Virus record (IMG/VR): IMGVR_UViG_3300045988_172778
Coordinates: 1 to 64,000 of that record
Direction: 5' to 3' (one strand)
Source of the DNA: a virus
DNA: 64,000 nt
Part shown: one piece after another, positions 1 through 64,000 of the stretch
How the letters are laid out: every line of letters starts with the position of its first letter
Numbering within the stretch: position 1 is the stretch's first letter
The notes under the pieces: model-generated
Seen by the model: only the letters and a program-made list of their open reading frames with translations
Databases searched by the model: none
Told to the model about the DNA's origin: nothing
Program-made: the position numbers and the translations under genes

Positions 1-120
1 AGGAAAGAAAATGCGCCCTGGGGGTTAAATAGCCCGCATAGTAAGGGCTGCTGGGTCTTTATTTATAGTGGCAGAGGGCAGTCCACTTTCGATTATTCAA
101 CGGTTACTTCGAGAAACCCG

Positions 121-153
121 TGGAACATCCGCGTTTTTAAGGCGGTGCGGATG
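121..153. repeat. Conserved intergenic hairpin element, copy 1
   Basis: TGGAACATCCGCGTT is identical to 12791-12805. 7-bp stem CATCCGC(126-132)/GCGGATG(147-153). Confidence 0.6.
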
Positions 154-176
154 AAAGACCACCGTGTTGTTACGGG

Positions 177-266
177 TTAGCGACGGTTGTCCCCGCCGCC
201 GTGCATGTAATAGCAAAACATCACGAAAATAATCGAGGCTATAAACAGCCAACCGAAACCAGCCAT
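177..266 (-). CDS. Tiny predicted membrane peptide (29 aa)
   Basis: MAGFGWLFIASIIFVMFCYYMHGGGDNRR. GGAGG 7 nt upstream of the ATG. Below the ORF-track size cutoff. Confidence 0.3.
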   Translation of the reverse strand: MAGFGWLFIASIIFVMFCYYMHGGGDNRR

Positions 267-353
267 GTTAGAACCTCCTGTTATTGTCTTGAATTGATTT
301 CACTAACACATAAATACCAACAAACAATATAAACCACGCAAGTACCACTCACA

Positions 354-548
354 TCACCTCCTTTCCGTGAAAATTACGATGTTTCCATCTCTTTGTGTGA
401 TGAACGTAACCTCATCGAATTCATGTTCGTTGAAGTAATCGACCTTGCTTTTTGTCGTAAGATTGAGCTCATCGCCGTTGCCGTCATTTGGCACGACTTT
501 TACCTCGCACCAATCATCCAATATTCTGTTAAGTTCACCGAGTGTCAT
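354..548 (-). CDS. hypothetical protein (64 aa)
   Basis: ORF with AGGAGG 9 nt upstream. The upstream ORF's stop abuts the start (TGATATG). Confidence 0.6.
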   Translation of the reverse strand: MTLGELNRILDDWCEVKVVPNDGNGDELNLTTKSKVDYFNEHEFDEVTFITQRDGNIVIFTERR

Positions 549-549
549 A

Positions 550-759
550 TCAAAGAACCTCCTTTAATTTTTTCATCAAATTCGAGTAAAACTCGTTCAT
601 CTCTTTCGCGTGTTCGAGCGCCTTGTCGTATTCTTCGTCGTAGCGCCCGAGTCTGTTGTAAGCGATTTCGAGTTTGTAGCGTTCGCACTCAAACTTCTTT
701 ACTTGATAGCACACGCAAGCAATCACTTTTTCTTTTTCGAGTTCTGTTAATTTTTCCAT
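550..759 (-). CDS. hypothetical protein (69 aa)
   Basis: ORF with GGAGGTAAAATAAC-ATG. Confidence 0.6.
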   Translation of the reverse strand: MEKLTELEKEKVIACVCYQVKKFECERYKLEIAYNRLGRYDEEYDKALEHAKEMNEFYSNLMKKLKEVL

Positions 760-760
760 G

Positions 761-1015
761 TTATTTTACCTCCAAGGTTGTTAATCTGTCGAAAACACAG
801 TTCCCGTTCTTCGTGAAATGATAAGCGAGAACTTTCCAATCGCCTTCCCAAGTCCACGAAACCTCCCAACCGAGAGCTGCGTTTGTCGCGGTTTTACCGA
901 CGAGAGTTTTGCCATCTTCTGTTTCCGTTATTAGGCGGCGGCAAGGGTTGCCGTAAATGCTGTTGTTAAGTTTTTCTACTTTTAAGATTTTGAGTTTTGC
1001 TTTAAATTCTTTCAT
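761..1015 (-). CDS. hypothetical protein (84 aa)
   Basis: ORF with AAGGAG SD. Confidence 0.6.
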   Translation of the reverse strand: MKEFKAKLKILKVEKLNNSIYGNPCRRLITETEDGKTLVGKTATNAALGWEVSWTWEGDWKVLAYHFTKNGNCVFDRLTTLEVK

Positions 1016-1028
1016 AATTTTTCTCCTT

Positions 1029-1301
1029 TTAAATATTCAAAGATTTTCTGACTTCGATTATGAGCAAGCCCGTTATGTCGTTATACGAAATAAAACTATA
1101 TTCCGTGTACCAAGCGCCAGGTTCGACAAAGTAATGCGGATTCTCGAAGCCGAAACGTTCCATAATCATTTCAGGCGACATTGCTTGCTCTTCGATGTTA
1201 TCCATCTCATCTTCCGACAAGCGGTAAACTTCGAGATAAACGAGAGATTCGCAATCGGGTTCATAGGGTGTGTAAGTTCCAGATTTAGTTAAAAATTCCA
1301 T
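1029..1301 (-). CDS. hypothetical protein (90 aa)
   Basis: Start moved to the internal ATG (MEFLTKSG), which is preceded by GGAGGTAAAATAT. Confidence 0.6.
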   Translation of the reverse strand: MEFLTKSGTYTPYEPDCESLVYLEVYRLSEDEMDNIEEQAMSPEMIMERFGFENPHYFVEPGAWYTEYSFISYNDITGLLIIEVRKSLNI

Positions 1302-1316
1302 ATATTTTACCTCCAA

Positions 1317-1718
1317 TTAAAAATTGCATTTCAAAATTTCGATAAGCATCGAATTGTGGTCGACGTGTTGGATATAGACAAACCCGTTGATTTCTTCGTT
1401 GTACCATTTCAACGCCTCTTCGAGGTCGCACGTGCTATCAACCGTGCAGATTTCTCCGTTGGGCGCATCAAGTGTGATGACTTCGTAGTGAGCCGCGAAT
1501 TCCGTAAAGTTGAGTTCGAGTTTGTCGAGATATTTGAGCTCTTCTTTCGTCGGGATTTTGTCATCTTCATAGTATTCAAGCACTGCGGCAAAACGCCATT
1601 CCGACAAATCGTCATCATCTGCTTCGGACAGGTAGCCTTTGCAGTTCTTGAGGAAATTAGCGCGGTATCTTACATCCTCTTCTACAAACATTTCAAGTCC
1701 TGATTTAAAGTTTTCCAT
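1317..1718 (-). CDS. hypothetical acidic protein (133 aa)
   Basis: ORF with AAAGGAG SD. Confidence 0.65.
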   Translation of the reverse strand: MENFKSGLEMFVEEDVRYRANFLKNCKGYLSEADDDDLSEWRFAAVLEYYEDDKIPTKEELKYLDKLELNFTEFAAHYEVITLDAPNGEICTVDSTCDLEEALKWYNEEINGFVYIQHVDHNSMLIEILKCNF

Positions 1719-1730
1719 AATAACTCCTTT

Positions 1731-1766
1731 GCGGTGGAATAACCGCCACCGCTCGGTTTTTATTTT
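1731..1766 (+). terminator. Hairpin plus T-run, oriented as a plus-strand (antisense) intrinsic terminator
   Basis: GCGGTGG(1731-1737)/CCACCGC(1746-1752) followed by TCGGTTTTTATTTT. On the minus strand the hairpin sits directly before the SD of 1317-1718. Confidence 0.4.
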
Positions 1767-2154
1767 ACTTTTTTAAGTTTATTTTAGACAAAAGAACTTT
1801 TTCCCTAAAAGAGAAATCTTCGTCTTTGCCTTTAAAGGTATCTTTTATATACCCTATATAATTATACTTTTCTTTTAGCTCTTCTATGTCTTTTACTACT
1901 TCTCTATATTCATCATCTGATAAATCTTTGAGATGTTTTTTATCCCATTTTTTCCAAAATTGTCTCGCAATTGAATTTTCTGGTAAAAGTTGATCTTGGG
2001 CTTGTCCGCAACGTTTATAGTCTCTTTTATTCTTAAAAAATTCATTCGCCTTTGTTGCGAAGTAGGGGTTTTCGTTATTCTCTAATGTGTAATACTCTAC
2101 TTCAAATATAACTAATTTTGTTATTTGAAAATAATATTTGAATTCTTTTTTCAT
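1765..2154 (-). CDS. hypothetical protein (129 aa), visibly AT-rich gene
   Basis: ORF with AAAAGGAG SD. By eye its composition is more AT-rich than its neighbours. Confidence 0.65.
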   Translation of the reverse strand: MKKEFKYYFQITKLVIFEVEYYTLENNENPYFATKANEFFKNKRDYKRCGQAQDQLLPENSIARQFWKKWDKKHLKDLSDDEYREVVKDIEELKEKYNYIGYIKDTFKGKDEDFSFREKVLLSKINLKK

Positions 2155-2210
2155 ACAACTCCTTTTCGGCTCTTGACGTATGAGAGTGTCCCGACGTATG
2201 TTGATTAGTT
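2155..2210 (-). repeat. Conserved intergenic motif, copy A (CTAATCAA..GGGACACT..GCCGAAAAGGAG)
   Basis: Aligns with 5585-5642 when read on the minus strand. It begins at a stop codon and ends at the next SD. Confidence 0.55.
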
Positions 2211-2404
2211 ATTTAAAGCTTCCAAATAAGCTTTGTATTGAGCCATCACGTTTTGCAGCGCTTGCTTACTTTCCTCATCAAATTGAGAAGAGTAATAGTT
2301 AATCGCTGTGCATGCCCAAGAGACAAAATTTTGCTTTTCTTCGGTTGTGCCAGTTTTGCGACTTCGATTGCGTCATTGATTGCTTGTTGTAATTCTTTAT
2401 CCAT
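2205..2404 (-). pseudogene. Small ORF needing a -1 frame change (or a homopolymer error)
   Basis: Frame 0 reads MDKELQQAINDAIEVAKLAQ, then runs into nonsense. The -1 frame reads EEKQNFVSWACTAINYYSSQFDEESKQALQNVMAQYKAYLEALNN-stop. The switch lies near GAAGAAAAGCAAAATTTTG. Confidence 0.35.
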
Positions 2405-2418
2405 AATATTTTACCTCC

Positions 2419-2793
2419 TTAATATTCCGAAATAATGATATAAACATCGCCGATTCTGTTTACCCATTCGCTGTCGAGCGGGTCGCATTCATCATCTGGC
2501 AAATTCCATTCCGTCAAAACGTATTTTATCGCGTCCGATTTGCTCCCGATAAAATCACAATTGCAAACGAGCCAATTCATCAAATCAGGAACGGTTTCAA
2601 AGCTTTTGAGCATTTCGATGTAACCTTGATATTGCTCTTCGAACGTCGGGTCGGTATCGTCATATCTTTCGAGCGGAAGGTAATCGAGATAATTTTTGTC
2701 GGAATCGAAGAGTTTCACTCTATCTTGCTCTTCGCGGTTTCCGAGTTCTTCGATGTAAAAGTCGCCTAAATAGTTGTTATTGATTTTACGCAT
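2419..2793 (-). CDS. hypothetical protein (124 aa)
   Basis: ORF with AAAGGAGGTAAAGAAC-ATG. Confidence 0.65.
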   Translation of the reverse strand: MRKINNNYLGDFYIEELGNREEQDRVKLFDSDKNYLDYLPLERYDDTDPTFEEQYQGYIEMLKSFETVPDLMNWLVCNCDFIGSKSDAIKYVLTEWNLPDDECDPLDSEWVNRIGDVYIIISEY

Positions 2794-2814
2794 GTTCTTT
2801 ACCTCCTTTATGCG

Positions 2815-3027
2815 TTAAATTTCCATTAAGTATTCGTCGCCCATGCAATTCGGGCAACCTTTGAAAACTTCATGTCTTACAGTTTTCGTGTCTTCGGGAA
2901 CGGGACCTTGCAGGACAAACCTGTCGATCGAGTGCCATTCGCCGTCGATAAGTTCAGTCTTTTCGACAATGTAAGATAAGTCGTTTTCGGTTTCAAAGAT
3001 TTCTTCACAATTGCAACATTTTATCAT
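2815..3027 (-). CDS. small zinc-ribbon protein (70 aa)
   Basis: CCNC...CPNC cysteine pairs. SD AAAGGAGG. Confidence 0.6.
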   Translation of the reverse strand: MIKCCNCEEIFETENDLSYIVEKTELIDGEWHSIDRFVLQGPVPEDTKTVRHEVFKGCPNCMGDEYLMEI

Positions 3028-3048
3028 AAATTTTGCCTCCTTTATGCG

Positions 3049-3360
3049 TTAAATTTCTTTGTTTAAATACAATTGTTGTTTGTATTTTCTATGTTCGCGC
3101 ATTATCGCAGCCCACTCTTCTTTTGTGGGGCGATAATCTTTCCAGTGTTTTTTTATTCGTTCGTCTTGTTTGCGCTTTATTTCTGGATTAACGATTAACT
3201 GAATTGTTTTACGACTTACACCGAATTGTTTTGCAAGAGGGCGAGTTCCAACCCCGCCCTCTGCATATATTGATTTGATTTGTTCTTTTTGGTCATCGGT
3301 TAATTTGCGCCGACGATCTTTTTCTGGTGGCAATTTAATTTTTTCTGATTTGTATGGCAT
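3049..3360 (-). CDS. helix-turn-helix DNA-binding protein (resolvase/Hin-type HTH)
   Basis: GTRPLAKQFGVSRKTIQLIV preceded by a basic region. SD AAGGAG. Confidence 0.55.
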   Translation of the reverse strand: MPYKSEKIKLPPEKDRRRKLTDDQKEQIKSIYAEGGVGTRPLAKQFGVSRKTIQLIVNPEIKRKQDERIKKHWKDYRPTKEEWAAIMREHRKYKQQLYLNKEI

Positions 3361-3372
3361 TTTATATCTCCT

Positions 3373-3765
3373 TTATACGTTTATTTCGTAAGTGCAGTTT
3401 TCAAGATTGATTTCGTTATAGTGATTACAAATCATATCAATCAAATCAATCTCATATTGATATTTCTTCAACTCTTCTTTATGATCGAGCCAACCCTCAA
3501 GTGTGTCGGGAATGTCGTCGCAACTAAATCCGAGTTCATCAACCCAGACGTTGCACAAATCTTCGTCGATGTAATCATCGATATAAATCGACATTCTTTC
3601 GAAGATTTGTTCTGCTGTCTCGAAGCGGTCATCTTCGATGTCGCCTATATTCGCTCCTTGACGATCTTCCAACCCGAAGCCGTCTTCGTACTTGATTAAC
3701 GAAAATTCCGTTAATTCGAGAAAAGAGTCAAAAAGTTTTTCGTATTTGTTTTGGTTTTTGTTCAT
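3373..3765 (-). CDS. hypothetical acidic protein (130 aa)
   Basis: ORF with GGAGGTATAAAAA-ATG. Confidence 0.65.
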   Translation of the reverse strand: MNKNQNKYEKLFDSFLELTEFSLIKYEDGFGLEDRQGANIGDIEDDRFETAEQIFERMSIYIDDYIDEDLCNVWVDELGFSCDDIPDTLEGWLDHKEELKKYQYEIDLIDMICNHYNEINLENCTYEINV

Positions 3766-3768
3766 TTT

Positions 3769-4005
3769 TTATACCTCCAAATTTTCTATTATTCTGTAAA
3801 CCGCGAATTCGCGAATTTTATAACAAAGCCCGTTATTGGGGTCATTTGTCTTTTGGTAATCGTCGGTGCGATAAGCGATTTTATAAATTTCGCACAATGT
3901 TTCGATGTTTTTGTTGCCATCGCACATCGCCATAAAAGACAAATCATCGACTGTGGAAGCCCAACCATCTGTTTCTAATCTTCTCATAAATTCTGCCTGT
4001 GTCAT
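3769..4005 (-). CDS. hypothetical protein (78 aa)
   Basis: ORF with AAAGGAGG SD. Confidence 0.6.
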   Translation of the reverse strand: MTQAEFMRRLETDGWASTVDDLSFMAMCDGNKNIETLCEIYKIAYRTDDYQKTNDPNNGLCYKIREFAVYRIIENLEV

Positions 4006-4017
4006 AATAAACCTCCT

Positions 4018-4335
4018 TTAATTAAAATTTTCTTCTGGAATGTTTGGACAGTAATCTTCATGAAACGTTATGTGAAAACAAGATTTATCGTCTTGCTTCA
4101 TTCTCCCATCGTCATCATAATACTCCAGATCTTCCATGTATGTTTGCCCACGATTTACGCATTCTAAACTTCTTAGAAATTCAAGAATCGCGTGCTTGTT
4201 TTTTATAAGAAAATCGTATTCTGCGCCCTTGAACTCATTGAAATAAATGGTGTATTTCCCATCGCGAGTTTCGAGCCTGCCTTTGATTTCGATTTTGCTT
4301 ACAAATTGCTGTAATTGAGCTTTGATAAAAATCAT
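4018..4335 (-). CDS. hypothetical protein (105 aa)
   Basis: Start moved to the ATG (MIFIKAQ) preceded by GAGGAGG. Confidence 0.6.
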   Translation of the reverse strand: MIFIKAQLQQFVSKIEIKGRLETRDGKYTIYFNEFKGAEYDFLIKNKHAILEFLRSLECVNRGQTYMEDLEYYDDDGRMKQDDKSCFHITFHEDYCPNIPEENFN

Positions 4336-4346
4336 AATAAACCTCC

Positions 4347-4547
4347 TCAGATTTTCTCTTCTTCCCAGCCGAACCATTTGTATGCTTCGACCATTTTGCT
4401 GATTGCCGACTTTTCGACCTTTATCGGTTCTCCGTAAAAACTCACGAAATCGCGATAAAACTTGCGGTTTGCAACGTCGACGCGAAGCCGCGCCGTATTG
4501 CCGTTTTTGTCTGTTTTACCTTTAAATTCGATAATTTCTGCTGTCAT
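4347..4547 (-). CDS. hypothetical protein (66 aa)
   Basis: Start moved to the ATG (MTAEIIEF) preceded by CGGAGG. Confidence 0.55.
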   Translation of the reverse strand: MTAEIIEFKGKTDKNGNTARLRVDVANRKFYRDFVSFYGEPIKVEKSAISKMVEAYKWFGWEEEKI

Positions 4548-4582
4548 TAATAAACCTCCGATTTTATTCAGAAAAAGATGGG

Positions 4583-4993
4583 TTATAAGCCCATCTTTTT
4601 CCATTTTTCTTCAAGAGCCTTTTCATTCAGCTCTTTTAAGTGTGCAAGCAATCCTTCCGAGAGAACTACCTTTTCGTCGTGAGTGTTGATTTTGCGAAGT
4701 TCTTCTTTTTCTTCATCAGTCAAGTCATCTTTGTATAACGTTCTGATGATGTCGATAAGTTCGCCGTAAATGTCAGCCGAGAACGAATAACCATATCCGT
4801 GACGACCTTTTCCGTAATAAGTCGTGAAATTACCGAAGCTTTGAAGAACTTCCATATAAGTTATATTTCCACGCTTCTTGTGGTCGATGTCGGTTACAAT
4901 GAAATACGGCTGAACGAACGGACGTTCTTTGCTTTCTATCGTGATGAAGAAATAGTCGGGTTTGCCTGCTTTGTAAATACTGTTGAATTCCAT
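4583..4993 (-). CDS. hypothetical protein (136 aa)
   Basis: ORF with TAGGAGGAATTCTTAT-ATG. Confidence 0.65.
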   Translation of the reverse strand: MEFNSIYKAGKPDYFFITIESKERPFVQPYFIVTDIDHKKRGNITYMEVLQSFGNFTTYYGKGRHGYGYSFSADIYGELIDIIRTLYKDDLTDEEKEELRKINTHDEKVVLSEGLLAHLKELNEKALEEKWKKMGL

Positions 4994-5161
4994 ATAAGAA
5001 TTCCTCCTAAAAATTTATTTGCGATTTGCGGATTGCTGTACGAGACCGCAGGCTCGCTTGCCCACCAGACGCTTTACCACTTCGGCAGGGACGTCTAAGC
5101 CCATTCAACGCTTTCGCGAGGAGTGCCTAATTCAGATTTGTCTAATCGTGATTTGACGATT

Positions 5162-5584
5162 TTAGTAATGCCAAGTGCAAATCAGTTCGTGATCAGTTTT
5201 ATCGATTACCTTGCATAAGCGACCATAATCAATATCGCCGAATTCATCGAGGAAACCGACTCTTATCCAATCTCCGACTTTGATATATAACGGAGCAGTG
5301 TCTCTTTTGAAGGTAATTTGATTACCTTCGCCGTAATGGTATTCGTCGGCAGTCACTTTCCAATCGACACCCCAATCATCATCGTCATCCTCTTCCTCTT
5401 CTTCGTCTTCTTCGTCTTCGAACGGGTCAAAACCCCAATCTTTTAAGTCTTCATCGGTTATCCCGATATCAGTTCCGAGCGTTAAGAGACGTTCGTAAGT
5501 TTCTTCTGCGGAGGTTTCTTCGCATAAATCGTTTACGAGTGCTTCGAGCAATTCTGCCTTTTTCTGTAATTCTAAGTTTTTCAT
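5162..5584 (-). CDS. highly acidic protein (140 aa)
   Basis: Start at MKNLELQ, preceded by AAAGGAA. Contains FEDEEDEEEEEDDDDDWG. Confidence 0.6.
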   Translation of the reverse strand: MKNLELQKKAELLEALVNDLCEETSAEETYERLLTLGTDIGITDEDLKDWGFDPFEDEEDEEEEEDDDDDWGVDWKVTADEYHYGEGNQITFKRDTAPLYIKVGDWIRVGFLDEFGDIDYGRLCKVIDKTDHELICTWHY

Positions 5585-5642
5585 AATAATTCCTTTTTCG
5601 GCTTTCAAGCAGGAAAGTGTCCCAAGGCTGTTTTGATTAGAG
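5585..5642 (-). repeat. Conserved intergenic motif, copy B
   Basis: CTAATCAAAACAGCCTTGGGACACTTTCCTGCTTGAAAGCCGAAAAAGGA on the minus strand. Aligns with 2155-2210. Confidence 0.55.
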
Positions 5643-6194
5643 AATTCCTTCGTCTTCGAGGGCTGTCTCGATGTCATCCATTGTGATACATACTTCGCAA
5701 TCTTCAGGGATCTCCCTGTCACAAGTTCTGTCATCTGTATATTTGATTACAACGGCTGGCGTATCTCCTCCATAAATTTCCGATTCGAAAAGTACGTAGG
5801 TTACACCGTTATGCGTTAAGTGGTCGATTTCATACCAAGTGCCGATTCGTCCCTCGATTCTGATATTATCGAGTTTCATATGCGGCAGTCTTTCGCGGTC
5901 TAAAACCAACTCATCTTTCAACGGAGTATAATCGATAAGATACTCGTTCCAAACCGCTTCGGTTATGTCTTCGCAATCGTCGAAGATTGTTTCGAGAAGC
6001 CAACGAAGTTGTTCGTTGGTATCTTTAATCGCCGATTGCCCGTAATATCGCCAACTAATGAATTTCGACGGATAAGGCGAGTGGAAGATTGCTCCTCCAA
6101 ACGCCTTGCCGTTCTTTTGCACGGGAATGTAGATTTTCCCGTTGTTGATGTTTCTGCGGATTTCCGCAATTTCCTGATTTGTGAATTTACGCAT
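5637..6194 (-). CDS. hypothetical protein (185 aa)
   Basis: Start moved to MRKFTNQ, preceded by TAAGGAGGTAATAAAC. Confidence 0.65.
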   Translation of the reverse strand: MRKFTNQEIAEIRRNINNGKIYIPVQKNGKAFGGAIFHSPYPSKFISWRYYGQSAIKDTNEQLRWLLETIFDDCEDITEAVWNEYLIDYTPLKDELVLDRERLPHMKLDNIRIEGRIGTWYEIDHLTHNGVTYVLFESEIYGGDTPAVVIKYTDDRTCDREIPEDCEVCITMDDIETALEDEGIL

Positions 6195-6207
6195 GTTTAT
6201 TACCTCC

Positions 6208-6498
6208 TTATGCGTTTTCTTTTGAAGTTTGTACGCGAGTGCATAATTCATAACTGCTTGTGCCATCGCTGTTGCTCGAACGATAATATTCGTCCGTATT
6301 TTTGAGAATTTCGTTTTCTCTATCTTCATCGATTAAAAATGCGATATCTTGATGTTTAAGTTCTTCGAATTTCTCCATCATATCTTCTTCAGTGTCGAAG
6401 ATATAAACAATGTAGTCGACTGCTAAATCATCGACGCAAGTTGCGAATAAGACATAAATTTCTTTTTGCGATTTTGTACAGTTTTTAACAGTAAGCAT
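6208..6498 (-). CDS. hypothetical protein, tandem paralogue 1 (96 aa)
   Basis: Shares Y-I/V-x-F-D-x-E-x-x-x-x-EKFE-L..D..FL and a C-terminal KNA with 6510-6785. Confidence 0.65.
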   Translation of the reverse strand: MLTVKNCTKSQKEIYVLFATCVDDLAVDYIVYIFDTEEDMMEKFEELKHQDIAFLIDEDRENEILKNTDEYYRSSNSDGTSSYELCTRVQTSKENA

Positions 6499-6509
6499 AT
6501 TTTACCTCC

Positions 6510-6785
6510 TTATGCGTTTTTAGTTGTTAACAAATCGAGTGTATAGTGACTTTCGGCATAATCGCCTTCAGGATAGGATTGATACCAATACCCATCTCTT
6601 TCGATTACGTCATCTCTTTCCTCTTCTTTAAGGAACTCTGTGTCATCTGCGGCAAGTTGCTCAAATTTTTCGTGTGCTGCTTTTTCATTGTCGAAAATGA
6701 ATGTTTCGATTTCTTCGTAACCTTCCGAACAGCTGTTTTCAATAATGATGTAAAGTTCTGTTTTGTTTGTTCTTAAATCGTTCAT
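6510..6785 (-). CDS. hypothetical protein, tandem paralogue 2 (91 aa)
   Basis: Similar to 6208-6498. SD is present. Confidence 0.65.
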   Translation of the reverse strand: MNDLRTNKTELYIIIENSCSEGYEEIETFIFDNEKAAHEKFEQLAADDTEFLKEEERDDVIERDGYWYQSYPEGDYAESHYTLDLLTTKNA

Positions 6786-6845
6786 GGCTTAAAGCCCTCC
6801 TAAAAATATTTTTGCCCGTTTATGGTCGATAGCGCAACCAGGTTT

Positions 6846-7559
6846 TTAATCGATTTCTTCGATTTCTGCGATTTCGAAGCCGAAGTATTCTTCCACGTCT
6901 TCCAATGTCGGGCTATAAAACCCGCCCATTGAATCGACCACTTCGCCTTCCTCGACGATTTCGCGGCTCAATTCCTTGCCGTCCATTGATTGTCTGATTA
7001 CGACGGTCGGTTCGTAAAGCGTCCACTCATAAACGTTTCCTTCGAGGAAGTCACTATAAGTTTCGACTTCACTTTTGAGTGTTTCTTTCGCCTTTTCTTT
7101 CCAACCTTCTTCGTCTTTTAAACACGTTTGTGCGAGGTAGAAGTCCTTTTCGACGAAAATCAATCCTACGAACGAACTGTCCCAAGCGTCGAATCGATAA
7201 GTTTGCATCGAAATTCCGCTATGGTCAGTAATGTAAAGTGGTAATCCGCAAATGTTGTCTTGATTGAGAATGAACTGGATTTCTTCGGCGAACGTCATTT
7301 CGTCGATTTCCTCGTCGCTCTTCCCGTATTTGCGGCAAATTTCCGCGAGTTGCTCTTCGGTTTCTCTGTTGGTATTGCAATCGCCGAGTTGATAATGCCG
7401 ATTACGGCAAAGCATCGTTCCGAGGTTGTCCCACGAACGCGGGTCTTCCAAGAGTTCATCTTGCTCGATTACGAGACGGAGTTTTCTTCCGTCGGTGGTG
7501 GTGATAGAGAATTTGTCGCCTGCGTAAAGTTTTGTGGTTTTGTTAATCGTTTTAGTCAT
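6846..7559 (-). CDS. hypothetical protein (237 aa)
   Basis: Long ORF with GGAGGTATAAAAA-ATG. Confidence 0.7.
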   Translation of the reverse strand: MTKTINKTTKLYAGDKFSITTTDGRKLRLVIEQDELLEDPRSWDNLGTMLCRNRHYQLGDCNTNRETEEQLAEICRKYGKSDEEIDEMTFAEEIQFILNQDNICGLPLYITDHSGISMQTYRFDAWDSSFVGLIFVEKDFYLAQTCLKDEEGWKEKAKETLKSEVETYSDFLEGNVYEWTLYEPTVVIRQSMDGKELSREIVEEGEVVDSMGGFYSPTLEDVEEYFGFEIAEIEEID

Positions 7560-7578
7560 TTTTTATACCTCCTATGAC

Positions 7579-7854
7579 TTATTCTTTTTCGATTTTGAGA
7601 TTGTAACATTCAATCCCCATTTCTTCCCACATCGCGTCGAAGAAGCATTTATTCATCGCTCTTACATCTAACAATGTGAGTTTTGCCGAGAATGCGATTT
7701 CGTAACTAAGGAAATTCTGACGAAGCTCTAAATCTGCGAGATCGTATATATCCATTGCTTCGTTCATTGTGTCGTAAAAGCATTTATTCATTGCTCTTAC
7801 GTCGTCTGCGGTGAGTTCCGCGTTAAAGGTTATTTTGTACCATTTTTTAGTCAT
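7579..7854 (-). CDS. hypothetical protein with internal tandem duplication (91 aa)
   Basis: AELTADDVRAMNKCFYDTMNEAM and AKLTLLDVRAMNKCFFDAMWEEM form two half-repeats. Confidence 0.65.
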   Translation of the reverse strand: MTKKWYKITFNAELTADDVRAMNKCFYDTMNEAMDIYDLADLELRQNFLSYEIAFSAKLTLLDVRAMNKCFFDAMWEEMGIECYNLKIEKE

Positions 7855-7875
7855 TTTGTTACCTCCTAATGACTT

Positions 7876-8073
7876 TTATTTCTTTTCAACCAACATCGTC
7901 AAAACGTTGGTTAAAGTGTCTTGGATTTTGCGATAGCCTGCGTTGTATAGTGCTTCAGCTATTTGATGCCTTTGTTCGCCGTATAAGTGTTGTCCTGCAG
8001 GATTGCCGTCATAAGCAACAATGTTTTGCGGAACATCCAACATCATTTGTTTAATTTGCTGTTCTTTGTTCAT
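7876..8073 (-). CDS. hypothetical protein (65 aa)
   Basis: ORF with AAAGGAG SD. Confidence 0.55.
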   Translation of the reverse strand: MNKEQQIKQMMLDVPQNIVAYDGNPAGQHLYGEQRHQIAEALYNAGYRKIQDTLTNVLTMLVEKK

Positions 8074-8115
8074 TTTGGCTCCTTTCCCCGTATTGCCGTT
8101 AGGCCAGCAGTTTTT

Positions 8116-9351
8116 TTATTCTTCTATCGGTGCGCAATCCGATTTCCCTGCATTGCAGCCTTTGCATAACATTTGCAGGTTTTCATAAACCGTTTTACCA
8201 CCTTTGCTCCAAGGAACGATGTGATCGCCCGCCATATCTTCGAAGGCAAACTTCTTTCCGCAAATCGGGCAAATTCCATCTTGCTCTTTGTATTTGCGCT
8301 TTCTGTCAGCTTCGGGGAATGCTCTTGCTTGAAGTAAATTCATGTTTCCCGAAAGGACGGCTTCATAAACGTATTTCTCGTTCGAGATTTCCTCTGTTTC
8401 GAGAATTTCGCTTACTTTTTCGTCCAATCCTGTTTTATCGACGTCTTTGAAGCGGTTATATAACAAACCCCACTCAACGCCTTGCATAAGCTTGCGATAA
8501 GTGGGGAATGTTCTTGAGACCCAGGTAATCACATCGTCGTAATATCTCCATAACGCTTTTGCGTCTTCGTCGTGATAATGCTTTCCCATATATTCGTCGA
8601 TGTCGAATTTCGCTTTCTTTGTAAGAAGCGGGCGATTTACGTCATCCGCGTCACACGCCCAACCGAGCACCTTTTCGAGAAGATACTGTCTTGCGACCGA
8701 TTTCACGTCTTCTGATTTATCGCCCGTTTTTGCATCGACGTAATCTTTGTAACGCTGTTTCCCGATTACGGCGTCCATTGCCAATCCGTTGGTTCGAGAG
8801 AAGTATTTCTTTGCGTCCGTTACCCAACTGCCGTGGTAATTTGCATTTCGCAATTCCTGTTCTGTGAGTTTCACGCCTGCGATGTTGATTCGACGGAACC
8901 ATTTCATCTTCGAGATATTATCTCCTTCGCAAACGAACGCCATCAATTCGTAATTGTCGAATTCTTCTCTGCGAACTGCCAATGCGTCGTAAGTGAGTTT
9001 TCTCGAATTACCGTCGATTTCCGAAACTTCGACCGAGAATTGCCCTTTAACGAACTTGCAAATCGAAGTTATTCTCTGCTGTCCGTCGATGACTTCCAAT
9101 CTTCCGTCATCGAGTTTTGCGAGATAAATAACGTTCAACGGGCAACCTTCGAGAATTGTCGTGATAACTGCGTCTCTGCGCGGTTGTTCATAAACGAACT
9201 CTCTCTGGTAGGGAGGGGTTATGTTAAGTAACCCATTCATTGTGGTTCTTTCGCCTGTGGAAGTGTTTTCGACGTATCCGCGAGTGAGTTCTTTTACAGT
9301 TAAGGGATGACCGTAAGTTTCTGTGAAAGTTGTGATTTTCATGGTTTTCAT
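8116..9351 (-). CDS. DUF262 (ParB/GmrS-like) N-terminal domain fused to a C-terminal HNH nuclease
   Basis: PPYQREFVY...VIDGQQRITS is the DUF262 hallmark DGQQR. The C-terminus reads CPICGKK...GDHIVPWSKGGKTVYENLQMLCKGCNAGKSD (HNH). Confidence 0.7.
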   Translation of the reverse strand: MKTMKITTFTETYGHPLTVKELTRGYVENTSTGERTTMNGLLNITPPYQREFVYEQPRRDAVITTILEGCPLNVIYLAKLDDGRLEVIDGQQRITSICKFVKGQFSVEVSEIDGNSRKLTYDALAVRREEFDNYELMAFVCEGDNISKMKWFRRINIAGVKLTEQELRNANYHGSWVTDAKKYFSRTNGLAMDAVIGKQRYKDYVDAKTGDKSEDVKSVARQYLLEKVLGWACDADDVNRPLLTKKAKFDIDEYMGKHYHDEDAKALWRYYDDVITWVSRTFPTYRKLMQGVEWGLLYNRFKDVDKTGLDEKVSEILETEEISNEKYVYEAVLSGNMNLLQARAFPEADRKRKYKEQDGICPICGKKFAFEDMAGDHIVPWSKGGKTVYENLQMLCKGCNAGKSDCAPIEE

Positions 9352-9352
9352 T

Positions 9353-9802
9353 TTAGTTTACCTCCGATTTATCTTCTATATTTAACATTGGTTTTAAAAA
9401 ATAACGCAAAGATCCAGTTTTACAACATTTAGTATTTATTTTTTGTACTATAGAAAGCATGATTTCTAAATCTTCTGGAGTAGCCTTTACTGTTATTTCT
9501 GTTGTTGTTGTATGCGCGATAACTTTATTTCTAAAACATCTATATTTTAAACGCAGGTCTTCTATTTGTTTAATTTGTGATTGATCATAATCCGATTTAT
9601 TAACGGTGAGATTGTCTTCATGCGAATCGCCCCAATCTGTAAGTCCAAGAAATCTATTGATAACAAAGCACGATAAATCAAAAATAACGATATCAATAAA
9701 ATTATTTGTTTTTCTTGTCTCTATTCTTAAATCATTTAATTCTTTAATAATAGTGATCTCGCAAATCATCTGATTTGCAATGTCTTCTATGGTTTTCATC
9801 AT
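9353..9802 (-). CDS. HEPN-like small helical protein (149 aa), AT-rich
   Basis: FRNKVIAH fits the HEPN Rx4-6H motif. Its start overlaps the methyltransferase stop (ATGATGA), and its stop lies 1 nt before the next start. Confidence 0.4.
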   Translation of the reverse strand: MMKTIEDIANQMICEITIIKELNDLRIETRKTNNFIDIVIFDLSCFVINRFLGLTDWGDSHEDNLTVNKSDYDQSQIKQIEDLRLKYRCFRNKVIAHTTTTEITVKATPEDLEIMLSIVQKINTKCCKTGSLRYFLKPMLNIEDKSEVN

Positions 9803-10791
9803 TTCTTCCTCCTAATTAAAATTCTTGCATTCGGCATTTTAGCCTTTCCTTTTTCGTATAGGACAAGATTTTTCATATTCGCTGTCACGTGTCCAGTGCC
9901 TCCGTTTTCTTTATAACATTTGAGCCACGTCTCTCCAATCTTTCCAATTCCAAGTTCGTCGGCTGTATCAGCGTTTACAACTCCAACAACATCAAACTGC
10001 TCCTTATTAAAAGAATTGAAGAAACTCGGTCCATAAACTCCCATAACTCCGAAATAATCTCTTGGAATTCTGCGAATCTGATTTACCTCAATCGCGTCGT
10101 AATTGTCGTATTTCGGGTATTCATCTTCGTGACCTTCATATTGGCAACACAACGGAAGTTCTTCGTTGTATTTATCGAGCTTAAAAGTCGTGAACCAAGC
10201 GACCGTTCCGATTTTCTTGAACGTTCCATCGGGGACTTTGAATTCTTTTACGTGATTGTAACCGAAATTCAATTTGCCGCTTTGGAATAACGGGAAAATT
10301 TCTTTCGAAGTGCATTGAACTTCGTTGGCGATTATGACCATATCTTTCTTATGATCGACAATCAATCCAATGAACTCTCGAAGAAGGCTGAAGGGCGGGT
10401 TTGTTACAACCACGTCGCATTCATCGAGAAGCGCGACGCATTCGGGGGAACGGAAATCTCCATTCCCTTTGAGCGGCGTTTTGATGAGGTTGAGTGTATC
10501 GTAACCGAGATAATCTCCATTCCATTCGAGTTTGTAAGACGGAGAACCGTTCATTTCGTAATGGGTGAAAATCACCTTTTTGAGTTTCAACTGTTTGAAG
10601 TGAAGACGGAAGAAGAGGAAGAAGTTCGACCATTCGGGGTCATCGCAGTTGCATAAAACCGTCTTGCCCTCGAATTGGCGAACGTAATCTTCGTGCATCG
10701 AGATTTCGTCTTCGATGTCTTCGAGACGAGTATACCACTCGTCGTTTTTGTTCGTCTTTGCAGCTTGCATTGCTTTGTTATTTTTTGCCAT
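9799..10791 (-). CDS. N6-adenine DNA methyltransferase (EcoRI-methylase-like family)
   Basis: NDEWYT near the N-terminus, CNCDDPEWSNFF, and catalytic VVTNPPFS (NPPF motif IV). Confidence 0.75.
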   Translation of the reverse strand: MAKNNKAMQAAKTNKNDEWYTRLEDIEDEISMHEDYVRQFEGKTVLCNCDDPEWSNFFLFFRLHFKQLKLKKVIFTHYEMNGSPSYKLEWNGDYLGYDTLNLIKTPLKGNGDFRSPECVALLDECDVVVTNPPFSLLREFIGLIVDHKKDMVIIANEVQCTSKEIFPLFQSGKLNFGYNHVKEFKVPDGTFKKIGTVAWFTTFKLDKYNEELPLCCQYEGHEDEYPKYDNYDAIEVNQIRRIPRDYFGVMGVYGPSFFNSFNKEQFDVVGVVNADTADELGIGKIGETWLKCYKENGGTGHVTANMKNLVLYEKGKAKMPNARILIRRKK

Positions 10792-10817
10792 AATATTTTA
10801 CCTCCATAATTGTCTTT

Positions 10818-10846
10818 ATTATATCATGTTTTGTTGCTTTTGTCAA
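10818..10846 (-). promoter_or_regulatory. sigma70-type promoter for the methyltransferase operon
   Basis: Minus strand: AACGCTTGACA-N17-TATAAT (-35 at 10841-10846, -10 at 10818-10823). Confidence 0.65.
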
Positions 10847-11081
10847 GCGTTTTTACGCGCCTTTCCCTTTCGGGACGAGCGTAGTCGGGATTTTCCTTTC
10901 TACGCTCTTTGATTGCGCTTGCCGTTTTGCCGCGTTGCTCGTTCCGTTGCATAATCAACTTTTCGTTTAGCGAGCATAATTTCCACGCAATGTCTTGACC
11001 CTCGCTTCCACGCGGGAAGTTCGTACCGAGAAAGTTCTCGATACGAATGAGCAGTTGTAAATCTTCGTTTTTAATGTTCAT
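10824..11081 (-). CDS. hypothetical basic protein (85 aa)
   Basis: ORF with AAAGGAGG SD. The 3' end overlaps the promoter. Confidence 0.55.
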   Translation of the reverse strand: MNIKNEDLQLLIRIENFLGTNFPRGSEGQDIAWKLCSLNEKLIMQRNEQRGKTASAIKERRKENPDYARPERERRVKTLDKSNKT

Positions 11082-11098
11082 AAGAACCTCCTTTGAAC

Positions 11099-11278
11099 TT
11101 AATCCTTAATTACGCCGTAAATGTCATCGACGTAATAACCCGCGAAAATATTGTAAATCGCGGTACACTTCTTACCGTTGTATTCAACGATAATGTCGTT
11201 ATCTCCGTTGTATTGGAGAATGGTTACTTCGGCAAATTTGCCGTCGAGTGAGTGAATGTGTGCTTGTATTTTGTTCAT
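11099..11278 (-). CDS. hypothetical protein (59 aa)
   Basis: MNKIQAHIHSLDGKFAEVTILQYNGDND... with TGGAGG SD. Below the ORF-track cutoff. Confidence 0.45.
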   Translation of the reverse strand: MNKIQAHIHSLDGKFAEVTILQYNGDNDIIVEYNGKKCTAIYNIFAGYYVDDIYGVIKD

Positions 11279-11336
11279 ATCGAACCTCCAAATTTTATTG
11301 CGATTATTCAGGCGAACATCGCGAAACGCCGTTTGT

Positions 11337-11429
11337 TAAAGTCTGATGTAAACCATCAGAACCGCGACTGCTGCTGCGATTATCGATATCCACCACGGAT
11401 AACCGATTCTCGTTTTTTCACGCTTCATC
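11337..11429 (-). CDS. tiny predicted membrane peptide (30 aa)
   Basis: MKREKTRIGYPWWISIIAAAVAVLMVYIRL. GGAGG 9 nt upstream. Confidence 0.3.
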
Positions 11430-11435
11430 GTCTTT

Positions 11436-11567
11436 TACCTCCTTCTGTAATTTGCGAGGGTCGTGTTCGGACCCTTTGTTTGCCACGCCCGTCGAAGATT
11501 TGACGGGTTCTTTGTTCTTTTCGAGCCAAGCTTTACGAGCAAGCTCTTTCATCTCTTTGAGTGTCAT
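11436..11567 (-). CDS. hypothetical basic peptide (43 aa)
   Basis: MTLKEMKELARKAWLERTKNPSN... with AGGAGGAGTT-ATG. ATGA overlap with the upstream ORF. Confidence 0.35.
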
Positions 11568-11743
11568 AACTCCTCCTTTAAACGTTTATTTTGCAATTTG
11601 GTTCTTTTTATATCGACGTCCTCTTGATATTTGAGATGAAAGAATTCCTTCTTCTCTTCTTTCGTCAGATGAATGTCGAAATCTTTGAGAATTTGGAGAG
11701 TATTTAAGCAATACTCTCGCGTGTTCCTATGCTTCCCTTTCAT
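11564..11743 (-). CDS. hypothetical protein (59 aa)
   Basis: MKGKHRNTREYCLNTLQILKDFDIHLTKEEKKEFF... with a G-rich SD. Confidence 0.45.
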   Translation of the reverse strand: MKGKHRNTREYCLNTLQILKDFDIHLTKEEKKEFFHLKYQEDVDIKRTKLQNKRLKEEL

Positions 11744-11747
11744 TTAA

Positions 11748-12176
11748 TCACCCCCCTTTTATTGCTTTCTTCAATGCTTCGGCTTCATCGACTAAACCGC
11801 TTCTTTTGAGAACGCGATAAGCGCTTGCGTAATCTCCGAGTTCAACGAAGACGCTTGCATCGTCTATCGCGAGTTCTTGCGAATACGCGACCACGCGTTT
11901 TGCCGCGTTTGTAAGCAACCGCTGCGCAACGCCTTTACGGTTGTATTTGCGTGTCTTGCGAACCTCGACTACGACTTTTGTTGTTTTACGAAGTTCTTCC
12001 GCTTCGAGCAATGCCATCTTTGCCGCGTGTAACTGCGCGAGATAGCATTTTTCTTCGATGCAGAAGCCCGCCTTCGGGCATATTGAGCAAGAACGCTCGA
12101 ACCGCGTTTTCGCTTCTTCGAGGGTCTTTGCCTCGTCTTGTAACTCAATTGCTCTGTTCTTGTTAAAGTATTTCAT
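11748..12176 (-). CDS. hypothetical protein (142 aa)
   Basis: ORF with AAAGGAGGTAAAGTAAC-ATG. Confidence 0.65.
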   Translation of the reverse strand: MKYFNKNRAIELQDEAKTLEEAKTRFERSCSICPKAGFCIEEKCYLAQLHAAKMALLEAEELRKTTKVVVEVRKTRKYNRKGVAQRLLTNAAKRVVAYSQELAIDDASVFVELGDYASAYRVLKRSGLVDEAEALKKAIKGG

Positions 12177-12177
12177 G

Positions 12178-12387
12178 TTACTTTACCTCCTTTACGTCTG
12201 TCCAGTTGTAAGTCGCTGCTTTGCCTGTGCGCTTCGTGACTTTGCCACACAAGTTCATACAGTATTGATGTGCTTCGTCCAAGCACTGCTGTTTGGTTTC
12301 GTGAAGAGAAGTTTCAAACTCATCCTTCGAAATCGTCTTGTCATCGATGATGACATCAAAATTGATTTTGTAAGATTTGTTAATCAT
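12178..12387 (-). CDS. hypothetical protein (69 aa)
   Basis: Start moved to MINKSYK, preceded by AAGGAG. Confidence 0.55.
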   Translation of the reverse strand: MINKSYKINFDVIIDDKTISKDEFETSLHETKQQCLDEAHQYCMNLCGKVTKRTGKAATYNWTDVKEVK

Positions 12388-12527
12388 AGGATAACTCCTT
12401 TGCCGACGGCCGCTTCGAACGATCTGATTGTGTCGGCTTGGCTTTGCTTTCTGCAAAAACCCATGAGCGCCGCGCATTGCTGCGCATCGGACTTACACCG
12501 ATTACTCTTGCGAGCAGGCCTTGCGGG

Positions 12528-12731
12528 TTACGCTGTATATTGATAAATAGTTGGGAAACCGTTATCTCGCTCAATTTCACAAGCAACCGCTTCGCAACGC
12601 ATGTGGGCTTTTTCCCAAAGTTTATCTTCGCTTTCGGCACTTACTTCAAAAGTAAGTGTTTTGACTTTTCTCCACTCATCGTTCATTAAGTCGTGAGCTT
12701 CGAAGTTTGCTGTAATTTTCTTTGTTAACAT
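12528..12731 (-). CDS. hypothetical protein (67 aa)
   Basis: ORF with AAAGGAA SD. Confidence 0.55.
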   Translation of the reverse strand: MLTKKITANFEAHDLMNDEWRKVKTLTFEVSAESEDKLWEKAHMRCEAVACEIERDNGFPTIYQYTA

Positions 12732-12790
12732 GATAGTTTCCTTTGCTCTAAACCCCTGAACGTCCTATCTACGTTCGCGAAAGGTATTAA

Positions 12791-12822
12791 TGGAACATCC
12801 GCGTTGTTTCGCAGTGCGGGTG
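12791..12822. repeat. Conserved intergenic hairpin element, copy 2
   Basis: TGGAACATCCGCGTT, then stem CATCCGC(12796-12802)/GCGGGTG(12816-12822). The variant position is a G.U pair only if read as plus-strand RNA. Confidence 0.6.
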
Positions 12823-12837
12823 TAAGGCTGCGTCGAA

Positions 12838-12972
12838 CTATTTTTCAAGTTCAATTAAGCGGCGTTCGACCGCTTTCGCGACTTCCCAGTCGTGAGCTTT
12901 GCGAGCTCTTTCGAGCCACGTCGTAAGCTTCGACTTATCGGTCGCAGTGCGGATGTAATCGAAAACGTCCAT
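12838..12972 (-). CDS. hypothetical protein (44 aa)
   Basis: MDVFDYIRTATDKSKLTTWLERARKAHDWEVAKAVERRLIELEK with GGAGGTG SD. Confidence 0.4.
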   Translation of the reverse strand: MDVFDYIRTATDKSKLTTWLERARKAHDWEVAKAVERRLIELEK

Positions 12973-12977
12973 TGCGT

Positions 12978-13136
12978 TCACCTCCTTTGAGATTCTTGTT
13001 CAAGTAGTGTGTACTTGAGAGCGTAAAGCTTTTCGAGTTTCGCGTTGATGCGAGCTTGTTCAGCTTCGTTGCCGTGTGCCTCACGTCTTGCGACGAGAAG
13101 GTTCGCAATTGCTTGCTGTAAGGATTCGAGTGTCAT
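12978..13136 (-). CDS. hypothetical coiled-coil peptide (52 aa)
   Basis: MTLESLQQAIANLLVARREAHGNEAEQARINAKLEKLYALKYT... with TAGGAGG SD. It is the first gene of the leftward block. Confidence 0.45.
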   Translation of the reverse strand: MTLESLQQAIANLLVARREAHGNEAEQARINAKLEKLYALKYTLLEQESQRR

Positions 13137-13183
13137 TGTTTTATACCTCCTAATGACAGTAATTTCACTTATAAAAATACGTA

Positions 13184-13201
13184 AATTACATTATTGTAAT
13201 T
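13184..13201. promoter_or_regulatory. Operator-like perfect palindrome
   Basis: AATTACA-TTAT-TGTAATT, immediately upstream of the leftward block. Confidence 0.35.
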
Positions 13202-13230
13202 CACTTTTATTACTATATATTTAGTATATC

Positions 13231-13618
13231 GTTGCTCCTCATACATAACCCAAAAATACATTTCTCCATAAAATTTCGAATTCTCCTCCACTCCCTTCAA
13301 AAAAAATTTAAAAAATACAAAAATTTCCCCCCCCCTCTCTCCTCCCTCCCTTCCTCCCACCCCAATCCATCCCTAAAAACCCTCTCTTCTTCTCTTTATC
13401 CCGCCTTTCGTAAAAAAATTTTTTCCAAACCCGCCTATAAAACCTCCAAATTCCACTTTTATCCCCCCATCGAGTCACCCCCCCTCTAACTTGCTGGCAA
13501 CTTGCTGGCAACTTGCAGACCCCCTCAAATCCCCAATTTACACTTGCCCCTCCCGTTCCCTTCCCCTTTCACCCCTTTCCCCGAAAAATAAAAAAAATAA
13601 AAATCCCCCTCAAATCGC
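13231..13618 (+). other. Almost G-free polypyrimidine-rich non-coding tract
   Basis: I counted only 6 G in 13241-13480. C-runs up to C9, A/T runs, and no credible ORF. Confidence 0.85.
13488..13516 (+). repeat. Tandem 11-mer AACTTGCTGGC x2.6
   Basis: AACTTGCTGGC AACTTGCTGGC AACTTGC, read directly. Confidence 0.95.
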
Positions 13619-13647
13619 TTGACAAACCCTCTCTCTTGTGCTATACT
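13619..13647 (+). promoter_or_regulatory. sigma70-type promoter of the rightward island
   Basis: TCGCTTGACA-N17-TATACT. The SD and ATG follow about 20 nt later. Confidence 0.65.
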
Positions 13648-13669
13648 ATACTCAAACAAGGAGGCACTT

Positions 13670-14350
13670 ATGAAATTCGAAGAAATTCGTATTGGCGATT
13701 TAGTTAAAGCCAACCAGCTCTCAAACGATAGATATGTTTACACAACATTATCAAAGAATTGGGAGGGCGAAATTACGAACGTTGACATAAAGCATAAAAC
13801 TTTTATGTCTGGTAAATTTTATGATCTCGATCCAGAATGTTTCGATCTGGTGTCGCGGGATATATCAATTATGCCATTTTGTGGGAATAAAAAGATAAAC
13901 CCCTTTGACGTTATATTTGACCTGAACGTCCTCAAAATGAAGTCGGAGGAAGAAATCGACGAATATTTCAGACTCAAAATAACCGAACGCGGCTGGCCCG
14001 CCCATTATATCTGCGCCGAATCATGCACATTCCGTCGCAATACCCTCATCGAATACGCCGACCTGAAATGGGTCGTCTCGACAGTCGGGCGGCAACTTCC
14101 CGCAAAAGGGTACGATTATTGGGAAACCGTTGGGCACAACCGTTATTACGAAACGATGGCGTTCAAAGCCAAGCAAGACGGAATTTATTGGGACGCGGAT
14201 ACGTCTAACCCGATCGACTTCGATAGCGAGTGGGCAATACACGATTGCGCCGATGACAGCGAATTTCGGGCAAACGAAATGCACGATAAGGTGGTCGCGG
14301 AATTAAGCGAGAAAATCAAAAAGGCTTACGGAAAAGGAGACAAAATATGA
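13670..14350 (+). CDS. hypothetical protein (226 aa) with MKFEE-type N-terminal small domain
   Basis: Start at the ATG after AAGGAGG. The N-terminus MKFEEIRIGDLVKAN is paralogous to 14347 and 14830. Confidence 0.65.
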   Translation: MKFEEIRIGDLVKANQLSNDRYVYTTLSKNWEGEITNVDIKHKTFMSGKFYDLDPECFDLVSRDISIMPFCGNKKINPFDVIFDLNVLKMKSEEEIDEYFRLKITERGWPAHYICAESCTFRRNTLIEYADLKWVVSTVGRQLPAKGYDYWETVGHNRYYETMAFKAKQDGIYWDADTSNPIDFDSEWAIHDCADDSEFRANEMHDKVVAELSEKIKKAYGKGDKI

Positions 14351-14556
14351 AATTCGAAGAATGCAAAGTTGGTGATTTTGTTAAAACAAATTCCAACGAA
14401 ATCAAGATAATTACGTCAATGGGTTTAAAAACCTATACACCAGAACGCACACATTTCAAAATAGTCGCGCTTAACTATGACACCAGAACTGTAAATATAG
14501 GGACACGAACTCTCGATATTTTTAGTGATGTACTATACGAAATCGATTTCGTATAG
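14347..14556 (+). CDS. hypothetical protein (69 aa), MKFEE-type domain
   Basis: MKFEECKVGDFVKTN. AAAGGAG SD. ATGA overlap. Confidence 0.6.
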   Translation: MKFEECKVGDFVKTNSNEIKIITSMGLKTYTPERTHFKIVALNYDTRTVNIGTRTLDIFSDVLYEIDFV

Positions 14557-14587
14557 TACATCATGTCTTGATGTCGACAAATCCTCA

Positions 14588-14833
14588 ATGTCCGACGCGC
14601 TTCACGGCAAAATAATCACCCTCCAAACGTCCGATTACAAACTCGACTTCGAGGTGCACCGCGAGAAAAACGAACTTTCGGCTTATTACCACGGCGTCAA
14701 ACTCGCGACCGTGCGCTGCCATCCCGACGACACTTACGACGAGGAGTTCGGGCTTCACCTTTTGCTCCGCCGCGCGTGCCTGAAACTCAAAGACGAACAC
14801 ACGGTGGTCGAGACGGTGGAAGAACTCTTATGA
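14588..14833 (+). CDS. hypothetical protein (start uncertain; 14528 also possible)
   Basis: Open frame containing VRCHPDDTYDEEFGLHLLLRRA. No clear SD. Confidence 0.4.
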   Translation: MSDALHGKIITLQTSDYKLDFEVHREKNELSAYYHGVKLATVRCHPDDTYDEEFGLHLLLRRACLKLKDEHTVVETVEELL

Positions 14834-15051
14834 GATACGATCTCTGTTACGTAGGACAGACCGTCAAAACGCATTCCATAGAAACAAGTTTTGGAACTGG
14901 AGTATTATTTGATAAAGAAATACTTCTGCGAATAATTCATCTAAATCCAGAAACTCACACTGTGGACGTTTGTATGGTAGAAGATTACGGTTATTATAAT
15001 TGCGTCCTACCACGCACTCTAAAAAATGCAAAATTACATTCGGGCGGCTAA
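14830..15051 (+). CDS. hypothetical protein (73 aa), related small domain
   Basis: MRYDLCYVGQTVKTHS. ATGA overlap with the previous stop. Confidence 0.5.
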   Translation: MRYDLCYVGQTVKTHSIETSFGTGVLFDKEILLRIIHLNPETHTVDVCMVEDYGYYNCVLPRTLKNAKLHSGG

Positions 15052-15456
15052 AATCGATTTCGACTTTTTAGCGTTTTCAAAAATTTAAAAAAATCAAAAA
15101 ACCGACTTTGCACTAAAACCGCGTATTTTTCAACAGTTTCTATGCAGAATCGGTTTTTAAACTGCTCGAATTCGACGGGTTTAAAATGACCCAACAAAAA
15201 CCCAATGTTTATTATTTTTGACCCAATACGGGTTTACGTTTAAAATAACAAACATAAATTCAAACACGTCTTTTGTTCTAATCCACGCGAAAAGTCGGTT
15301 TCGGCTCGGTTCAGGCAATCTTATTCGTGATTTCAAGCTAACATCGATTTTATCAATCTAACATTCGGATGTTAAATGCCTAAAACGAATGTTACTATAT
15401 CACTCTACTGATACAAAACCGTCTCGCCCGTTTTTATCCTGTGATTTTAAGCAAGC
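15052..15456. other. Repeat-rich non-coding region (iteron-like)
   Basis: TGACCCAA x2 (15187, 15219). Many AAACCG/CGGTTT words. 9-bp inverted repeat TAACATTCG(15359-15367)/CGAATGTTA(15386-15394). Confidence 0.5.
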
Positions 15457-15491
15457 AAAAAGCCCCGCCGAAACGGAGCTTTATTTTTTTA
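15457..15491. terminator. Bidirectional intrinsic terminator between convergent genes
   Basis: AAAAAGCCCCG-CCGAAA-CGGAGCTTTATTTTTTT. A-run upstream, T-run downstream. Confidence 0.6.
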
Positions 15492-15500
15492 GATGACGAT

Positions 15501-15935
15501 TTAACTTAATTTAATCGGTTCGAGATTATCAACGAGATTATCGGGAAGATAAAAATAATACCACTTAGTCGCGTCGTATTTTAATCTCGCTAAAGTCTTA
15601 TTTTCTTCCGTAATCTTATTTACAATTTCAATTCGTTCTAATCCAGAAACGTCTTCACTTTTAATTGATTCCGAATATGTCGCCTTCGCAGATTCAAATT
15701 GTCTTACGTCTCTTTCAAACATACGAATATGAATGCGAGCACCAATAAACGTGCTTAAACATAATACCAACACGACGACAGTGATTTGAATTTTGCCGTA
15801 CTTAGACAAACACTCTCTGTCCGTCTTTTCGTTCCAATCAAGTAAATAGTTATCATATGTACAGTCATTAATTAATGCTATTATCGCAAATGCTAATATG
15901 CTAAATGAAATTCCTATTCCAAAACCTGCTATCAT
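15501..15935 (-). CDS. membrane protein (144 aa, two predicted TM segments)
   Basis: Hydrophobic N-terminus IAGFGIGISFSILAFAIIALI and VVVLVLCLSTFIGA. GGAGG SD. AT-rich. Confidence 0.65.
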   Translation of the reverse strand: MIAGFGIGISFSILAFAIIALINDCTYDNYLLDWNEKTDRECLSKYGKIQITVVVLVLCLSTFIGARIHIRMFERDVRQFESAKATYSESIKSEDVSGLERIEIVNKITEENKTLARLKYDATKWYYFYLPDNLVDNLEPIKLS

Positions 15936-15938
15936 TTT

Positions 15939-16694
15939 CTAATCCTCCACAATTATGCCCCCGACTTTATAGCTTAACGCCGTCGTTGTGTCGAGCCCAA
16001 TCAACCTACGTTCCTTATCTACGTAAATATTACCATCTACTTCCTCCCACTTCCCAGCAAACCTCTCGTTCAGCTCTTTCGCTCGCCAGTGCCCGAACAC
16101 AATGGTTTTGTTGCGTTTTACTTTAATCTCATCGAAGGCTCTTATATAATCGGGTGTCTTTGCCCATGAAGCGATCGCCCAATCGTTTCTACCAAATTCT
16201 TCTAGCCCAAAACCCCGAGTAAAATAATCCATTGGCACAAACCCGTGAGTGAAGATGTAATACTCCGTCTCAAAATACCACGGAAGAGATTTAAGCCAGT
16301 CGTAAAACCCGACGTTAATCATCACCTTCGCTGCGTCGAATTGCAGGTAATAATCGCGTTTTACCTGATTCGGGTAACGCCCCAAAAACGAAGCGAACGT
16401 GTTGTGCTCGCCGTTGTATATATCGGTTTCGGTCAGTTCCCTGCGCTCAATTGCGTCGATGAGAATGCTCTCGTGGTTTCCCCGAATGCAAATCGGCTTA
16501 TTTGTGTGATGGGGCGAAGTAAGATACTTCCAAATATTTACGCAATCCGAATTACTCCGCGCCGCCCTGCCGAAATAATCACCGCACCCGATGAGTTGGT
16601 GCTGCGGGTTCGCCGCGTCGTAACCCATTTCGGTAATCGCGGTTATAAGTGCCTCGTAATTACCATGCGGATCTGCAAAAACAAAATACGTCAT
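15939..16694 (-). CDS. calcineurin-like metallophosphoesterase (lambda Ser/Thr phosphatase / ApaH-like)
   Basis: FADPHGN, GCGDYFGR, IRGNHES, THGF and FGHW motifs in canonical order. Confidence 0.7.
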   Translation of the reverse strand: MTYFVFADPHGNYEALITAITEMGYDAANPQHQLIGCGDYFGRAARSNSDCVNIWKYLTSPHHTNKPICIRGNHESILIDAIERRELTETDIYNGEHNTFASFLGRYPNQVKRDYYLQFDAAKVMINVGFYDWLKSLPWYFETEYYIFTHGFVPMDYFTRGFGLEEFGRNDWAIASWAKTPDYIRAFDEIKVKRNKTIVFGHWRAKELNERFAGKWEEVDGNIYVDKERRLIGLDTTTALSYKVGGIIVED

Positions 16695-16706
16695 TTATTA
16701 CCTCCA

Positions 16707-17225
16707 TTATACATAAATAAAATGGTATGAATTATTACAAACGGGAATATTTAAGTCAAGACTTCTCTTTATTGTGTCTCTTTTGATATTTGTTTGTCTT
16801 GCAGCTTCGCGTATTGAAAAATAAACACAGTCACTGATTATATCTTTGATTGTTTTTTGATTTGGTTGGTTTTGAAAAGTGTTATGTTTGGATGTTAACC
16901 CCGTTTGATAAGCATGCGTAACGTTTTCACTTACCGTGGCCCATTCTAAATTACACACTCTATTATCAGTTTTTATCCCATTTATATGGTTGACTACAGG
17001 TTTGTTATCAGGGTTACAAATAAACGCTTGTGCTACCAAATTATGTATCATAACAGTATGTCTCTTATTATTAACACAAAACTCGATCGCAAAATATCCG
17101 CGATTAGACAATTGTTTTTTCATATTTCTAATTTTATTAAAACGGATGCTCCTAACATTCCCGAGATTACTTACTTGATACAGGTTTTCAAATCCCAATA
17201 CGTTTTTCCATATTTCTTCAACCAT
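16707..17225 (-). mobile_element. free-standing HNH homing endonuclease (NUMOD4 + HNH_3 + C-terminal HTH)
   Basis: WKNVLGFENLYQVSNLGNVRS, then HNLVAQAFICNPDNKPVVNHINGIKTDNRVCNLEWATVSEN. AT-rich. Confidence 0.75.
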
Positions 17226-17611
17226 TATTTAATCTCCTTGATTTCGGGGTCGATCGGGTTTCCGTCCGCGTCTAAAACAGCCGCATATTTAACGAGATGA
17301 GCCGTATAAACTACGTCTCCGTTTTTATGGGTTTCGGTGAATATCTTTCCTCTGTCATCTTCGAGCCAACGCCATTCGCAAAGTTGGTTACATGTCAGGT
17401 TAAGCAATTTTTCTCTATCGGTAATCCCGCCAAACATTTCGAGGTTTTTCGCGTAAAGGCTATCGATAATTTTTTCTTTAATCGCGTTTATATCGGTTTC
17501 ATTTTTGCCGATTTCAACGTCGACTTTATAAGTTTTTAACTCATACCTTTTTTGAGTGATTTTTTTCGAAATCAGAGGTGTTGAGCCAAATAACATATTT
17601 GCCCCAAACAT
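17225..17611 (-). CDS. hypothetical protein (start uncertain)
   Basis: Open frame of 128 codons. The first ATGs overlap the upstream ORF and lack an SD. Confidence 0.5.
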   Translation of the reverse strand: MFGANMLFGSTPLISKKITQKRYELKTYKVDVEIGKNETDINAIKEKIIDSLYAKNLEMFGGITDREKLLNLTCNQLCEWRWLEDDRGKIFTETHKNGDVVYTAHLVKYAAVLDADGNPIDPEIKEIK

Positions 17612-17711
17612 TTATACTTGTATAGTAGGCGCAAAAAGGTTTTGATTCTTCGATTATATCGGCATATCCGTTATTTTTAAAATACTTCTCTGCTTTGTTT
17701 ATGTCTATCAT
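17541..17711 (-). CDS. hypothetical protein (56 aa)
   Basis: Start at MIDINKAEKY, preceded by GGAGGTAAAT. It lies just downstream of the promoter. Confidence 0.5.
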   Translation of the reverse strand: MIDINKAEKYFKNNGYADIIEESKPFCAYYTSINVWGKYVIWLNTSDFEKNHSKKV

Positions 17712-17733
17712 ATTTACCTCCATCTTCGCTTCT

Positions 17734-17762
17734 ATTATACCATACCGCAACGCGTTTGTCAA
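17734..17762 (-). promoter_or_regulatory. sigma70-type promoter
   Basis: Minus strand: AACGCTTGACA-N17-TATAAT. Confidence 0.65.
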
Positions 17763-17876
17763 GCGTTTTATTAAACTTTTTGTGTCACCGCGTTGTCATA
17801 ATTGTGCAAGTGGTTGTTGCACAAATTATGTCGCTCACAAATACGGCGAATTCGCCATAATTAAGATTAAGCGGTG

Positions 17877-17902
17877 ATAACCCCTCACTTTCGAGGGGTT
17901 AT
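17877..17902 (-). terminator. 10-bp hairpin downstream of 17914-18540
   Basis: ATAACCCCTC-ACTTTC-GAGGGGTTAT. The U-tract is weak. Confidence 0.45.
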
Positions 17903-17913
17903 TCGGGGTTACA

Positions 17914-18540
17914 TTAGTTGGGCTTTTCTTCCGTCTTTTTCCCGAACGCCTTATCAACCGCTTCATTATCAATCATGTCTTTGAGGTTGTTCAACGCGGG
18001 GTCATTCATACGAGCAATATCGGCAATGTTTTTAATCACTTCGGGATCAATCTCGTCTTTCATTCCACGGATTTTTTCCGTGACTTCTCTTAAACCGCCA
18101 ACGTCAACTTCTCTTATGCTCTGAACCAGTTCCATAAGGTTTTGATATGAAAGCGTGCGTTCCATCATACGGACGAGACGGTCGTAATCTTTCCCGCAAA
18201 ATTCGAGGATGTAATCAGCAAGCCCAGACTGATAAATCAGGTCGTAATTCTCGTAATTCTTTATCTCGATATTCACCTCGGGTTCGATGTTTACATACGA
18301 AAGAAGCCCGTCGAAGCAACACGCGATTTCGAGTCCCGCCGTGAAAAATGTTTCGGGAACGTCGATATCTTTATCGCTGTCTATGATCATACGAACGAGT
18401 GCAACGACCTTATCCTGCATCGGCAAATAAGCACGGATTACGAGACCTTGAAGCATGTCGTTATAAGCTTTAACGGTCGCTTCGTCTTCGGGATTTTTGA
18501 TGAACGCGTCACAAACGTCTAATATTTCTTGAAGTTTCAT
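17914..18540 (-). CDS. hypothetical protein (208 aa)
   Basis: Start at MKLQEILD after AGGAGGGTTAAA. Confidence 0.65.
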   Translation of the reverse strand: MKLQEILDVCDAFIKNPEDEATVKAYNDMLQGLVIRAYLPMQDKVVALVRMIIDSDKDIDVPETFFTAGLEIACCFDGLLSYVNIEPEVNIEIKNYENYDLIYQSGLADYILEFCGKDYDRLVRMMERTLSYQNLMELVQSIREVDVGGLREVTEKIRGMKDEIDPEVIKNIADIARMNDPALNNLKDMIDNEAVDKAFGKKTEEKPN

Positions 18541-18541
18541 T

Positions 18542-18907
18542 TTAACCCTCCTGCTCGTCAGGTTCCCCACCGAGCATAACTATTTCTTCTTTGGGAATTG
18601 TGTAATACCAATTGCCGTGCAATTTTACCATCGCGCGAAGTGCATACGGGAAAATGCTCGTCATTTCCCACGTAAGGTTGTCGGTAAATACCGCGCAATC
18701 GTCTTCTGTCGGCATCAGGTCTTTGGTGATGAGTTCGAGCTTTGCTTTACAACCTTGTTTTGCAAGCTTTTCAGTTACTTCTTCGTAATGTTTCTGCCCA
18801 CCAAGGTAATAACATCTGTGCCCCTGTGAAAATTCCTCCTGAATCATTGCGATGAGGAATTGAGTTTTTCCGCCCCTCTTCGGGGCAACATATCCGAGTT
18901 TAATCAT
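18542..18907 (-). CDS. small P-loop protein (121 aa)
   Basis: Walker-A-like APKRGGKT near the N-terminus. Confidence 0.5.
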   Translation of the reverse strand: MIKLGYVAPKRGGKTQFLIAMIQEEFSQGHRCYYLGGQKHYEEVTEKLAKQGCKAKLELITKDLMPTEDDCAVFTDNLTWEMTSIFPYALRAMVKLHGNWYYTIPKEEIVMLGGEPDEQEG

Positions 18908-19475
18908 TCTTGTCTATTTCCTTTTTTAATTTTTCGTTATTTATTTTGAGCAAATTTTCGGCTGCTCCGCACGAATAAAATTCCGTGCATTTCCCGTTTC
19001 GATAAACGCATTCAGGAACGAGAAGCCCGATAAACTCTGGGCATAATTCTTCTACCTGTTTACATATTTCTTTCATAACCGCTCTAGTTTCGACGGAAGC
19101 TTGCGAACACAATCTCTTATGAGACATAAAAATCAACTCTTGTGCGTTTATGCTCATTACGTGAGAAACTATCGTGTCTTGCGTTGCCTTTCTTCTATCA
19201 TAATTGTCTTGGCGATCGTTACGCTGCGTTTGGACGTAATGATTTACCCCGATATGATGGCGAACAAAATGCACCGAGACGTAATATGGTATTTGCATCT
19301 TTATCCCAAACCATAATTCTCTAATCGGGCTATGTCCCGCTTCGAGAATTTTATGTTTCCATTCTGCCTTTGGAAGTTTCGCAGATGTTTTACCGACGGT
19401 ATTTAATGTGCAAGTTTTACACCACATCCAATCTTCGTCGGTCGGGTGTTTTAATATTTCGACTTTAAAGTCCAT
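18900..19475 (-). CDS. thyX: divergent ThyX-like (flavin-dependent thymidylate synthase family) protein
   Basis: HSPIRE...VHFVRHHIGVNHYVQTQRNDR resembles the ThyX RHRxxSxxxxSxR signature but with substitutions. Short, at 191 aa. Confidence 0.5.
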   Translation of the reverse strand: MDFKVEILKHPTDEDWMWCKTCTLNTVGKTSAKLPKAEWKHKILEAGHSPIRELWFGIKMQIPYYVSVHFVRHHIGVNHYVQTQRNDRQDNYDRRKATQDTIVSHVMSINAQELIFMSHKRLCSQASVETRAVMKEICKQVEELCPEFIGLLVPECVYRNGKCTEFYSCGAAENLLKINNEKLKKEIDKND

Positions 19476-20194
19476 CAGTACACCTCGTCTGCGAACTGGC
19501 TTAATTTACCACGGTAATTCTTCGTCAATTCAACAATCTTGATAAAATCAACTCTTCTTGCCGCCGTGAGATATTTTGGGAATTGAGAATCTTGCGGAAA
19601 TCGAAGATCCGTTTGACCGCAATGCCCAGCGCAAACAACTTTACAATTGTCATGACAACGAGAAATTATCTTTTTAAGCTGTTTGCTGTTCTGCGCTTCA
19701 TCGATTATGACAAAAGCCTCAGAGAGGTTACAACCTCTCAAAAACACATCGGAAGTCAAATAAACAAAAGCCTCCCCGTTTTTCACCGCTTCCATATTCA
19801 TATCTGAAATCACGGTTTTGTTCGGGTCATATCCCCAAACCATAAGCGCGTCATATAACGGACCGCTGTAATCCATCAATTTTTCGCCAGTTTGCCCTGG
19901 TCTGTAACCCAATTCCTGTTCTTGACACGGCGAAACAATGTAATAAATCTTTTTATAAATTCCGAGCTCGTACATTAGAAGCGCCATTCCGACCGCTAGG
20001 GTTGTTTTAGAACTTCCTGCGCAAGCATCGACCATTACCATAAGGTTTTTCTTATCCCAAATGGCTTTTATATAGTCCCACTGTTCTTCTTCCAATTGAT
20101 AAGGAAGTCTTTTCCAGAAAGTGCATTGAGTTATGTCTTTGGGGATTTCAATTTGTTTTCGTTCAGTATTTGCATTACCTTTTCTTGTCGCCAT
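19475..20194 (-). CDS. phoH: PhoH-like ATPase
   Basis: DACAGSSKTT Walker A. VIIDEAQN...VCAGHCGQTDL matches the PhoH pattern. Confidence 0.7.
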   Translation of the reverse strand: MATRKGNANTERKQIEIPKDITQCTFWKRLPYQLEEEQWDYIKAIWDKKNLMVMVDACAGSSKTTLAVGMALLMYELGIYKKIYYIVSPCQEQELGYRPGQTGEKLMDYSGPLYDALMVWGYDPNKTVISDMNMEAVKNGEAFVYLTSDVFLRGCNLSEAFVIIDEAQNSKQLKKIISRCHDNCKVVCAGHCGQTDLRFPQDSQFPKYLTAARRVDFIKIVELTKNYRGKLSQFADEVY

Positions 20195-20202
20195 AAATCA
20201 CC

Positions 20203-20895
20203 TTATATCAATTCTGAAAAATCTGTTACCATTGCGTCTACTACGCCGAGTTGTAACTGTTCGTCGCCATTAATAAACCATTCGGTCTTTTTCTTCTTGT
20301 TGAGCAAATCTTTTGAAATCTTTGTGCGGCTGGCCACATGCTCAAACAATTTTGCAAGAGTTTTATTATACTGCGCCGTATGTGATTTAATCGTTTCTGC
20401 TTCGCCTTCGAATGCACCAGAACCTTGATGACACAACGCTTGCGAACTCAAAAGCGCAAATCTCTTATGTCCAGAAATCAATATAAAGAATCCGCCAGAC
20501 ATTGCAACTCCCATGTTATAAGTATAAATCGGCGTTTTGGAAAGTTTGATAATATCAATCATCTGGAAAGTCGCATCTATTTCTCCGCCATAAGAATTTA
20601 TCATAATTTTAATCGGCTTTCTATCGGATATAGGGATTTTATTATCTTCATCTTCTTTGTTCCAGAAAATTATGTTTTTAACCAATGGAACAATACTTTC
20701 ACGATAAATTTCATCATTAAGCCAAATTACTCGATTATCAAGGTTTTTATAATATGAGTAAAGCGCGGGGTTGGGTAATACAGGGTCGTTTTGTTTACGT
20801 TCGATTAAATCACTCATGAGCGCATCAACGTTTTGCTGTAATTTTTGGAATTGAGATACAAAATCCAAATCTTCAATTATTTTTTTATCTGCCAT
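20203..20895 (-). CDS. clpP: ClpP-family serine protease
   Basis: INSYGGEI...GVAMSGG...ALCHQGSG align with the ClpP INSPGG/AASMG/IHQP motifs. Start at MADKK after AAGGAG. Confidence 0.7.
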   Translation of the reverse strand: MADKKIIEDLDFVSQFQKLQQNVDALMSDLIERKQNDPVLPNPALYSYYKNLDNRVIWLNDEIYRESIVPLVKNIIFWNKEDEDNKIPISDRKPIKIMINSYGGEIDATFQMIDIIKLSKTPIYTYNMGVAMSGGFFILISGHKRFALLSSQALCHQGSGAFEGEAETIKSHTAQYNKTLAKLFEHVASRTKISKDLLNKKKKTEWFINGDEQLQLGVVDAMVTDFSELI

Positions 20896-20930
20896 ATTTT
20901 CTCCTTCGACAATTCTCATTGTCTGAAACC

Positions 20931-20959
20931 ATTATAACACATATTTGATACATCGTCAA
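20931..20959 (-). promoter_or_regulatory. sigma70-type leftward promoter
   Basis: Minus strand: TTGACG-N17-TATAAT. Confidence 0.65.
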
Positions 20960-21012
20960 GTATATCTGTAAAAAATATTAAAAAAATTTTTTATTTTTTT
21001 GTGTACAAACGC

Positions 21013-21041
21013 TTGACGGATTAAATTTTCTATGTTATAAT
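21013..21041 (+). promoter_or_regulatory. sigma70-type rightward promoter with no ORF behind it
   Basis: AACGCTTGACG-N17-TATAAT. Confidence 0.65.
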
Positions 21042-21047
21042 CCCACC

Positions 21048-21470
21048 GAAACTGAATAGTTATCAGCGGACGCACCACCGCTTTAACAATAGGATAGCCG
21101 CAAATGTTGCCGCCACACACCGACATATTTTGCGTCAGAGGATCGTGGACACCAAACAAAACCTCAATAAAAAAGACGGTGGGTATAGGAAGGCGAAGAA
21201 GAGAGCGCTTACCTCATTTTGTCTACGATGTTTTACCTCTTTGTGGGGTAAAACATCGACAAAAACGTCATGGATTCGCGTGTGACGAGAGGTATGACGA
21301 TGTGAAATCATTGTTTATATGTGTGTTATAGCAGAACGGAAACTCAAGCAGGGGAAGTTTGTGAAAAGGGTATAATGCCGTCCCGTTATTGCATGGGAGC
21401 ATTATACCCAAAACACAGAACCATTTTTCTCGCAAAGGAAGGTTTGTGTTTATCATTTCTTTTTGTTTTT
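21048..21470 (+). ncRNA. candidate structured non-coding transcript (class unknown)
   Basis: Consensus promoter and no SD-preceded ORF. 12-bp hairpin at 21226-21258 and ~15-bp hairpin at 21368-21409. T-rich end at 21456-21473. Confidence 0.35.
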
Positions 21471-21587
21471 TTATGTAATTTTCACATTTAATAAAGTTTT
21501 TGGGTATAATTATAGGGTGGTTTGGGTGGGGTAAGAAGATATTCGATTGTATAATTAAAATTTAATAAAAATAAAAATGATAAATAC

Positions 21588-21616
21588 TTGACGACTTACG
21601 TAAAGCATGTTATAAT
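21588..21616 (+). promoter_or_regulatory. sigma70-type rightward promoter
   Basis: TTGACG-N17-TATAAT, about 30 nt before AGGAGG. Confidence 0.7.
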
Positions 21617-21662
21617 GAGATTAGAATTAAAATCTGATTCCAATAAGGAGGATAAAAATGAC

Positions 21663-22265
21663 GTGAGAATATTTTTGGATTGCGATGATACGATTATAAA
21701 CTCTTCTGAATGTATTATCGATTTATTAAATAAGAAGAATGGCACAAATAAAACGATTAAGGATTTGAAGGATTTCCATTATCGCTCAATTGATAAAACA
21801 TTAACCAACGAAGATGTCGTTAAACTTTTTGAATCGGACGATTTTTGGAATTCCGTTAATTACAATAATGAATTTTTGAACACAAAGGATTTTATTGATT
21901 CTAATTTTGATGTAACGGTCGTTACTTGTGGCACAGAATTAAACCTAAAAAAGAAAGCAAATAAATTAAATTCGCTTGGATATGGCAGTGGATATAATTT
22001 TGTTGGTATTTTGATTAAAGATGACTTAAATTTATGCAAAAAATGTATAGATATGCACCTCGGTATTCAAATTGATGATAATATAAGTAGCATTGAGAAT
22101 ACTAACGCAGCAGTAAAAATACTTTTTCAAAATAACAACAATTTCACATGGAATAGATCAAAGCCGAATATTGATAATTTATATGTTGTCCAGACATGGG
22201 AAGAAATTCGCCAGATTTTAGAGTTTTTCAAGAAAAATCCAGAATTTATTTGCAAGGGGTACTAA
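21663..22265 (+). CDS. HAD-superfamily hydrolase, nucleotidase-like (GTG start)
   Basis: GTG 11 nt after AGGAGG. N-terminal FLDCDDT matches the HAD DxDxT motif. The listed upstream start would cover the promoter. Confidence 0.45.
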   Translation: MRIFLDCDDTIINSSECIIDLLNKKNGTNKTIKDLKDFHYRSIDKTLTNEDVVKLFESDDFWNSVNYNNEFLNTKDFIDSNFDVTVVTCGTELNLKKKANKLNSLGYGSGYNFVGILIKDDLNLCKKCIDMHLGIQIDDNISSIENTNAAVKILFQNNNNFTWNRSKPNIDNLYVVQTWEEIRQILEFFKKNPEFICKGY

Positions 22266-22266
22266 A

Positions 22267-22791
22267 ATGCGGGTAATTTTGATTTCGGGTTCTGCCCGTT
22301 CTGGAAAAGACAGTGTTGCTTTTATTATGAAGGAATTGTTGGAAAAGCAAAAAAAGAAAGTTCTAATAATTCATTACGCCGACAATTTGAAGCTTTTTGC
22401 AAAAAATTATTTTGGATGGTCGGGGCAGAAGGACCAGAAGGGTCGCGAGTTGTTGCAATGGCTCGGTACCGACGTGGTTAGAAAGAATTATGAAGATACT
22501 TGGGTCGATATGATTGTTGCATTGTTAAAAGGTATAAAAACATTGTATGATTATGTAATTATTCCAGATGTTCGGTTCCCAAATGAAATAGACAAAATGT
22601 GCGATAATTTTGATTGTATTACGGCTCGCGTAATTCGTCCGAATTTTGACAATGGTTTAACCGATGAACAGAAAAATCACCCAAGCGAAATCGCTCTTAA
22701 AGACTATCCAATGGAATATGAGTTAATTAACGACGGCGATTTGGAAAAGTTGTTAGAGACGACACGGACATTTCTTAAAAATATTGGCTAA
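22267..22791 (+). CDS. deoxynucleoside monophosphate kinase-like P-loop protein
   Basis: ISGSARSGKDSVA P-loop, then LQWLGTD...IIPDVRFPNE...HPSE, as in phage dNMP kinases. Confidence 0.6.
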   Translation: MRVILISGSARSGKDSVAFIMKELLEKQKKKVLIIHYADNLKLFAKNYFGWSGQKDQKGRELLQWLGTDVVRKNYEDTWVDMIVALLKGIKTLYDYVIIPDVRFPNEIDKMCDNFDCITARVIRPNFDNGLTDEQKNHPSEIALKDYPMEYELINDGDLEKLLETTRTFLKNIG

Positions 22792-22803
22792 AAGGAGAGA
22801 ATA

Positions 22804-24465
22804 ATGCCAGTTTTGCAAAACCTGTATCAGGTTTATAAATTACCATCGAGTTTTATTGTTGAGAATAATTTAAAAATCGATAATTATACTCGAAAACGAG
22901 CGATTCAAGACGGAAATCTTGTAAGTGTCGGCGACAATATGGTATTTTATAAAATTCGGGATTATTATGGGGACACAAGAAGTCACAAAGAGATTTTCGA
23001 CGCGGTGCAAAATCTTCGAACAACTCTTCGTATTTGTAAAAGAGAAGGGAAAATACTCGAAGGGCACATCGTAAATCAACAAATTCAGGATATTCTTTTT
23101 GTGAAAGACATAATTGTTGTAGTTTGCGAGAAGAAATCTGAATATCTAAAAATTGGTACAAAAGGATTTGAAATAAACGGAGTCAGATATACGAGACTTT
23201 GCGCGGGAGCTGGAAATTTGCGCCGTAACAATGCGATTTATGTAAACGAGAAGCTTTACCCTTATCTTTACGAAGTGTTTATGTGCGGGCTTGCAGACAA
23301 ACTTAAAGAAGCGGTTCTTCCAAAACTCAGCGCGTATTTTGCGCTTTCCTTTTCGTCGGTTTTGTGGGTTAGAACGCCGCGAGTTTGCGTGATAAAAGAC
23401 TTCGAAACGACGCTCCCCAATCAGAACGTCGATTTCATTTGTCGAAAGGAAGAATTGGACGACGAAGGAAAACCTCGAACGAAACATTACATCGAAAAAT
23501 GCGTGATGGATTTAACGCTCAATAGTGCGGACGGCCAAGGTTTGGTAGACCCCGAATTCAGTAAATTGTGGGCGGAAGATATGCAGCTCGATTATGTGCC
23601 TTCATCGTTTGTTGTCAGAAGTTCGTTCGTGAAAGGGAACCTCGTTCCGTTTGATTTTAAGGCTTACGCAGCGGAACACGGAATAGACAAAATCAAAGAC
23701 AGATGGGGCGTTGAATACCCGTTGAATGAAATTGATGTTTTATTAAGCGAGTCACAATTTAAAGAATATAAGGAATATTCGAGCTGGCAGGAATATTTGC
23801 ATTATTTTAATAAATACAAGCTTCGTTGGGGCGTCGCCCGTTATAATAAAAAACACGATGATGAATACGTTCTCGCGAATTACCAATATATTCAAGCGCT
23901 TGCCCTTTCGAAGGAAGATATTCACGGGTTAATTCAACCGACAATCGATTGGATAAAAAACATTTGTTCGGGAGATGATTTATACAGCCTTCTTTTTATG
24001 TTCGGAGGTAAAAGCGAAGATGTGACTTACGAGAGAATGTACTCTTCGGCGCAATCGACGTTTATGAAAGCGATCGTAAAAAACAACGAGATGCTGAAAG
24101 ACGCGCACGTTCAGCGGAAGATTTACAAAAACATCGTTGAGTGTATAAACCGTGCGAAGATTGGCAAGATTTGGGTGAGAGGAAATTACCAGTTTATGAT
24201 TTCTGACCCGATCGCGCAGTGCCAGTCGGCGTTGGGATTACCAGTTAAAGGGGAAATTCCAGCCGAACACGTTTGGTCGAATTTTTGGAATGAACGACGA
24301 ATTGAGGGTTATGTTGACTGCTGTCGTTCGCCAATGATCGATACAAGTGAGCATAACCCGTCGAAGTTATATAAAAGCGAAACCACAGAAAAGTGGTATC
24401 AATATATAAAGAGTGGTTTGGTGTACAGCATATACGATGTCGCGACATTTAAACACTCGGATAGT
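22804..24465 (+). CDS. YonO/RdRP-like single-subunit RNA polymerase, exon 1
   Basis: Ends CCRSPMIDTSEH...ATFKHSDS(D). The frame then runs into the intron (LTI-stop at 24480). Confidence 0.55.
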
Positions 24466-25460
24466 GACTTAACGATATAGGTCCTGCGATTGGTGACAAT
24501 CGTATGCAAACTCGGTGAACCCATAAATGTGGGGTGTGGAGATTAATCTCTGCTAACGACAAAAATCTTCTTTCGATTTTCGCAATATAAATACGAGAAG
24601 GTGATATTGTTGGATTTTGATAAGATAGATTTTTCTGTAAAGAAATATGATAAAACTCGTAAATATTATGTTTATGAGTGGTATAATGTTGAAACTGGCG
24701 CTGTCTTTTATGTTGGTAAAGGTAGCGGTGGTAGATACAAAAGAGTGACAAATAGTTCTCGAAATATATATTTTTTAAGATATTACAACAAATATAAATG
24801 TGATAGCAGGATTTTATTTTGTGGCTTGACGGAAGAAGAAGCATATCTTAAAGAAAAAGAAATTATAATAAAATATAATAAACTCGGCTATCAATTAACG
24901 AATTGTGACGAAGGAGGGCACCCTGGTGGAGCTAATTCTGGAGAAAAAAATGGTATGTATGGAAAGACCCATACTCCAGAAGTTCGTAAAATCCTAAGAG
25001 ATGTTAATCTTGGAAAGATTGGCAAAACAAATTCAAACGCAAAGTATTGCGATGTTTATGACGATAAGTTTGAATTTATAAAATATTTCGATTGTATAAC
25101 CGATGCAATGAATTATATTGGTGAAATAGAGAACAGAACATATAAGAGTATGGTAACGTATTTTTGGAGATATCAAAACGGAACCATAGATATTATACTA
25201 AATAAGTATCATATAAAAATTTATAGAAAATCGAGAGAAGACAATGACGTGCCAAGCGTTTCTAAAAATGGAAATGAAGGTACAACGACTATCGAAAGCG
25301 TATAAATAGAGAAATACTATTTAAAGTAAGCAAGTAGAGTACCAATGAGTGAAATTCTCAACGGGAAGTGCCGAGGTTCTTATATTTGGTGAAAGAATAT
25401 AAGAATATAAAATAGTCTATACCCCTAATAAATATCGGGCGACCGAGGGTAGGAATAGTC
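24466..25460 (+). mobile_element. putative group I intron with GIY-YIG ORF (boundaries +/- a few nt)
   Basis: Interrupts the DxDGD codons. GNRA hairpin at 24486-24503. 10-bp hairpin at 25377-25405. CTCGG/CCGAGG complementary boxes. Confidence 0.5.
24601..25305 (+). CDS. GIY-YIG homing endonuclease with NUMOD3-like motif
   Basis: YYVYEWYNVETGAVFYVGKGSGGRYK...EEEAYLKEKE...N, then GEKNGMYGKTHTPEVRKI. AT-rich. Confidence 0.8.
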   Translation: MILLDFDKIDFSVKKYDKTRKYYVYEWYNVETGAVFYVGKGSGGRYKRVTNSSRNIYFLRYYNKYKCDSRILFCGLTEEEAYLKEKEIIIKYNKLGYQLTNCDEGGHPGGANSGEKNGMYGKTHTPEVRKILRDVNLGKIGKTNSNAKYCDVYDDKFEFIKYFDCITDAMNYIGEIENRTYKSMVTYFWRYQNGTIDIILNKYHIKIYRKSREDNDVPSVSKNGNEGTTTIESV

Positions 25461-26600
25461 GATGGAGACATTGCCCTTTCAACAGATAATGAATATTTCT
25501 TGAAAGGCGCCCATCGTGGAGAAAGTATAATAACTTACGAAAAAGGAATTGCTCGCAAGGAAGAGATTTCCCAGAAAAACTTCGTAAAAAAAGACCTTAT
25601 GGGTTTTGGTACGGCGGTCGGCAGCCTTTCAAACACCGCGACGATTATTTACGCGATGATTGGGATTTTCAATAAACCCGAGCAGGAGCCGCAACGCCAA
25701 GAGTTATACACACGAATAAAGCTTCTTCGCGAATACGTCGGGCAGGAAATCGATAGAGCGAAACTCGGAATAAAGCAGCAAAAACTTCCAGTTGAGTGGA
25801 GAAAATATATTCATGTAAATAAAGATGATACCGATGAAATAAAGGCGGAAAAATATAAACACAATTCCATGGTAATTAAAAAGAAACCTTATTTCTTTCG
25901 TTATCTTTATCCTGAATGTAATAAAGAGTTTAAACAATTTGAAAATGGCTATAACATTATATCAAAAGATATGTTTGGGCTGAAATTAAAAAAGCTTTTT
26001 GCGAAACCAAACAAAACGGGAAAAGAAATGACGCTCGTTAGACAATATCAAAAGAATTGCCCTCTGATTGTTTCAAATTGTACAATGAATATCTTATGTA
26101 AAGAATTTGAGAATGTTGATTTTGACATAAAATTTGGTAAATCTAATGTGAACATGCTTAATCTTTATCAAAATGAAGGTTTTAAAGTCAATTCATCAAT
26201 TCTTACGAAGTTTCGCAACGCTTATCGTAAATATAACAATAAAAAGACAATAATTGCGCTCGATGATGTTTTTGAAAACAAAGACGAGGACGATATAAAG
26301 AATATTTACAATCTCGTTCTCGATACGGCAAAGCAGGAAATCCAGGAAGAAATTTTCGGGTTCGGGTTAAAGCCCAAGGAAATGCTTTTTTACGTCGGTC
26401 AGCTTGCGAAGGAATATACAAATTTCAATTGGAGTTTTGTTTGGGACATAATGGATTCAATCGTTCTCGAAGGCGTTGAACAAGGGAAAAGTTACGCACC
26501 AGTTCGTTCGGAAGACGGAGAAGAATATCTCGGCGAGAAGTTCGTGCTCAAAGAAGTTATAAAGAGAGCCGAAGGGGAGGTTTATACGAATGTTGAATGA
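25461..26600 (+). CDS. YonO/RdRP-like RNA polymerase, exon 2
   Basis: The frame is open from 25416 with no start or SD. It reads DGDIALSTDNEYFLKGAH... Confidence 0.55.
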   Translation, partial: DGDIALSTDNEYFLKGAHRGESIITYEKGIARKEEISQKNFVKKDLMGFGTAVGSLSNTATIIYAMIGIFNKPEQEPQRQELYTRIKLLREYVGQEIDRAKLGIKQQKLPVEWRKYIHVNKDDTDEIKAEKYKHNSMVIKKKPYFFRYLYPECNKEFKQFENGYNIISKDMFGLKLKKLFAKPNKTGKEMTLVRQYQKNCPLIVSNCTMNILCKEFENVDFDIKFGKSNVNMLNLYQNEGFKVNSSILTKFRNAYRKYNNKKTIIALDDVFENKDEDDIKNIYNLVLDTAKQEIQEEIFGFGLKPKEMLFYVGQLAKEYTNFNWSFVWDIMDSIVLEGVEQGKSYAPVRSEDGEEYLGEKFVLKEVIKRAEGEVYTNVE

Positions 26601-27195
26601 TACGACGATAAATCGATTATTAGAGACAAAAGAAATAACCTCTCTCGATGAGCTGAAACAGTTAACGGTTTATTTTACGCAAAAAGGTGTCGACGTTTCT
26701 CAAATACTCGAAACGCTCGAAAAGTACGAAATCAAGTTCGAAATCAAAGGCGTAAAAATTGAAGAAATCGTTCGGCTTTTAGCGGCAATAAATCCGCCTT
26801 CAAAAAAAGAAAAGCAGGAAGAATTCGAGATTTACGAGTTGGAAGTCCGTTATTTACAAAGAGTTAAAAACGAAGACGACAGAAAAATTCTCTTTTTACT
26901 TTTGGCAATATCAAAATACGATAATCATCCGACGGGGTGGATAAAATACAACCGCGACTTACTTTTCAATTTTTGGGGGATGAAACTCACAAACCCCCAA
27001 AGATCAGAGGTTATAAAGCGGTGTTGCGAGATTGGCGCGATTGATTTGCGCGTTATCGGGAGCAAGAACCCGATTGTGTGTTTTAAGGTGAATTTCAGGA
27101 ATTATGATTTTGCCAATGCGGTGACAAAATTGAGTTTTAACGGCGCATCATTGATTGAGTTTTACGATAGCTATTTATACGGAGAAAGCGAATGA
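26590..27195 (+). CDS. hypothetical protein (201 aa)
   Basis: ORF with GGGGAGG SD. Overlaps the previous stop. Confidence 0.65.
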   Translation: MLNDTTINRLLETKEITSLDELKQLTVYFTQKGVDVSQILETLEKYEIKFEIKGVKIEEIVRLLAAINPPSKKEKQEEFEIYELEVRYLQRVKNEDDRKILFLLLAISKYDNHPTGWIKYNRDLLFNFWGMKLTNPQRSEVIKRCCEIGAIDLRVIGSKNPIVCFKVNFRNYDFANAVTKLSFNGASLIEFYDSYLYGESE

Positions 27196-27974
27196 ACGAT
27201 TACATATTTGATTGGGCGGGAAACAGCGAAAAGATTTTGGCGGGCGGAGGTTATACAACCAAAGTCCACCAAACCTTCGAGCAGATAATGCTTTTCGCGT
27301 ATTTAAGAGAAAAGGGATACAGCAAAGACGAAATATTCAGTTTGTGGATTAAAACCGACTCATTGCTTCTCCAAAAAATCGGAGATGACAAAGACCAGAG
27401 AGATAAATATTTTGGGAAGTTGTTCGCGGATTCGACGAAGTATAAGATCGAGAAAGGAAATCGGATAGATATTTATCAGAGCGAAATTGATTTTATCAAC
27501 AATATGGAAGTGAGTATGTGGATAAAACAGTACGTTCTCGCGATGCTGTGTATTTATAAGTGGTATGGGAAGGAATGGTGCGTTTATAACGATAAGATTA
27601 AGAGGTTTTGCTATAGTTGCACGAGCACGAAAAGGGAGAGAGATAGTAATATAAAAGCATTATTCCAGTCTTTAACTAAATACAAAGCATATTTAATTGC
27701 GTCTATAGATAATTTTATTTCTTTTAAAATACTCTTTCAACTAAATGGTGGCAGCAAGTTAATGAGTATTGATAGCCCTAGAGATATAGAGAAAATTTTT
27801 AAATATATAGAAAATGTGAAAACTTGTTTGCAATGCGGGAAAATTTTTAAATATGATCACCATAATCAACACAAAAAAATATGTTATGAATGTTATTCTA
27901 AACAAAGAAATGGTTTTAATAGAGGTCTAAATCACCGTCATTTGTCAATTTCTAATATTATGAAAACAGACTGA
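27192..27974 (+). CDS. hypothetical protein with C-terminal zinc-ribbon (260 aa)
   Basis: CLQCGK...CYECY. ATGA overlap. Confidence 0.65.
   Translation: MNDYIFDWAGNSEKILAGGGYTTKVHQTFEQIMLFAYLREKGYSKDEIFSLWIKTDSLLLQKIGDDKDQRDKYFGKLFADSTKYKIEKGNRIDIYQSEIDFINNMEVSMWIKQYVLAMLCIYKWYGKEWCVYNDKIKRFCYSCTSTKRERDSNIKALFQSLTKYKAYLIASIDNFISFKILFQLNGGSKLMSIDSPRDIEKIFKYIENVKTCLQCGKIFKYDHHNQHKKICYECYSKQRNGFNRGLNHRHLSISNIMKTD
27930..27964 (+). repeat. 35-nt repeat, copy 1
   Basis: AATCACCGTCATTTGTCAATTTCTAATATTATGAA. 34/35 identical to 32122-32156. Confidence 0.9.
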
Positions 27975-27999
27975 ATAAATTCCGATAAGGAGAATTAAA

Positions 28000-29193
28000 A
28001 TGATAGATTTCGAAGACATAGATTACAAACGCCTTGACGAAGAAACCGAAGATGATTATACCCTTCGTATATGTGCGTTAAAAGAAATAAAACATCTTTA
28101 TTGGGATGAAATTGCCCAAATAATAAATAGAACGCTCGACCAAAATTATACCGAAAGCAGATATAGAAAAATGTATTCCGCTTACACAAAAGGAAAAGCA
28201 GATGCAGTTAAGGAAGAGGAAATCCCAGAAATCTCCGAATATATGCAGCAGAAAATCGAACTCCAAAAAGAGCGTATAAAAATCTCCGACGAAAGAGTTC
28301 AAACGAATGCTTATATCCGTCAACTTGCGAGGGAAGAGACAATTAAAGAGATAGCCTCGAAATGCGCTCAGGAGATGAACTCTAAAAAGCTCCTGGAGGC
28401 TCGTAAAATTGATAGAGATTTTTTTGGCGAAGGAAATTCCGCGATTGTTTGCCTGAGCGATTGGCATTACGGTATTGATATAAAGAATTATTGGAACGTT
28501 TACAACCCAGACATAGCGAAAGAGCGTGTTGCAAAATTACGCGACGAAGTTAGAGTTTATTGTCTTGCAAACGGCGTAAAAGATTTACATGTTGTAAACC
28601 TCAGCGATTTAATTTGCGGACGTATCCACCTCGGGTTGAGACTTGAAAGCAGGTTCGACGTGATAACGCAGGTAATGCAGGTTTCTGAAATTCTTGCCGA
28701 GTTGTTAAACGATTGGGCGACAGATTTCGAAATTCATTATTATGACTGCCTTGATAATCATAGCCGTCTTGAACCAAATAAGAAAGACGCCATGGATTTG
28801 GAAAGTCTTGCAAGAGTAATCCCGTGGTATCTTAAAGAACGTTTGAATAACAGAATTATAATTCACGAAAACGAATATGATGAGGGAATTATAACATTCA
28901 GATGTCACGGTTACGAAGTAGTCGGCGTTCACGGAGATCATGATAAACCAAGCACAGTTGTTGACAATATGAGTTTGATGACACACAAACACTACGATTT
29001 GGTTGTGACGGCTCATCTCCATCATTTCTCGGCGGATGAGAAAAACGAAACGGTAGTTGTGAGCAATGGTTCGCTGATGGGAACAGACACATATGCAAAG
29101 AATTTGAGATTAAGCAGCAAGGCGTCGCAAAATCTTATTATCGCGACCGACAATTCACCTTGCGAATGTATATATAGAATAATTTTGAATTAA
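28000..29193 (+). CDS. calcineurin-like metallophosphoesterase (Mre11/SbcD-like fold) with extra N-terminal domain
   Basis: LSDWHYG, NLSDLICG, LDNHSR, VHGDHD and AHLHH motifs in order. Confidence 0.55.
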   Translation: MIDFEDIDYKRLDEETEDDYTLRICALKEIKHLYWDEIAQIINRTLDQNYTESRYRKMYSAYTKGKADAVKEEEIPEISEYMQQKIELQKERIKISDERVQTNAYIRQLAREETIKEIASKCAQEMNSKKLLEARKIDRDFFGEGNSAIVCLSDWHYGIDIKNYWNVYNPDIAKERVAKLRDEVRVYCLANGVKDLHVVNLSDLICGRIHLGLRLESRFDVITQVMQVSEILAELLNDWATDFEIHYYDCLDNHSRLEPNKKDAMDLESLARVIPWYLKERLNNRIIIHENEYDEGIITFRCHGYEVVGVHGDHDKPSTVVDNMSLMTHKHYDLVVTAHLHHFSADEKNETVVVSNGSLMGTDTYAKNLRLSSKASQNLIIATDNSPCECIYRIILN

Positions 29194-29238
29194 AGATAAG
29201 GCGGCTCAATGCCGTCTTTTTGATTGAAGGAGAAAAAG

Positions 29239-30084
29239 ATGGCAGAAAAGAGAGAAAAGATGATAGACACGCTGTTTGCCCCGTCTTCGAGCGCAAATGA
29301 CGAGGATATAGAATTCACCGAAGAGGATCTCGCCAATCGGCGTGAGGTTTTATCGGTTTTCGGGCACGACCCTTTTGAAAAAGAAAATATGGCAGACCGC
29401 AAGAAGATGTATCGTGACGTTACGGTTATGATTACGCCCGATTTGGCAACCGACCTTCCGAAACAGAGGGGCTGTTTGACGCTCGTGCGAAGTTATCTTC
29501 GTGCGGATAAGATTACCGAAGCAATTCAGGAATTAACCAAAGACGCCGACACGATGATTGAAAACGATAAGAAGTTGAAAACCCTGACTGATATGTTAGG
29601 CAAGGAAACGGACATCATAACTAAGACGGTAAAAGATTACGGATTTGCCGAGCGTTATTCGTTAGCGAAAAGTAAGGGTGTCGGAACACTTTCTTATATA
29701 ATGCGTGAAAGCGAGGAAGTCGACCGCGATGACGAGAAAATAAACATTTACGACGTTGAAACAAGCAAAAGTATGCAGTTGGCAAGTGATATAAGCGCTG
29801 AATCGTTTTTTAAGCAAATTGCGTTGAACGCGGGCGACTATAAGGATATCGTAACGAAACAGAAAAAATTAATCAAAGAATTGACGGACGAAAACAAAAA
29901 ACTCAAAGAAGAAAATCGTCTTATTTACGAACAGATAACCAAAGAAGAACTTTTGAAAGAACTCGCAAAGAAACTCGAAGGGAAGGGTTTAGGGCGTAGA
30001 GAAATACAAGATATGGTTCTCGCAGAAATTCATTACGATGATAATGAAATAAAAGAAATGAAGAAGCGAGGTAAAAAGAAATGA
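29239..30084 (+). CDS. hypothetical coiled-coil protein; small terminase candidate by position only
   Basis: ATG after GAAGGAG. Lies directly upstream of and overlaps terL. Confidence 0.35.
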   Translation: MAEKREKMIDTLFAPSSSANDEDIEFTEEDLANRREVLSVFGHDPFEKENMADRKKMYRDVTVMITPDLATDLPKQRGCLTLVRSYLRADKITEAIQELTKDADTMIENDKKLKTLTDMLGKETDIITKTVKDYGFAERYSLAKSKGVGTLSYIMRESEEVDRDDEKINIYDVETSKSMQLASDISAESFFKQIALNAGDYKDIVTKQKKLIKELTDENKKLKEENRLIYEQITKEELLKELAKKLEGKGLGRREIQDMVLAEIHYDDNEIKEMKKRGKKK

Positions 30085-31985
30085 TAAGTTTATATAGCCG
30101 AAAAACAGAAACCGACCTTACAATACGTAAAAAAGAGTCGATGGATAAATATGTCGATTTGATTCAATGGGGAAGAGAAAACCCGACGAAATTTATCGAA
30201 GAAATTTTCGGGATACAGCTTATCGACTTCCAAAAAAATCTCATTCTTGGAACGTGGACTTCAAACCGTGCGGTTTGGTGCGCCGCTCGTAACAGCGGTA
30301 AATCATTCTTGGTAGCGATATATGCAATGCTTCGAGCGCTCCTTTTGCCAAATTGTACGATTTATATCGTATCCAACTCAGCCGATCAAGCGCAAGCAAC
30401 CTTTAATAAAATTTGTAAATTATGCCGTGGTGAAGAGCAGTCAGTTCAGACAGACCCCTGTATGTTTTATAACGAGTTGGTTAAAAGCAACGCCAACACC
30501 GATGGTTTCATAAAGAAACAAGGTAATTATTCGCTCACGCTTTTTAACGGCAGCACAATTCAAACACTCGCAGCGAACCCTGATACTGCTCGTGGTCGCC
30601 GTGCGAATGTAGTTATATTTGATGAGGCAGCATACGTTTCCGACGTCATGTATCAAGCGTGTTTGCCTTTCATTAACCAAGACCCGAACTTCAAAACAGG
30701 AAAAGGTTTCAATTCGAAGGTTCACCCGAAGACTTTCAACAACCAGATTATAATGTGTTCTTCGGCAGGAAGTGTTAATACCGAGTGTTATAGAGCTTAT
30801 AGACAATGTATAATAAACTCGATTATTGGTTATCCAGGATATTACGCCGCAGATATAAACTGCGAGATGACGCTTCACCCTTACATAAACGGCAAACCCG
30901 TTCCAGCGATAGCGAATAAGGCTGAAATGGAAATGATAAGAGATACCGATATCCGAAAATATAACACGGAATTTATGAATTTGTGGACAGACATGGAATC
31001 ACCCGATTCACTTCTTCAACGTTCCGTAATAATTCGTAACGAGAAAAAATATTTACCCGAAACCGCGAGTACCGACAAAACGAAAAAATACGTTGTTTGT
31101 TGGGATCCCGCCGTTCAACACGATAACAGCATTGTTTTAGTCGGGGAAATATTCAGAGATGAAAAGGTTGGGTTAAAAGGCAGGTTAGTAAATTGCTTCA
31201 ATCTTATTGAGCCAGCGAAACAAAACGGCGGTGATCGCCAACCGTTACGTATGCCAGACCAAATCACTTGGGTTCGTAAGTTTTTGCGCGATTACAATAA
31301 CGCAGAGAACCACGAATACACAAACGTAACGCTTCGAATAGATTCAGGTTCAGGTGCAGGCGGTAAAAGTATACCAGATTACTTAATGCCGTCTTATACA
31401 GATGAAAACGGCGTTAGACATGTCGGTGTTTATGATAGTAAATTCAATCCAGATAACGATGGTACGGGGACTTCTTATCAAGATATGCACAGAGACAAAT
31501 TCCCCGAAGCAGTAGATTGTTTACAGGCGGTAGAACCGCGTAAATATAGAACCGAGATGTTCGGCGCATTGACTTCGATGATCGCGCAAGATTACATCGA
31601 GTTCCCGCCATCACTTCCCTCGCGTGGAGAAATTGAAAACGAAGACGGCTCGGTATACAAGTTGTCGTTAGAGGAAACCCGCGCGTTACTCGAATTTGAC
31701 CTTTTGAAAGACGAAGCGGTAAGGATGCAACAAACGAAGTTGACGACGGGAGAAGTGAAATACGCAATGCCAAGCGGCAAAGATCACGACGATAGAGTTT
31801 ATTGCCTTGCTCTTTTCGCCTCTTATTTGGCAAATATGCGCCAAGCTGAAAACCGTGCGTCTGAAAATAACAACACGAGTGAATTTGCCGATTATATAAT
31901 GAGCCGTATTAGAGAAAGCGACGGCAAAAAGACTCAAAACCCGTTCGCGGGTAAAACGAATCCGTTCGCGGGTAAAAAGTGGTAA
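30081..31985 (+). CDS. terL: terminase large subunit
   Basis: AARNSGKS Walker A. VVIFDEAAY Walker B. C-terminal nuclease-like VVCWDPA...D. C-terminal tandem NPFAGKT/NPFAGKK. Confidence 0.75.
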   Translation: MISLYSRKTETDLTIRKKESMDKYVDLIQWGRENPTKFIEEIFGIQLIDFQKNLILGTWTSNRAVWCAARNSGKSFLVAIYAMLRALLLPNCTIYIVSNSADQAQATFNKICKLCRGEEQSVQTDPCMFYNELVKSNANTDGFIKKQGNYSLTLFNGSTIQTLAANPDTARGRRANVVIFDEAAYVSDVMYQACLPFINQDPNFKTGKGFNSKVHPKTFNNQIIMCSSAGSVNTECYRAYRQCIINSIIGYPGYYAADINCEMTLHPYINGKPVPAIANKAEMEMIRDTDIRKYNTEFMNLWTDMESPDSLLQRSVIIRNEKKYLPETASTDKTKKYVVCWDPAVQHDNSIVLVGEIFRDEKVGLKGRLVNCFNLIEPAKQNGGDRQPLRMPDQITWVRKFLRDYNNAENHEYTNVTLRIDSGSGAGGKSIPDYLMPSYTDENGVRHVGVYDSKFNPDNDGTGTSYQDMHRDKFPEAVDCLQAVEPRKYRTEMFGALTSMIAQDYIEFPPSLPSRGEIENEDGSVYKLSLEETRALLEFDLLKDEAVRMQQTKLTTGEVKYAMPSGKDHDDRVYCLALFASYLANMRQAENRASENNNTSEFADYIMSRIRESDGKKTQNPFAGKTNPFAGKKW

Positions 31986-31998
31986 AAGGAAATAAAAG

Positions 31999-32415
31999 AT
32001 GATTGGAAAATTAGTAGTAGATTACGAAGAAGTAAGTTTGGGAGATTTGTTGGATTTTTTAACTGATAAAGGTGTAGAGTGTTGTGTCGATGGTGATAAC
32101 ATTTATTTATATTATAACGAGAATCACCGTCGTTTGTCAATTTCTAATATTATGAATAAGAAGAAAATACACAATTATTTCTTCAAAGAATTGACTTCTC
32201 CGCCAACTCGCACGCCGACAAATTATGTGCAAACTTGGCTTTTAGAGAAATTCAATGAACAAGAACGTCTTCGCTTCGAGGAACAACATCAAGCCGAATT
32301 AAAAAAGGCACAGGAGAATATCCAGAAGGCGATGGAAGAGTATAAACAGTTGTATACAAAATACGTAAATCAACAAAACAAGGAGGCGCAGTCCGATGGC
32401 GGATCAAACAACTAA
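31999..32415 (+). CDS. hypothetical protein (138 aa) containing 35-nt repeat copy 2
   Basis: ORF with AAAAGGAA SD. Confidence 0.55.
   Translation: MIGKLVVDYEEVSLGDLLDFLTDKGVECCVDGDNIYLYYNENHRRLSISNIMNKKKIHNYFFKELTSPPTRTPTNYVQTWLLEKFNEQERLRFEEQHQAELKKAQENIQKAMEEYKQLYTKYVNQQNKEAQSDGGSNN
32122..32156 (+). repeat. 35-nt repeat, copy 2
   Basis: AATCACCGTCGTTTGTCAATTTCTAATATTATGAA. Confidence 0.9.
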
Positions 32416-34345
32416 AAAACGCGGAAGACCGCGCAAAATTGCAGTAGACGAAGATGAGAAAATTTTAACCGATAACGCGAGTGAAACGCTTATGATGGAA
32501 CAGAAGAGCGCGGCGGGAACGAACGGGAAAGTAACCATTAATCAGGTGGCGGAGAGTTTATTCTCGTTGTACGGGAGTGTTCTTGGCACTTATAACGGGA
32601 AATGGGGGGAAAACAACATAAACCTTTACAACCCGTTTTTGCAGAACTCGCGATTGAAGATGATAAACGCGTCCCCAGTAACGGAGACGCCAGAAGAAAT
32701 CGCGCAAGCGTTGAAAGACCCAGGGTCTCACGAAGAAGAGCTTAAATCGGTCTCGGCAGGGCTTTCCGCTCGACAATACCTTTATTACAAGATATTGCGT
32801 GAAGCGTGCGATGTCCCGATGTATAAGAGTTACTTTTTACCTGAAACGCTCGAAGACGCGAGCGAATACACGAGTAAGAAATTCCGCGAGGAAGAAGCTT
32901 TTGTGGAAGAGTGGAAAGATAAACTCGACCCGCAGGCTTTGTTCAAAAGAATCGGGATGGAAGTCAAGAGAGAGGGAAAACCGTCTTATATATTCAGACA
33001 ATGTATATATGAGGATGAGGGGAAAAAGCGCGTTAAATACGTAACGTTCCAAAAACTCCCTGCCGCTTATACCAAACTCACAGGAATTGGCGAGCATGGT
33101 TACATTGCGAGTTTTAACCTTATGGTATTTATGAACCCCGCATTTTCGCCGTTGCAATACCCCGAATTCATACGTAAGATTTGGGATAGCATTATTACTG
33201 GCAGAATCGTGTATCGCGACAATAAAGGTAATTATGCGGTAGATGCCAACAAACTTGCGCAATTTACATACGACGACGAAGGACAGGAACGTAAAGGGAC
33301 GATAGAAATCGCTAAACAGGCGGCTTCGACGGTTTATTTGTATTGGGTGCAGTTGCCGCAAGACCTTTGCTTTACTTTTATGAGCGACGGTTCTAACGCA
33401 TGGTCGGTTCCCGACACGATAAGCCTTTTCTCGGACCTTCAAGAATTAAGCGATTATTCAACACTTGCAGGCTTGATAGCGAGCAGCCCGTTGACGGCTG
33501 TTCTTACAGGTCAGGCAGAATTTATAGACGGAGCGCAGCCAGGTCAAGATCAGACTAAGATCAGACCGACGACGCTCAATGCGTTCCAGAACTTTTTTAA
33601 TTCAATAGTTTCTGGAAACGTAAATGCTTTCTTTGGACCGTTCAAAGATATGAAATTACAGTCGTTGCCGAATATACCGAATAGCAGCGACATTAAAACG
33701 AAGGCGGTTCAAAACTTTATTTCCTCGGCAGGAGAGGGTGGTTTGATTGTTGCAACCGATAAACCGTCGGTAGCGATGATTAAAGGCGCACAAATGCTTG
33801 CCGAGTCTCAATACGATTATGTCACAAGACAAATCGAAACAGCCACAAACACTGTACTTGAAAAATGGTGCGGTTGTAAATATAAATGGAAGCTTAAACT
33901 TTGGGGCGGAATTTATACTTTTGACAGTCAAGTCAAGAACATGAAAGAGCTTGTGTCTTCGGGCGCAACGTTCGTCCTTCCAAAATTAGCTTCTGCTTAT
34001 GACATGTCTCTCAGGCAGGTACGCGGAGTATCGAGCTATATTGATGAGAACAAGTTGTATGATAAATTCAAGACATTAGGTTGGGCGCAGAGCATACAAA
34101 ACGCACAGGCTCGTAGCAGCTCGACACAGGATTCTAATGGCGTTGGACGTACAGCATTGGACGATACCGATATAGAAAACGATTCCACGGCACAAAGCAG
34201 AGAGACGGGCGCTAACATCACCGAATTGAAGGAAGATTATGTCGCTCAACATATTTGCCCGTTGTGCGGGAGCGAAGATGTTGAAGACGGTCATTTCTTA
34301 TGCTCGGAATGTGAAGAAAAGATGGAATTAGACGGGGAGGAATAA
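32396..34345 (+). CDS. putative portal protein (649 aa) with C-terminal zinc ribbon
   Basis: Size and position just after terL. CPLCGS...CSEC at the C-terminus. No motif-level proof. Confidence 0.5.
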   Translation: MADQTTKKRGRPRKIAVDEDEKILTDNASETLMMEQKSAAGTNGKVTINQVAESLFSLYGSVLGTYNGKWGENNINLYNPFLQNSRLKMINASPVTETPEEIAQALKDPGSHEEELKSVSAGLSARQYLYYKILREACDVPMYKSYFLPETLEDASEYTSKKFREEEAFVEEWKDKLDPQALFKRIGMEVKREGKPSYIFRQCIYEDEGKKRVKYVTFQKLPAAYTKLTGIGEHGYIASFNLMVFMNPAFSPLQYPEFIRKIWDSIITGRIVYRDNKGNYAVDANKLAQFTYDDEGQERKGTIEIAKQAASTVYLYWVQLPQDLCFTFMSDGSNAWSVPDTISLFSDLQELSDYSTLAGLIASSPLTAVLTGQAEFIDGAQPGQDQTKIRPTTLNAFQNFFNSIVSGNVNAFFGPFKDMKLQSLPNIPNSSDIKTKAVQNFISSAGEGGLIVATDKPSVAMIKGAQMLAESQYDYVTRQIETATNTVLEKWCGCKYKWKLKLWGGIYTFDSQVKNMKELVSSGATFVLPKLASAYDMSLRQVRGVSSYIDENKLYDKFKTLGWAQSIQNAQARSSSTQDSNGVGRTALDDTDIENDSTAQSRETGANITELKEDYVAQHICPLCGSEDVEDGHFLCSECEEKMELDGEE

Positions 34346-34349
34346 TTCA

Positions 34350-34541
34350 ATGGGAGAAAAATGTAATCATCGAATTAAATCGAAAAACACGACCTTGCAC
34401 TTACTTGGTCGGTTATTTATGACGCACCCGAATGTCCGTCACGCCGTTTGTATGATTTGTGGAAAAGAGTTCAAGTTTGTCGAAGATGAAAATGGCGAAC
34501 TTAAACCCTTTAAGAAGAACTGTGAGGAGGCAGAAAAATGA
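34350..34541 (+). CDS. small Cys-containing protein (63 aa)
   Basis: ORF with GGGGAGG SD. Confidence 0.55.
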   Translation: MGEKCNHRIKSKNTTLHLLGRLFMTHPNVRHAVCMICGKEFKFVEDENGELKPFKKNCEEAEK

Positions 34542-35044
34542 AGATTTCAGAAGCTTGTTACGAGCAATTGAACAATCTTATCAAAAAGAGTTTCGATTGC
34601 AATGCTCAAGCGGATAACTTCGCGTATAACATCGATTACACGCGCTATCCGAACATCGCAAATCTTTATCATCATGCGTTTGCCCACAAATTTCCTCAGC
34701 TTGCGGACGTCATAAGTGACCTTATGATACAGTTAAACGCAAGACCAGTTAGAAAGGCAGTAAACGAGTATAAATCGGAATATCTCAGCCTTTATGACTT
34801 ATTTGTCGATAATGACCGAATGATGGAGGAGTATAGACAAGAGGTGCGTAAAACTATCGATATCGCAGATCTTAACGACGATTATGAAGTTAGAATCGCG
34901 ATGGAAGATTTTTTACTTAAACTTTTGCCTTATGTAAAACAGTCGGATATCTGGCGCACGAAGAGTGAGCAGTATAAGGATGATCCGTCGCAATTTGATG
35001 TGCATTTTGCAGAACTAACTACGCTTATCCCACACACATTATAA
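34538..35044 (+). CDS. hypothetical protein (168 aa)
   Basis: ORF with GAGGAGG SD. ATGA overlap. Confidence 0.65.
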   Translation: MKISEACYEQLNNLIKKSFDCNAQADNFAYNIDYTRYPNIANLYHHAFAHKFPQLADVISDLMIQLNARPVRKAVNEYKSEYLSLYDLFVDNDRMMEEYRQEVRKTIDIADLNDDYEVRIAMEDFLLKLLPYVKQSDIWRTKSEQYKDDPSQFDVHFAELTTLIPHTL

Positions 35045-35079
35045 AATTAATTAACTTATAAAAAGGGGACTTTTAACAT

Positions 35080-35817
35080 ATGAAAGAAATTGTCGATTCA
35101 ATTATTAAATATGGAAGTACCCCTGTACTGATAGCTGTGCTTATATTTATTATTATTTGGTTCGCCAGATATCTTAAAGAAATAAGTGAGAAACAGCAAG
35201 AAGCAAGCCAGAGGTCCGAGGAGCGGGCTACTGAATTCTTAAAAATGATCAAAGAGGTCGAGGATAATACTAAACATACGCATCCTGGACCAGAAGAGGA
35301 AGAAAATAGGCGTTGTAATGATTTAGTAATGAATTTGTTAAATTGTTTACGTGAAAAATCTGGCGCAAATCGTGTAAGTTGTTTTATATACCATAATGGG
35401 GGGTATAGCGTAACTGGAAGAAGTTTTCAGAAAATGTCGATGCTTTATGAAGTAGTTGACGGGAAAACAGTTTCGGTGATGAATTCTTTTCAAAATGTTC
35501 CTCGAACAATGTTTTTCACACTTACTCAAAAACTATCAGAACAGGGTTGTTACGATATTAGCAATATCGAGGACATAAAAGATGCCGATGCGATAACGTA
35601 TCAAACCTTTTATGCAAGAGGGGCAAAGGCGGCATATTGCGGCGTAATCAGGGATAGTAGGAAAAATATTCTTGGTTTCATTGTTGTTGAATATACCGCT
35701 GACAAATGTAATGATGAGAAAAAGACGAAAGACCTTATTAAAAACAAGGTCAGCAAAATAAGCGCAGCATTGGAGGTAAATCCAGAAGCTCCGCTTAATC
35801 AAGGAGGGAAGAAATAA
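35080..35817 (+). CDS. N-terminally membrane-anchored protein with GAF-like C-terminal domain
   Basis: TM segment STPVLIAVLIFIIIWFA. The C-terminal 150 aa look GAF-like (weak, by eye). Confidence 0.6.
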   Translation: MKEIVDSIIKYGSTPVLIAVLIFIIIWFARYLKEISEKQQEASQRSEERATEFLKMIKEVEDNTKHTHPGPEEEENRRCNDLVMNLLNCLREKSGANRVSCFIYHNGGYSVTGRSFQKMSMLYEVVDGKTVSVMNSFQNVPRTMFFTLTQKLSEQGCYDISNIEDIKDADAITYQTFYARGAKAAYCGVIRDSRKNILGFIVVEYTADKCNDEKKTKDLIKNKVSKISAALEVNPEAPLNQGGKK

Positions 35818-37661
35818 TGCTTAAGTGTTTTGAACTTGATTCTAACCAAATCAGAATTAGAGACATCTTAAACGACAAAAACTTCCTCGAAATAGAAATC
35901 TTTGCGATTTCTGATGCAAATCCTAACTGTAACAAAAGTCATTTTACGCTCGAGTCGATGCAAAAAGATCTCGAGTCTTTTAACGATAAGCCGATACTCG
36001 GTTTTTTCAATAAACAAGGTGATTTTGAGTCTCATAACGGAAGAGTTGCTTACGATCCAGAAGAACAAGTGGACTATTGGGACAACTCTAACGGAGAACA
36101 AATTTTAGGTTTTATTCGCCAGACGGATAGGAAAGAAATCGTAGAGAGAGACGGTTTACACTGGATTTACTGTACCGCAATGATATATACTCAATATAAC
36201 TATAAACAAGTCAAAAAATTGCTCAAAGACCGCAAGAAAAAAGTTTCGGTCGAAATAGCGGTTTTAGACAGCGAGATGGTCGACGGAATTGAATATATCA
36301 AAGAATTTGACTTAAAGGGAATAACAATTCTCGGAAGCCGTAACGGCATACAAGTCAAAGAAGGTATTGAAGGCGCGGGATTATCAATTCTCGAAGTTTT
36401 TGATGCGGCGAGATTCAGTGGACAAAAACAAACAATTATTCAAGCGTACTCTCAGTTAGAGGACGACGAGAAAAATAAGGAGGACGGAAATTTGGCTATG
36501 AAAGATTTTGAAAAAGCTCTTAAAGTCAACAAATCCAAAGAAGCCATGTCCGATACCAGTTGGGGCGACGTTGATAAAGCGGAGCTCAGAAAACGCATTG
36601 TCGAAGCGAGCAACTTTAAGGAAATCGCAGATGACGTGTTCCTCGACTTGAGAGAAGGCTGGGAAGAAGGGGAAGTTACGAAGCTCAAATATCCAGTAAT
36701 GGAGATCAAAGGCGACGAACTGGTATATAACAGAGGGGCATTAGGCTCAGCGAAGGCTTACGCCGAGAAGAACGGCGAAGAAGAAGTCTTAAAGAAGTTA
36801 AAGGCTATTTACGGGCATTTAGATCTCGACTTCGAAGCGAAGTTCGATTGCGAATGCGACGAATTCTGTGACCTTTACGAAGACGACGTTCCGTGCAATG
36901 GCGATTGCGGCGACGATTGTGATAATCATGATGATTGCGACGATTATTCGCTCGAAAAACACGCGGAAGGAGTGGTTGTCGAGGAAGCGAAGGAAGAACC
37001 TGTAGAAAAACCTGCTGTGGTTGTTGAAAAGGTTTACACCGAAAAGGAATTCAACGCGGCTTGTGACGAATTGAAGATGAAATGCAATGAAGCGGAAAGC
37101 AAATTTGCTGAAGCAGAGGGCAAATATTCGGAACTCGAAGCTAAATGCAGTGAATACGAAAACAAATGCGGCGAATACGAAAGTAAGTGTGCGGATTACG
37201 AAAAGAGATGCGCGGAGTATGAGAAGAAATGTGCAGAACTTGAAGAGAAGTGCGCGAATTACGAGGCAACCGCAGGAAAGCTTAAACTCGAAATGGATGA
37301 ATGTGTCGCAAAGATGCAGGATTACGAAGAGGTTAAGAAAGCTCGTGACGAAATGGTTGAGAAATTCGCCGTTATGAAGGTCAACGAGCAAAAAGATTAT
37401 ATTTCCAATGTATGCGCTAAAATGAAGTTTACGGAAGAAGAGATTAAACCGATTGGTGAAAAATGCGAAAGAAGAGAATATGAAGATATCGACGCGATAG
37501 ACAGAGATATCGCTTATTTGTCTTTCCAAAAAACTAAGGCGACACTTTTCAGTGAAAAAACGGAAATGTTTAGTGTAAATATTGTGGAAGAACCAAAACA
37601 AAAATCTGGTCGCAAAGAAAAAACATTACAAGAGCGACTCAAAGATAATTTAAGAAAATAA
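35817..37661 (+). CDS. scaffold-like / prohead-associated protein (614 aa)
   Basis: Position before the capsid gene. Acidic, with a Cys/Asp cluster and a Cys-bearing heptad coiled coil. Confidence 0.45.
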   Translation: MLKCFELDSNQIRIRDILNDKNFLEIEIFAISDANPNCNKSHFTLESMQKDLESFNDKPILGFFNKQGDFESHNGRVAYDPEEQVDYWDNSNGEQILGFIRQTDRKEIVERDGLHWIYCTAMIYTQYNYKQVKKLLKDRKKKVSVEIAVLDSEMVDGIEYIKEFDLKGITILGSRNGIQVKEGIEGAGLSILEVFDAARFSGQKQTIIQAYSQLEDDEKNKEDGNLAMKDFEKALKVNKSKEAMSDTSWGDVDKAELRKRIVEASNFKEIADDVFLDLREGWEEGEVTKLKYPVMEIKGDELVYNRGALGSAKAYAEKNGEEEVLKKLKAIYGHLDLDFEAKFDCECDEFCDLYEDDVPCNGDCGDDCDNHDDCDDYSLEKHAEGVVVEEAKEEPVEKPAVVVEKVYTEKEFNAACDELKMKCNEAESKFAEAEGKYSELEAKCSEYENKCGEYESKCADYEKRCAEYEKKCAELEEKCANYEATAGKLKLEMDECVAKMQDYEEVKKARDEMVEKFAVMKVNEQKDYISNVCAKMKFTEEEIKPIGEKCERREYEDIDAIDRDIAYLSFQKTKATLFSEKTEMFSVNIVEEPKQKSGRKEKTLQERLKDNLRK

Positions 37662-37678
37662 TTAAGGAGAAATTTAAT

Positions 37679-38221
37679 ATGGCTACTTTTGCTAAAATTA
37701 AAATGATGTCGGAAGACGTCAATTCTCTTCTTCTTACTGGTAAGTTTAAGGCTAAAGGCCAACTTGCTAGAGTTGAAGATGGCGCTATCGTAGTTGTTGG
37801 CGACTTGATGGATAGCACGGTATATGCTAATAACAAAGATATGAACGTATTTGAAATCGCCGCGCCTGCTGCTGATACCGATGAAGTTGCGATAGTTGAT
37901 ATCGTCGACGTTTCGAAGGGTGATGTTTATGGTGACGCGTGGAGACTCGGTGTTAGAACCGACAGCCTCTTTGCTGAACCTGGTCAGCCTGTTAGAGTGA
38001 GAATATTCCATAAGTATGACAGATTTGAACTCTCGGCTGATGGTTTCAAGAGTGAACCTGCCGTTGGTAAATATGCTGTTATTGAAGCTGGAAACACTAA
38101 GCTCGTTCCTTCGGATGAAGCTCCTGCTGCTGGAAAATTCGGCGTTAAGATCGAAATGGCGAAAGATTTCGTTATAGGTCAGACTGTTGCGGGCAAGAAA
38201 TATTACTGCCGTGTACTTTAA
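37679..38221 (+). CDS. hypothetical head-module protein (180 aa)
   Basis: Strong SD TAAGGAG. Lies between the scaffold-like and capsid genes. Confidence 0.7.
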   Translation: MATFAKIKMMSEDVNSLLLTGKFKAKGQLARVEDGAIVVVGDLMDSTVYANNKDMNVFEIAAPAADTDEVAIVDIVDVSKGDVYGDAWRLGVRTDSLFAEPGQPVRVRIFHKYDRFELSADGFKSEPAVGKYAVIEAGNTKLVPSDEAPAAGKFGVKIEMAKDFVIGQTVAGKKYYCRVL

Positions 38222-38245
38222 TTTTTAAGGGAGGAATAGAATATT

Positions 38246-39340
38246 ATGTTAAAAATGTTTAATTATAAGAAATCTGAAGTTGCCCTTTTTAATGATGTTG
38301 TAGACGGTATCGTTGATTCCGCTCGTCAAAGCATCGAAGGCGTTCAGAACCGTAAAGAATACGAGGAAATGCAGGATGTAGTTTGCGAAAACCTCGTTAA
38401 ATACTGCGTAAGCAACACTCGTTATGAGAACAGATTTGAAGCGGAAGGTCTTGACCTTATAAAGAGTCCCGCTGTTAACGGAAGCAGAGATTTCAGAGAA
38501 AACTTCGACGCGGTTATCGCGCAGGTTATCAACGCGACTCTTCCGATGACGATGAGCTCGAGATTTGCCGACACGTTTATGGAACTTCATCATGTTGGTT
38601 GGGGCGACACCGCTCGTTTCATCGTTGATTCCAACGAACTCTATCAGGTAAACGAACTTGCGGAAGGTATCCACCGTGGTGCCCTTCAGCACATTTACAA
38701 CAACGAGATTTCGGTTAACCCGCAGCCCGTTGAAATCGCTGTTTCGATCGACTGGTATCTTCTCGCTTCGAGAAAGTTTGATATCGGTGTTTGGGCTGCG
38801 AAGATCGCTCGCTCGTTCGAAAACTACGTTCTTGCGAAAGCTATCGCTTCGCTCCTTTCTGTAACGGATGGACTTGGCGCTGGTTACACCACGAACGGTG
38901 TTGACGTTAAGAAATTCGGCACGCTTGCTCAGAGAGTATCTGCGGCTAACAACGGCGCTGCTGTTTATGCTCTTGGTACTTCCGTTGCGCTTGCTTCGCT
39001 TATGCCCAACACGGTAGGCCTTCAGTATGGTCTTGGCGTTGAAATCACGAAGAACGGCTTCCTTGACAGATATCTTGGAACTAACGTTATCGCGATTGAT
39101 CAGGCTATCGATCCGTCGACCTTGAATTCGACCGCTAACCTTATGGTTCCCGATGATAAGATTTTCCTTATCGCGGCTGGCGCGTACAAACCTCTCAAAG
39201 TTGTTATGGAAGGTAATGAAATCACCCTTACCGACATTCCTGAATATACTTCTGACAGAACTTACGTATTTTCCGTAAAAGTCCGTCTCGGAATCAAAGC
39301 GGTGCTTGGGTCCAAACACGGCGTTATCAACCTCGGTTAA
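38246..39340 (+). CDS. major capsid protein (putative)
   Basis: 364 aa, strong SD AAGGGAGG, followed by a hairpin. Position after the scaffold-like gene. The antisense 356-aa ORF is low-complexity. Confidence 0.6.
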   Translation: MLKMFNYKKSEVALFNDVVDGIVDSARQSIEGVQNRKEYEEMQDVVCENLVKYCVSNTRYENRFEAEGLDLIKSPAVNGSRDFRENFDAVIAQVINATLPMTMSSRFADTFMELHHVGWGDTARFIVDSNELYQVNELAEGIHRGALQHIYNNEISVNPQPVEIAVSIDWYLLASRKFDIGVWAAKIARSFENYVLAKAIASLLSVTDGLGAGYTTNGVDVKKFGTLAQRVSAANNGAAVYALGTSVALASLMPNTVGLQYGLGVEITKNGFLDRYLGTNVIAIDQAIDPSTLNSTANLMVPDDKIFLIAAGAYKPLKVVMEGNEITLTDIPEYTSDRTYVFSVKVRLGIKAVLGSKHGVINLG

Positions 39341-39351
39341 TTAAGTTTTTT

Positions 39352-39382
39352 AATGGCGTTTCTTTTAAAAAAAAACGCCATT
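39352..39382 (+). terminator. 10-bp hairpin after the capsid gene
   Basis: AATGGCGTTT-loop-AAACGCCATT. Confidence 0.5.
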
Positions 39383-39397
39383 TCCATTACAAAACGC

Positions 39398-39426
39398 TTG
39401 ACAAGTGTCAAGCAATTTGTTATAAT
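39398..39426 (+). promoter_or_regulatory. sigma70-type promoter of the endonuclease cassette
   Basis: AACGCTTGACA-N17-TATAAT. Confidence 0.65.
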
Positions 39427-39524
39427 TAACGTGTAAATTGCGGGACAGCGACGGCCATCGTTTCCTTTTGACTCCTTACCCCAAGGATTACCGCTTTTTA
39501 TATATTTTGTAAGGAGATCAAAAA

Positions 39525-41453
39525 ATGAGAAATTTTTCGAAAGAAGAGTTATATGAATTATATATAACTCAAAACAAATCAAAAAGAGAAGTAGCTGAAA
39601 TATTGCATACTAACGAGAAGACTTTGGGCGATTATTTTAAAAAATATGGAATAAAAAAATCAAAAGAAGATGTCGTTAGAGCAAGAGAATTGACATGCTT
39701 GAAAAATTTTGGTTCAACAAACCCAATGAAAAATATTGAAATCGCGCAAGAACTTCGTTCCAAACAAATAGATAGTGGTAAAATTAAAGATATACCATAC
39801 GAAGAGCTTTATGATGTTTTGGTTAATAAAAAAATGCTTGTAACCAATGCGGCGAATTTTTTTCATACTTCAATAAGCACCATAAAGAGACTTGCAAAAG
39901 AAAACGGGATTGAAATTTGTAAAGAAGAATTAAAATCCGTTGATAAAGACGAGTTGGAAAATTATTATATTACAGAAAAACATACTCGCGAAGAATGTGC
40001 AGAGCATTTTGGAGTATCTTATTCTCATATTAAAACGTTTTTGAAAAAGTATAAAATCGAAAAAAGTAAAGATGAGATTTTTGAAAACATTAAACGTGGG
40101 CATAAGCGTAAAACTGGATATGAATATGCTTTGCAAAACCCAGAATCGATAGAAAAACAAAAGGCCACTTATAAAAATAGAACCAAAGAGGAAAAGTCGG
40201 AGACAATTGAAAAACGCAAAAATACCTGTATGGATAGATTTGGTGTGAATAACCCTTTGTGTTCGAAAGATATAAAAGAAAAAGCTTTTGCCACTAATAT
40301 AGAAAGATATGGATATAAAACATCAATTCAAAATCCAGAAATTCGTAAAAAAGCGGAAGATACTTTATTTGATCGGTTTGGAGTCAGGAACCCGTCTTTA
40401 GTTCCCGAGTTTAAACAAAAAAGAGAAAACACCATGCGAGAAAGATTTGGTGTTTGTAATTACGGAGAGATTGTCTTATCGGAAGATATTAGGAATTTAC
40501 TTAATGATAAAGATAAATTCAAAAAATATGTTTTAGATAATAAGTTGTCGACAACGTATGATATCGCGGAAAGTATAGGATGTTCGATTACAACTATTAC
40601 AAACAGAATTCACGAGTATAATTTAGAGGATTTGGTGAATAGGTCTCAATCGCATTTTGAGACGGAAATCAATCGTATTCTGACCGATTGGAATGTCAGG
40701 CATTATAAAACAAGACAAATTTTAAGTAACAAACAAGAAATAGATTTTTATTGTCCGAATGAAGCGGTTGGTTTTGAATTTAATGGTAATTGGCCTCATT
40801 GTTCGATTAATAAAGATAAAAAATACCACATGGACAAATCATTGGAAGCGCAAGAAAAGAATGTAAGATTTGTTCATATATATGAATACGAATGGTGTAA
40901 CCCCCAAAAACAGCCAATAATATTATCTTTAATGCGTGGAGCGCTTGGGCTTTTTGATAAAAAAATATATGCAAGAAATTGTAAAACAAAAGAGGTTGGA
41001 ACAAAAGAGTATTTCGACTTTTGTAATCAAAATCATACCCAAGGTTATAGGCAAGCAAGGGTTATTTATGGGCTTTATTTCAATGATGAATTAGTTCAAA
41101 TAATGAGTTTTTCTCATAATGATAAATATGAGTGGGAGATAATTCGTGAATGTTCTAAAATCAATACTCAAGTAATTGGCGGTAACTCAAAGCTGTTTAA
41201 ATATTTTATAAAAACGCAAAATCCAAACAGTATTTTTAGTTATTGCGATTTTAATAAATTTAATGGCAAAGGCTATGAGTTATTGGGTATGAAATTTATA
41301 GGATATACTGGTCCAGATATGAAATGGTATTTGAAAGGCAATATAGTTATAAATAGAAGTCCAAGTAAAAACAAAGAACTCAAAGAAAAAGCTATTGCCC
41401 AAATTTGGGGCGCTGGTTCTAAAAAGTATTTGTGGATAAAACCGCAAGAATAA
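39525..41453 (+). mobile_element. free-standing Hef-like homing endonuclease (HTH repeats + repeat array + Vsr/PD-(D/E)XK-like core)
   Basis: Three HTH repeats (ELYELYITQNKSKREVAEIL...). Repeated RFGV.NP...PE units. EIDFYCPNEAVGFEFNGNWPH. KIYARNCKTKEV...NHTQGY...YGLYFNDELVQIMSF. AT-rich. Confidence 0.5.
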
Positions 41454-41515
41454 GTTAAAACAAAAGTCACGTAAGCGGCGTTTTGTATGATAAAAGTAGT
41501 AAAAGGAGAAAAATT

Positions 41516-42229
41516 ATGGCAACAACAACGACAAAAAAAGAAATCACCGAAGAATTAGAGAAGAAACCTGCGCCCCCAGTAGGCGCCACATCTACGGCAA
41601 TAAAATCGCCGAAAACAGACAACCTTGACGCGAAAATGGCAAATCTGACTGACCTTATGTCTCAGTTCGTTCAGGCGATGATGGCAAATCAAGCAGCTCG
41701 CACAGAGGTTAGAACACCCGAAGACAAAATTGTAATTGTCCATTTGGCACAGACTGACCCCCAACTTGGAACCACAATTCACCTTTCCAACACAGAAATT
41801 GGAATGACCGAATTCGGTGAAGAAAGGCAGCTCACGATACAGCAGTTCGAAGAATTGCTTTCGAAATACAGAAGCTGGTTCGCTAAGGGACTTTTGTGTG
41901 TGGCAGACGGATACGAAGAGGCAGCTAAAAAATATGGCGTAACAACCGCAGGTTCGTGCCCCATAGATAAGACGTTCATAAAGGGGCTCGGAGATATACC
42001 AATGAGCAAGATCGAAGAGGTTTACGCTAAACTTCCAGAATACGGAAAAGAAAACCTCGTAAGTTACTGGATCAGGTGTGCTTATGACGGAAATCCGAAA
42101 TTCACCGATATGCGTAAATTAAAACAGTTTAACGATATAACGGGCGGCAAGTTCGATAATATAATCGTTGAATTCGAGGGAAGAAAAGATACGCCCGAAA
42201 GTAATAGACCAAACATCGTAAGATACTAA
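41516..42229 (+). CDS. hypothetical structural-module protein (237 aa)
   Basis: Start at MATTTTKKE after AAAGGAG. A terminator follows. Confidence 0.65.
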   Translation: MATTTTKKEITEELEKKPAPPVGATSTAIKSPKTDNLDAKMANLTDLMSQFVQAMMANQAARTEVRTPEDKIVIVHLAQTDPQLGTTIHLSNTEIGMTEFGEERQLTIQQFEELLSKYRSWFAKGLLCVADGYEEAAKKYGVTTAGSCPIDKTFIKGLGDIPMSKIEEVYAKLPEYGKENLVSYWIRCAYDGNPKFTDMRKLKQFNDITGGKFDNIIVEFEGRKDTPESNRPNIVRY

Positions 42230-42246
42230 TTTAATCAAATAAATAA

Positions 42247-42282
42247 AAGCCCCATTTCATTACACGATTTGGGGCTTTTTAA
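42247..42282 (+). terminator. intrinsic terminator
   Basis: AAGCCCCA-loop-TGGGGCTTTTT. Confidence 0.7.
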
Positions 42283-42309
42283 ATAAAAAAATAACGGAGG
42301 GGAACACCA

Positions 42310-43020
42310 ATGATTCAGTTCTCAGATATTTACGAGCGGACGGTTAATCTTATTGATGACCCCGATATCAACAGAGCTTATTTAACAAACACAATTGAAT
42401 TTCAGAAAATAATGTACAATTTCCTCATCAACGGTTTAAGTTACTTTTCCAACCCGATAAACGTATCCGACGCGCTTGCACAGTACGACAAACCGACTGG
42501 CGAGACAGAAGTCGGAAAGTGCGAGGCTGGAAAGCAGATTTACAATGTCACGATGGACATACCCAAAGACGCGGAGATTGTATTTTACATAGACACGCCG
42601 AACAAAAAAGGCGTGTTAATCAAACACCGAACGGAAGCGACTTATGACGCGACCGCTAAAACCGTCGAGTTCGCGAACCCCGTGAACGATGGCGAACAAT
42701 ATGAAATCGAGTGGTATAAGGCAGGCGCATTTACGGCGGATTTTATCGCCGCAGGGAAAGCAATTGGCGATTCGATGACAAAGCGTGTAACGGAAATACT
42801 CGCAAGAACAACGGTAATCGCGTGGGCAGAGAAAGAGCAAAATTTCTTGCTCGATATTCGTAATGTGTTCAATGATACCGACTTTAAACTTCATTCGCCC
42901 GCAAATTCGTTGAAGGCAAAAACCGATTGGGTAAAGGATTTGCAGTTCGAGATTTATTCGTTGCAGAACAAGCTCGATTGGGATTTGCGGAATAGGAGCG
43001 TGAGTTGGTATGGATACTAA
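42310..43020 (+). CDS. hypothetical structural protein (236 aa)
   Basis: ORF with CGGAGGGG SD. Confidence 0.65.
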   Translation: MIQFSDIYERTVNLIDDPDINRAYLTNTIEFQKIMYNFLINGLSYFSNPINVSDALAQYDKPTGETEVGKCEAGKQIYNVTMDIPKDAEIVFYIDTPNKKGVLIKHRTEATYDATAKTVEFANPVNDGEQYEIEWYKAGAFTADFIAAGKAIGDSMTKRVTEILARTTVIAWAEKEQNFLLDIRNVFNDTDFKLHSPANSLKAKTDWVKDLQFEIYSLQNKLDWDLRNRSVSWYGY

Positions 43021-43360
43021 TACGTTTGAAAACCGCATAATAATTTCCGACGCCGCGAAAAAGAAATTCCTTGAAAAACTTATCGGCAAGATGATAAAGA
43101 TTTTACATCTTGTTGAGGAGAGAGAAGAAACTGGAATTGACCCTCGTGATTTCATATACGGACAACTCGTCGAGTTAAACTCGGCTAACCAATTATTCGA
43201 CAACGAATTGGTTGAAATAATCGTAAAACTCAATGTGGTTTATCGCGATTTCAACAAAGTCGAATTTAAAGCAATAAAAAAACAAATTTTCGAGATAAAG
43301 CGTAAAATCAACTATCTTATTGATTTAATCGACGCTCGCGAGAAGGAGGCGGCGAAATGA
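43010..43360 (+). CDS. hypothetical protein (116 aa)
   Basis: Overlapping ORF with a weak SD. Confidence 0.5.
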   Translation: MDTNTFENRIIISDAAKKKFLEKLIGKMIKILHLVEEREETGIDPRDFIYGQLVELNSANQLFDNELVEIIVKLNVVYRDFNKVEFKAIKKQIFEIKRKINYLIDLIDAREKEAAK

Positions 43361-44661
43361 GCAAAATAATAAACAGCGCGTTTACCCCGACTTCTTATGT
43401 TTACGATCTCGAAAACAATGTCGGCGCTAATAACGGAGAACCTTACAAAATAATCTCTCAAACGCCGAAGAATTATTCAAAATATAACTACTACTTACAC
43501 ACGTTGCAGGATAAAATCGACGCCGATTGGAAATACCGTCCTAACAGAGTTGACGTTGAAGAACAGGAAATCGAAGATTGGGGCACGGATAAATACACCC
43601 CGATTGAGGTTGTTATTCAGACGCTCAAAAATGACAAAGGCGAGAAGCTTGCGGACGACTATAAAAAGCTCGTATTCCGTGATATTCAACACAACAAACT
43701 TCTCGGAATGAAATATCGTTTCTCGTTTAACTTCGATCTCGAAGAAGATGACGTGGATAAGTTCTGCTGGCTCATTACAAACCTAAACGAAACTGACCCG
43801 ATGAGCGCGGTTGTAATAACTCGTTGTAACGGCACGATTGCTTCAGTTTTTAAGAACGCAGACGGTTATAACGACGTTCATATTGAAGAAGTTATCGCAG
43901 GAACCGATTTGTCTGGAACGGGCTTCCATTTCAATGAGGCGATTTTGACACAGAAAGACAGTATAGTGATGATTGTTCAGGCAAACGATTATACGCGCGG
44001 TTATTACGTGAACCAACGTTTTATCGTCGGCTACGACACGGTTTATAAAGTAACAAACATTGAAAATTACAACAGCAGAAGCACTTATAAGGCGAAGGAT
44101 AACGGGTTAATCGTGTTATACGCGACCGTTGACCAAAAGAGCGAGCAAGACATCTTTGACAAAGAGGTTTACGGGAAAGAACACGTTTACCTCGCGTATA
44201 ATAAAGCGGAAGACCAAATTACGGTTACGCCGCCTGACGTTAGCGAGGGATATACGTTCAGATTTTACGAACCCGTTCCGATGCCGACCGAATTATACAG
44301 CGAACCGATTACGTTCAAAGTCGGCTTATTCCGAGGTGACGCGTTGGTCGAAGCGTCCGTCAATATCAGCATAACGCTTGGTACGCTTGTGCCGTTTGCG
44401 GTTTACGACCCGAATACTTACGCGGGTTATGCGTTCCTTATCACGAAAAATGGGGAGCAATTTTACGTTGTTGATCTGGCTGATTACGAGAAATACGTCG
44501 AAGTCGTTGATGATGACGACAAAGGTACGTTCACACTTCGCAGGCTGAAAGTTTACGCTCGTAAAGAACTCGTCGTTATGGCTTATATATCGGCAGAAAA
44601 CAGTCCGACAGGCAAAGAGATGAAACAATCGTTCGTTTTGAGCCTCCGTGGGTTGGAGTAA
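43357..44661 (+). CDS. hypothetical structural protein (434 aa)
   Basis: ORF with GAAGGAGG SD. Confidence 0.7.
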   Translation: MSKIINSAFTPTSYVYDLENNVGANNGEPYKIISQTPKNYSKYNYYLHTLQDKIDADWKYRPNRVDVEEQEIEDWGTDKYTPIEVVIQTLKNDKGEKLADDYKKLVFRDIQHNKLLGMKYRFSFNFDLEEDDVDKFCWLITNLNETDPMSAVVITRCNGTIASVFKNADGYNDVHIEEVIAGTDLSGTGFHFNEAILTQKDSIVMIVQANDYTRGYYVNQRFIVGYDTVYKVTNIENYNSRSTYKAKDNGLIVLYATVDQKSEQDIFDKEVYGKEHVYLAYNKAEDQITVTPPDVSEGYTFRFYEPVPMPTELYSEPITFKVGLFRGDALVEASVNISITLGTLVPFAVYDPNTYAGYAFLITKNGEQFYVVDLADYEKYVEVVDDDDKGTFTLRRLKVYARKELVVMAYISAENSPTGKEMKQSFVLSLRGLE

Positions 44662-44685
44662 AAGTGAGAAAAGGAGGAAACACGC

Positions 44686-45360
44686 ATGGGGCTTCCTATG
44701 TATTTTGACGACAACGGGTATAACCGTTATAACGACCTCGACGGGTTGGAGTGGCGAATTATACACGCGTTGGTAAACAGCGACTCGAAATACGGCAAGT
44801 ATTTGTGGAAGTTGCTGAAATATAACACGCCTGATTGCCTTATGAATGATGAACTCAACAACAAAGAGAAGTATAAAATGGTTTATCGTGACAATGGCGA
44901 TGCAAGCAATTATAACGTATTTTTACTTCCGTTTATCGACGACGGTTGGACAAAGCAGGCTTCGAGGCTTGACGTTTACGTGAGCCGAATCGAGCCTTTT
45001 GATCAAGTTCGCTCGAAAGTCGATGTAACGCTCGAAATTATAGTTCATAACAAAATCAATAACGTTTACGGCGATGCGGATGATGAAGAAAACCCGCTGA
45101 CGAACCCGACTGAAACTGATGAAGATGGGAACATCTTAATTCCGACGAAGAGCCGTGCAACCACTATTTTGAAGTGCGTTTTGGCTATTTTAAACGGCTT
45201 ATACGTCGATGGTGTCGGTACGTTACAGTGTAATCAACTGACAAGCCCGTATTGCGGAGTAAGAAGTTACGTCTGGAACGACCGCTCGTATTTTGGTTAT
45301 TCGGTTACATTCTCGACGGTTATGGCGCAAGAAACGGTTAATCCTGATTGCGGTTGGTAA
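44686..45360 (+). CDS. hypothetical structural protein (224 aa)
   Basis: ORF with AAAGGAGG SD. Confidence 0.65.
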   Translation: MGLPMYFDDNGYNRYNDLDGLEWRIIHALVNSDSKYGKYLWKLLKYNTPDCLMNDELNNKEKYKMVYRDNGDASNYNVFLLPFIDDGWTKQASRLDVYVSRIEPFDQVRSKVDVTLEIIVHNKINNVYGDADDEENPLTNPTETDEDGNILIPTKSRATTILKCVLAILNGLYVDGVGTLQCNQLTSPYCGVRSYVWNDRSYFGYSVTFSTVMAQETVNPDCGW

Positions 45361-45373
45361 GGCGGTGATTTAA

Positions 45374-46375
45374 GTGAAAATTTATAACCCCAATTTACCG
45401 CAAAGCCTCGTTGATGAGCTTAATCGGCTTAATGCAACGTATTTTCAATTCGATGAACCCGTTCCATTTAAAGACGGTTTAATGTTATACCCGATAAACG
45501 TTCGGTATCATGATGAATTTTTAGCCGCGTCGGAGTGTTTGACACTTAATAAAGACGATGTAGAAGGAAATGAAGAGAAAACTAACCTCGAATATCTTTT
45601 ACTGAAGATGAGCGGGAAGGCCGAACAACAAGATGAAGATGGACCGCCGAAAGGCGCGTTAGAAAAAGCCGCCGAAGAGAAAAAGGCAAAAGAAGAGCAG
45701 GCTCGAATTTCACAGTATTTTATACGCATTTGCGAATTGGTTTTTCACGTAAAATATGGCATTCGTTGTGCGAAGTGTGGAAAAGTTTATGATTATCAAG
45801 AGTTTTTAATAAAAGCGCTTGATAAAGAACATCCATTCCATTGCGAGTGTTATAAAGGCGAAGAAGGTGAGGAGGAAGATTTCGATATAAACATAAAATA
45901 TCGAATGAACCCCGAAACTAAAAAATACGAAATTTTGATTAACGGAATTACAATAACATCGGAAGACTTCGACCGTTTGAGACAAATTGTAATGTATCAA
46001 AATTTGCCTGACTTTAAAGATGACACTTGGGTCGACCCCGATATGAGAGCCGACCAAGCGGAGAAACAAAGGCTTTTGGCGAAGAAAAACAACGCTGGAA
46101 CCGCGACACTCGAAAGAAAGATTGTTTGCGTTTCGGCGAAATCGTGTTATAAAATCGAAGATATTTACAAATTAACAATGAGAAAATTCTTGATTTTGTT
46201 GTCTGCGATTGATGACGCGATGAATTATGAGTGTACACGTATCGGTCTAATGACTGGTATGGTGAGTATGAAAGAACCAGTTGAACACTGGATTTATAAG
46301 AAAGAATCTGATGATTTGTATGGTGGAGAGGCAGTAAGTCTTGATGATATACAAGAAACAATTGATTCTGCATAA
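45374..46375 (+). CDS. hypothetical protein (333 aa, GTG start) with Cys cluster
   Basis: GTG after AAGGCGGTGA. CAKCGK...HCECY. Confidence 0.6.
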   Translation: MKIYNPNLPQSLVDELNRLNATYFQFDEPVPFKDGLMLYPINVRYHDEFLAASECLTLNKDDVEGNEEKTNLEYLLLKMSGKAEQQDEDGPPKGALEKAAEEKKAKEEQARISQYFIRICELVFHVKYGIRCAKCGKVYDYQEFLIKALDKEHPFHCECYKGEEGEEEDFDINIKYRMNPETKKYEILINGITITSEDFDRLRQIVMYQNLPDFKDDTWVDPDMRADQAEKQRLLAKKNNAGTATLERKIVCVSAKSCYKIEDIYKLTMRKFLILLSAIDDAMNYECTRIGLMTGMVSMKEPVEHWIYKKESDDLYGGEAVSLDDIQETIDSA

Positions 46376-46485
46376 CAATTTACAAAAAATTATGGCTTTA
46401 AAAATGTGGTTAATCCGCTGCATTTTTTTATTGCTTGATTTTAATATATATAAATTTATATAAATTAAAAAAGGAGAAAATTAAT

Positions 46486-47322
46486 ATGGCTAATTATATT
46501 CTTGGCGATGTTATGAAAGCCGAAGCCTTTGTCCGTGGCGAAGACGGCAAACTTCAGCATTATTTCAGCGCGAATACAATGACTGATAGCACGCTTAATA
46601 TATCTGTTACCGCCGAAGAAATTCGTGGTGGTTGGGGAAACCAGCTGCTTGGTAAAATATTCCATGACACTAACTTCGGTGTAAATCTTACTGAGGCTAT
46701 GTGGTCGCTTGATTATCTTGCTGCTCAAATTGGCGAAGAAGTTAAGAAGGGCGCTGGTAAAGATCTTAAATCCGTTGCTGGAACAGTAGCGGCCGAAGGC
46801 GCTCTTACGGTTACTATTCCCGAAGGAGATACTATAGCTCCCATGTTCGACAAGGCGGCTGGTTTCTGTGCGGCAGCTGATAATACTCTTGTAGTTTGGG
46901 TTAAGGACTGTAACGATGAAATGTTCACTTATACTGCTACGAAGGATGGAGATGGAAATACTTATACGTTCCAACTTGTTGGCGATGCTAAACCCAAGGT
47001 TGGCGCGGTTTGTGTTACTTACCCCACTGAAGTGACTGATTGCGAACAACTTATAGTTTCCGCTGCTTACGCTCCTAAGGAATTTAGCTTATTCCTTTAT
47101 GGCAAACTCTTTGCTGGTAATGGCTGCCAAAAATCCAAAGGTAAATATGCTGGCAAAATAACCATCGAAATTTCGAGATTCCAACTTGATGGTACGGTTG
47201 ATCTTACGATGAACCCGAGTTCCGCTGCTTCCGTTTCGCTTAACGGTCAGGCTCTTGCTTCTGGCTGCAGCTGCGATGGCGAACCTCAATATGCTACCAT
47301 TACAACTATCATAAATAAATAA
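46486..47322 (+). CDS. abundant virion protein candidate (278 aa; tail tube/tubular protein?)
   Basis: ATG after AAAGGAG. Gly/Ala-rich beta-type sequence. Function is a guess. Confidence 0.6.
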   Translation: MANYILGDVMKAEAFVRGEDGKLQHYFSANTMTDSTLNISVTAEEIRGGWGNQLLGKIFHDTNFGVNLTEAMWSLDYLAAQIGEEVKKGAGKDLKSVAGTVAAEGALTVTIPEGDTIAPMFDKAAGFCAAADNTLVVWVKDCNDEMFTYTATKDGDGNTYTFQLVGDAKPKVGAVCVTYPTEVTDCEQLIVSAAYAPKEFSLFLYGKLFAGNGCQKSKGKYAGKITIEISRFQLDGTVDLTMNPSSAASVSLNGQALASGCSCDGEPQYATITTIINK

Positions 47323-47504
47323 TGAGTTGTAAGTTTGCAACTGTGAAAGACATGAACCCTGTTAGATGTGCGATTGATAACGTTGGGAGATGTCTTTTTC
47401 AGTATTGGTGCTCTGCCGATAGATGTTATAAATGTATCGGTGACACAATAAAATGTAAACATTATCAAGAAGCAGATAATTCTAAACAACTGAATAAAAA
47501 ATAA
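47322..47504 (+). CDS. small Cys-rich protein (60 aa)
   Basis: TAATG overlap and no SD. Seven Cys. Confidence 0.35.
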   Translation: MSCKFATVKDMNPVRCAIDNVGRCLFQYWCSADRCYKCIGDTIKCKHYQEADNSKQLNKK

Positions 47505-47513
47505 TAATAAATG

Positions 47514-47561
47514 GAGACCGTTGAATGTGTTAATTGCGATACGTTCGCGGTCTCTTTTTTA
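47514..47561 (+). terminator. intrinsic terminator
   Basis: GAGACCG...CGGTCTC with an inner stem, followed by TTTTTTA. Confidence 0.65.
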
Positions 47562-47678
47562 TCCATCGTATAATAAAATAAAACTTTTATTCAACAATTT
47601 TATATTAAAAGTGAGTAAAAAAGGTGTAAAAGTAGCAAAATTAATAACAAAAAATACTAAATATTGCGGGGATGAATT

Positions 47679-48290
47679 ATGTTATATTTAGATTATGCTA
47701 AACAAATTGATTCGGGGTACATTTTAAATCTTTTTGCAGATTCATTTGAAGACATAAAAGAAGTATCCAATGGTAAAAGTTTTGTAACGAAGAATGGCAC
47801 TAATTACGGAGTACCACAAGCGGGAAGTACGGTTACAATAACCACTCCTAATGCACCCAAGACTACTTATGTTATAGATGCAGAAGGAACGTGGGTAGTC
47901 GCTGAGAATATCTCTTATTCTGCGGTTGTAGCAAACCCCACAGACGAAGCGACGGAAAAGCTGGAGAAACTTAAGGTAAATGACACAACTTACGGCGTGG
48001 GGTCAAAGTTATACAGAAAAACGGTTATTGTTACAAAAGATGAAAATAAATGTTATTTTACAACATTTGAGAGCAATAGCAATAAAATAGTCGGGCGTTA
48101 CAGACTTTTTGGTATCGGCAGTTGCTTAATTGATGGAGTTTGGTATCCATGTAACAATATCAGAATGACGGAAGAAGTAAATTCTGAAACAGATTTCAAC
48201 GCTCAAATAGGTTACGTTAAATCTGAGGTTAACGTTTTTGTAGCTAAATTCGAAAACGCAACAGCAACAATAACCGTGGAAGAGGTGTAA
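47679..48290 (+). CDS. tail fibre paralogue, MLYLDYAK-type N-terminus
   Basis: The first ~75 aa are collinear with 48332-49447. Confidence 0.6.
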   Translation: MLYLDYAKQIDSGYILNLFADSFEDIKEVSNGKSFVTKNGTNYGVPQAGSTVTITTPNAPKTTYVIDAEGTWVVAENISYSAVVANPTDEATEKLEKLKVNDTTYGVGSKLYRKTVIVTKDENKCYFTTFESNSNKIVGRYRLFGIGSCLIDGVWYPCNNIRMTEEVNSETDFNAQIGYVKSEVNVFVAKFENATATITVEEV

Positions 48291-48331
48291 TATAAATAAA
48301 ATAAAAAAAATAAGATAAAAGGAGGATTAAT

Positions 48332-49447
48332 ATGTTATATTTAGACTATGCAAAACCTGTTGATGGCGGTTATATACTTAATTTCTTCGCCGATAAAGTT
48401 GAGGATATGGAATCCATAACTGGCGGCAAAGAATTTATCACAAAGAACGGCACGAATTACGGCGTTCCCCTTAAAGGTTCGACGGTCGTAATAACCGCTC
48501 CTGACAAAGAGAAGAAGACGTTCGTTCTCGATGAAAATGGGGAATGGAACGAGGGCGGATTAGACCCGAACCAATTTTACACGAAGGAAGCTGCTGACGA
48601 AAAATTCATGGAAAAGGCAGGCGGCTCGATAACTGGCGACCTTACCGTTGGTGGTAATCTTGTTGTAAACGGAAAGACGACCACGGTTGAATCCGAGAAC
48701 CTCGCCGTTAAAGATAAACTTATCGAGGTTGCGGCTGGAAACGCGGCGAAGCTTGCGGCACCCGCTGGTCTCGTTGTCCCGAAATATGACGGGACGAATT
48801 CTGGTGCGCTCGTATTTGACGGCGACGGAATTGCTTATGTCGGTGACGTTGTTTTGAACGCGAAAGGCGATATAGACGTTTCGCAGAGTGACCTTGCGGC
48901 GTTGGCGGTAAAGAAAGATATACCCACTGATTATCTTGTCGGTGGCGAGCAGACAGCCACTTCTGAAGACGATGGCGGAGCTAACGTATTCACGTTCACG
49001 AAAGCTGACGGAAAGACCGCAACATTTACAGTGAAGAACGGATCAAGGGGCGCAGTTGGTCCCGCAGGCCCCGCTGGCGCAAAGGGCGAAACTGGTGAAG
49101 CAGGAGCCCAAGGCGCGGTTGGCCCGACTGGTCCCAAGGGAGACAAAGGAGACGTAGGTCCGACTGGCCCGCAGGGTCCGAAAGGCGATGCGGGTGCGGC
49201 TGGTGCAGCGGGTGCGGCTGGTCCGAAAGGTGACGCAGGTCCGCAGGGACCTATTGGTCCGACAGGCCCGAAAGGAGATCAGGGTGAGACTGGTCCCGCA
49301 GGTGCAGCTGGCGCGAAAGGCGCAACGGGTGCGCACGTTACAGCTATAACGCTTACGAAGGATTCGACGGGCGCGATAACTAGCGGCACGGCTTCTTTGA
49401 GCGATGGCACGAGCGTTCCCATAACGGTAACGGTTGCAGAAGCGTAA
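48332..49447 (+). CDS. collagen-like tail fibre, MLYLDYAK-type N-terminus
   Basis: N-terminal paralogy plus ~94 residues of GXY. Confidence 0.7.
49048..49330 (+). repeat. collagen-like GXY triplet tract
   Basis: [22 protein letters not shown]...GAKGATG. Confidence 0.9.
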
Positions 49448-49523
49448 CAAATAATATAAGCGTGGCGATTTCTTTCATAAATTGAAGGCGATCGCCGCGC
49501 AAAATAATAGAAAGGAGATAACA

Positions 49524-49856
49524 ATGGATACCGAAAAAATCGTTTTATATATTTCTTTAGGAATTGTTTGTCTTTGCTTAATCACAGCTTTAATTGTGAA
49601 AATTGTGAAGCTTTGCAAAATGCCCAAAGAAGAAAGAGAAAAGGTTATAAAGACTTATCTAAAAGGCATAATCATGCTGGCGGAAGAGGAAATTATTGGT
49701 ACGAAAAAAGGTGAGGAACGCCTTGCGATGGTTGAAGAATATTTCAATAAAAATGCCCCGCTGACGTATCGGATTATTTTGTTTCTTCTCGGGAAAGATA
49801 ATTTAAAAAATTTAATCGAAGATGCACTCACCGAGATCAAGGAAGCGTTACAATAA
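49524..49856 (+). CDS. small N-terminal-TM protein, LL-H-holin-like (110 aa)
   Basis: Start at MDTEK after AAAGGAG. One TM segment, then a charged helical tail. Resemblance is weak. Confidence 0.4.
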   Translation: MDTEKIVLYISLGIVCLCLITALIVKIVKLCKMPKEEREKVIKTYLKGIIMLAEEEIIGTKKGEERLAMVEEYFNKNAPLTYRIILFLLGKDNLKNLIEDALTEIKEALQ

Positions 49857-49913
49857 TATAGAAATTTTGTTGTAGAGGTATTTCCTCGAGGTGACGGTAG
49901 AGGGAGGGAAACA

Positions 49914-50996
49914 ATGGCGCAAAAATATAAAAGTAAATGGACGGGTCCACAAGTCGACGAGGCAGTCGGGAACGTCTCAAAAAAAATAGACAAAGACAGT
50001 TTGACTGGCAGTAACGGGATAACTATTAACAAAACCGTTTCGACGATAGAAATAAGCGGAGTTGAATTGGTAAAAAAGACGACAGAAGCTAACAGGGTAT
50101 ATGGAACCGATTCAACTGGCGGGCAGGCTTTAAAGCCGTTTGCCAACACCCCAACCCCTTCTGCCTTGGCGGCGTATAACGACGTTTCTAACTTAAAAAC
50201 GTCTGTGCCCGTCGAAGATTTGGATTGTACGAACAAGAAATATGTAGATGATGCAATAGCAGGAGTGGCAGAAAGTGTAACAGTCGACGGAACCTCGCTT
50301 GTCAAAGATACCGACGGGAAAATCCAGCTCAATCAGGAGTACATCGACTATCTCGACAACCAGCTCTATCAGCCGCCCGCTATTTCGGTTTTCACCATGC
50401 TTGATGCGGCTGGTGCTGCGCTTCCCACGAGTAACGAGTTGGGCACGACTTTAAGCGCGGCGGCGTTTAATCACCAAGAAACGAACATCAAGAACATCCA
50501 GGGTGATAACGTCGAGTTGCACATTAACAATGCGGCGGCTGCGACAATTTCAGCCGCGAAGAAAGACGTTGCAACAAAGGTGACTCTCACAACGGCGCAG
50601 AGCATAACAAACAGTACCAAATTCACACTCAAAGGCACGAACACGAAGGGCGCGGCTTTCAGCAGAGATTACCAAGTCAACTTTTACAGATACGCATACA
50701 CGGCGACGACAGACGCGACAACCGCTCCGACAAGCGGCGCAACGCAACAAGCGGCAGTCAGCACTTTCGCGTCGAACGGAAGTACGTTCAACTACACCAA
50801 GGGCGGGTATATATACTTCTATACCGACAACACAGGCAAGAAGGTTCAGACGAACGTTTTAGGTCAGTGGGCGGATGTTGATACGACAGACATGGGCAAA
50901 GTTACGCTCACGCAAAGTAACGGCTCAACACACGAATATACGTGTTACAGAATCGGACCCTTCATCGAGACGGGTTCCGCTAAATATAGAGTCTAA
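49914..50996 (+). CDS. tail fibre paralogue, MAQKYKSKWTGPQVD-type N-terminus
   Basis: Shares its N-terminus and NKKYVDDAIAGVAESV with 57729-58736. Confidence 0.65.
   Translation: MAQKYKSKWTGPQVDEAVGNVSKKIDKDSLTGSNGITINKTVSTIEISGVELVKKTTEANRVYGTDSTGGQALKPFANTPTPSALAAYNDVSNLKTSVPVEDLDCTNKKYVDDAIAGVAESVTVDGTSLVKDTDGKIQLNQEYIDYLDNQLYQPPAISVFTMLDAAGAALPTSNELGTTLSAAAFNHQETNIKNIQGDNVELHINNAAAATISAAKKDVATKVTLTTAQSITNSTKFTLKGTNTKGAAFSRDYQVNFYRYAYTATTDATTAPTSGATQQAAVSTFASNGSTFNYTKGGYIYFYTDNTGKKVQTNVLGQWADVDTTDMGKVTLTQSNGSTHEYTCYRIGPFIETGSAKYRV
50238..50280 (+). repeat. exact 43-bp direct repeat, copy 1
   Basis: AAATATGTAGATGATGCAATAGCAGGAGTGGCAGAAAGTGTAA. Confidence 0.95.
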
Positions 50997-51008
50997 GGAG
51001 GGTGAATT

Positions 51009-51368
51009 ATGGCTTTAACGATAAATACAAACATTAAGAATGAGGCTAACGGCTACTCTTTAGACGCTTCGCAAGTTAAGGGCGGATATGTGGTAGTCGC
51101 GAATGAAGACGAAAGAAACGCAATCCCCGCCGCAACGAAGGTAAATGGAACGACGATTTACCAGGCGGATGTTGGGAAGGAATATAGATGGGATGGCAGC
51201 GAGTGGCTCGAGGTTTCGGGAGGCGGGACCGAGGTTACTCCAAACCCAACCTTAAGCGGAACGGAAGCGGCTCTTTCCGCCCTTCAAATAGGCGATACGA
51301 AGTATCGAATAGAAGGCTCTTTAACAACTCTTATGGTTGGCATTGATTCCTCGCTTTTAGGAGGTTGA
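51009..51368 (+). CDS. hypothetical fibre-module protein (119 aa)
   Basis: ORF with AAGGAGGG SD. Confidence 0.6.
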   Translation: MALTINTNIKNEANGYSLDASQVKGGYVVVANEDERNAIPAATKVNGTTIYQADVGKEYRWDGSEWLEVSGGGTEVTPNPTLSGTEAALSALQIGDTKYRIEGSLTTLMVGIDSSLLGG

Positions 51369-51370
51369 TT

Positions 51371-52846
51371 ATGGCAATTAAAAGAGCGATAAAAGCGGGA
51401 GATAAAAGTATAATTTCATTTAAGAAGGCAATTAAGGTTGGCGAGATTACTCAATTAGTCAATTCTACTACAATTAGTCCATTACCATCTATAAGTGGTG
51501 TGTCCGTGACGTATGATGGAAAAGGTACAATTCATTTATCGGGCACTTGCCAAGGTGGTGGCGGCAGAGTCTCTTGGGGTATTTATATGGAGATGATAAA
51601 GGGGCATAAATATCTGACAGAATCTTTTATTGATGATGCACTTTTATATTTAACAAATTATAATGTAGGTAGTATTTTTCAGGGTATTTTATCAACTACG
51701 CCTATTTTTGAATTTACTAAAGAAAGTGGAAAATATAGAATGGGCTGGAATCTTCTTAATGAAAAAACTTATAATGTAGATATTACCCCCCAACTCTTCG
51801 ACCTGACCGATATGTTCGGTGCGGGACACGAGCCCACCACCGTTGCTGAGTTTAAGGCGAAGTTCCCTGAAGCGTATTATCCTTATCAAAGGGCTGTTTT
51901 GAACGTGTATAATAAGGTGGTCAGACCGTGCGTGAGAAAGGGAGAGGTTGTACAGTTAGTCAACCCAGTAGATTTTGGTTTTACAACACAGACTGTTAAT
52001 GGTATTACTTTTACAAATAATAATGATGGAAGTGTAACTATAAACGGAACAGCAACTAGTGATGCAGCATATAGATTAATATTAAACAGAGACAAAATTA
52101 TAAATGGATATGTATATTTATATGGTTCTGAACAAAATACTAATGATTATGGTGTTGCATGGGGAACTAATTTGCCACAGAATTTAACTTTTAATACTGC
52201 TTCAATTAATAATAATTATACTGTTATAGTTAAAAATGGGGCTACGGTAAATAACATAACTATTTTTCCGCAGATATATAATCTCACTGCCATGTACGGA
52301 GCAGGTAACGAGCCAAAAACTCTCGCTGATTTCAGGAAAGATTATCCAGAGAGTTATTATCCGTATAGCCCAATTCAGACGAAGAATTTGTTCGATATAA
52401 GGAAAGTTAGTGGGTTGATTAGTAGTCTACTTGGCAATCTTAATTATTATCTTACTAAAAATTTAACTCAAAATTCTTTGAAAATTCGTTATGGTGGATA
52501 CGGAACGGGAGCGTTTTTAAAAGAACCATATATCTTGTCAGCAGGGACTTATACATTTAGTTGTAATTGTGATTATGATGTTATTAACAACAGAGGCGGT
52601 GTTCATTTGTTCGTTGGAAAGAAGGCAGCAGACGGGTCGAGAATGAACGAGATAGCTAGTGGTCCTTACCGCCAGGTACATCGTTTAGTTTTAACTTTTA
52701 CCCTGGCGGAAGAAACCGAAGTTTATTTATCTCTGCAAGGTGATGGCGGACCTACTAATTATACTAACCTAAACAACGTATTTTTCAATATTCAACTCGA
52801 AAAAGGCTCAGTCGCCACAGATTACGTGCCGCATGACTACATTTAA
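51371..52846 (+). CDS. tail fibre/receptor-binding candidate with internal duplication (491 aa)
   Basis: ATG 6 nt after AGGAGG. Repeated ...PQLFDLTDMFGAGHEPTTVAEFKAKFPEAYYPY / PQIYNLTAMYGAGNEPKTLADFRKDYPESYYPY. Confidence 0.6.
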   Translation: MAIKRAIKAGDKSIISFKKAIKVGEITQLVNSTTISPLPSISGVSVTYDGKGTIHLSGTCQGGGGRVSWGIYMEMIKGHKYLTESFIDDALLYLTNYNVGSIFQGILSTTPIFEFTKESGKYRMGWNLLNEKTYNVDITPQLFDLTDMFGAGHEPTTVAEFKAKFPEAYYPYQRAVLNVYNKVVRPCVRKGEVVQLVNPVDFGFTTQTVNGITFTNNNDGSVTINGTATSDAAYRLILNRDKIINGYVYLYGSEQNTNDYGVAWGTNLPQNLTFNTASINNNYTVIVKNGATVNNITIFPQIYNLTAMYGAGNEPKTLADFRKDYPESYYPYSPIQTKNLFDIRKVSGLISSLLGNLNYYLTKNLTQNSLKIRYGGYGTGAFLKEPYILSAGTYTFSCNCDYDVINNRGGVHLFVGKKAADGSRMNEIASGPYRQVHRLVLTFTLAEETEVYLSLQGDGGPTNYTNLNNVFFNIQLEKGSVATDYVPHDYI

Positions 52847-52863
52847 AAGGAGGAAAATGAGAA

Positions 52864-54156
52864 ATGGCAGTAAATTATACAGATGTCCAAAAGACAGAAA
52901 AATATATATCAAGAACTAACTTTGACGCCTTGGAAATGGCGGCAGTCCCCGAAGGGACAGAATTCAATATCGTTGATCCGATTCACGAGAGCGATTTAGA
53001 CAGTGACGTTTTACAGAAGCTTAATAACAACGCGAAGATAAACACAGCGAATACTTTTACAGCGGCACAGACGTTTAAGAAAGATATCACGATCGAAGGG
53101 AACATCATTCAGAACGGCAGTGCTTATGAGACGCACGCGGAAAAGCTTTATACGAAGAATGACATGATTTACACGCGCGATGGGGCGACCGCCGCGTTGG
53201 CAGATAACGCTTATACGGGAATTCAGGCAGTCAAGTATGACGGTACGAATGACGGGCAGTTGGTGTTCGGAAAAGATGGCGTCGCACGTGTTGGAGATGT
53301 CGGGAATACACAGCCTTTGGCGACGAGGGCGGAGGCAGGCGCGATTGTGGACAAGCACTTGCTTCAGTGGGACGCGGCTGGACAGACACTGGTTGACAGT
53401 GGAAAGAGCGTGAGTGATTTAGAGGGTGGCGGAGGAGATGTAATCGCCGCTGGCACTAATACTTTCACGGGGAACAATACTTTTACTAACGGTATAACTG
53501 TGGCGGCAGATAGTACGGCTACTTCTGCTCATATCGTATATGGAAGCGATGGTATTAAAGTAAAGAAAGAAGGAACCCCTGCGGCTAGCCCAGAATTTTC
53601 TATTAAAATTCCTACTGATATACCAGGAACTTTTGCGGTAATAAATGCTGTAAGTAATACCCTCAATACTACTGGTTTAAATGTTTCAAGTTCTGCAACA
53701 ATAGAAAATATGCTTCTTGGCGGTTTAACTTTTAAACCAACTGTCACATATTTTAGTGTAGGAAGTTTTAAAATCACGCTCCCTACAAAGACAAGCACTC
53801 TCGCCACAACAGACGATATAAGCTCTTTTGTTAAAAATAATGCTTCTACAAATTTTTCGGTTTATGATGAAGTCAGCGGTAACAAATCTACACTTGGTTA
53901 TAGCGGGCTAACATTAGAAGATCCTGTTGCTCATAATACTTGCACACTAAGTGCCGCTGGATTAGTACACAGACAAATGAGTAATGATGGAGCAATAACA
54001 AACCATAATACTACCTTGGCATTTGAGAGTGCTGGTTTAACTACAACATTAACAGTTCCTAATAAAACTGGTACTCTTGCTCTTACAGGTGATATTCCGA
54101 TTAGTTCGGCAACTTTAAGCGACAACGACACAACCTTAACGCTTATTCTTAGATAA
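52864..54156 (+). CDS. tail fibre protein (430 aa)
   Basis: Fibre-like NTFTGNNTFTNG repeats. SD is present. Confidence 0.6.
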   Translation: MAVNYTDVQKTEKYISRTNFDALEMAAVPEGTEFNIVDPIHESDLDSDVLQKLNNNAKINTANTFTAAQTFKKDITIEGNIIQNGSAYETHAEKLYTKNDMIYTRDGATAALADNAYTGIQAVKYDGTNDGQLVFGKDGVARVGDVGNTQPLATRAEAGAIVDKHLLQWDAAGQTLVDSGKSVSDLEGGGGDVIAAGTNTFTGNNTFTNGITVAADSTATSAHIVYGSDGIKVKKEGTPAASPEFSIKIPTDIPGTFAVINAVSNTLNTTGLNVSSSATIENMLLGGLTFKPTVTYFSVGSFKITLPTKTSTLATTDDISSFVKNNASTNFSVYDEVSGNKSTLGYSGLTLEDPVAHNTCTLSAAGLVHRQMSNDGAITNHNTTLAFESAGLTTTLTVPNKTGTLALTGDIPISSATLSDNDTTLTLILR

Positions 54157-54167
54157 GGAGGAACGGT

Positions 54168-54887
54168 ATGCCTTGGGTAATAGATAGTAAACTTAAAGTG
54201 GAAACGACGTTGCTTCAAAAAGTCGTGGTAAATGGGGAAGAGCTTTATAAAGTTGATTGCGTGGATAAAAACGGCGTAAAGCACACGGTTTTTCACAGGT
54301 ACTGGGTCGAACCCACTGGCGGAAGCAGCGATAGCGAAACCATGGACTCGGTGGGCAATGGCAGTATCGCCATAGGGATAATTAACCACGCATTTACTGA
54401 TGAATTAAAGAATGCGTGGGGCGTTCTCGAGTTCGATACGGGATTTCATTCTGATTTAGCACAAACTTACAATTTCAGGAGAGAAGTACCCGACGAAGGT
54501 AGGGACGAAGAAGTCGATATAGCTCAAACGGTATTAGACTTTTTCTGTTGCATAACGAAAAAGGACTATGCGAATTTTGATATTCTTCAGTCGGCTCTCA
54601 CAGATATTTGCAACGATGGCTCGTTTAGTCAGCTCATAGAGCAATATGGATTAGCCACCAAAATAACCGAATGGATAAATACATGGATTCAGGAGCAGAC
54701 CGACGCGGGGACTTATACCGAAGCCGCATATCAAAGCTTCATCTCAACGGTTGATGGAAGCGGAACAAACCTCAAAGAAAAGATGAACGGCGACGAGAGC
54801 TTTCAGCAGGCAAGACAAGATTTCTTGACGCTTATGGCAAATCAATTAGGGATTACCAAAGACGAGCTGTTAGGCGGAAACTGGTAA
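54168..54887 (+). CDS. hypothetical fibre-module protein (239 aa)
   Basis: ORF with TAAGGAGG SD. Confidence 0.6.
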   Translation: MPWVIDSKLKVETTLLQKVVVNGEELYKVDCVDKNGVKHTVFHRYWVEPTGGSSDSETMDSVGNGSIAIGIINHAFTDELKNAWGVLEFDTGFHSDLAQTYNFRREVPDEGRDEEVDIAQTVLDFFCCITKKDYANFDILQSALTDICNDGSFSQLIEQYGLATKITEWINTWIQEQTDAGTYTEAAYQSFISTVDGSGTNLKEKMNGDESFQQARQDFLTLMANQLGITKDELLGGNW

Positions 54888-54909
54888 GCAATACAATAAG
54901 AAGTAAAAT

Positions 54910-54948
54910 GGCAGACTTTAAGATGTTAGCGGCTTGTTAAAGTCTGCC
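54910..54948 (+). terminator. 12-bp perfect hairpin
   Basis: GGCAGACTTTAA-15 nt-TTAAAGTCTGCC, then TATTT. Confidence 0.5.
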
Positions 54949-54973
54949 TATTTACAAATATGGAGGGATTTAG

Positions 54974-55867
<894 letters not shown>

Positions 55868-55908
55868 ATAATCTTATTAAAAAAATCAATCAAGGAGGGA
55901 TTTGCCAT

Positions 55909-56919
55909 ATGGCAAGAACAACGGTATATAACGAAGATTTGTCAAAGGAGTGGCAGATCACAAACCCGAAAAATCAGAAATTACTCAAAGAATTTATTCG
56001 TTATTGCGTGGCGAACGATAAAAGCCCGCAAACTTGTAACCAATATGAGTCGCAACTCAAAATCTTCTTTTGTTGGAATTACAGGGAAAATGACGATAAG
56101 TTTTTTGTTGACATAAAGAAGCGCGAGCTTGTGAACTTTTTCGGTTGGGGGCGGAGTATCGGTTGGAGCTCGTGCAGGCTTGCTTCTCTTCGCGCGGCGT
56201 TAAGTTCGTTCAGCAATTACATAGAACGAATACTTGATGAGGATTATCCGACATTCAGAAACCTTGTGAAGGTTCTCGAACCGATTCACCTCGAAGCGGT
56301 TCGAGAAAAGACGATAATCGAGAAAGATGATATAATGGCAGGGATTGAGCGGTTAGTTGCGCTTGGAGAATACCAATACGCGTGTTTCCTCTCGCTCCTC
56401 TTTTCGTCTGGAATGAGAAAAGCGGAAGCCGCGCAGATGAAGGTCTCGTATTTCACGACCGATAAGGTAGTCGTGTTTAGGGGACTCGCTTATATGACTC
56501 CGAAAATCAGGACGAAAGGGCACGGGGCACGTGGCAAGCAGGTGCCGAGATACGTGTTCAAAGAAACGTTTGACAAATACTTTGAGCTATGGCTTAAAGA
56601 GCGCGAAAAGCTCGGGATCGAGATAGACGATTTATTCGTTGTAAAAGGTGCCGACGGGAGATACCGACCCGCAAAAGGGCAGAATTTTTCACATTGGGCA
56701 GTGAAAATCGGGGAGTTAATAGGCGTAAATTCACTATATTGTCACAGTTTGAGACACGCGTTTACGACGTATTTGAAACGGCAGAACTTCCCGACCGACG
56801 TCGTTCAGAAAATCCAATCGTGGGGAAGCGCAGATATGGTGGCGAGATATGATGACAGAAGCGATAGCGAAGAGTTGGATAGCTTTTTTGAAAAAATGAC
56901 CGAAAAGGAGAGAGAATAA
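55909..56919 (+). CDS. tyrosine recombinase (XerC/D / phage-integrase family)
   Basis: N-terminal SAM-like core-binding region. SSGMRKAEA (Arg I), HSLRHAFTTYL (H-x-x-R), WGSADMVARY (catalytic Tyr). Confidence 0.7.
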   Translation: MARTTVYNEDLSKEWQITNPKNQKLLKEFIRYCVANDKSPQTCNQYESQLKIFFCWNYRENDDKFFVDIKKRELVNFFGWGRSIGWSSCRLASLRAALSSFSNYIERILDEDYPTFRNLVKVLEPIHLEAVREKTIIEKDDIMAGIERLVALGEYQYACFLSLLFSSGMRKAEAAQMKVSYFTTDKVVVFRGLAYMTPKIRTKGHGARGKQVPRYVFKETFDKYFELWLKEREKLGIEIDDLFVVKGADGRYRPAKGQNFSHWAVKIGELIGVNSLYCHSLRHAFTTYLKRQNFPTDVVQKIQSWGSADMVARYDDRSDSEELDSFFEKMTEKERE

Positions 56920-56921
56920 GC

Positions 56922-57719
56922 ATGGTAGAAAATGGAACGAGAGCGGACATCGCCCGTAAAAGATTTGAAGACACAAATCAATTAACAGCAAAACACATGA
57001 TATATGTCGGGACTGGCGACACAGAAGAGGTTACCCTCGGAAAGGATAAAAGTTATATTTACAAAACGGAGGGGAAGAATATTATAAGCGCGATTAATGA
57101 CGCGACTAAGGATGAAGCGGGTATCATAGATAAGGCACACAGCGCAGAAACAGCAGATCAGGCAACTAATGCAGAGACCGCGAAAAAAATCGTATCAGAA
57201 GACGATAGTAGCATCACTATAATAAAAGGGAAAAGTAATAACAATCAAAGTAGGATTGTCCCTCCTGGAGGCGTTGAGGTGGATTTAGGTGCTTCTGGGT
57301 ATGAGTTTGCTAAGGTTTATGCGAACATTTTTACAGGGACGGCAAATGCAGCGATAGACACTAATTTTTCGAGAGAAACTTTTAAAAGTAGTGTAGTTTC
57401 AAATACATCTTTTGGACTTTCTGAGGCGGGATTTTATTATATTTATTTTGTAATAAATTCTCAAAGGATAAATCTTGGTTTGATATATTGGGATGGGGAA
57501 AATGATAGTTACAGCCCAATAATGGCGAGTTATAGAGATAATGGTGGTTCTTTTGAGATATTATGCGATGAATATTTTGCGCGCATCTACCCCTTCGAGC
57601 TCGGAGGAAAAATCGAAGGAAAAATTGCGATATATAAAAAAAGTTCGCTTAGGAGTAAGCCAGATGCTTGGGCGTCTGCATCATCAGGGGTTACAATATA
57701 TTACAAAAAAATCAGATGA
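56922..57719 (+). CDS. tail fibre-module protein (265 aa)
   Basis: ORF with AAAGGAG SD. HSAETADQATNAETA is fibre-like. Confidence 0.6.
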   Translation: MVENGTRADIARKRFEDTNQLTAKHMIYVGTGDTEEVTLGKDKSYIYKTEGKNIISAINDATKDEAGIIDKAHSAETADQATNAETAKKIVSEDDSSITIIKGKSNNNQSRIVPPGGVEVDLGASGYEFAKVYANIFTGTANAAIDTNFSRETFKSSVVSNTSFGLSEAGFYYIYFVINSQRINLGLIYWDGENDSYSPIMASYRDNGGSFEILCDEYFARIYPFELGGKIEGKIAIYKKSSLRSKPDAWASASSGVTIYYKKIR

Positions 57720-57728
57720 GGTGGCGGC

Positions 57729-58736
57729 ATGGCACAAAAATATAAAAGCAAATGGACAGGGCCACAGGTCGATTCAGCGGTTGATCAAATTACCGATAAG
57801 ATAGACAGAGGCGAGATCGGGGTTGCAGGCGGGATCGCTTCTCTCGGAAGTGATGGAAAGGTTCCGAGTTGGCAATTACCAACAGCAAAGAGTGTTACGG
57901 CTGATAATTTTATAGGTAAAGATGGAATTACAATCGACAAAGCAGCTGATTCTGAAAAGATAGAGATAAGCGGTAGTGGATTGGTAAAGAGAGGAACCAA
58001 CGTTAATGTTACAAATTATGGTCACGTATATGGATATAATGGAAATGGAACAAAAGTCATAGATAAAGAATTTATAGTTAACCAAGATGCTGAAACGCAA
58101 TCAATTGCTCTTAGAACTAACAAGGGTGAATTAATTGCTAATACTACAGATACAGCAGGGGACCTTACCCTCACCAACAAGAAATATGTAGATGATAACT
58201 TTGTAGCTAAGGATACAACTCCCGCAAGAGTAATATATGCACACTCTCCTGATGGTACTCCTTTAATGTTACATCCTCAAGTTAGTGATACTTTAAGTGA
58301 ATGGTGGCTTCCAGTTTATAGACCAAGTGTATCAGGCGATACTGTAACAGGTAATGCAGTGCTTTTAACCGCCGTACCAACAAGAGATTATCAATGTGCA
58401 AACAAAAAATATGTAGATGATGCAATAGCAGGAGTGGCAGAAAGTGTAAGCCGTTATAAACATCACGTGAAATTTACATTTGTTTCTAACACTTATAACG
58501 GAAGTTTTTTCACCGATATTTATTCAAATCAGAATACAGTGATAGATTCTCTTGCAAGTTTGAAGACTTATTTAGGGGATGAATTTACGAAGGATTTGTA
58601 TGGGTATTTAGAATATAGCAACGCTTATCGTTTAGGCAATTTAATAACCGACACAACAGTATTTTACATACAAAACGGTGTTGGGACTCAATCAATCTCT
58701 AACTTTACTATTTCTGATACAGTAACGACAATCTAA
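57729..58736 (+). CDS. tail fibre paralogue, MAQKYKSKWTGPQVD-type N-terminus
   Basis: Paralogue of 49914-50996. Confidence 0.65.
   Translation: MAQKYKSKWTGPQVDSAVDQITDKIDRGEIGVAGGIASLGSDGKVPSWQLPTAKSVTADNFIGKDGITIDKAADSEKIEISGSGLVKRGTNVNVTNYGHVYGYNGNGTKVIDKEFIVNQDAETQSIALRTNKGELIANTTDTAGDLTLTNKKYVDDNFVAKDTTPARVIYAHSPDGTPLMLHPQVSDTLSEWWLPVYRPSVSGDTVTGNAVLLTAVPTRDYQCANKKYVDDAIAGVAESVSRYKHHVKFTFVSNTYNGSFFTDIYSNQNTVIDSLASLKTYLGDEFTKDLYGYLEYSNAYRLGNLITDTTVFYIQNGVGTQSISNFTISDTVTTI
58407..58449 (+). repeat. exact 43-bp direct repeat, copy 2
   Basis: Identical to 50238-50280. Confidence 0.95.
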
Positions 58737-58751
58737 AGATAAGGAGGATAT

Positions 58752-59669
58752 ATGAATACGGAATATTATTTATCTAGATTCAGCGGGGAAATGATAGACG
58801 GGAAAGTGGATAAAATGCCGAAATCAAATCCTCGATCAGATAGTTTAATTGTAATTAACAAGGATGGGCGAAGCGGCGGGTATTTAGCATTATCCGACAT
58901 CGATCCGTGGAAATTTGTAGACTCGGCATTATCGGCGACATCAGATAATACCGTTGAAAATAGCGCGATTACGAAGGCGCTTTCTGAAAAAATCCAATAC
59001 CCAAAAGTTGATGGAGTAAACGGTTGGTGTTTATTCAGAGACAAAAATGGTATTGCGTGGAAAGAGATGGTGCCTGGCGATTTTAAACAAGGAGACAGCG
59101 CTTACGACATATGGTTGCGTGCTCCCCATCAAGGCACGAAAATAGACTTCCTTAACAGCTTAATAGGCATAGCTGGCGAGAGGGGCGCTATAGGCGGCAA
59201 AGGCGCGACAGGCGCACAGGGCGCAAAAGGCGAGACAGGTGCACAAGGCAGTAAAGGCGCGACAGGCGCACAGGGCGCAAAAGGCGCGACGGGCGCGACG
59301 GGTGATCGAGGAAGTCAGGGCGCCTCGGGTCGGCAAGGCGAAACGGGCGATACAGGTGCAGAAGGCCCGAAAGGCCCAACAGGTGATAGCCCAAAGGGTA
59401 ATACGGGTGCAGAAGGACCAAAGGGTAATACGGGTGCAGAAGGACCAAAGGGTTCCAGGGGAGATCAAGGGCCAATGGGTCCACAGGGGGCACAAGGAAA
59501 CCCAGGAGCTTGGGGTTGGGAATCAGGTTGCGGCGGAAGTTCTCCAAGTAAAGGTTCTGATTTCCTATATGAGCCGATAGAGAGTGCCGTTATGTTTCAG
59601 ATGCTAAATGATAGTGGGGAGACAGAGGGGGTAAAAATAACTATGAGTATTACAGGGAATACGATTTAA
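58752..59669 (+). CDS. collagen-like tail fibre
   Basis: N-terminal paralogy ([23 protein letters not shown]). GXY tract. Confidence 0.7.
59174..59510 (+). repeat. collagen-like GXY tract with a perfect 2 x 27-nt tandem repeat (59394-59447)
   Basis: AAGGGTAATACGGGTGCAGAAGGACCA occurs twice. Confidence 0.9.
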
Positions 59670-59680
59670 AAGGTGAAATT

Positions 59681-61228
<1,548 letters not shown>

Positions 61229-61254
61229 AATATTTACAATAATGGAGGTACAAT

Positions 61255-61582
61255 ATGATTTCAGTAAAAACATTTTACGCTTATGGTAAAGAAAAGCCAA
61301 TTACAGGCGAGAGTTCTGTTATTTTTAACAATTCTGCGGAGACCCTCACTATGCAAGTTGACGAACTAGCGGGTAGTGTTGAGTTATATGGTACCGCAGA
61401 TTTTGATTCAGATGTTTTTTTACAAACTCACGGGCAATAGCTCGTCTTTTGAGTTAGTAAACAAAATCACAACCGACGGGATTTATCACTTCTCAATCGA
61501 AGGCATTGCGAAAATCAAATTTGAGGTCGAAAACACCAATAAAGATTTGATTGTATTTTGCCGAATGACAAAGGGGGTATAA
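61255..61582 (+). CDS. small fibre-module protein encoded in two frames joined at a T7 run
   Basis: Frame 1 reads protein-like up to ...DFDSDVF. The +1 frame reads protein-like from YKLTGNSSSFELVNK... The T7 run is at 61415-61421. Confidence 0.45.
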
Positions 61583-61586
61583 TCTT

Positions 61587-62273
61587 ATGACGGATAAATT
61601 AGCGAGAGATTTAGCATTAAGTGCTTTAGACAAAGTGAATAAAACCGTCGAAGGTGTTCCGAAGGATTATGTCGATGAGCATTTGTTGAAGAAGGTAGAT
61701 AAAATAGAAAGTTCGTCCGCAAACCCGCGCTTATACGGAGTTAGCGAGGCGGGGTCTCAAACTAGTTATTTCGCCACCCAAACCGCCAACGCGTACACAA
61801 TTCCGATGAGAGACGCGAGCGGCAGATTTCAAGTTGAAAGCGGGTTGGCTCCGAAACAAGCCGTGAATAAAGAGCAGCTTGACGCTGCGTTAGATACGGT
61901 CGCGAAGCTGGCGGAGCCTAACACTTTTACGGAACAAAACACATTTACATCGGAAGTGAAGTTTTACGGAACCGTTGAGCACACGTCCAACGTAAATATA
62001 ACGAACGGTTTTCTGAAAATATTAAACGGTAAAGACAAAGATTATGTCACGACGTATAATGTTGATAATATTAAGGTCGAGGAAAATGGAAGCGAATACA
62101 CACTGGTATTTCCGAATCAATCTGGCACATTAGCGCTAACCGATGATATTACGGCGAAGATAAATGAAAAAATCGGGTTTAAGTATTCGCAATTGAAAAA
62201 TAATGATGTTTTAATAACGGTGCGATTCAAAAAGACGATACGTGGGAAACCAACGACACGGACGCCTCGTTAA
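61587..62273 (+). CDS. tail fibre, zero-frame product (228 aa)
   Basis: ORF with AAGGGGG SD. The last ~14 residues (RGKPTTRTPR) look off-frame. Confidence 0.6.
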   Translation: MTDKLARDLALSALDKVNKTVEGVPKDYVDEHLLKKVDKIESSSANPRLYGVSEAGSQTSYFATQTANAYTIPMRDASGRFQVESGLAPKQAVNKEQLDAALDTVAKLAEPNTFTEQNTFTSEVKFYGTVEHTSNVNITNGFLKILNGKDKDYVTTYNVDNIKVEENGSEYTLVFPNQSGTLALTDDITAKINEKIGFKYSQLKNNDVLITVRFKKTIRGKPTTRTPR

Positions 62274-63832
62274 GTATTCGGCATTCTGACGCGATTAATC
62301 AATCGGAAATAGCAGTATCGAAAGCATTTGCAGAGATAGGTGTTCAAGAAGTAACAGGGCAATCTAGTGCCACATCTCAACTTACTTTAACAACGGATAA
62401 CGTTAGTTTAACAAGTACGCGCGGAGCGGATACTTATACGACCGTCATTATAAACCCCGATGGGGCGACAATCAACGGTGAGAAGATAGCGACCGAGAAA
62501 ACGGTTAACGCGAAAGTAGCACGTATCCCTGAAGGTGTCGAATTAACCGACCCCGAAAGCGCGACACAGGGGAATTTGACGGCGGAGCAGCTCGCAAAAC
62601 TTCAGTTCAACAAAGCGAATTATATCCTTTTCGCAGGGAAGAAATATGACTTGCGGAATGAGCGTTCGCAACAAGATTCGTTGTCTTACGTTTACAATGA
62701 TTACTTGAACAGTCGTTGTATTCAAGACGTTATAACGATCACGGTTTCGACTCGTTCGTGGGTGCGTAATTCGTGCACGTTGGTGACAAACAAAGATTAC
62801 GGCGATGGTACCGCTGGCGCGGTGTCGATAAAGAAAGACTTTTCTGGCGGGTTACAATTGGCGACGACAGATGGAGATTTAAGCATATATGGTGCGGTCG
62901 ATGCGGATATAACTGGCAGGAATTCCAAACGCCCGATTACGCCTATAAACCTCAACAAAGCGGTTTTAGCGGCGTTGACCGATGCGAAAAAGGTTGAACC
63001 AACCGAGCAACAAAAAACCGATTTTAAGGCAGCATGGGGAATTATCGACGCTGTAAATATTCTCGACGCGGAAATGTCCGATGATAGCACTAATGCAGTT
63101 CAGAACAAGGTTATTAAAGCAGAATTAGATAATCGTGTTAGGTGCTCAACAAACGTCCAAAGCGGGCAAGTAAAGGTCTACTGCGCGACACAGAATAACC
63201 CAAACGATGTTTGTTTGGTTTCGAGTTCTGGAGTACAAAACTCGATTGCTCGATATACGTCGACGGGGCAGCTCGCTGTCGGGAGAGAGCCGAGCGGCGA
63301 TATGGAAATCGCTAACAAAAAATTTGTGGAAGGAATTGTTCCGAAATATGGGGCGGAACTTCCAAACCCAACCAACGACGCATACAAAATCGGGTGCTCG
63401 TTTTTAAACACGACAACTGGCGGCTTATATGTTTTGGTTGCTTCTGGAAGCGCGAGTAATCGTTCTTGGCAGTTACAAACCACGATTGAAAAGCCGAAAT
63501 GGAGAAACACGCTACCACACATAAATGACACGCAGGAAATCGACGCGACAAAGGTCTTATTTACGAAAGTCACGATTACGACGATCGATAGTACAAACTT
63601 TCCTGGAATGAACGGAAAATCTGTAACAATTCAAGGATTGAGTTTTTATGGGTTTGCGGCTGGCACGATTGTGTGTGATGAGATAACGGGCGGTATACAG
63701 TATAGCCCGTGTTTTATTGGCTCAATAACTTCGAGCAGGGCGTCTGGAGTTTTAATAAAAGGCTCTAACGCGGTCGCGGTTATAAGTGTTGATAATCCCG
63801 AAGTTTCTTTTGCTTACGAGTATTTGTGGTGA
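62207..63832 (+). CDS. tail fibre, -1-frame continuation (no start codon of its own for 123 codons)
   Basis: I read the frame codon by codon as open from 62207. The first ATG/GTG/TTG is TTG at 62576. Fibre-like sequence runs throughout. Confidence 0.55.
   Translation, partial: CFNNGAIQKDDTWETNDTDASLSIRHSDAINQSEIAVSKAFAEIGVQEVTGQSSATSQLTLTTDNVSLTSTRGADTYTTVIINPDGATINGEKIATEKTVNAKVARIPEGVELTDPESATQGNLTAEQLAKLQFNKANYILFAGKKYDLRNERSQQDSLSYVYNDYLNSRCIQDVITITVSTRSWVRNSCTLVTNKDYGDGTAGAVSIKKDFSGGLQLATTDGDLSIYGAVDADITGRNSKRPITPINLNKAVLAALTDAKKVEPTEQQKTDFKAAWGIIDAVNILDAEMSDDSTNAVQNKVIKAELDNRVRCSTNVQSGQVKVYCATQNNPNDVCLVSSSGVQNSIARYTSTGQLAVGREPSGDMEIANKKFVEGIVPKYGAELPNPTNDAYKIGCSFLNTTTGGLYVLVASGSASNRSWQLQTTIEKPKWRNTLPHINDTQEIDATKVLFTKVTITTIDSTNFPGMNGKSVTIQGLSFYGFAAGTIVCDEITGGIQYSPCFIGSITSSRASGVLIKGSNAVAVISVDNPEVSFAYEYLW
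62228..62234 (+). promoter_or_regulatory. candidate -1 ribosomal frameshift site C_AAA_AAG
   Basis: AAA AAG are in the zero frame of 61587-62273, inside the 66-nt overlap with the downstream open frame. Confidence 0.45.
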
Positions 63833-63890
63833 GATAAAACCCTCGTTTTATTCAATGGAGAAAATTTAGGATATTTTTTAGGTAAAATTA

Positions 63891-63938
63891 GAGACCTCGC
63901 TACGCGCGAGGTCTCTAATTTACTATATTTTTTTAGAA
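63891..63938 (+). terminator. intrinsic terminator
   Basis: GAGACCTCGC-TACGC-GCGAGGTCTC, with a T-run 12 nt later. Confidence 0.6.
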
Positions 63939-63971
63939 TTTGGGAAATAAAAAAACAAGGAGGCACGGAAT

Positions 63972-64000
63972 ATGGATATAAAACAGACGCTTATGCAGGC
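63972..64000 (+). CDS. 5' end of next gene (partial)
   Basis: ATG 7 nt after AAGGAGG. Truncated by the window edge. Confidence 0.4.

Follow-up and report, generated by a model that had tools for sequence, protein, structure and literature searches.

A phage-borne, probable restriction-modification pair with an apparently accessory gene at the start codon of its nuclease

Three tightly coupled genes lie on the minus strand of a 64,000-nt stretch of viral DNA (IMG/VR virus record IMGVR_UViG_3300045988_172778, positions 1 to 64,000; hereafter the window), and the question that they raise is whether they form one three-part device or a common gene pair that has taken in a third gene. In the order M, X, R, they encode an EcoRI-family N6-adenine DNA methyltransferase of 330 aa (M, 9799-10791, minus strand), an AT-rich protein of 149 aa whose gene is apparently an accessory insertion (X, 9353-9802, minus strand) and a protein of 411 aa in which a DUF262 (ParB-like) domain is followed by a helical linker and an HNH nuclease domain (R, 8116-9351, minus strand). 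An earlier note on this DNA had placed a consensus promoter ahead of three coupled genes, and this description was accurate: a perfect sigma-70-type promoter (10818..10846, minus strand; TTGACA, 17 nt, TATAAT, with a TG extended -10) scores 12/12, the stop codon of M overlaps the start of X by 4 nt (ATGA), and the stop codon of X is followed after 1 nt by the ATG of R. Promoter-like sites with at most one mismatch number 8 in the window, compared with 0.65 expected, and 0 of 100 shuffles gave 8. The promoter is kept in the nearest relative, L007, and in similar form in L001; it was not found upstream of M in L002-L004. The -35 box falls within the 3' end of an 85-aa ORF upstream. Terminator prediction on the minus strand from 6000 to 13900 yielded none, and the three genes do not make up a closed transcription unit. 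The next ORF begins 43 nt past R. The window also encodes a terminase large subunit, a portal and a tail fibre, which bears out the phage context claimed previously. No integrase was seen in the window, which spans part of the genome, and the phage that hosts the cassette is probably lytic.

Along its whole length, M matches the Pfam family EcoRI_methylase (PF13651; E 2e-81, profile positions 2-345 of 345), and it also matches PADLOC MTase_II (E 2e-78). Both motifs from which it had been called EcoRI-methylase-like are present: NPPF at residues 131-134 (encoded at 10390-10401), which is the (D/N)PP(Y/F) catalytic motif of SAM-dependent methyltransferases, and CNCDDP at residues 47-52. R, described earlier as a DUF262 domain with DGQQR fused to an HNH nuclease, indeed matches Pfam GmrSD_N/DUF262 (PF03235) at E 6e-22 and Pfam HNH at E 4e-14, with DGQQR at residues 89-93 (encoded at 9073-9087) and a C-terminal domain of the PF01844/PF14279 type. 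The HNH domain contains D376/H377, N391 and N400 together with two CxxC pairs (encoded at 8152-8226). These catalytic and Zn-binding residues are invariant among 18 homologues, as is DGQQR. More than 7,600 homologues of R pass E 0.001; no characterised homologue was found for the R/M family, and RefSeq names R only 'DUF262 domain-containing protein'.

We next consider how M and R are related to each other across this family. Loci encoding an R homologue were taken from 80 bacterial genomes, from 80 IMG/VR contigs and from 20 targeted contigs. Of these 180 loci, 173 have an EcoRI-like M upstream of R in the same orientation, and in 4 of the 7 that lack M the sequence available upstream is shorter than 400 nt. 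M directly adjoins R at 56 of the 74 junctions from genomes and at 53 of the 72 from viruses (∼75% after dereplication). The module is found on bacterial chromosomes, plasmids and phages; isolate plasmids carry overlapping CDSs annotated 'adenine-specific methyltransferase EcoRI family protein' and 'DUF262 domain-containing protein', and the coding sequences of M and R overlap in plasmid pH8C110P-cfr. M-R is therefore a very widespread two-gene module and the conserved core of the locus. This distribution leaves little room for a reading of R as an HNH endonuclease of the homing or packaging type, beside which M, an orphan phage methyltransferase, came to lie by chance. Phages often carry HNH genes as selfish elements, and the window has a second one at 39525-41453; however, the M-R pair occurs in fixed order in hundreds of bacterial chromosomes and plasmids, R does not adjoin the terminase gene (30081-31985), and its full-length match is to restriction-modification (R-M) profiles and not to the homing-endonuclease PHROGs. 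We regard chance adjacency as barely credible.

A different assignment follows from the DUF262 domain, which is best known from modification-dependent enzymes. The earlier note took R to be a type IV enzyme of the GmrSD/BrxU kind, in which case M would serve anti-restriction self-protection or the 'reverse' marking of targets, as in Pgl. DUF262 with DGQQR occurs in GmrSD, BrxU and SspE (PMC4619093, PMC12065111), and R resembles these proteins in joining such an N-terminal domain to a C-terminal nuclease of the His-Me type; SspE, in addition, partners a cognate DNA-modification module. Weak PADLOC matches of R to HEC-05, HEC-06 and NsnA point in the same direction, although they are confined to the DUF262 part. 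R differs from these enzymes, however, in that its nuclease domain is a classic Zn-finger HNH (PF01844) with Zn-binding cysteines, whereas Pfam gave no match to DUF1524, and in that it is shorter (411 aa) and obligately linked to an m6A methyltransferase. Its best profile is the Type II model PADLOC PDLC03418 REase_II ("Type II REase", a REBASE-derived family; E 1.7e-91), which it matches end to end (profile positions 25-370 of 372). Moreover, type IV enzymes stand alone, whereas R is almost always linked to an EcoRI-family methyltransferase; given this near-universal linkage on the same strand, often with overlapping stop and start codons, a methyl-dependent R would be self-destructive. Modification dependence of R is thus unlikely, and the type IV assignment of the earlier note, which we consider very improbable, is not supported.

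Because of the 173/180 linkage and the end-to-end REase_II match, an ordinary R-M pair appears to fit M and R better than a type IV enzyme of the GmrSD/BrxU kind. As in orthodox Type II systems, M and R are separate genes in a fixed M->R operon, both match their profiles (PF13651 and PDLC03418) at full length, and the pair is spread over chromosomes, plasmids and phages. R differs from orthodox Type II nucleases in its combination of ParB-like DUF262 with HNH, a domain pairing more familiar from type IV enzymes, and the copy in the window differs in being phage-borne and in having an extra gene between M and R. DUF262 plus HNH would represent an uncharacterised nuclease architecture that appears to be methylation-protected rather than methylation-dependent.

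The extra gene, X, has a GC content of 0.282 (GC3 0.22), compared with 0.422 for M and 0.446 for R. In the sister phage contigs L187-L190, whose R is 93% and 89% identical to that of the window, there is no middle gene and the stop codon of M overlaps the start of R; these are the closest relatives without X, and their phage gene context matches that of the window. Other relatives have an unrelated gene at the position of X, of 180 aa in L009 (R 76% identical) and of 165 aa in L191 (R 82% identical). At the DNA level, the similarity of the window to L009 breaks off at 9983, within the 3' end of M, and picks up again at 9352, exactly at the start of R. Taken together, the drop in GC, the insert-free junctions of L187-L190 and the breakpoints of similarity to L009 support the view that X is accessory cargo that was probably acquired separately, as had been suggested previously from its AT richness.

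This polymorphism is general to the family. An insert of more than 300 nt is present at 32 of 146 dereplicated M-R junctions (∼22%), and these inserts belong to ∼25 mutually unrelated families. According to Pfam and PADLOC, they include Fic/SoFic/PDC-S04, TIR/ThsB/PDC-S66, OLD/AriA/GajA-like, ORF6N/PDC-S05 (E 1e-65), HEPN (PF05168), Phd with ParE, and PDC-S61; several match no known family. Since ∼22% of the junctions hold inserts, defence and toxin genes among them, the M-R junction is, as judged from gene content, an embedding hotspot for defence genes. Contrary to the impression of a non-standard triad layout recorded in the earlier note, the M->R core is standard and the slot between the two genes is variable, and the apparently exotic triad can be reclassified as a common R-M pair into which one gene has been plugged. 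The principle of 'guilt-by-embedding' was drawn from defence genes that lie inside Hma, BREX, DISARM and type I R-M systems, in a study that left Type II pairs unanalysed (Payne et al. 2024, bioRxiv 10.1101/2024.01.29.577857). The likeness extends to the variable slot within a defence operon, to the same-strand orientation of the inserts and to cargo comprising known systems and PDC candidates (PDC-S04, S05, S61 and S66, and the ThsB and OLD/AriA/GajA profiles); X itself lies between M and R on their strand, and close relatives have insert-free M-R pairs. Here, however, insertion is confined to one inter-cistronic point, the start codon of R, in a two-gene operon, and the insert carries its own ribosome-binding site for the downstream gene.

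The same comparisons bear on whether M, X and R could be an obligate three-component device, in which the mutually dependent proteins would combine self-marking with attack on differently modified DNA and X would be an integral RNase arm. The tight coupling of the three genes behind a single promoter would agree with such a device, as would their recurrent order: of 9 distinct contexts of X-family genes that were examined, 7 have the gene between M and R (L001, L002/L004, L003/L005/L006, L007, L008, L181 and L182). In L181, identity to the proteins of the window is as low as 28% for X and 37% for M and R, so that X has persisted with M-R across deep divergence, a persistent association with one R-M family. 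Lack of conservation of the triad as a unit was named in the earlier note as grounds for refutation, and on this point the outcome is mixed. Within the X-bearing sub-lineage the triad holds together; beyond it the unit breaks down, since the slot is empty in the closest relatives without X, despite their shared phage gene context, and holds unrelated genes in others. In addition, ∼75% of M-R modules lack a middle gene, and X homologues also occur without M-R. Such homologues are known from two distant contexts, L183 and L184-L186, where a solo X homologue has no R-M neighbour, and for this reason X may act on its own. Overall, an obligate three-component device appears improbable to us, and we favor as the probable explanation a phage-borne two-gene R-M module into which a third, accessory gene was inserted exactly at the start codon of R.

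The sequence of the junctions indicates how such an insertion could leave all three genes translatable. An AGGAGG ribosome-binding site (9808..9813, minus strand) lies within the last codons of M, and this 3' end of M (..AGGAGGAAGAAAT..) is kept alike in loci bearing X, loci bearing other inserts and insert-free loci; in insert-free relatives, the AGGAGG serves R. The overlap of M and R reads ..GAAATAATGAAAACCATGAAAATC.. in insert-free relatives and ..GAAATGATGAAAACCATAGAAG.. in the window. A further sign that X is cargo is an 11-nt direct repeat, ATGAAAACCAT, whose two copies flank the insert, the left one (9789..9799, minus strand) at the original R start region, which is now the start of X, and the right one (9341..9351, minus strand) at the true start of R. 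R has a GGAGG ribosome-binding site (9361..9365, minus strand) that comes from the 3' end of the insert (..TCGGAGGTAAACTAAAATG). The linker ..TCGGAGGTAAACTAAAATG is common to the X-family loci of the sub-lineage (the window, L001-L003 and L007) and is not found in L181; the unrelated inserts of L009 and L191 have a different linker. X would thus have entered as a cassette consisting of an ORF and a new ribosome-binding site, taking over the site in the 3' end of M and giving R a new one. As a result of this hand-over, M, X and R would be co-transcribed from the strong promoter and translationally coupled. Because the hotspot is precise to a single nucleotide and its Type II-like R-M family very abundant, it would be a cheap source of candidate defence genes.

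What X itself does is a separate question, and the earlier note had proposed that it is a HEPN-like protein. The X family is rare: 5.8 billion proteins yielded 8 homologues, and a set of 1.84 billion yielded 9 representatives. Its sole strongly conserved block is an Rx5H HEPN-type motif, R91-N-K-V-I-A-H97 (9512..9532, minus strand), with the full form Y87-x3-R91-N-K-x3-H97-x-T: in 16 sequences, including members down to 19% identity, D63, Y87, R91, K93, H97 and T99 are invariant and N92 is kept in at least 90%. Matches to HEPN_AbiU2 (PF18734), always across the motif region and below threshold, were obtained for all of the 9 close members and for 4 of the 8 distant ones, and this is the only Pfam family matched by all 9 close members (best E 7e-4). 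The best score listed for this Pfam family is 17.5 bits, compared with a cut-off of 26.8 bits. AF2 models of X are all-helical, with five to six helices and pLDDT ∼81; in a second model, residues 95-102, around the conserved histidine, have pLDDT below 50. Foldseek recurrently returned HepT, the integron-cassette HEPN protein 3jrt and the HEPN toxin 7ae8 as weak matches (TM-scores 0.35-0.5), none of the Foldseek matches reaching E 0.001 or a TM-score above 0.5. A profile search of the PDB gave no match to X, and hhalign found no similarity between X and the PF05168 HEPN insert of L070. The motif, the recurrent AbiU2 matches and the recurrence of HepT-type toxins in Foldseek lend the earlier proposal weak support, whereas no profile or fold match to HEPN was significant; that X is a HEPN protein, and an AbiU2-like candidate, is plausible, not proven. 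X resembles lactococcal AbiU2 and HepT-type HEPN toxins in being small and all-helical with an R-[N]-x-x-x-x-H type motif, in its consistent weak similarity to PF18734 and in its weak structural resemblance to HepT. It differs from them in falling below every significance threshold, in having neither an MNT antitoxin nor an AbiU1 partner, and in belonging to a very small family.

It is also conceivable, if unlikely, that X is not a HEPN nuclease but a regulator or inhibitor that restrains or delays R as a controller or an antitoxin would, or that it rides in the operon as an anti-defence protein of the phage. Such a role would agree with the lack of a significant HEPN match in sequence and fold searches, with the small size and helical fold of X and with the abundance of anti-defence genes in phage early regions; furthermore, because X lies directly upstream of R and supplies its ribosome-binding site, translation of X could gate that of R. 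However, X matched no HTH or DNA-binding family in Pfam, NCBIfam, PADLOC or PHROGs, which separates it from the controllers of C-protein-controlled R-M systems. The conserved residues, too, form a catalytic-looking R-N-K-x3-H motif and not a binding surface, the slot elsewhere holds effectors and toxins rather than regulators, and the M-R pairs of relatives appear to function without X.

Returning to the accessory-gene reading, we propose that M would mark a specific sequence on the phage DNA and on the DNA of the occupied cell, and that R would cut unmarked DNA, with the HNH domain as catalytic centre and with DUF262 probably binding NTP and serving for regulation or sensing. Co-infecting phages or the host chromosome could in this way come under attack; what an R-M module does for a probably lytic phage is a matter of conjecture. 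X would be dispensable for the M-R pair and would most likely be a small AbiU2-like HEPN ribonuclease and a second-line effector, acting either as an independent toxin of the abortive-infection type or as a back-up with a tie to R-M like that of PrrC to EcoprrI. The persistence of X with M-R across deep divergence would speak indirectly for such a tie, and the solo X homologues would speak against it. AbiU2 and other HEPN families are reported to occur within R-M operons, an Abi2/AbiD/AbiF HEPN gene adjoins one for a 'ParB and HNH' DNase protein, and PrrC is a HEPN anticodon nuclease inside the type Ic R-M locus EcoprrI (Anantharaman et al. 2013, PMC3710099). HEPN/Abi genes within R-M operons are thus already known, and the present locus adds another example and not a new kind of system. 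Like PrrC, X is a small HEPN-type candidate within an R-M operon and on its strand; it differs in having no ABC-ATPase domain and in a HEPN membership that is only suggestive, and the host locus here is a two-gene Type II-like pair on a phage and not a type I system. A bolder version of this parallel, to which we give little credence, is that X is a PrrC-like phage guard, a latent HEPN RNase restrained by its own M-R (DUF262-HNH) complex and freed when a competing phage or host factor disables the restriction enzyme, so that the co-infection is aborted; the slot at the start of R would then be a general exchange point at which Type II pairs swap second-line effectors (TIR, Fic, OLD and HEPN) that sense the state of R-M. 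Within one phage lineage, X-plus, X-minus and other-cargo variants of the locus occur naturally, and these offer material for testing whether an effector depends on, or is independent of, its R-M pair.

The earlier note on this DNA had read positions 8116–10846 as a promoter-driven, translationally coupled cassette, and ORF calling recovered its three minus-strand genes: M, a methyltransferase gene (9799–10791, 330 aa), X, the middle gene (9353–9802, 149 aa), and R, a DUF262-HNH nuclease gene (8116–9351, 411 aa). A four-base overlap (ATGA) joins the M stop to the X start and a single base lies between the end of X and the ATG of R, which bears out the tight coupling; the three genes are translationally coupled and have the anatomy of an operon. 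The promoter was also where the note had placed it, upstream of M (10846–10818, minus strand), and is a sigma-70-type TTGACA-17-TATAAT element with a TG extended −10 and a score of 12/12. However, no minus-strand terminator was predicted between 6000 and 13900 of the window, and M, X and R therefore do not form a closed unit but belong to a longer operon of small genes that runs leftward. Overall, what the note observed is confirmed and what it made of the observation is partly supported.

We then considered whether the promoter could be a built-in part of a mobile restriction-modification (R-M) cassette. This was rejected because the element is not upstream of M in three of the X-bearing relatives (L002–L004); it is missing from 142 of the 143 other loci, the exception being L007, the nearest relative of the window. 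Scanning the window for TTGACA-17-TATAAT with at most one mismatch returned eight sites compared with 0.65 expected, and 0 of 100 shuffles gave eight, indicating that these are genuine phage promoters and not chance occurrences. Apart from the site upstream of M, they lie at 13619–13647 (+), 17734–17762 (−), 20931–20959 (−), 21013–21041 (+), 21588–21616 (+), 39398–39426 (+; a perfect match, ahead of an HNH ORF at 39525–41453) and 57436–57464 (−), and seven of the eight have the TG extended −10. It appears that the phage uses strong host sigma-70-type promoters throughout, structural region included. That the window is phage DNA follows from ORFs for a terminase large subunit, portal, head protease, exonuclease and tail fibre, and no GenBank phage matched window 7500–11500 at the DNA level, leaving it with no close DNA relative there. 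The possibility of a temperate phage that expresses the cassette as a moron during lysogeny was set aside because a scan of the 20 larger ORFs in this part of the genome revealed neither an integrase nor a repressor. Separately, the 642-aa ORF at 39525–41453 (+) is HNH/homing-endonuclease-like (phrog_3339, E 2e-85), lies among genes for virion structure and packaging and probably represents a selfish insertion. Nearby, two nearly co-extensive ORFs occupy opposite strands (38246–39340, +, 364 aa; 38249–39319, −, 356 aa), and one of the two presumably only mirrors a structural gene as its shadow ORF.

As the note had proposed, M is an EcoRI-family N6-adenine methyltransferase, full length (PF13651, E 2e-81; PADLOC profile MTase_II) with NPPF at residues 131–134, and R joins an N-terminal DUF262/GmrSD_N domain (DGQQR) to a C-terminal zinc-finger HNH domain (PF01844). 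The further proposal, that R is a type IV enzyme of the GmrSD/BrxU kind, was not supported: R has no match to DUF1524, the nuclease domain of GmrSD/BrxU, and matches the PADLOC 'Type II REase' profile PDLC03418 over its whole length (E 1.7e-91, profile positions 25–370 of 372). R homologues number in the thousands (7,618 at E 0.001 among 8,000 candidates scored), and we surveyed 180 loci carrying them, comprising 80 bacterial-genome loci (Neisseria perflava, Alysiella crassa, Campylobacter concisus, Treponema berlinense, many Bacteroidales and Saccharibacteria among them), 80 IMG/VR viral contigs and 20 contigs reached via specific proteins. By tblastn, an EcoRI-like M lies on the same strand upstream of R in 173 of them, and four of the seven M-less loci have almost no upstream sequence. 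Among dereplicated junctions, M and R are directly adjacent (gap ≤150 nt, often an overlap) at 56/74 genome and 53/72 viral junctions, and on isolate plasmids the overlapping coding sequences are annotated as 'adenine-specific methyltransferase EcoRI family protein' and 'DUF262 domain-containing protein'. Such fixed M-to-R linkage is required by a nuclease from which methylation protects and would make a methyl-dependent nuclease self-destructive. In our reading, M-R is therefore an ordinary R-M module of two genes whose nuclease has an unusual architecture, and R is not of type IV. Source annotations and the literature name R-family proteins only 'DUF262 domain-containing protein' or 'HNH endonuclease'; they identified no REBASE enzyme for the family, and we found no biochemically characterised M-R member or recognition sequence.

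Comparison of close relatives shows where X entered this pair. X-family genes are present in L001–L008, whose R is 98–87% identical to that of the window, whereas the sister phages L187–L190 (R 93% and 89% identical) have no middle gene, and L191 (R 82% identical) and L009 (R 76% identical) carry unrelated genes of 165 and 180 aa, respectively, in the same slot. In the insert-free relatives the junction reads ..AGGAGGAAGAAATAATGAAAACCATGAAAATC.., where the stop codon of M and the start codon of R overlap (TAATG), and the ribosome-binding site of R lies within the C-terminal codons of M. The window retains this left junction (..AGGAGGAAGAAATGATGAAAACCAT) and continues into X; the 3′ end of X supplies R with a new ribosome-binding site (GGAGGTAAACTAAA), and the actual start of R, ATGAAAACCATGAAAATC, comes next. 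With the left junction retained and the R start repeated, an 11-nt direct repeat (ATGAAAACCAT) brackets the insert, whose entry point is exactly the R start codon, and translational coupling is kept on both sides. Further, DNA similarity between the window and L009 ends at 9983, in the 3′ end of M, and restarts at 9352, and the GC content of X is 0.282 (GC3 0.22) compared with 0.422 for M and 0.446 for R. The junction anatomy and the similarity break confirm the note's suspicion that the AT-rich middle gene was acquired separately, so that the 'triad' is a pair plus cargo. The 3′ region of M (window 9831–9983, the last 50–60 codons) is itself a divergence hotspot, within which DNA similarity to the otherwise close L001–L003 and L009 breaks, and many M homologues align only to about residue 270–285; the pattern points to a C-terminal module that varies or to a recombination block travelling with the insert. 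The unrelated inserts of L009 and L191 have a common 3′ linker, ACACAAATAAAGAAAGGAAACCAC, directly before the R start (within L009:4940–5000 and L191:2940–3000), a possible sign that cargo is swapped by way of a conserved exchange or leader segment.

The family of X is very small, with eight homologues in a 5.8-billion-protein set and nine representatives at E ≤0.001 in a set of 1.84 billion; a profile search of the larger set with a widened alignment added no members, and none is Pfam-annotated. With members as low as 19% identity included, invariance is confined to D63, Y87, R91, K93, H97 and T99; N92 is conserved in at least 90% of sequences. The resulting motif, Y-x3-R-N-K-x3-H-x-T, contains Rx5H, inside the HEPN definition of Rx4-6H. 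Catalytic motifs are intact in M, R and, putatively, X. A single Pfam family, HEPN_AbiU2 (PF18734), matched every one of the nine close members (best E 7e-4); it also matched four of eight distant members, always across the motif region, although every match fell under the 26.8-bit gathering score. AlphaFold models are all-helical and of good confidence (pLDDT about 81, pTM 0.77). Foldseek of two models gave no match at E ≤0.001 in PDB or BFVD, and nothing at all in BFVD; HEPN proteins nevertheless kept appearing among the weak matches (TM-scores 0.35–0.5), namely HepT in 6m6u, 6m6w, 7bxo and 5yep, the integron-cassette HEPN 3jrt and the HEPN toxin 7ae8. Sequence searches of the PDB (single sequence and profile) returned nothing relevant, and hhalign found no similarity of the family to the PF05168 HEPN insert of locus L070 or to the 165-aa insert of L191. 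The note's HEPN-like assignment thus has the invariant motif and the weak AbiU2 matches in its favour but no significant profile or fold match, and we regard membership of the HEPN superfamily as plausible, leaning modestly towards it. Two other candidate roles, a C-protein-like controller and a second, DpnA-like methyltransferase, were rejected, there being no HTH and no methyltransferase signal, respectively.

The slot that X occupies is polymorphic. The M-R gap exceeds 300 nt in 32 of 146 unbiased junctions, and the ORFs within fall into about 25 families, mutually unrelated by BLASTP between the middle genes of different loci. Wherever an insert has a recognisable domain, it is of a defence or toxin type: HTH-Fic (SoFic/PDC-S04), TIR (ThsB/PDC-S66), an OLD/AriA/GajA-like ATPase-TOPRIM protein, ORF6N (PDC-S05, E 1e-65), the L070 HEPN protein, a Phd-ParE pair, a 603-aa PDC-S61-like protein and a second methyltransferase. 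Several match the PDC profiles of Payne et al., and the GC content of inserts is usually below that of M and R.

The evidence on whether the triad is conserved as a unit, the note's own test, is mixed. In L181/L182 a 28%-identical X homologue lies between an M and an R only 37% identical to those of the window, and the association therefore either persisted through deep divergence or arose repeatedly. However, M-R clearly occurs without X, and two other distant X homologues are on phage-like contigs without M or R. The most economical reading is that X, placed at a hotspot for embedding, is a second-line effector that acts autonomously or in loose cooperation. M would methylate a specific site on phage DNA, so that virion DNA arrives pre-protected, R would cut unmethylated host or competing-phage DNA, and X, as a HEPN RNase, would add an abortive or exclusion layer that may be triggered upon restriction failure. 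Anantharaman et al. (PMC3710099) placed many HEPN families, AbiU2 among them, in R-M operons, described an Abi2/AbiD/AbiF HEPN adjoining a 'ParB and HNH' DNase protein and interpreted such R-M-embedded HEPNs as multilayer defence on the PrrC-EcoprrI model. What differs here is that the R-M system hosting the insert is Type II-like and has just two genes, that the insert enters at the R start codon, that the family of X is undescribed and that a phage carries the element. The arrangement is less exotic than the note proposed but is still a tidy, testable system, and the M-R slot is a useful hotspot for gene discovery.

Several variants of the locus were seen in passing. Four loci (L164, L165, L171 and L175; IMG/VR 3300045988 and 3300029583) have M-R gaps of 500–860 nt without a plus-strand ORF of at least 50 aa, for which decayed inserts, genes on the opposite strand, non-coding RNA and stop-codon recoding are possible explanations. 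In L017–L019 (1–6284; contigs of 77–351 kb) the EcoRI_methylase domain is the C-terminus of a >1,500-aa protein, followed by the 603-aa PDC-S61-like protein and then DUF262-HNH, a greatly expanded form of the three-position layout. An IS605 OrfB/TnpB gene (Cas12f1-like_TNB; L010–L012, 870–1973) lies about 1.4 kb upstream of M in the M-insert-R cassette of some copies of a related phage and is absent from L009. Finally, a 74-aa DpnD/PcfM-family protein (PF14207), a family named after the DpnII R-M cassette region and conjugative plasmids, recurs 1.1–3.5 kb past the R stop in related phages (L002:7357–7581, L003:5988–6212, L181:9062–9286 and L190:5345–5569).

What the first reader, a model, noticed from the sequence alone, without database searches (positions are those of the whole stretch)
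22804..26600. The catalytic DxDGD loop of a YonO/RdRP-like phage RNA polymerase is interrupted by a GIY-YIG-bearing group-I-like intron
Coding evidence:
- ORF 22804-24480 ends ...GYVDCCRSPMIDTSEH-(about 35 aa)-ATFKHSDSD, then runs LTI-stop.
- The frame of ORF 25500-26600 is already open from 25416. It reads ...VDGDIALSTDNEYFLKGAH with no ATG/GTG and no SD ahead of it.
- Joining GAT AGT (24460-24465) to GAT GGA GAC (25461-25469) restores HSDSDGDIAL. This is an S-D-x-D-G-D loop about 45 residues after an R-S-P motif.
- That arrangement matches the metal-binding loop of double-psi-beta-barrel cell-type RdRPs (QDE-1/RDR) and of the SPbeta DNA-dependent RNA polymerase YonO. This comparison is recalled knowledge, not a search.

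The ~995-nt insert:
- It carries a GIY-YIG/NUMOD3 ORF.
- RNA-like structure flanks the ORF: a GNRA-capped hairpin GCGATTG-GTGA-CAATCGT (24486-24503), a 10-bp hairpin (25377-25405), and a CTCGG box (24511) complementary to two CCGAGG boxes (25371, 25443).

Interpretation: the only catalytic loop of the phage's own RNAP would exist only after RNA splicing. I am not aware of a described intron in this polymerase family.

The splice sites are unresolved. A canonical P1 (GACU 24466-24469 with GGUC 24480-24483, U.G wobble) plus omega-G at 25461 is also in frame, but it would give DSDYGD.
Basis: partly seen in the sequence, partly recalled or inferred. Interest (0 to 1): 0.85.

Follow-up and report, generated by a model that had tools for sequence, protein, structure and literature searches.

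The report
Mobile intron splits phage RNA polymerase
A 989-base mobile group I intron carrying its own DNA-cutting enzyme sits inside the codons for the magnesium-binding loop of this phage's YonO-type RNA polymerase, so the enzyme can only be made after RNA splicing; this is a familiar kind of selfish element in a gene family where I found no published description of one.

Summary
The two ORFs (22804-24480 and the frame open from 25416 to 26600) are halves of one YonO-like two-barrel RNA polymerase gene.

**Junction.** A 94%-identical uninterrupted orthologue (P0001, 935 aa) and its contig (L010) show a clean 989-nt insertion at 24470-25458. Splicing after U24469 and after G25458 joins GAC T|TC GAT GGA GAC. 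This gives HSDSDFDGDIAL, the canonical DFDGD loop, not DSDGD or DSDYGD.

**Insert.** It has a group I architecture:
- P1 with a U.G pair and a terminal G.
- Covarying P3, P7, P7.2 and P8, plus R/S core elements.
- A 16-bp P5 stem that closes the loop carrying a divergent GIY-YIG/NUMOD3 endonuclease ORF.

A covariance model built only from relatives hits 25243-25458 (E 2.6e-13). It also hits the proven Twort introns. Rfam's own model does not reach threshold.

**Selection and distribution.** Both exons are under strong purifying selection (dN/dS about 0.05). Related introns occupy this loop, 5 nt downstream, and a second conserved motif in Clostridium phage c-st, Enterocloster phages and SPbeta-like Goe11/Goe14, unannotated as introns. 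Splicing itself is inferred, not shown.

**Verdict.** New member of a known kind; moderate interest.

The parts
22804..24469 (+). Exon 1 of the YonO-like RNA polymerase gene. It encodes residues 1-555 plus the first base of the Phe556 codon, and contains the R-S-P motif and the first Asp of DFDGD.
   Evidence: ORF. tblastn to SPbeta yonO, E 6e-23. Collinear with the intron-less L010 up to 24469/24470. dN/dS 0.043 against L010.
24470..25458 (+). Group I intron, 989 nt, IA2-like (Twort/td type). The endonuclease ORF sits in the P5 loop.
   Evidence: Clean insertion relative to L010 and P0001. It follows exon U24469 and ends in G25458. Helix table, covariation, CM R1 hit.
24466..24483 (+). P1. 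Exon GACU plus intron UA (24466-71) pairs with UAGGUC (24478-83). U24469.G24480 is the wobble pair at the 5' splice site. CGA 24473-75 in the loop can pair with the first exon-2 bases UCG (P10, by eye).
   Evidence: 6/6 paired. Same geometry in L005A and Goe11. The guide sequence covaries with the exon sequence across relatives. Recovered in the MFE fold.
24486..24503 (+). P2 hairpin, GCGATTG-GTGA-CAATCGT.
   Evidence: 7/7 paired. Present in the MFE fold.
24511..24517 (+). P3 5' strand (CTCGGTG). It pairs with 25369-25375 (TGCCGAG) across 851 nt.
   Evidence: 7/7 paired. Four of the five core pairs show compensatory changes in 7 introns.
24520..24551 (+). Two extra hairpins between P3 and J3/4: hp_i 24520-24533 and hp_ii 24538-24551. 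They are followed by J3/4 CTAAC and the P4 5' strand (24556-24560).
   Evidence: All family members have both hairpins, with covariation. They are absent from the Twort orf142 introns.
24566..24581 (+). P5 extension, 5' arm. A 16-bp helix with 25226-25241 closes the ORF-bearing loop.
   Evidence: the repeat finder pair I5, 16 nt and 94% complementary, with the single mismatch a G.U. 16/16 paired. Present in the MFE fold.
24601..25305 (+). Intron-encoded homing endonuclease ORF: a divergent GIY-YIG catalytic domain plus NUMOD3. The likely start is TTG 24607 or 24610, after the SD-like GAGAAGG. The last ~25 codons overlap the ribozyme core (P5', P4', P6 and the P7 5' strand).
   Evidence: NUMOD3 20.3 bits. 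phrog_314 3.2e-13. The family alignment conserves YVY/YVG/R43/E83/N99. AF2 model pLDDT 83; the top nine Foldseek hits are all GIY-YIG nucleases. No PF01541 hit.
25226..25280 (+). P5 3' arm (25226-41), P4 3' strand (25246-50) and the P6 hairpin (25252-80).
   Evidence: Sequence GACAATGACGTGCCAAGCG...GAAGGT is homologous to the Twort and L005B P4'/P6 region.
25284..25292 (+). R element AACGACTAT. GACTAT 25287-92 is the P7 5' strand.
   Evidence: The only AACGACTA in the window. It pairs with ATAGTC 25412-17. Goe11 shows a compensatory GACCAT/ATGGTC.
25346..25375 (+). P7.2 hairpin (25346-60), the conserved GGGAAGTG linker, and the P3 3' strand (25369-75).
   Evidence: Aligned by CM R1.
25376..25406 (+). 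P8 hairpin.
   Evidence: 11-12 bp. Covaries in L005A, L005B, L006B and Goe11.
25412..25458 (+). S element and P7 3' strand (ATAGTC 25412-17), P9 (CCC 25422-24 with GGG 25447-49) enclosing the GNRA hairpin TCGG-GCGA-CCGA (25435-46), and the 3' tail ...GGAATAG ending in omega-G 25458.
   Evidence: CM R1 aligns its last position to 25458. The tail is homologous to ...GTAGTAAAG| and ...GTATCAAAG| of relatives whose ends are fixed by intron-minus alleles.
25459..26600 (+). Exon 2. TC completes Phe556, followed by D-G-D-I-A-L... to the stop codon. It contains the second conserved motif EIDRAK.
   Evidence: Collinear with L010 from 25459. dN/dS 0.052. The spliced product is 935 aa, the same length as P0001-P0005.

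Best explanation
The region is one gene for a 935-aa single-chain two-barrel (YonO-type) DNA-dependent RNA polymerase. A 989-nt mobile group I intron (24470-25458) interrupts it.

**Position.** The intron lies after the first base of the Phe codon of the Mg-binding D-F-D-G-D loop.

**Proposed expression pathway.**
1. The gene is transcribed, presumably by the host polymerase.
2. The intron folds into an IA2-like ribozyme: P1 with U24469.G24480, then P2, P3/P8, P4-P6, P7 with the R/S elements, and P9.
3. Guanosine attacks after U24469.
4. The freed exon 1 attacks after omega-G25458.
5. The ligated mRNA reads GAC T|TC GAT GGA GAC, giving ...HSDSDFDGDIAL....

**Proposed mobility.** The loop of P5, closed by a 16-bp stem, carries a GIY-YIG/NUMOD3 homing-endonuclease gene. 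Its product would cut intron-less alleles near this highly conserved coding sequence in co-infecting relatives, and the intron would spread by recombinational repair.

**Shown computationally:**
- the exact insertion boundaries;
- restoration of the invariant motif;
- the conserved and covarying RNA structure;
- homology of the ribozyme core to proven self-splicing introns;
- polymerase family and fold;
- purifying selection on both exons.

**Inferred:** actual self-splicing, endonuclease activity and target site, and which polymerase transcribes the gene.
For: **Junction**
- P0001 (94% identical, uninterrupted, 935 aa) reads ...ATFKHSDSDFDGDIALST... The predicted spliced product is also 935 aa.
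- blastn of the window against the intron-less contig L010: window 22804-24470 matches gene nt 1-1667, and window 25459-26598 matches gene nt 1667-2806.
- In an alignment of 39 homologues including SPbeta YonO, R508, P510, D555, D557 and D559 are invariant.
- YonO with all three Asp changed to Asn is inactive (PMC5467207).

**Intron**
- The helix table shows P1-P9 all paired, including the 16-bp P5.
- Of 26 hand-extracted pairs in 7 introns, 100% are paired, against 76% in shuffles and 23-38% when the partner is slid. 18 pairs show compensatory changes, a number reached by 0 of 500 shuffles.
- CM R1, whose seed excludes the window, hits 25243-25458 at 66.6 bits, E 2.6e-13, over the full model and ending at omega-G.
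- R1 also hits the three Twort orf142 introns (E 2e-6 to 1.5e-4) and the c-st intron.
- RF00028 hits the ORF-less relatives L005 (39 bits, E 3.7e-8) and L017 (31 bits, E 2.7e-6).
- In Enterocloster phages, intron-plus and intron-minus alleles give inserts that follow an exon U and end in G.

**Polymerase**
- tblastn to yonO, E 6e-23.
- phrog_8308, 1e-77.
- Foldseek of the AF2 model (pLDDT 88): RDR2 1.8e-17, QDE-1 1.4e-13, phage P32 gp64 RNAP 4.6e-6.

**Function retained**
- dN/dS 0.043 for exon 1 and 0.052 for exon 2 against the intron-less allele.

**No independent C-half**
- There is no start codon between 25416 and 25500.
Against: - No RNA data exist, so splicing is inferred.
- Rfam RF00028 finds nothing in the window itself, neither in 24300-25700 at E<=1 nor in 25225-25475 at E<=10. 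Relatives score below the gathering threshold of 50 bits.
- P4 in the window is weak (4 of 5 paired).
- The core has two hairpins between P3 and J3/4 that the Twort introns lack.
- The unconstrained MFE fold pairs CTCGG with the other CCGAG box, so P3 rests on comparative evidence.
- The covariation test used hand-picked strands, which favours pairing.
- The endonuclease domain fails Pfam GIY-YIG (PF01541) and has only weak Foldseek E-values (0.013-0.4).
- The DNA boundary has a 1-nt ambiguity (T). It is resolved only by the omega-G rule and the CM alignment.
Confidence: 0.92

Rival explanations
1. A 'gene in pieces'. A homing-endonuclease cassette split the polymerase gene, there is no splicing, and the two halves are translated separately and assemble into an active enzyme, as reported for some T4-like phage genes.
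For: Two long ORFs flank an endonuclease ORF. Such split genes are annotated as separate proteins in c-st and Goe11/14.
Against: - The break falls inside a codon (T|TC) within the five-residue metal loop.
- The C-half has no ATG/GTG/TTG or SD before 25500, so it would lack the G-D of DFDGD.
- The flanks of the ORF form a conserved, covarying ribozyme core with a canonical U.G and omega-G.
- ORF-less versions of the same insert exist at this loop: L017 (297 nt), c-st (317 nt) and CB473P3 (433 nt). An endonuclease cassette model does not explain these.
Confidence: 0.03
2. A dead gene. The intron, or this copy of it, no longer splices and the polymerase is a pseudogene in this phage.
For: No Rfam hit in the window. 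P4 is weak. The core has unusual features.
Against: - dN/dS is about 0.05 in both exons against the intron-less allele.
- The same intron at the same site occurs in several independent contigs or clusters: L018, L024, P0025, P0028, P0029 and P0041.
- All core helices are intact.
- In SPbeta the polymerase specifically transcribes the late genes (PMC5467207), so loss of function would be expected to be costly to the phage. That step is inference.
Confidence: 0.03
3. One reading: exons joined 24465|25461 (DSDGD), or U24469 with omega-G 25461 (DSDYGD).
For: Both are in frame. The second uses the correct P1.
Against: - All five closest uninterrupted orthologue clusters are 935 aa, and the three whose sequences were read carry DSDFDGD or DSDWDGD.
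- Of 106 full-length homologues, every one has D-[FYWH]-D-G-D.
- The first option makes the intron end in C.
- Neither option matches the DNA boundary with L010 or the CM end point.
Confidence: 0.01

Closest known systems
PhiPA3 gp210 intron in the virion RNA polymerase beta-subunit gene (Birkholz et al. 2024, PMC11620839); also the 'mobile intron' separating gp273/274 of 201phi2-1 (PMC2919709)
   Same: A putative group I intron with a homing endonuclease interrupts a phage two-barrel RNA polymerase gene right at conserved catalytic-region Asp residues.
   Different: - Those are multisubunit (beta-like) polymerases of jumbo phages, and the endonuclease is HNH.
- Here the host gene is a single-chain YonO-type enzyme.
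- The site is the beta'-type DFDGD metal loop itself.
- The endonuclease is GIY-YIG-like.
Staphylococcus phage Twort orf142 introns (AF132670) and T4 td/I-TevI (IA2 phage introns)
   Same: - Same core: R element AACGACTAT, S element (GAT)ATAGTC, the P4'/P6 sequence AATCCTGTGCCAAGC, P7.1/P7.2 peripheral elements and GNRA-capped P2/P9.
- CM R1, built from the yonO introns, hits all three Twort introns.
- T4 td carries a GIY-YIG enzyme. That point is from my own knowledge.
   Different: - Two additional covarying hairpins lie between P3 and J3/4.
- The ORF is in the P5 loop and runs into P4'-P6-P7.
- RF00028 scores are far lower: none for the window and 31-39 bits for relatives, against 64-101 bits for Twort.
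- The host gene is different.
Unannotated interrupted yonO homologues in GenBank: Clostridium phage c-st CST179/CST178, Bacillus phages Goe11/Goe14 yonO_1/yonO_2, Enterocloster phages CB473P3/CB457P1/CB473P1, and MT835481.1
   Same: - They share the same intron family, including near-identical 3' tails such as CCCTAATAAAATATCGGGAAACCGAGGGTATCAAAG in Goe11.
- They interrupt the same polymerase family.
- They sit at conserved motifs.
   Different: - The insertion sites differ. Site A lies after D-F-D, 5 nt downstream of the window's site. Site B lies after the D of (E/L)ID|(R/K/F)AK.
- The cargo differs: none, LAGLIDADG, HNH+NUMOD4, canonical GIY-YIG, or an AP2-domain ORF.

Membership tests
Group I intron | The 5' splice site follows an exon U that forms a U.G wobble in P1 with an internal guide sequence. 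| tested here: met
   U24469.G24480 lies within the 6-bp P1 (24466-71 with 24478-83). U.G is present in 7 of 7 relatives, and the guide covaries with the exon.
Group I intron | The last intron nucleotide is G (omega-G). | tested here: met
   G25458. The boundary comes from the intron-less allele to within 1 nt, and CM R1 ends there. Relatives with unambiguous boundaries all end in G.
Group I intron | A conserved core of P3-P8 and P4-P6 domains, with P7 pseudoknotted to P3 and carrying the R and S sequence elements. | tested here: met
   Helix table. Covariation: 18 of 26 pairs are compensatory, reached by 0 of 500 shuffles (strands were hand-picked). The R/S motifs are each unique in the window at the right spacing. 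P4 is weak (4 of 5 paired).
Group I intron | Match to the curated covariance model Rfam RF00028 at the gathering score (50 bits). | tested here: inconclusive
   - Window: no hit. The 705-nt ORF in P5 prevents a global match.
- ORF-less relatives at the same loop: 39.0 bits (E 3.7e-8) and 31.1 bits (E 2.7e-6), below threshold.
- Positive control: Twort, 64-101 bits.
Group I intron | Homology to experimentally proven self-splicing introns. | tested here: met
   CM R1, seeded from yonO-family introns only, hits the window (E 2.6e-13) and the three Twort orf142 introns (E 2e-6, 5e-5, 1.5e-4). blastn of the core hits multiple loci in Twort-like, Listeria and Bacillus phages.
Group I intron | Guanosine-dependent self-splicing. 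| not testable with these tools
   Needs an in vitro transcription and splicing assay, or RT-PCR.
YonO-like / cell-type RdRP two-barrel RNA polymerase | Sequence homology to SPbeta YonO. | tested here: met
   tblastn E 6e-23 for the N half. The junction peptide gives continuous hits to yonO (9e-10) and BUCT082 (6e-38). phrog_8308, 1e-77.
YonO-like / cell-type RdRP two-barrel RNA polymerase | An invariant D-x-D-G-D Asp triad preceded by an R-x-P motif. | tested here: met
   Present only after splicing: R508-S-P510 and D555-F-D557-G-D559. All are invariant in 39 homologues. 106 of 106 full-length homologues have D-[FYWH]-D-G-D.
YonO-like / cell-type RdRP two-barrel RNA polymerase | Overall fold of the QDE-1/RDR type (two double-psi beta-barrels). 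| tested here: met
   - AF2 model of the 94%-identical orthologue P0001: pLDDT 88, pTM 0.81.
- The top 22 Foldseek PDB hits are all RDR2, QDE-1 or phage P32 gp64 RNAP, with E 1.8e-17 to 4.6e-6.
- A sequence profile against the PDB is only weak (RDR2, E 0.15).
- Pfam RdRP is sub-threshold on the N half (14.8 bits) and gives no hit on P0001 in a fresh scan. Precomputed PF05183 is listed for many of the more distant homologues.
YonO-like / cell-type RdRP two-barrel RNA polymerase | DNA-dependent RNA synthesis. | not testable with these tools
   Shown only for SPbeta YonO (PMC5467207).
GIY-YIG homing endonuclease (I-TevI-like, with NUMOD3) | The catalytic signature GIY...YIG...R...E...N. | tested here: met
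   In the 45-sequence family alignment, Y21-V-Y23, F34-Y-V-G-K-G39 and R43 are nearly invariant, and E83 and N99 are invariant. The spacing resembles I-TevI (the I-TevI spacing is from my own knowledge).
GIY-YIG homing endonuclease (I-TevI-like, with NUMOD3) | Match to the curated domain model Pfam PF01541. | tested here: not met
   No PF01541 hit at E<=1 and no NCBIfam hit. Close homologues also lack a precomputed PF01541. BLASTP against I-TevI is not significant. The catalytic domain is therefore best called divergent GIY-YIG-like.
GIY-YIG homing endonuclease (I-TevI-like, with NUMOD3) | GIY-YIG fold. | tested here: inconclusive
   AF2 model pLDDT 83. The nine best Foldseek PDB hits are all GIY-YIG nucleases: PD-T4-3 (E 0.013, prob 1.00) and the UvrC N-domain (prob 0.66-0.85, TM 0.50 on the target). 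No hit reaches E<=1e-3.
GIY-YIG homing endonuclease (I-TevI-like, with NUMOD3) | NUMOD3 DNA-binding motif and membership of a homing-endonuclease family. | tested here: met
   NUMOD3 scores 20.3 bits against a cut-off of 20.4, which is borderline. phrog_314 'homing endonuclease', 3.2e-13. PMC11878797 describes that PHROG as GIY-YIG I-TevI-like plus NUMOD3.
GIY-YIG homing endonuclease (I-TevI-like, with NUMOD3) | Site-specific cleavage of the intron-less allele. | not testable with these tools
   Needs purified protein and the L010-type target DNA.

The most novel reading that the evidence does not exclude
The DFDGD-coding stretch of YonO-type polymerase genes may be a contested homing hotspot.

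- In near-identical gut-phage genes, related ribozyme cores occupy two sites only 5 nt apart, plus a third site at a conserved motif about 98 residues downstream.
- These cores carry four unrelated endonuclease types or none.
- Exon mosaicism just upstream of the site looks like co-conversion.

The most novel reading is that these introns act as weapons in phage-phage interference competition, as shown for PhiPA3 gp210. Each endonuclease would disable a co-infecting rival's only late-gene polymerase at its catalytic loop. The neighbouring-site introns would then protect against each other's enzymes.

A secondary novelty is that the ribozyme is a distinct structural subclass. It has a two-hairpin insertion between P3 and J3/4, and some members lack P8.
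Probability: 0.25. Interest if true: 0.65.

Novelty: new member of a known kind. Interest (0 to 1): 0.42.

Why it matters
**Annotation.**
- YonO-type polymerases in SPbeta-like, Clostridium botulinum (c-st), Enterocloster and many uncultured gut phages are being annotated as two or three unrelated 'hypothetical proteins', or as 'N-ter only / C-ter only' fragments.
- They are in fact single genes with self-splicing introns.
- Of the 19 protein clusters most similar to this gene (79% identity or more), 13 are truncated at this loop.

**Biology.**
- The only metal-binding loop of the YonO-type polymerase (which in SPbeta transcribes the late genes) is encoded across an RNA splice junction.
- Late transcription therefore presumably depends on ribozyme activity.
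- The site offers a natural system for studying competition between homing endonucleases, and intron-mediated phage interference, at an RNA polymerase active site.

**Method.** The intron family shows that Rfam's group I model misses real phage introns with atypical cores.

Tried and rejected
**Searches that found nothing**
- Rfam cmscan on 24300-25700 (E<=1) and on 25225-25475 (E<=10) gave no group I hit.
- A 33-kb batch scan of relatives also found nothing. Small-range scans did recover sub-threshold RF00028 hits.
- Megablast of the region against the phage collection gave no match.
- Pfam and NCBIfam gave no GIY-YIG hit for the endonuclease. phmmer against the PDB found nothing.
- A profile of the polymerase family against PDB sequences gave only a weak RDR2 hit (E 0.15). 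There is no YonO structure in that copy of the PDB by sequence.
- A search for further introns in the window found none. The R and S motifs each occur once in the right context, and CM R1 gives no second hit.
- Literature searches for 'yonO' with 'intron' were mostly noise from author names. The whole-word search gave 11 papers; I read the three most relevant and none mentions an intron in a YonO-type gene.

**Ideas considered and rejected**
- Intein: there are in-frame stops directly after the junction.
- Group II intron: the size is wrong, there is no reverse transcriptase, and group I R/S elements are present.
- Pairing of CTCGG 24511 with the second CCGAGG box. The single-sequence MFE favours it, but relatives with a different P9 contradict it.

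**Failed or uninformative steps**
- A genome-contig scan gave only two MAG contigs and no reliable host.

Full report
**1. What is in the sequence**

ORF 22804-24480 (558 aa) ends ...GYVDCCRSPMIDTSEH...ATFKHSDSDLTI*. The frame of ORF 25500-26600 is open from 25416 and reads SIPLINIGRPRVGIVDGDIALSTDNEYFLKGAH.... It has no ATG, GTG or TTG before TTG 25500. Between the two lies ORF 24601-25305 (234 aa). That ORF hits Pfam NUMOD3 at the threshold (20.3 against 20.4 bits) and PHROG 314 'homing endonuclease' (3.2e-13).

**2. The two halves are one YonO-type polymerase gene**

- The N half hits SPbeta yonO by tblastn (E 6e-23) and phrog_8308, an 847-position profile (1e-77).
- A peptide spanning the proposed junction gives continuous hits in single ORFs of Bacillus phage BUCT082 (6e-38, 100% coverage), Enterocloster phage PMBT24 and SPbeta yonO.
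- A search of the 5.8-billion-protein collection with the conceptually spliced protein returned 780 homologues.
- The best hit, P0001, is 94% identical, covers 100% of the query and is 935 aa, exactly the length my junction predicts. It reads ...YDVATFKHSDSDFDGDIALSTNNEYFLKGAHRGESIITYEKG....
- In an alignment of 39 homologues including SPbeta YonO, R508, P510, D555, D557 and D559 (P0001 numbering) are invariant.
- Forrest et al. showed that changing the YonO Asp triad to Asn abolishes RNA synthesis (PMC5467207).
- An AlphaFold2 model of P0001 (pLDDT 88, pTM 0.81) matches plant RDR2 (Foldseek E 1.8e-17), Neurospora QDE-1 (1.4e-13) and phage P32 gp64 RNA polymerase (4.6e-6). All 22 significant hits are of this kind.
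- Sequence-only comparison with the PDB is weak (RDR2, E 0.15).

**3. The exact junction**

blastn of the window against L010, the 80-kb contig that encodes P0001, gives two blocks. Window 22804-24470 matches gene nt 1-1667. Window 25459-26598 matches gene nt 1667-2806. This is a clean insertion with a 1-nt (T) ambiguity.

Taking the intron as 24470-25458 makes it follow an exon U and end in G. It joins GAT AGT GAC T|TC GAT GGA GAC, giving D-S-D-F-D-G-D.

- 24465|25461 gives DSDGD, and the intron would end in C.
- U24469 with omega-G 25461 gives DSDYGD.

**4. The insert is a group I intron**

*Independent anchors.* Enterocloster phages provide intron-plus and intron-minus pairs. Relative to PMBT24, CB473P3 has a 433-nt ORF-less insert exactly between GAT|GGA of D-F-D|G-D ('site A'). 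It also has a 471-nt insert after NELD|KLKG ('site B'). CB473P1 has a 1131-nt site-B insert with an ORF. All three follow an exon U and end in ...AAAG.

*Shared motifs.* The window's insert shares with these:
- GGTGAACC...GGGTGT;
- the R element AACGACTAT;
- the S element ATAGTCTA;
- a 3' tail TAGGAATAG|.

*Helices in the window.*
- P1: 24466-71 with 24478-83, with U24469.G24480.
- P2: 24486-24503.
- P3: 24511-17 with 25369-75.
- Two extra hairpins: 24520-33 and 24538-51.
- J3/4: CTAAC.
- P4: 24556-60 with 25246-50 (4 of 5 paired).
- P5: a 16-bp stem, 24566-81 with 25226-41, also found by the repeat finder.
- P6: 25252-80.
- P7: 25287-92 with 25412-17.
- P7.2: 25346-60.
- P8: 25376-25406.
- P9: encloses the GNRA hairpin 25435-46.

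*Covariation.* I tested 26 pairs in six helices, extracted by hand from seven introns.
- All 182 cells form standard pairs, against a shuffle mean of 76% and 23-38% when the 3' partner is slid.
- 18 pairs have compensatory changes, a number reached by 0 of 500 shuffles.
- The long-range P3 varies as CUCGG/CCGAG, AAUGG/CCAUU, UGUAG/CUACA, AGUGG/CCACU, AUCGG/CCGAU and GUCAG/CUGAC.
- P7 shows GACUA/UAGUC changing to GACCA/UGGUC in Goe11.
- Caveat: the strands were chosen by me, which favours pairing.

*Covariance model.* R1 covers the 3' domain from P4' to omega-G. It was built from six relatives, with the window excluded.
- It hits window 25243-25458 at 66.6 bits, E 2.6e-13, over the full model length and ending on G25458. 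There is no other hit in the 64 kb.
- It also hits the three experimentally established Twort orf142 introns (37.1, 30.7 and 28.6 bits; E 2e-6 to 1.5e-4) and the c-st insert.

*Rfam.* RF00028 detects the Twort introns at 64-101 bits. For the ORF-less relatives it gives only sub-threshold hits: 39.0 bits (E 3.7e-8), 31.1 bits (E 2.7e-6) and a partial 27.2 bits. It finds nothing in the window. I attribute this to the ORF in P5 and to the atypical P3-J3/4 insertion.

*Single-sequence fold.* An ORF-deleted core folds to -113 kcal/mol against -75 +/- 5 for mononucleotide shuffles (z = -7.6). The fold recovers P1, P2, P5, P7.2 and P8. As expected, it does not recover the pseudoknotted P3/P7.

**5. 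The endonuclease**

- The ORF probably starts at TTG 24607 or 24610, behind the SD-like GAGAAGG.
- Its family (97 homologues) nearly always conserves YVY...FYVGKG...R and invariably E83 and N99. This is the GIY-YIG signature.
- Pfam PF01541 is not matched.
- An AF2 model (pLDDT 83) has only GIY-YIG nucleases among its nine best PDB matches. The E-values are weak, 0.013-0.4.
- I therefore call it a divergent GIY-YIG/NUMOD3 enzyme.
- Its last ~25 codons are the ribozyme's P5'-P4'-P6-P7 strand. Homologues share the translated core (...VPS...TTTESI), so this enzyme family habitually lives in this intron type.

**6. Is the gene functional?**

Between the window's spliced CDS and the intron-less L010 allele, dS is 0.70 and dN is 0.036 (dN/dS 0.05). 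The ratio is 0.043 for exon 1 and 0.052 for exon 2. This argues against a pseudogene. It also argues for production of the full-length protein, which requires removal of the insert at the RNA level, because the insert carries in-frame stops.

**7. Distribution**

Among the close clade, 13 clusters at 90% identity are truncated at this loop:
- four at the window's site (...DSDLTI* or ...DSDLTT*);
- nine at site A (...DFDKQLSK* and similar).

The uninterrupted clusters P0001-P0006 make up the rest of that clade.

Site-A introns carry four kinds of cargo:
- a LAGLIDADG ORF (L012, L014, L015);
- an HNH+NUMOD4 ORF (MT835481.1);
- nothing (L017, 297 nt);
- nothing (c-st, 317 nt between CST179 and CST178).

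Goe11 and Goe14 'yonO_1/yonO_2' are separated by a site-B intron with a canonical GIY-YIG ORF.

**8. Comparison with what is known**

Group I introns with homing endonucleases in conserved, catalytic parts of essential phage genes are well known (PMC2814812, PMC11878797).
- An intron at conserved Asp residues of a jumbo-phage RNA polymerase beta subunit has been characterised functionally (PhiPA3 gp210, PMC11620839).
- Another is noted in 201phi2-1 (PMC2919709).

I found no paper describing an intron in a YonO-type polymerase. The library is incomplete, however, and GenBank records already contain unrecognised examples.

**Verdict.** This is a real feature and a new member of a known kind. It corrects the splice junction and is useful for annotation. 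The open questions are modest but genuine: the competing neighbouring sites and the atypical ribozyme core.

Noticed in passing
L004 (Clostridium phage c-st, AP008983) 2711-3027: A 317-nt ORF-less group I intron sits between CST179 and CST178, at GAT ATG GAT|...|GGA GAT (D-M-D|G-D). CST179 is annotated 'YonO-homolog (N-ter only)' and CST178 is annotated as a hypothetical protein. The c-st polymerase gene is probably intact after splicing. CM R1 hits it (32.3 bits).
   Followed up: partly
L001/L002 (Bacillus phages Goe11/Goe14) 5483-6772: The genes annotated yonO_1 and yonO_2 are separated by a 1290-nt intron of the same family. It lies at a second site, after ...NNFTID|FAK, and carries a canonical GIY-YIG+NUMOD3+HTH ORF (PF01541, 30.8 bits). 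Its 3' tail is almost identical to the window's.
   Followed up: partly
L005 2345-2777 and 3060-3530; L006 2027-3157 (Enterocloster phages CB473P3, CB473P1): CB473P3 carries two ORF-less introns in the polymerase gene (site A and site B). CB473P1 carries the site-B intron with a 250-aa ORF that has a weak AP2-domain hit. PMBT24 has neither intron. All of these are annotated as strings of hypothetical proteins.
   Followed up: yes
window 24520-24551, and the equivalent positions in L017, L003, L005, L006 and L001: Two covarying hairpins lie between the P3 5' strand and J3/4. The Twort orf142 introns lack them. In most relatives the second hairpin has a conserved AGGAAATGA loop. This may define a structural subclass and probably explains the low Rfam scores.
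   Followed up: partly
L017 3394-3416; L012; L003 2963-2985: The site-A introns of L017, L012 and MT835481.1 have no P8 hairpin between P3' and the S element (only CATAGATGAT). P8 is normally part of the group I core. Whether another element substitutes for it is unexplained.
   Followed up: no
window 24243-24400 (gene nt ~1440-1600, 70-230 nt upstream of the intron): DNA identity to the intron-less allele L010 drops to 66-80% here, against 91-95% on either side. Identity to the site-A intron-bearing allele L012 is 98% in the same stretch. This mosaic pattern looks like a co-conversion tract or endonuclease-target divergence.
   Followed up: partly
window 25231-25305, and alignment A1: The C-terminal residues of the endonuclease (...DNDVPS...EGTTTIESV) are conserved among its homologues. 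They are the translation of the ribozyme core (GTGCCAAGC = P4'/P6; ACAACGACTATC = R element). The coding sequence and the catalytic RNA overlap.
   Followed up: partly
window 26590-27195 and 27192-27974: The polymerase stop overlaps the next ORF (201 aa, DUF4850 23.9 bits) by 11 nt. The ORF after that (260 aa) ends in a CxxC...CxxC zinc ribbon that weakly resembles the C-terminus of SPbeta YonO (BLASTP E 0.12). Part of YonO's C-terminal region may be a separate gene here, as c-st CST177 ('C-ter only') suggests.
   Followed up: partly
L024 (CAVKBM010000005.1, 'Bacteroidaceae bacterium' MAG bin) 2001-5793: A 62-kb contig in a Bacteroidaceae MAG bin carries the same polymerase gene with a ~985-nt interruption. 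This is probably a phage contig that was binned with a bacterium, so it gives no reliable host assignment.
   Followed up: no
window 48342-48349 (- strand): This is the second exact ATAGTCTA in the window. No R element or CM R1 hit accompanies it, so it is probably a chance match.
   Followed up: partly
L017 3373-3396; L005 2653-2678: Rfam 'TMV_UPD-PK3' gives weak hits (E 0.04-0.12) on the conserved CTTAAATCGAAGTGC linker between P7.2 and P3'. These are spurious matches to an intron core segment.
   Followed up: no

Follow-up and report, generated by a model that had tools for sequence, protein, structure and literature searches.

We consider it likely that the hypervariable fibre locus described here grew around an ancestral, resident tyrosine recombinase, and that this enzyme is not a fibre switch. 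The locus, a fast-evolving 16-kb cluster of fibre-like genes, lies in a 64,000-nt stretch (the whole of the DNA analysed, hereafter the window) of a human gut siphophage of ~149 kb; the structural module of this phage runs collinear with those of SPbeta- and Tsamsa-like Bacillus phages.

The region from 47.6 to 63.9 kb is one same-strand block of 16-17 ORFs with terminators at both ends, and the tape-measure (TMP) gene comes after it. An ORF check of the window recovered all array ORFs of the initial annotation at their coordinates, all on the plus strand. That annotation had described about 14 same-strand genes built from three anchor types; the common strand stands, but only 7 of the 16-17 ORFs carry one of the three recurring N-terminal anchors. 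Collagen repeats are present in four ORFs, and the recombinase gene is located mid-block:

46486..47322, plus strand: u4, YomU_Tube tail-tube-family protein, left backbone anchor of the variable interval
47513..47560, plus strand: intrinsic terminator (GAGACCG...CGGTCTC and T-run), ends the head-tail operon ahead of the array
47679..48290, plus strand: g01, fibre-like, anchor type 1 (MLYLDYAK)
48332..49447, plus strand: g02, fibre-like, anchor type 1, g07-like shaft motif, collagen repeat, short C-terminal domain
49524..49856, plus strand: g03, 110-aa membrane protein, weakly holin-like, backbone gene
49914..50996, plus strand: g04, fibre-like, anchor type 2 (MAQKYKSKWTGPQVD), with a single shaft module that ends in NKKYVDD and a distal domain
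50216..50280, plus strand: direct repeat D4, copy 1, NKKYVDDAIAGVAESV linker codons
51009..51368, plus strand: g05, 119 aa, derived by internal deletion from a 520-aa gene found in relative L005
51365..52846, plus strand: g06, 493 aa, fibre/receptor-binding-protein-like, with an internally duplicated domain
52864..54156, plus strand: g07, 430 aa, fibre-like, N-terminal half conserved and C-termini differing among many homologues
54168..54887, plus strand: g08, 239 aa, without anchor
54903..54955, plus strand: hairpin with 19-nt arms and a 15-nt loop, without T-run
54974..55867, plus strand: g09, fibre-like, with anchor type 3, a collagen repeat and a small domain at the C-terminus
55909..56919, plus strand: Xer-like tyrosine recombinase of the YomM/Tyrovirus gp50 type, catalytically complete by residues
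56922..57719, plus strand: g11, 265 aa, starting 2 nt past the recombinase
57729..58736, plus strand: g12, fibre-like, anchor type 2, a pair of shaft modules with two NKKYVDD linkers, distal domain
58385..58449, plus strand: direct repeat D4, copy 2
58752..59669, plus strand: g13, fibre-like, anchor type 3 and collagen repeat
59681..61228, plus strand: g14, fibre-like, anchor type 3, collagen repeat, 260-aa distal domain
61255..61582, plus strand: g15, frameshifted in the window (61 aa and an overlapping 68 aa)
61587..63832, plus strand: g16 and g17, one ~748-aa fibre gene, split where a T-run near 62210 has lost 1 nt
63885..63921, plus strand: strong intrinsic terminator, ends the array

Junctions in the array are ordinary ribosome-binding-site (RBS) spacings, with gaps of 2-41 nt and SD sequences, and the tight spacing initially noted around the recombinase (41 nt upstream, 2 nt downstream) was confirmed; the array and the recombinase are probably co-transcribed late. 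The assignment of u4 derives from a precomputed Pfam match (PF27173, YomU_Tube) on an identical gene and from phrog_2729, and its homologues lie upstream of the recombinase in relatives L001, L005-L010 and L018-L020.

The three N-terminal anchor families proposed from the sequence are real, as BLASTP relates g01 to g02 (type 1, 62% identity over 72 aa, E 4e-29), g04 to g12 (type 2, E 2e-15), and g09, g13 and g14 to one another (type 3, 32-40% identity over ~130 aa, E 3e-23 to 3e-13). Types 2 and 3 have in common an extreme N-terminal motif, Y/K-x-S-x-W/F/H-T/S-G-x-x-V/I-D, read from the sequences. The four predicted collagen-like genes, g02, g09, g13 and g14, all match Pfam Collagen (PF01391) at E 1e-15 to 1e-17. 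The label "tail fibre" derives from these repeats, PHROG tail matches, position and the domain content of homologues, which together suggest a role as virion fibres; the homology behind this putative identity is weak, a structure/PDB search of the fibre-like proteins returned no match giving it direct support, and the AlphaFold model of g07 is of low confidence. We rejected g03 as a fibre: it is instead a small holin-like membrane protein (PF09682 at E 2.6e-4, below the cutoff), with homologues directly upstream of the recombinase in L007/L008 and also present in L005/L006.

Several genes differ between the window and close relative L005, from which g01 is missing and in which the g02 orthologue is 28 aa longer, within the collagen part. 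The small remnant g05 retains both ends of the L005 gene at 3979-5541, with 96% identity over the N-terminal 68 aa and 86% over the C-terminal 57 aa, and g08 is a homologue of the C-terminal domain of an L005 protein of 460 aa that carries anchor type 3. The other small remnant, g15, is a single 108-aa gene in other assemblies; g14 encodes 515 or 509 aa depending on the sample, and g11 is not conserved in relatives.

The order tail tube, recombinase, tape measure is found in at least five divergent lineages, namely the gut phages MT835481, L009/L020 and L018/L019, the Bacillus Tsamsa/"Tyroviruses" (gp50), and SPR of the SPbeta group. MT835481.1, L009, L018-L020 and SPR each encode a recombinase homologue between a tube-family gene and the TMP gene, and in the Tsamsavirus Skywalker the order is MTP gp67, gp68, gp69, Xer recombinase gp70 and TMP gp71. 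Most of these lineages have no fibre genes beside the recombinase, and the compact relatives MT835481.1, L009 and L018-L020 have none there. This recurrence of the recombinase in the same slot in many related phages argues that it is an old resident and not a fibre-switching enzyme; by these comparisons it appears to be an ancestral occupant of the tube-to-TMP interval that predates the fibre array. The placement, which the initial annotation called unusual, is so in general, but it is ancestral and not new: it has been recorded for Tyrovirus gp50, whose position the authors called curious, as well as for phage Perkons and the Lactococcus 949 group (PMC9703825).

The 55909-56919 ORF matches PF00589 (E 4e-16), in agreement with its initial identification as a tyrosine recombinase, and R170, H279-x-x-R282 and Y314 are invariant in an alignment of 8 homologues. 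K203 and W306 align with the catalytic K and H of XerH, and the protein is nearest to XerH/XerA/XerD. In L001, a Holliday-junction resolvase (phrog_843, E 1.6e-22) is encoded directly upstream of it. The conservation of R, K, H-x-x-R, W/H and Y across 30-97% identity, in the window, gut relatives and Tsamsavirus, argues for retained catalysis and against the proposal that the recombinase is an inactive or domesticated relic kept for a non-recombination role, for instance as a virion or assembly accessory protein with a DNA-binding or structural function. We regard such a relic as highly improbable, the least probable of the readings considered, even though the position in the late structural operon is constant across very distant phages. 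SPR spr_54, an "integrase family protein" of the yom tail region, also speaks for it: this homologue (29% identical over 249 aa, E 1e-22), encoded between a YomU-family tube protein and a YomI-type TMP, leaves the C-terminal catalytic part unaligned with the window enzyme, and only its N-terminal SAM-like domain matches Pfam.

A close comparison is with the Tyrovirus/Tsamsavirus gp50 type (Skywalker gp70; 28-30% identity, phmmer E 1.6e-32), which is the only match to the window recombinase in those genomes and occupies, in a collinear structural module and on the late-gene strand, the same slot after tail tube/MTP and before tape measure. There, however, a putative attP formed by two 11-bp inverted repeats around a 6-bp core lies immediately downstream and no fibre genes surround the recombinase, whereas in the window the next ORF follows after 2 nt, such an attP is missing and the interval is occupied by ~16 kb of fibre-like genes. 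This attP and the temperate nature of Tsamsa-like phages, together with the Pfam/PHROG integrase signature of the family, suggest that the enzyme could be a lysogeny integrase, its attP lying elsewhere in the ~149-kb genome or beside the recombinase gene itself, as proposed for gp50, and its position in the fibre array being incidental; the gathering of variable cargo often seen beside att sites could then explain the hot spot. We nevertheless judge this unlikely. No attP-like core adjoins the gene in its 41-nt and 2-nt gaps, and the one perfect 12+6+12 palindrome of the window (14530-14559) is fully symmetric and missing from relatives. The gene is located midway along a late operon bracketed by terminators, and neither a repressor nor an excisionase adjoins it, lysogeny functions having been sought in the 64 kb plus ~10 kb of the ~149-kb genome. 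A search of 185,579 species genomes gave no integrated copy, its matches being confined to phage-sized contigs in taxonomically inconsistent bins. Furthermore, SPbeta-group phages carry the recombinase yet integrate via a separate, proven serine recombinase, SprA (PMC4191935), and this recombinase family is therefore not their integrase; SPR has no expanded fibre array.

In 6/6 close relatives the recombinase lies within the array and has its orientation, while flanking genes turn over: on either side of a recombinase that is 83-97% identical, the fibre genes of close relatives differ greatly. DNA identity between the window and L005 begins ~25 nt before the recombinase ATG and ends at its stop codon. 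Within the most variable stretch of the locus, the gene stands out as the only sharply conserved island, a pattern also readable as functional association. The g15-g17 block, bounded by its own RBS and stop codon, is found on the upstream side of the recombinase in L006, L007 and L010 but on the downstream side in the window and L005, and mosaic breakpoints among close relatives fall at gene boundaries. As initially proposed, the array is modular, and the reshuffling of its modules can be seen directly in two families: members of the g04 family are put together from two anchors, between 1 and 4 shaft modules and a single distal domain, a co-circulating strain having an additional g12-type module in g04, and the family of g07 pairs an N-terminal half of >90% identity with many different C-termini.

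The constant embedding with flanking turnover and the change of side of the g15-g17 block could be taken to mean that the recombinase itself diversifies the locus, by deletion, duplication or exchange between direct sites (one-strand shufflon- or integron-like cassettes) or by excision of its own 8.2-kb segment. This segment is flanked by direct repeats of 43 nt to at least 119 nt (the last 43 nt of the two D4 copies are identical) and, in one sample, came out of assembly as a contig of its own whose 119-nt ends are identical. Given these repeats and the change of side of the block, deletion or duplication of the recombinase-containing segment is mechanistically possible. The contig, apparently circular at 8.3 kb, was rejected as a circle and attributed to a repeat-induced assembly break, because an extra shared shaft module extends the repeat to at least 119 nt in that strain, whose 141-kb contig ends with the N-terminal part of g04 and then a g12-type module.

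We find diversification by the recombinase very unlikely. D4-type repeats are confined to g04 and g12, where they encode linkers in paralogous proteins and are not core-type sites; in the array, no sequence of 12 nt or longer recurs apart from the one that codes for the NKKYVDD linker, and no rix-, sfx- or attC-like site recurs at the gene borders. The hairpin at 54903..54955 is strain-specific, not a conserved site. As initially noted, there are no inverted coding segments, and the repeat search of the array gave no inverted repeats beyond chance-sized matches. Gene order is identical to that of the window in 3 independent metagenome samples, which are compared as consensus assemblies that minority rearrangements could escape. 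The recombinase appears older than the array and occupies its slot without adjoining fibres in other lineages, and, conversely, other 171-177-kb phages have homologous fibre arrays with g07 homologues and no recombinase within 10 kb. The link between recombinase and fibre diversity implied by the initial annotation is thus not upheld, and the evidence favours its alternative, that the enzyme acts elsewhere.

Known switching systems differ. Like the window, the Rin (Bifidobacterium prophages; PMC6109161) and Rci (IncI plasmids) shufflons have a tyrosine recombinase adjoining genes with variable receptor-binding or adhesin C-termini. In these shufflons the 5' part of the gene is constant, the alternative 3' segments lack promoters and occur in either orientation, and each segment has a short crossover repeat (rix, 11 bp; sfx, 19 bp). 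In the window, by contrast, each gene is complete with RBS and start codon, all are on a single strand and no site recurs. Gin (Mu), Cin (P1) and Min (p15B) are likewise encoded beside tail-fibre genes, but they are serine invertases acting with inverted sites and an enhancer, none of which the window has. Multi-RBP phages (Klebsiella phiK64-1, CBA120-like) carry tandem receptor-binding proteins with conserved N-terminal anchors and diverse distal domains that undergo module exchange, in arrays located in the baseplate or distal tail region of myo- or podoviruses. The tandem anchored genes of the window are alike, whereas its array lies between tube and TMP genes of an SPbeta-like siphophage.

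Our favoured reading is that of a fibre locus grown around a resident enzyme. A broad lineage carries a Xer-like tyrosine recombinase gene in its late operon, between tail-tube and tape-measure genes, and in the sub-lineage of the window this interval would have turned into a hypervariable accessory locus, with at least 11 fibre/receptor-binding-protein-like genes gathering on both sides of the backbone genes g03 and the recombinase. Diversification probably proceeds by gene duplication, by homologous recombination both at the conserved N-terminal anchors and at the codons of the NKKYVDD linkers between shaft modules, by shifts in collagen repeat number, and by indels and frameshifts, while selection would hold mosaic breakpoints to gene boundaries. 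The recombinase, co-transcribed late, would most likely work on the whole phage genome, outside the array; our preferred guess is not lysogenic integration but a Xer/Cre-like role in which phage DNA is resolved or cyclised after replication or recombination.

Early genes lie on the minus strand at ~1-21 kb of the window, and late genes run on the plus strand from 21.5 kb to its end.

Landmarks of the late region
30081-31985, plus strand, large terminase (late gene)
32396-34345, plus strand, portal (late gene)
38246-39340, plus strand, MCP-like protein (late gene)
46486-47322, plus strand, YomU-family tail-tube protein, directly upstream of the array
55909-56919, plus strand, tyrosine recombinase, within the array

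Downstream of the array come, in order, a 162-aa gene, a 1713-aa gene, a DUF7487 gene and the gene for the tape-measure protein (TMP; PF10145). Since the tube gene lies directly upstream and the TMP gene downstream, the array, recombinase included, fills the interval between the two. It is enclosed by intrinsic terminators, one at ~47.5 kb and one at 63.9 kb, and each of its ORFs (g01 to g17) has its own Shine-Dalgarno sequence and start codon. Most intergenic gaps measure 2-41 nt, and the longer ones contain terminators, a frameshifted coding remnant or a hairpin particular to the strain. The bracketing terminators and the short junctions with Shine-Dalgarno sequences make the array look like a single late transcription unit. 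Exact-protein look-ups retrieved the same phage from several human-gut metagenomes, in contigs of 141-150 kb, and three other assemblies share the gene order of the window. Elsewhere in the window, the early region encodes on the minus strand a GmrSD_N+HNH protein, which resembles type IV restriction nucleases, and an EcoRI-type adenine methyltransferase (8116-9351 and 9799-10791). DUF7487/HTH homing-endonuclease-like genes are found inside the structural module, after the MCP gene (39525-41453) and, in another assembly of the same phage, before the TMP gene (L002 17270-18136); in the gut phage MT835481.1 (locus L001), such genes split the terminase and TMP regions (1254-2123 and 19686-20645).

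All the ORFs that the initial annotation had placed in the array are present on the plus strand at the coordinates it gave, and its three families of N-terminal anchors are borne out by BLASTP: the anchors of g01 and g02 are 62% identical over 72 aa, g04 and g12 share their N-terminus plus a 30-aa block at 73%, and g09, g13 and g14 are 32-40% identical over ~130 aa. About 14 genes had been thought to be built from these anchors, which in fact occur in seven ORFs only. Collagen triple-helix repeats (Pfam PF01391), with non-collagen N- and C-terminal domains on either side, are carried by exactly four genes, the number expected, namely g02, g09, g13 and g14; g03, contrary to the earlier description of the array as fibre genes, encodes a small holin-like membrane protein. 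The second and third anchor types (g04, g09, g12, g13 and g14) have in common an extreme N-terminal motif, Y/K-x-S-x-W/F/H-T/S-G-x-x-V/I-D-x-A/K-V, also listed for a start near 8029 in locus L010 and for L006 5852-6340. This motif suggests that at least five fibres share a docking peptide.

Based on the collagen repeats, on tail-fibre or minor-tail PHROG matches among the array proteins, on the position in the tail module and on the behavior of the families in databases, the array products are predicted to be fibers or receptor-binding proteins (RBPs). In a database of 5.8 billion proteins, g07 homologues are >90% identical in their N-terminal half and end in many different C-termini, some of which contain BppU_N, Peptidase_G2, LRR_5 or CBM_5_12 domains. 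In homologues of g04, either of two anchors is joined to between one and four shaft modules, each ending in xNKKYVDD, and to a common distal domain. Both families combine a conserved anchor with exchangeable distal parts. A phmmer search of PDB sequences returned no match for g04, g06, g07 or the intact g16-g17 orthologue, and an AlphaFold2 monomer model of g07 (28-sequence alignment) was of low confidence (pLDDT 53, pTM 0.27). As judged from sequence, the array fits the collagen-like tail-fibre and modular RBP kind, with a presumed role in the virion.

The proposal that 55909-56919 encodes a tyrosine recombinase is confirmed by a PF00589 match (E 4e-16) with the full catalytic set, R170, H279, R282 and Y314 being invariant across 8 homologues and K203 and W306 lining up with the K and H of XerH. 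An N-terminal SAM-like core-binding domain is weakly matched (PF13495). In a PDB profile search, the closest solved structures were all Xer recombinases or Xer-like, namely XerH (E 1.6e-11), XerA, a XerC-like protein and XerD, which likens the enzyme to Xer-type resolution systems. The recombinase start codon lies at the centre of a 14-bp perfect palindrome, TTGCCATATGGCAA (55896-55914), which locus L005 has unchanged and L006 and L007 have in part; it might serve autoregulation or be coincidental. The 642-aa ORF at 39525-41453, considered as a second recombinase, was rejected as the DUF7487/HTH homing-endonuclease-like gene.

With respect to family, the recombinase is of the YomM/gp50 type: it shares with Tyrovirus gp50 and Skywalker gp70 its catalytic domain and homology (phmmer E 1.6e-32), its slot between tube and TMP genes and its strand. 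A tblastn search gave one matching place per Tsamsa-like genome, at the position of gp70 and not at the other two Tyrovirus recombinases. In the window the gene order is MCP, u1, tube, recombinase and TMP, the last after the array, all on the same strand; the order of these genes recurs in the following genomes.

Recombinase homologues between the tube and TMP genes of other lineages
MT835481.1, 74.7-kb gut phage (L001): recombinase at 40% identity, same slot, collinear structural module
L009 and L020: recombinase at 48-49%, same slot
L018 and L019: recombinase at 44-45%, same slot
Bacillus Tsamsavirus Skywalker: MTP gp67, gp68, gp69, Xer recombinase gp70, TMP gp71
SPbeta-group phage SPR: recombinase homologue, same slot

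The interval is compact in all these genomes, and the recombinase has there no fibre-gene neighbors; it is accompanied by small genes, by a Holliday-junction resolvase (L001) or by metabolic cargo (L009). In L009, a relative of 150 kb, the part of the interval that follows the recombinase (11778-15120) includes a metallophosphatase-like gene and genes which, read by eye, we take to be a putative anaerobic ribonucleotide reductase, NrdD and NrdG; if so, metabolic cargo resides inside a tail operon. Given that homologues occupy the same slot of a collinear module across these lineages, the best explanation is that the recombinase is a pre-existing, ancestral resident of the interval. The position of Tyrovirus gp50 has already been published as a curiosity, in a paper that describes phage Perkons and the Lactococcus 949 group as alike in this respect (PMC9703825).

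Could the enzyme be an integrase? A putative attP was reported just 3' of Tyrovirus gp50 (PMC9703825), consisting of 11-bp inverted repeats that flank a 6-bp core directly downstream, whereas the recombinase of the window lacks such a site and is followed after 2 nt by the next ORF, g11, a gene that is not conserved in the relatives compared. Neither an attP beside the recombinase nor a position at the border of a lysogeny module was found, the gene lying mid-operon among structural-type genes. Core-type inverted repeats (11-bp arms, 5-9-bp spacer) numbered 23 in the 64 kb against ~3 expected, mostly terminators, with three other candidates at 11020-11047, 14530-14559 and 56275-56305. The last, the only one near the recombinase, lies within its ORF and was rejected as a site, as relatives do not conserve it at synonymous sites. 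The second is a perfect 30-bp palindrome, GTACTATACGAAATCGATTTCGTATAGTAC, unique in the window, which overlaps the stop codon of a 69-aa ORF in a small island of plus-strand genes (13619-15051) inside the minus-strand early region; fully symmetric and with no exact match in IMG/VR, it was rejected as a recombination site and might have a regulatory role, as an operator or a hairpin. The same palindrome, which is not conserved, was considered as a candidate for a dif-like 28-30-bp site in a scan that covered 64 of ~149 kb. A hairpin at 54903-54955 was likewise discarded as a site, since it is found solely in contigs of the same strain.

A scan of genome contigs yielded no integrated prophage with attL/attR: the matches were only 8 MAG contigs of this phage group (L014-L021), phage-sized or short, and no isolates. 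They were rejected as prophages because they are mis-binned in taxonomically inconsistent bins, labelled Bacteroidaceae, Odoribacter, Treponema, Lachnospiraceae, Bacilli and others, and for this reason the host is not readable from them. In SPbeta-type phages, integration is performed by the serine recombinase SprA (PMC4191935), so that the tyrosine recombinase family is not the integrase, at least there. Considering this separate integrase, the late-operon position and the conserved catalytic residues, we judge a late Xer/Cre-like role at the level of the whole genome to be somewhat likelier than one in lysogenic integration.

The initial annotation had suggested that the recombinase might switch the fibre genes. 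This suggestion is not supported, as we found none of the defining features compared, be they those of a shufflon, a serine invertase system or an integron. Consistent with the earlier remark that inverted coding segments are lacking, all array ORFs are on the plus strand. Between 44 and 64 kb, no inverted repeat of note was detected, the best being a 30-nt pair at 70%, and a search for direct or inverted repeat sites gave nothing besides collagen codons and paralogous coding repeats. The sole k-mer of at least 12 nt recurring at least three times in the array corresponds to the NKKYVDD linker codons, in direct orientation only and always within g04 and g12. Rci/Rin shufflons have inverted sfx/rix crossover repeats at segment borders, which the array lacks, and join one constant 5' part to promoterless 3' segments lying both ways, whereas the array ORFs all point the same way with their own Shine-Dalgarno sequence and start. 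The Gin/Cin/Min switches use a serine recombinase, unlike the tyrosine recombinase found here; the only "DNA invertase" PHROG match in the window is weak and concerns the HTH of the DUF7487 gene at 39525-41453. Integrons carry attC-type imperfect palindromes (about 60-140 nt) between cassettes, absent from the gaps of the array, and an intI divergent from the cassettes, whereas this recombinase is co-oriented with its neighbors in mid-array. As for a diversity-generating retroelement, we observed no TR/VR-like repeat pair, and the mismatches between the direct repeats of g04 and g12 are not adenine-specific.

Comparison of six close relatives, whose recombinases are 83-97% identical, showed that the number and kind of genes differ on both sides of the recombinase. 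The g15-g17 block lies upstream of it in the homologous loci L006, L007 and L010 and downstream in the window and in L005, and g03 adjoins it in L007 and L008 and is six genes away in the window. The window and L005 have near-identical DNA from ~25 nt before the recombinase ATG to its stop codon and are unrelated outside, and the limits of the moved g15-g17 block are its own RBS and stop codon, with flanks that share no common motif. Such breakpoints at gene boundaries read as usual phage mosaicism. In the relative L028 (276-1448; ENA ERZ28614911 scaffold_146), the tube-associated 60-aa gene is separated from the first fibre gene by one for an IS605-family OrfB/TnpB (Cas12f-like TNB domain), which again indicates that insertions are tolerated in the interval. 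The genes after g03 also differ there, with products of 167, 85, 44, 187 and 523 aa.

Individual genes vary as well. The 119-aa g05 (51009-51368) matches only the first 68 and the last 57 aa of a 520-aa L005 gene (3979-5541), which points to an internal-deletion remnant that lost ~400 aa, and the stand-alone g08 (239 aa, 54168-54887) is homologous to the C-terminal domain of a 460-aa L005 protein with a type-3 anchor (11938-13320), a relationship that we interpret as domain fission or fusion. Depending on the sample, g14 has 515 or 509 aa (a difference of two GXY triplets) and g02 has 371, 386 or 399 aa, in line with collagen repeat-number polymorphism. While g15 is a 108-aa gene in two assemblies (L002 8681-9007; L003 8680-8865 also listed), it is frameshifted into 61 aa and an overlapping 68 aa in the window (61255-61582) and in one other assembly. 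Finally, g16 and g17 (61587-63832) are one gene of ~748 aa, the orthologues in L005, L006 and L010 being single ORFs of 742-748 aa. What separates them is a 1-nt deletion within a run of five T near 62210 (GTTTTT to GTTTT), which leaves a coding-like 302-nt "gap" and is common to the window and three independent assemblies of the same strain; -1 slippage at TTC AAA AAG as the means of joining them was dropped in favor of this deletion. The result may be a pseudogene that has become fixed, phase variation at the homopolymer, or a gene whose reading frame is restored by ribosomal frameshifting.

One assembly seemed at first sight to bear on rearrangement. In sample ERZ27229667, the phage was assembled as contigs of 141,371 bp and 8,288 bp, the latter (L027, ENA ERZ27229667 k119_212364) having identical 119-nt ends and running from the C-terminal part of g04 through the recombinase to the N-terminal part of g12. 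Neither a circle excised between the direct repeats of g04 and g12 nor a tandem duplication between them was retained as the explanation: at the 3' end of the 141-kb contig, g04 is longer by one shaft module, which matches the second one of g12 exactly, an arrangement shared with the 434-aa homologue P0122, and since this module creates a direct repeat at least as long as the assembler's k-mer, the split is an assembly artefact. Loci L027, L004 and L047 are listed for this observation together with the direct repeat pair of the window (50216-50280 in g04 and 58385-58449 in g12). Co-circulating strains thus differ by exchange of shaft modules at the NKKYVDD linker. Other assemblies also break within the N-terminal part of g04, at about aa 31 in L026 and about aa 56 in L032, suggesting within-sample microdiversity there. 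Because long direct repeats flank the recombinase-containing segment, its deletion (8.2 kb) by homologous recombination is possible.

Fibre arrays also occur without such a neighbor. Homologues of g07 are found in multi-gene fibre arrays of unrelated 171-177-kb phages, alongside Mtd_N, YadA-like and LRR_5 proteins, and the 10 kb around these arrays contain no recombinase; fibre diversity without the recombinase, which the initial annotation itself had named as counting against its idea, is therefore observed. Its first observation was largely correct, and it is the mechanistic suggestion that finds no support. The explanation that we favor is that a hypervariable accessory RBP locus expanded within the tube-to-TMP interval of an SPbeta/Tsamsa-like gut siphophage, around an older recombinase of the YomM/gp50 type, and that it diversifies by duplication, by homologous exchange at anchors and linkers, by changes in collagen repeats and by frameshifts. 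A functional tie between the recombinase and the locus seems to us very improbable, even when its two forms are taken jointly: the enzyme would excise, re-insert or duplicate blocks in late infection, for instance its own 8.2-kb segment or g15-g17, or its site would make the interval a landing pad for foreign fibre genes. If true, this would represent a one-strand RBP diversification system based on a tyrosine recombinase.

Both the recombinase and the modular RBP array are of known kinds, and what is new is the unusual location and the size of their combination. An apparent fibre-switching system is explained away, and attention shifts to a widespread recombinase family, so far noted just in passing, that is a fixture of the tail operon in large siphophages of the SPbeta-, Tsamsa- and 949-like kinds and reaches into abundant human-gut phages. 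Together, our results describe a modular receptor-binding-protein locus of at least 11 genes that lies, unusually, between the genes for tail tube and tape measure, and whose clear module boundaries (anchors, NKKYVDD linkers and collagen spacers) could guide host-range engineering and the reading of gut-phage microdiversity.
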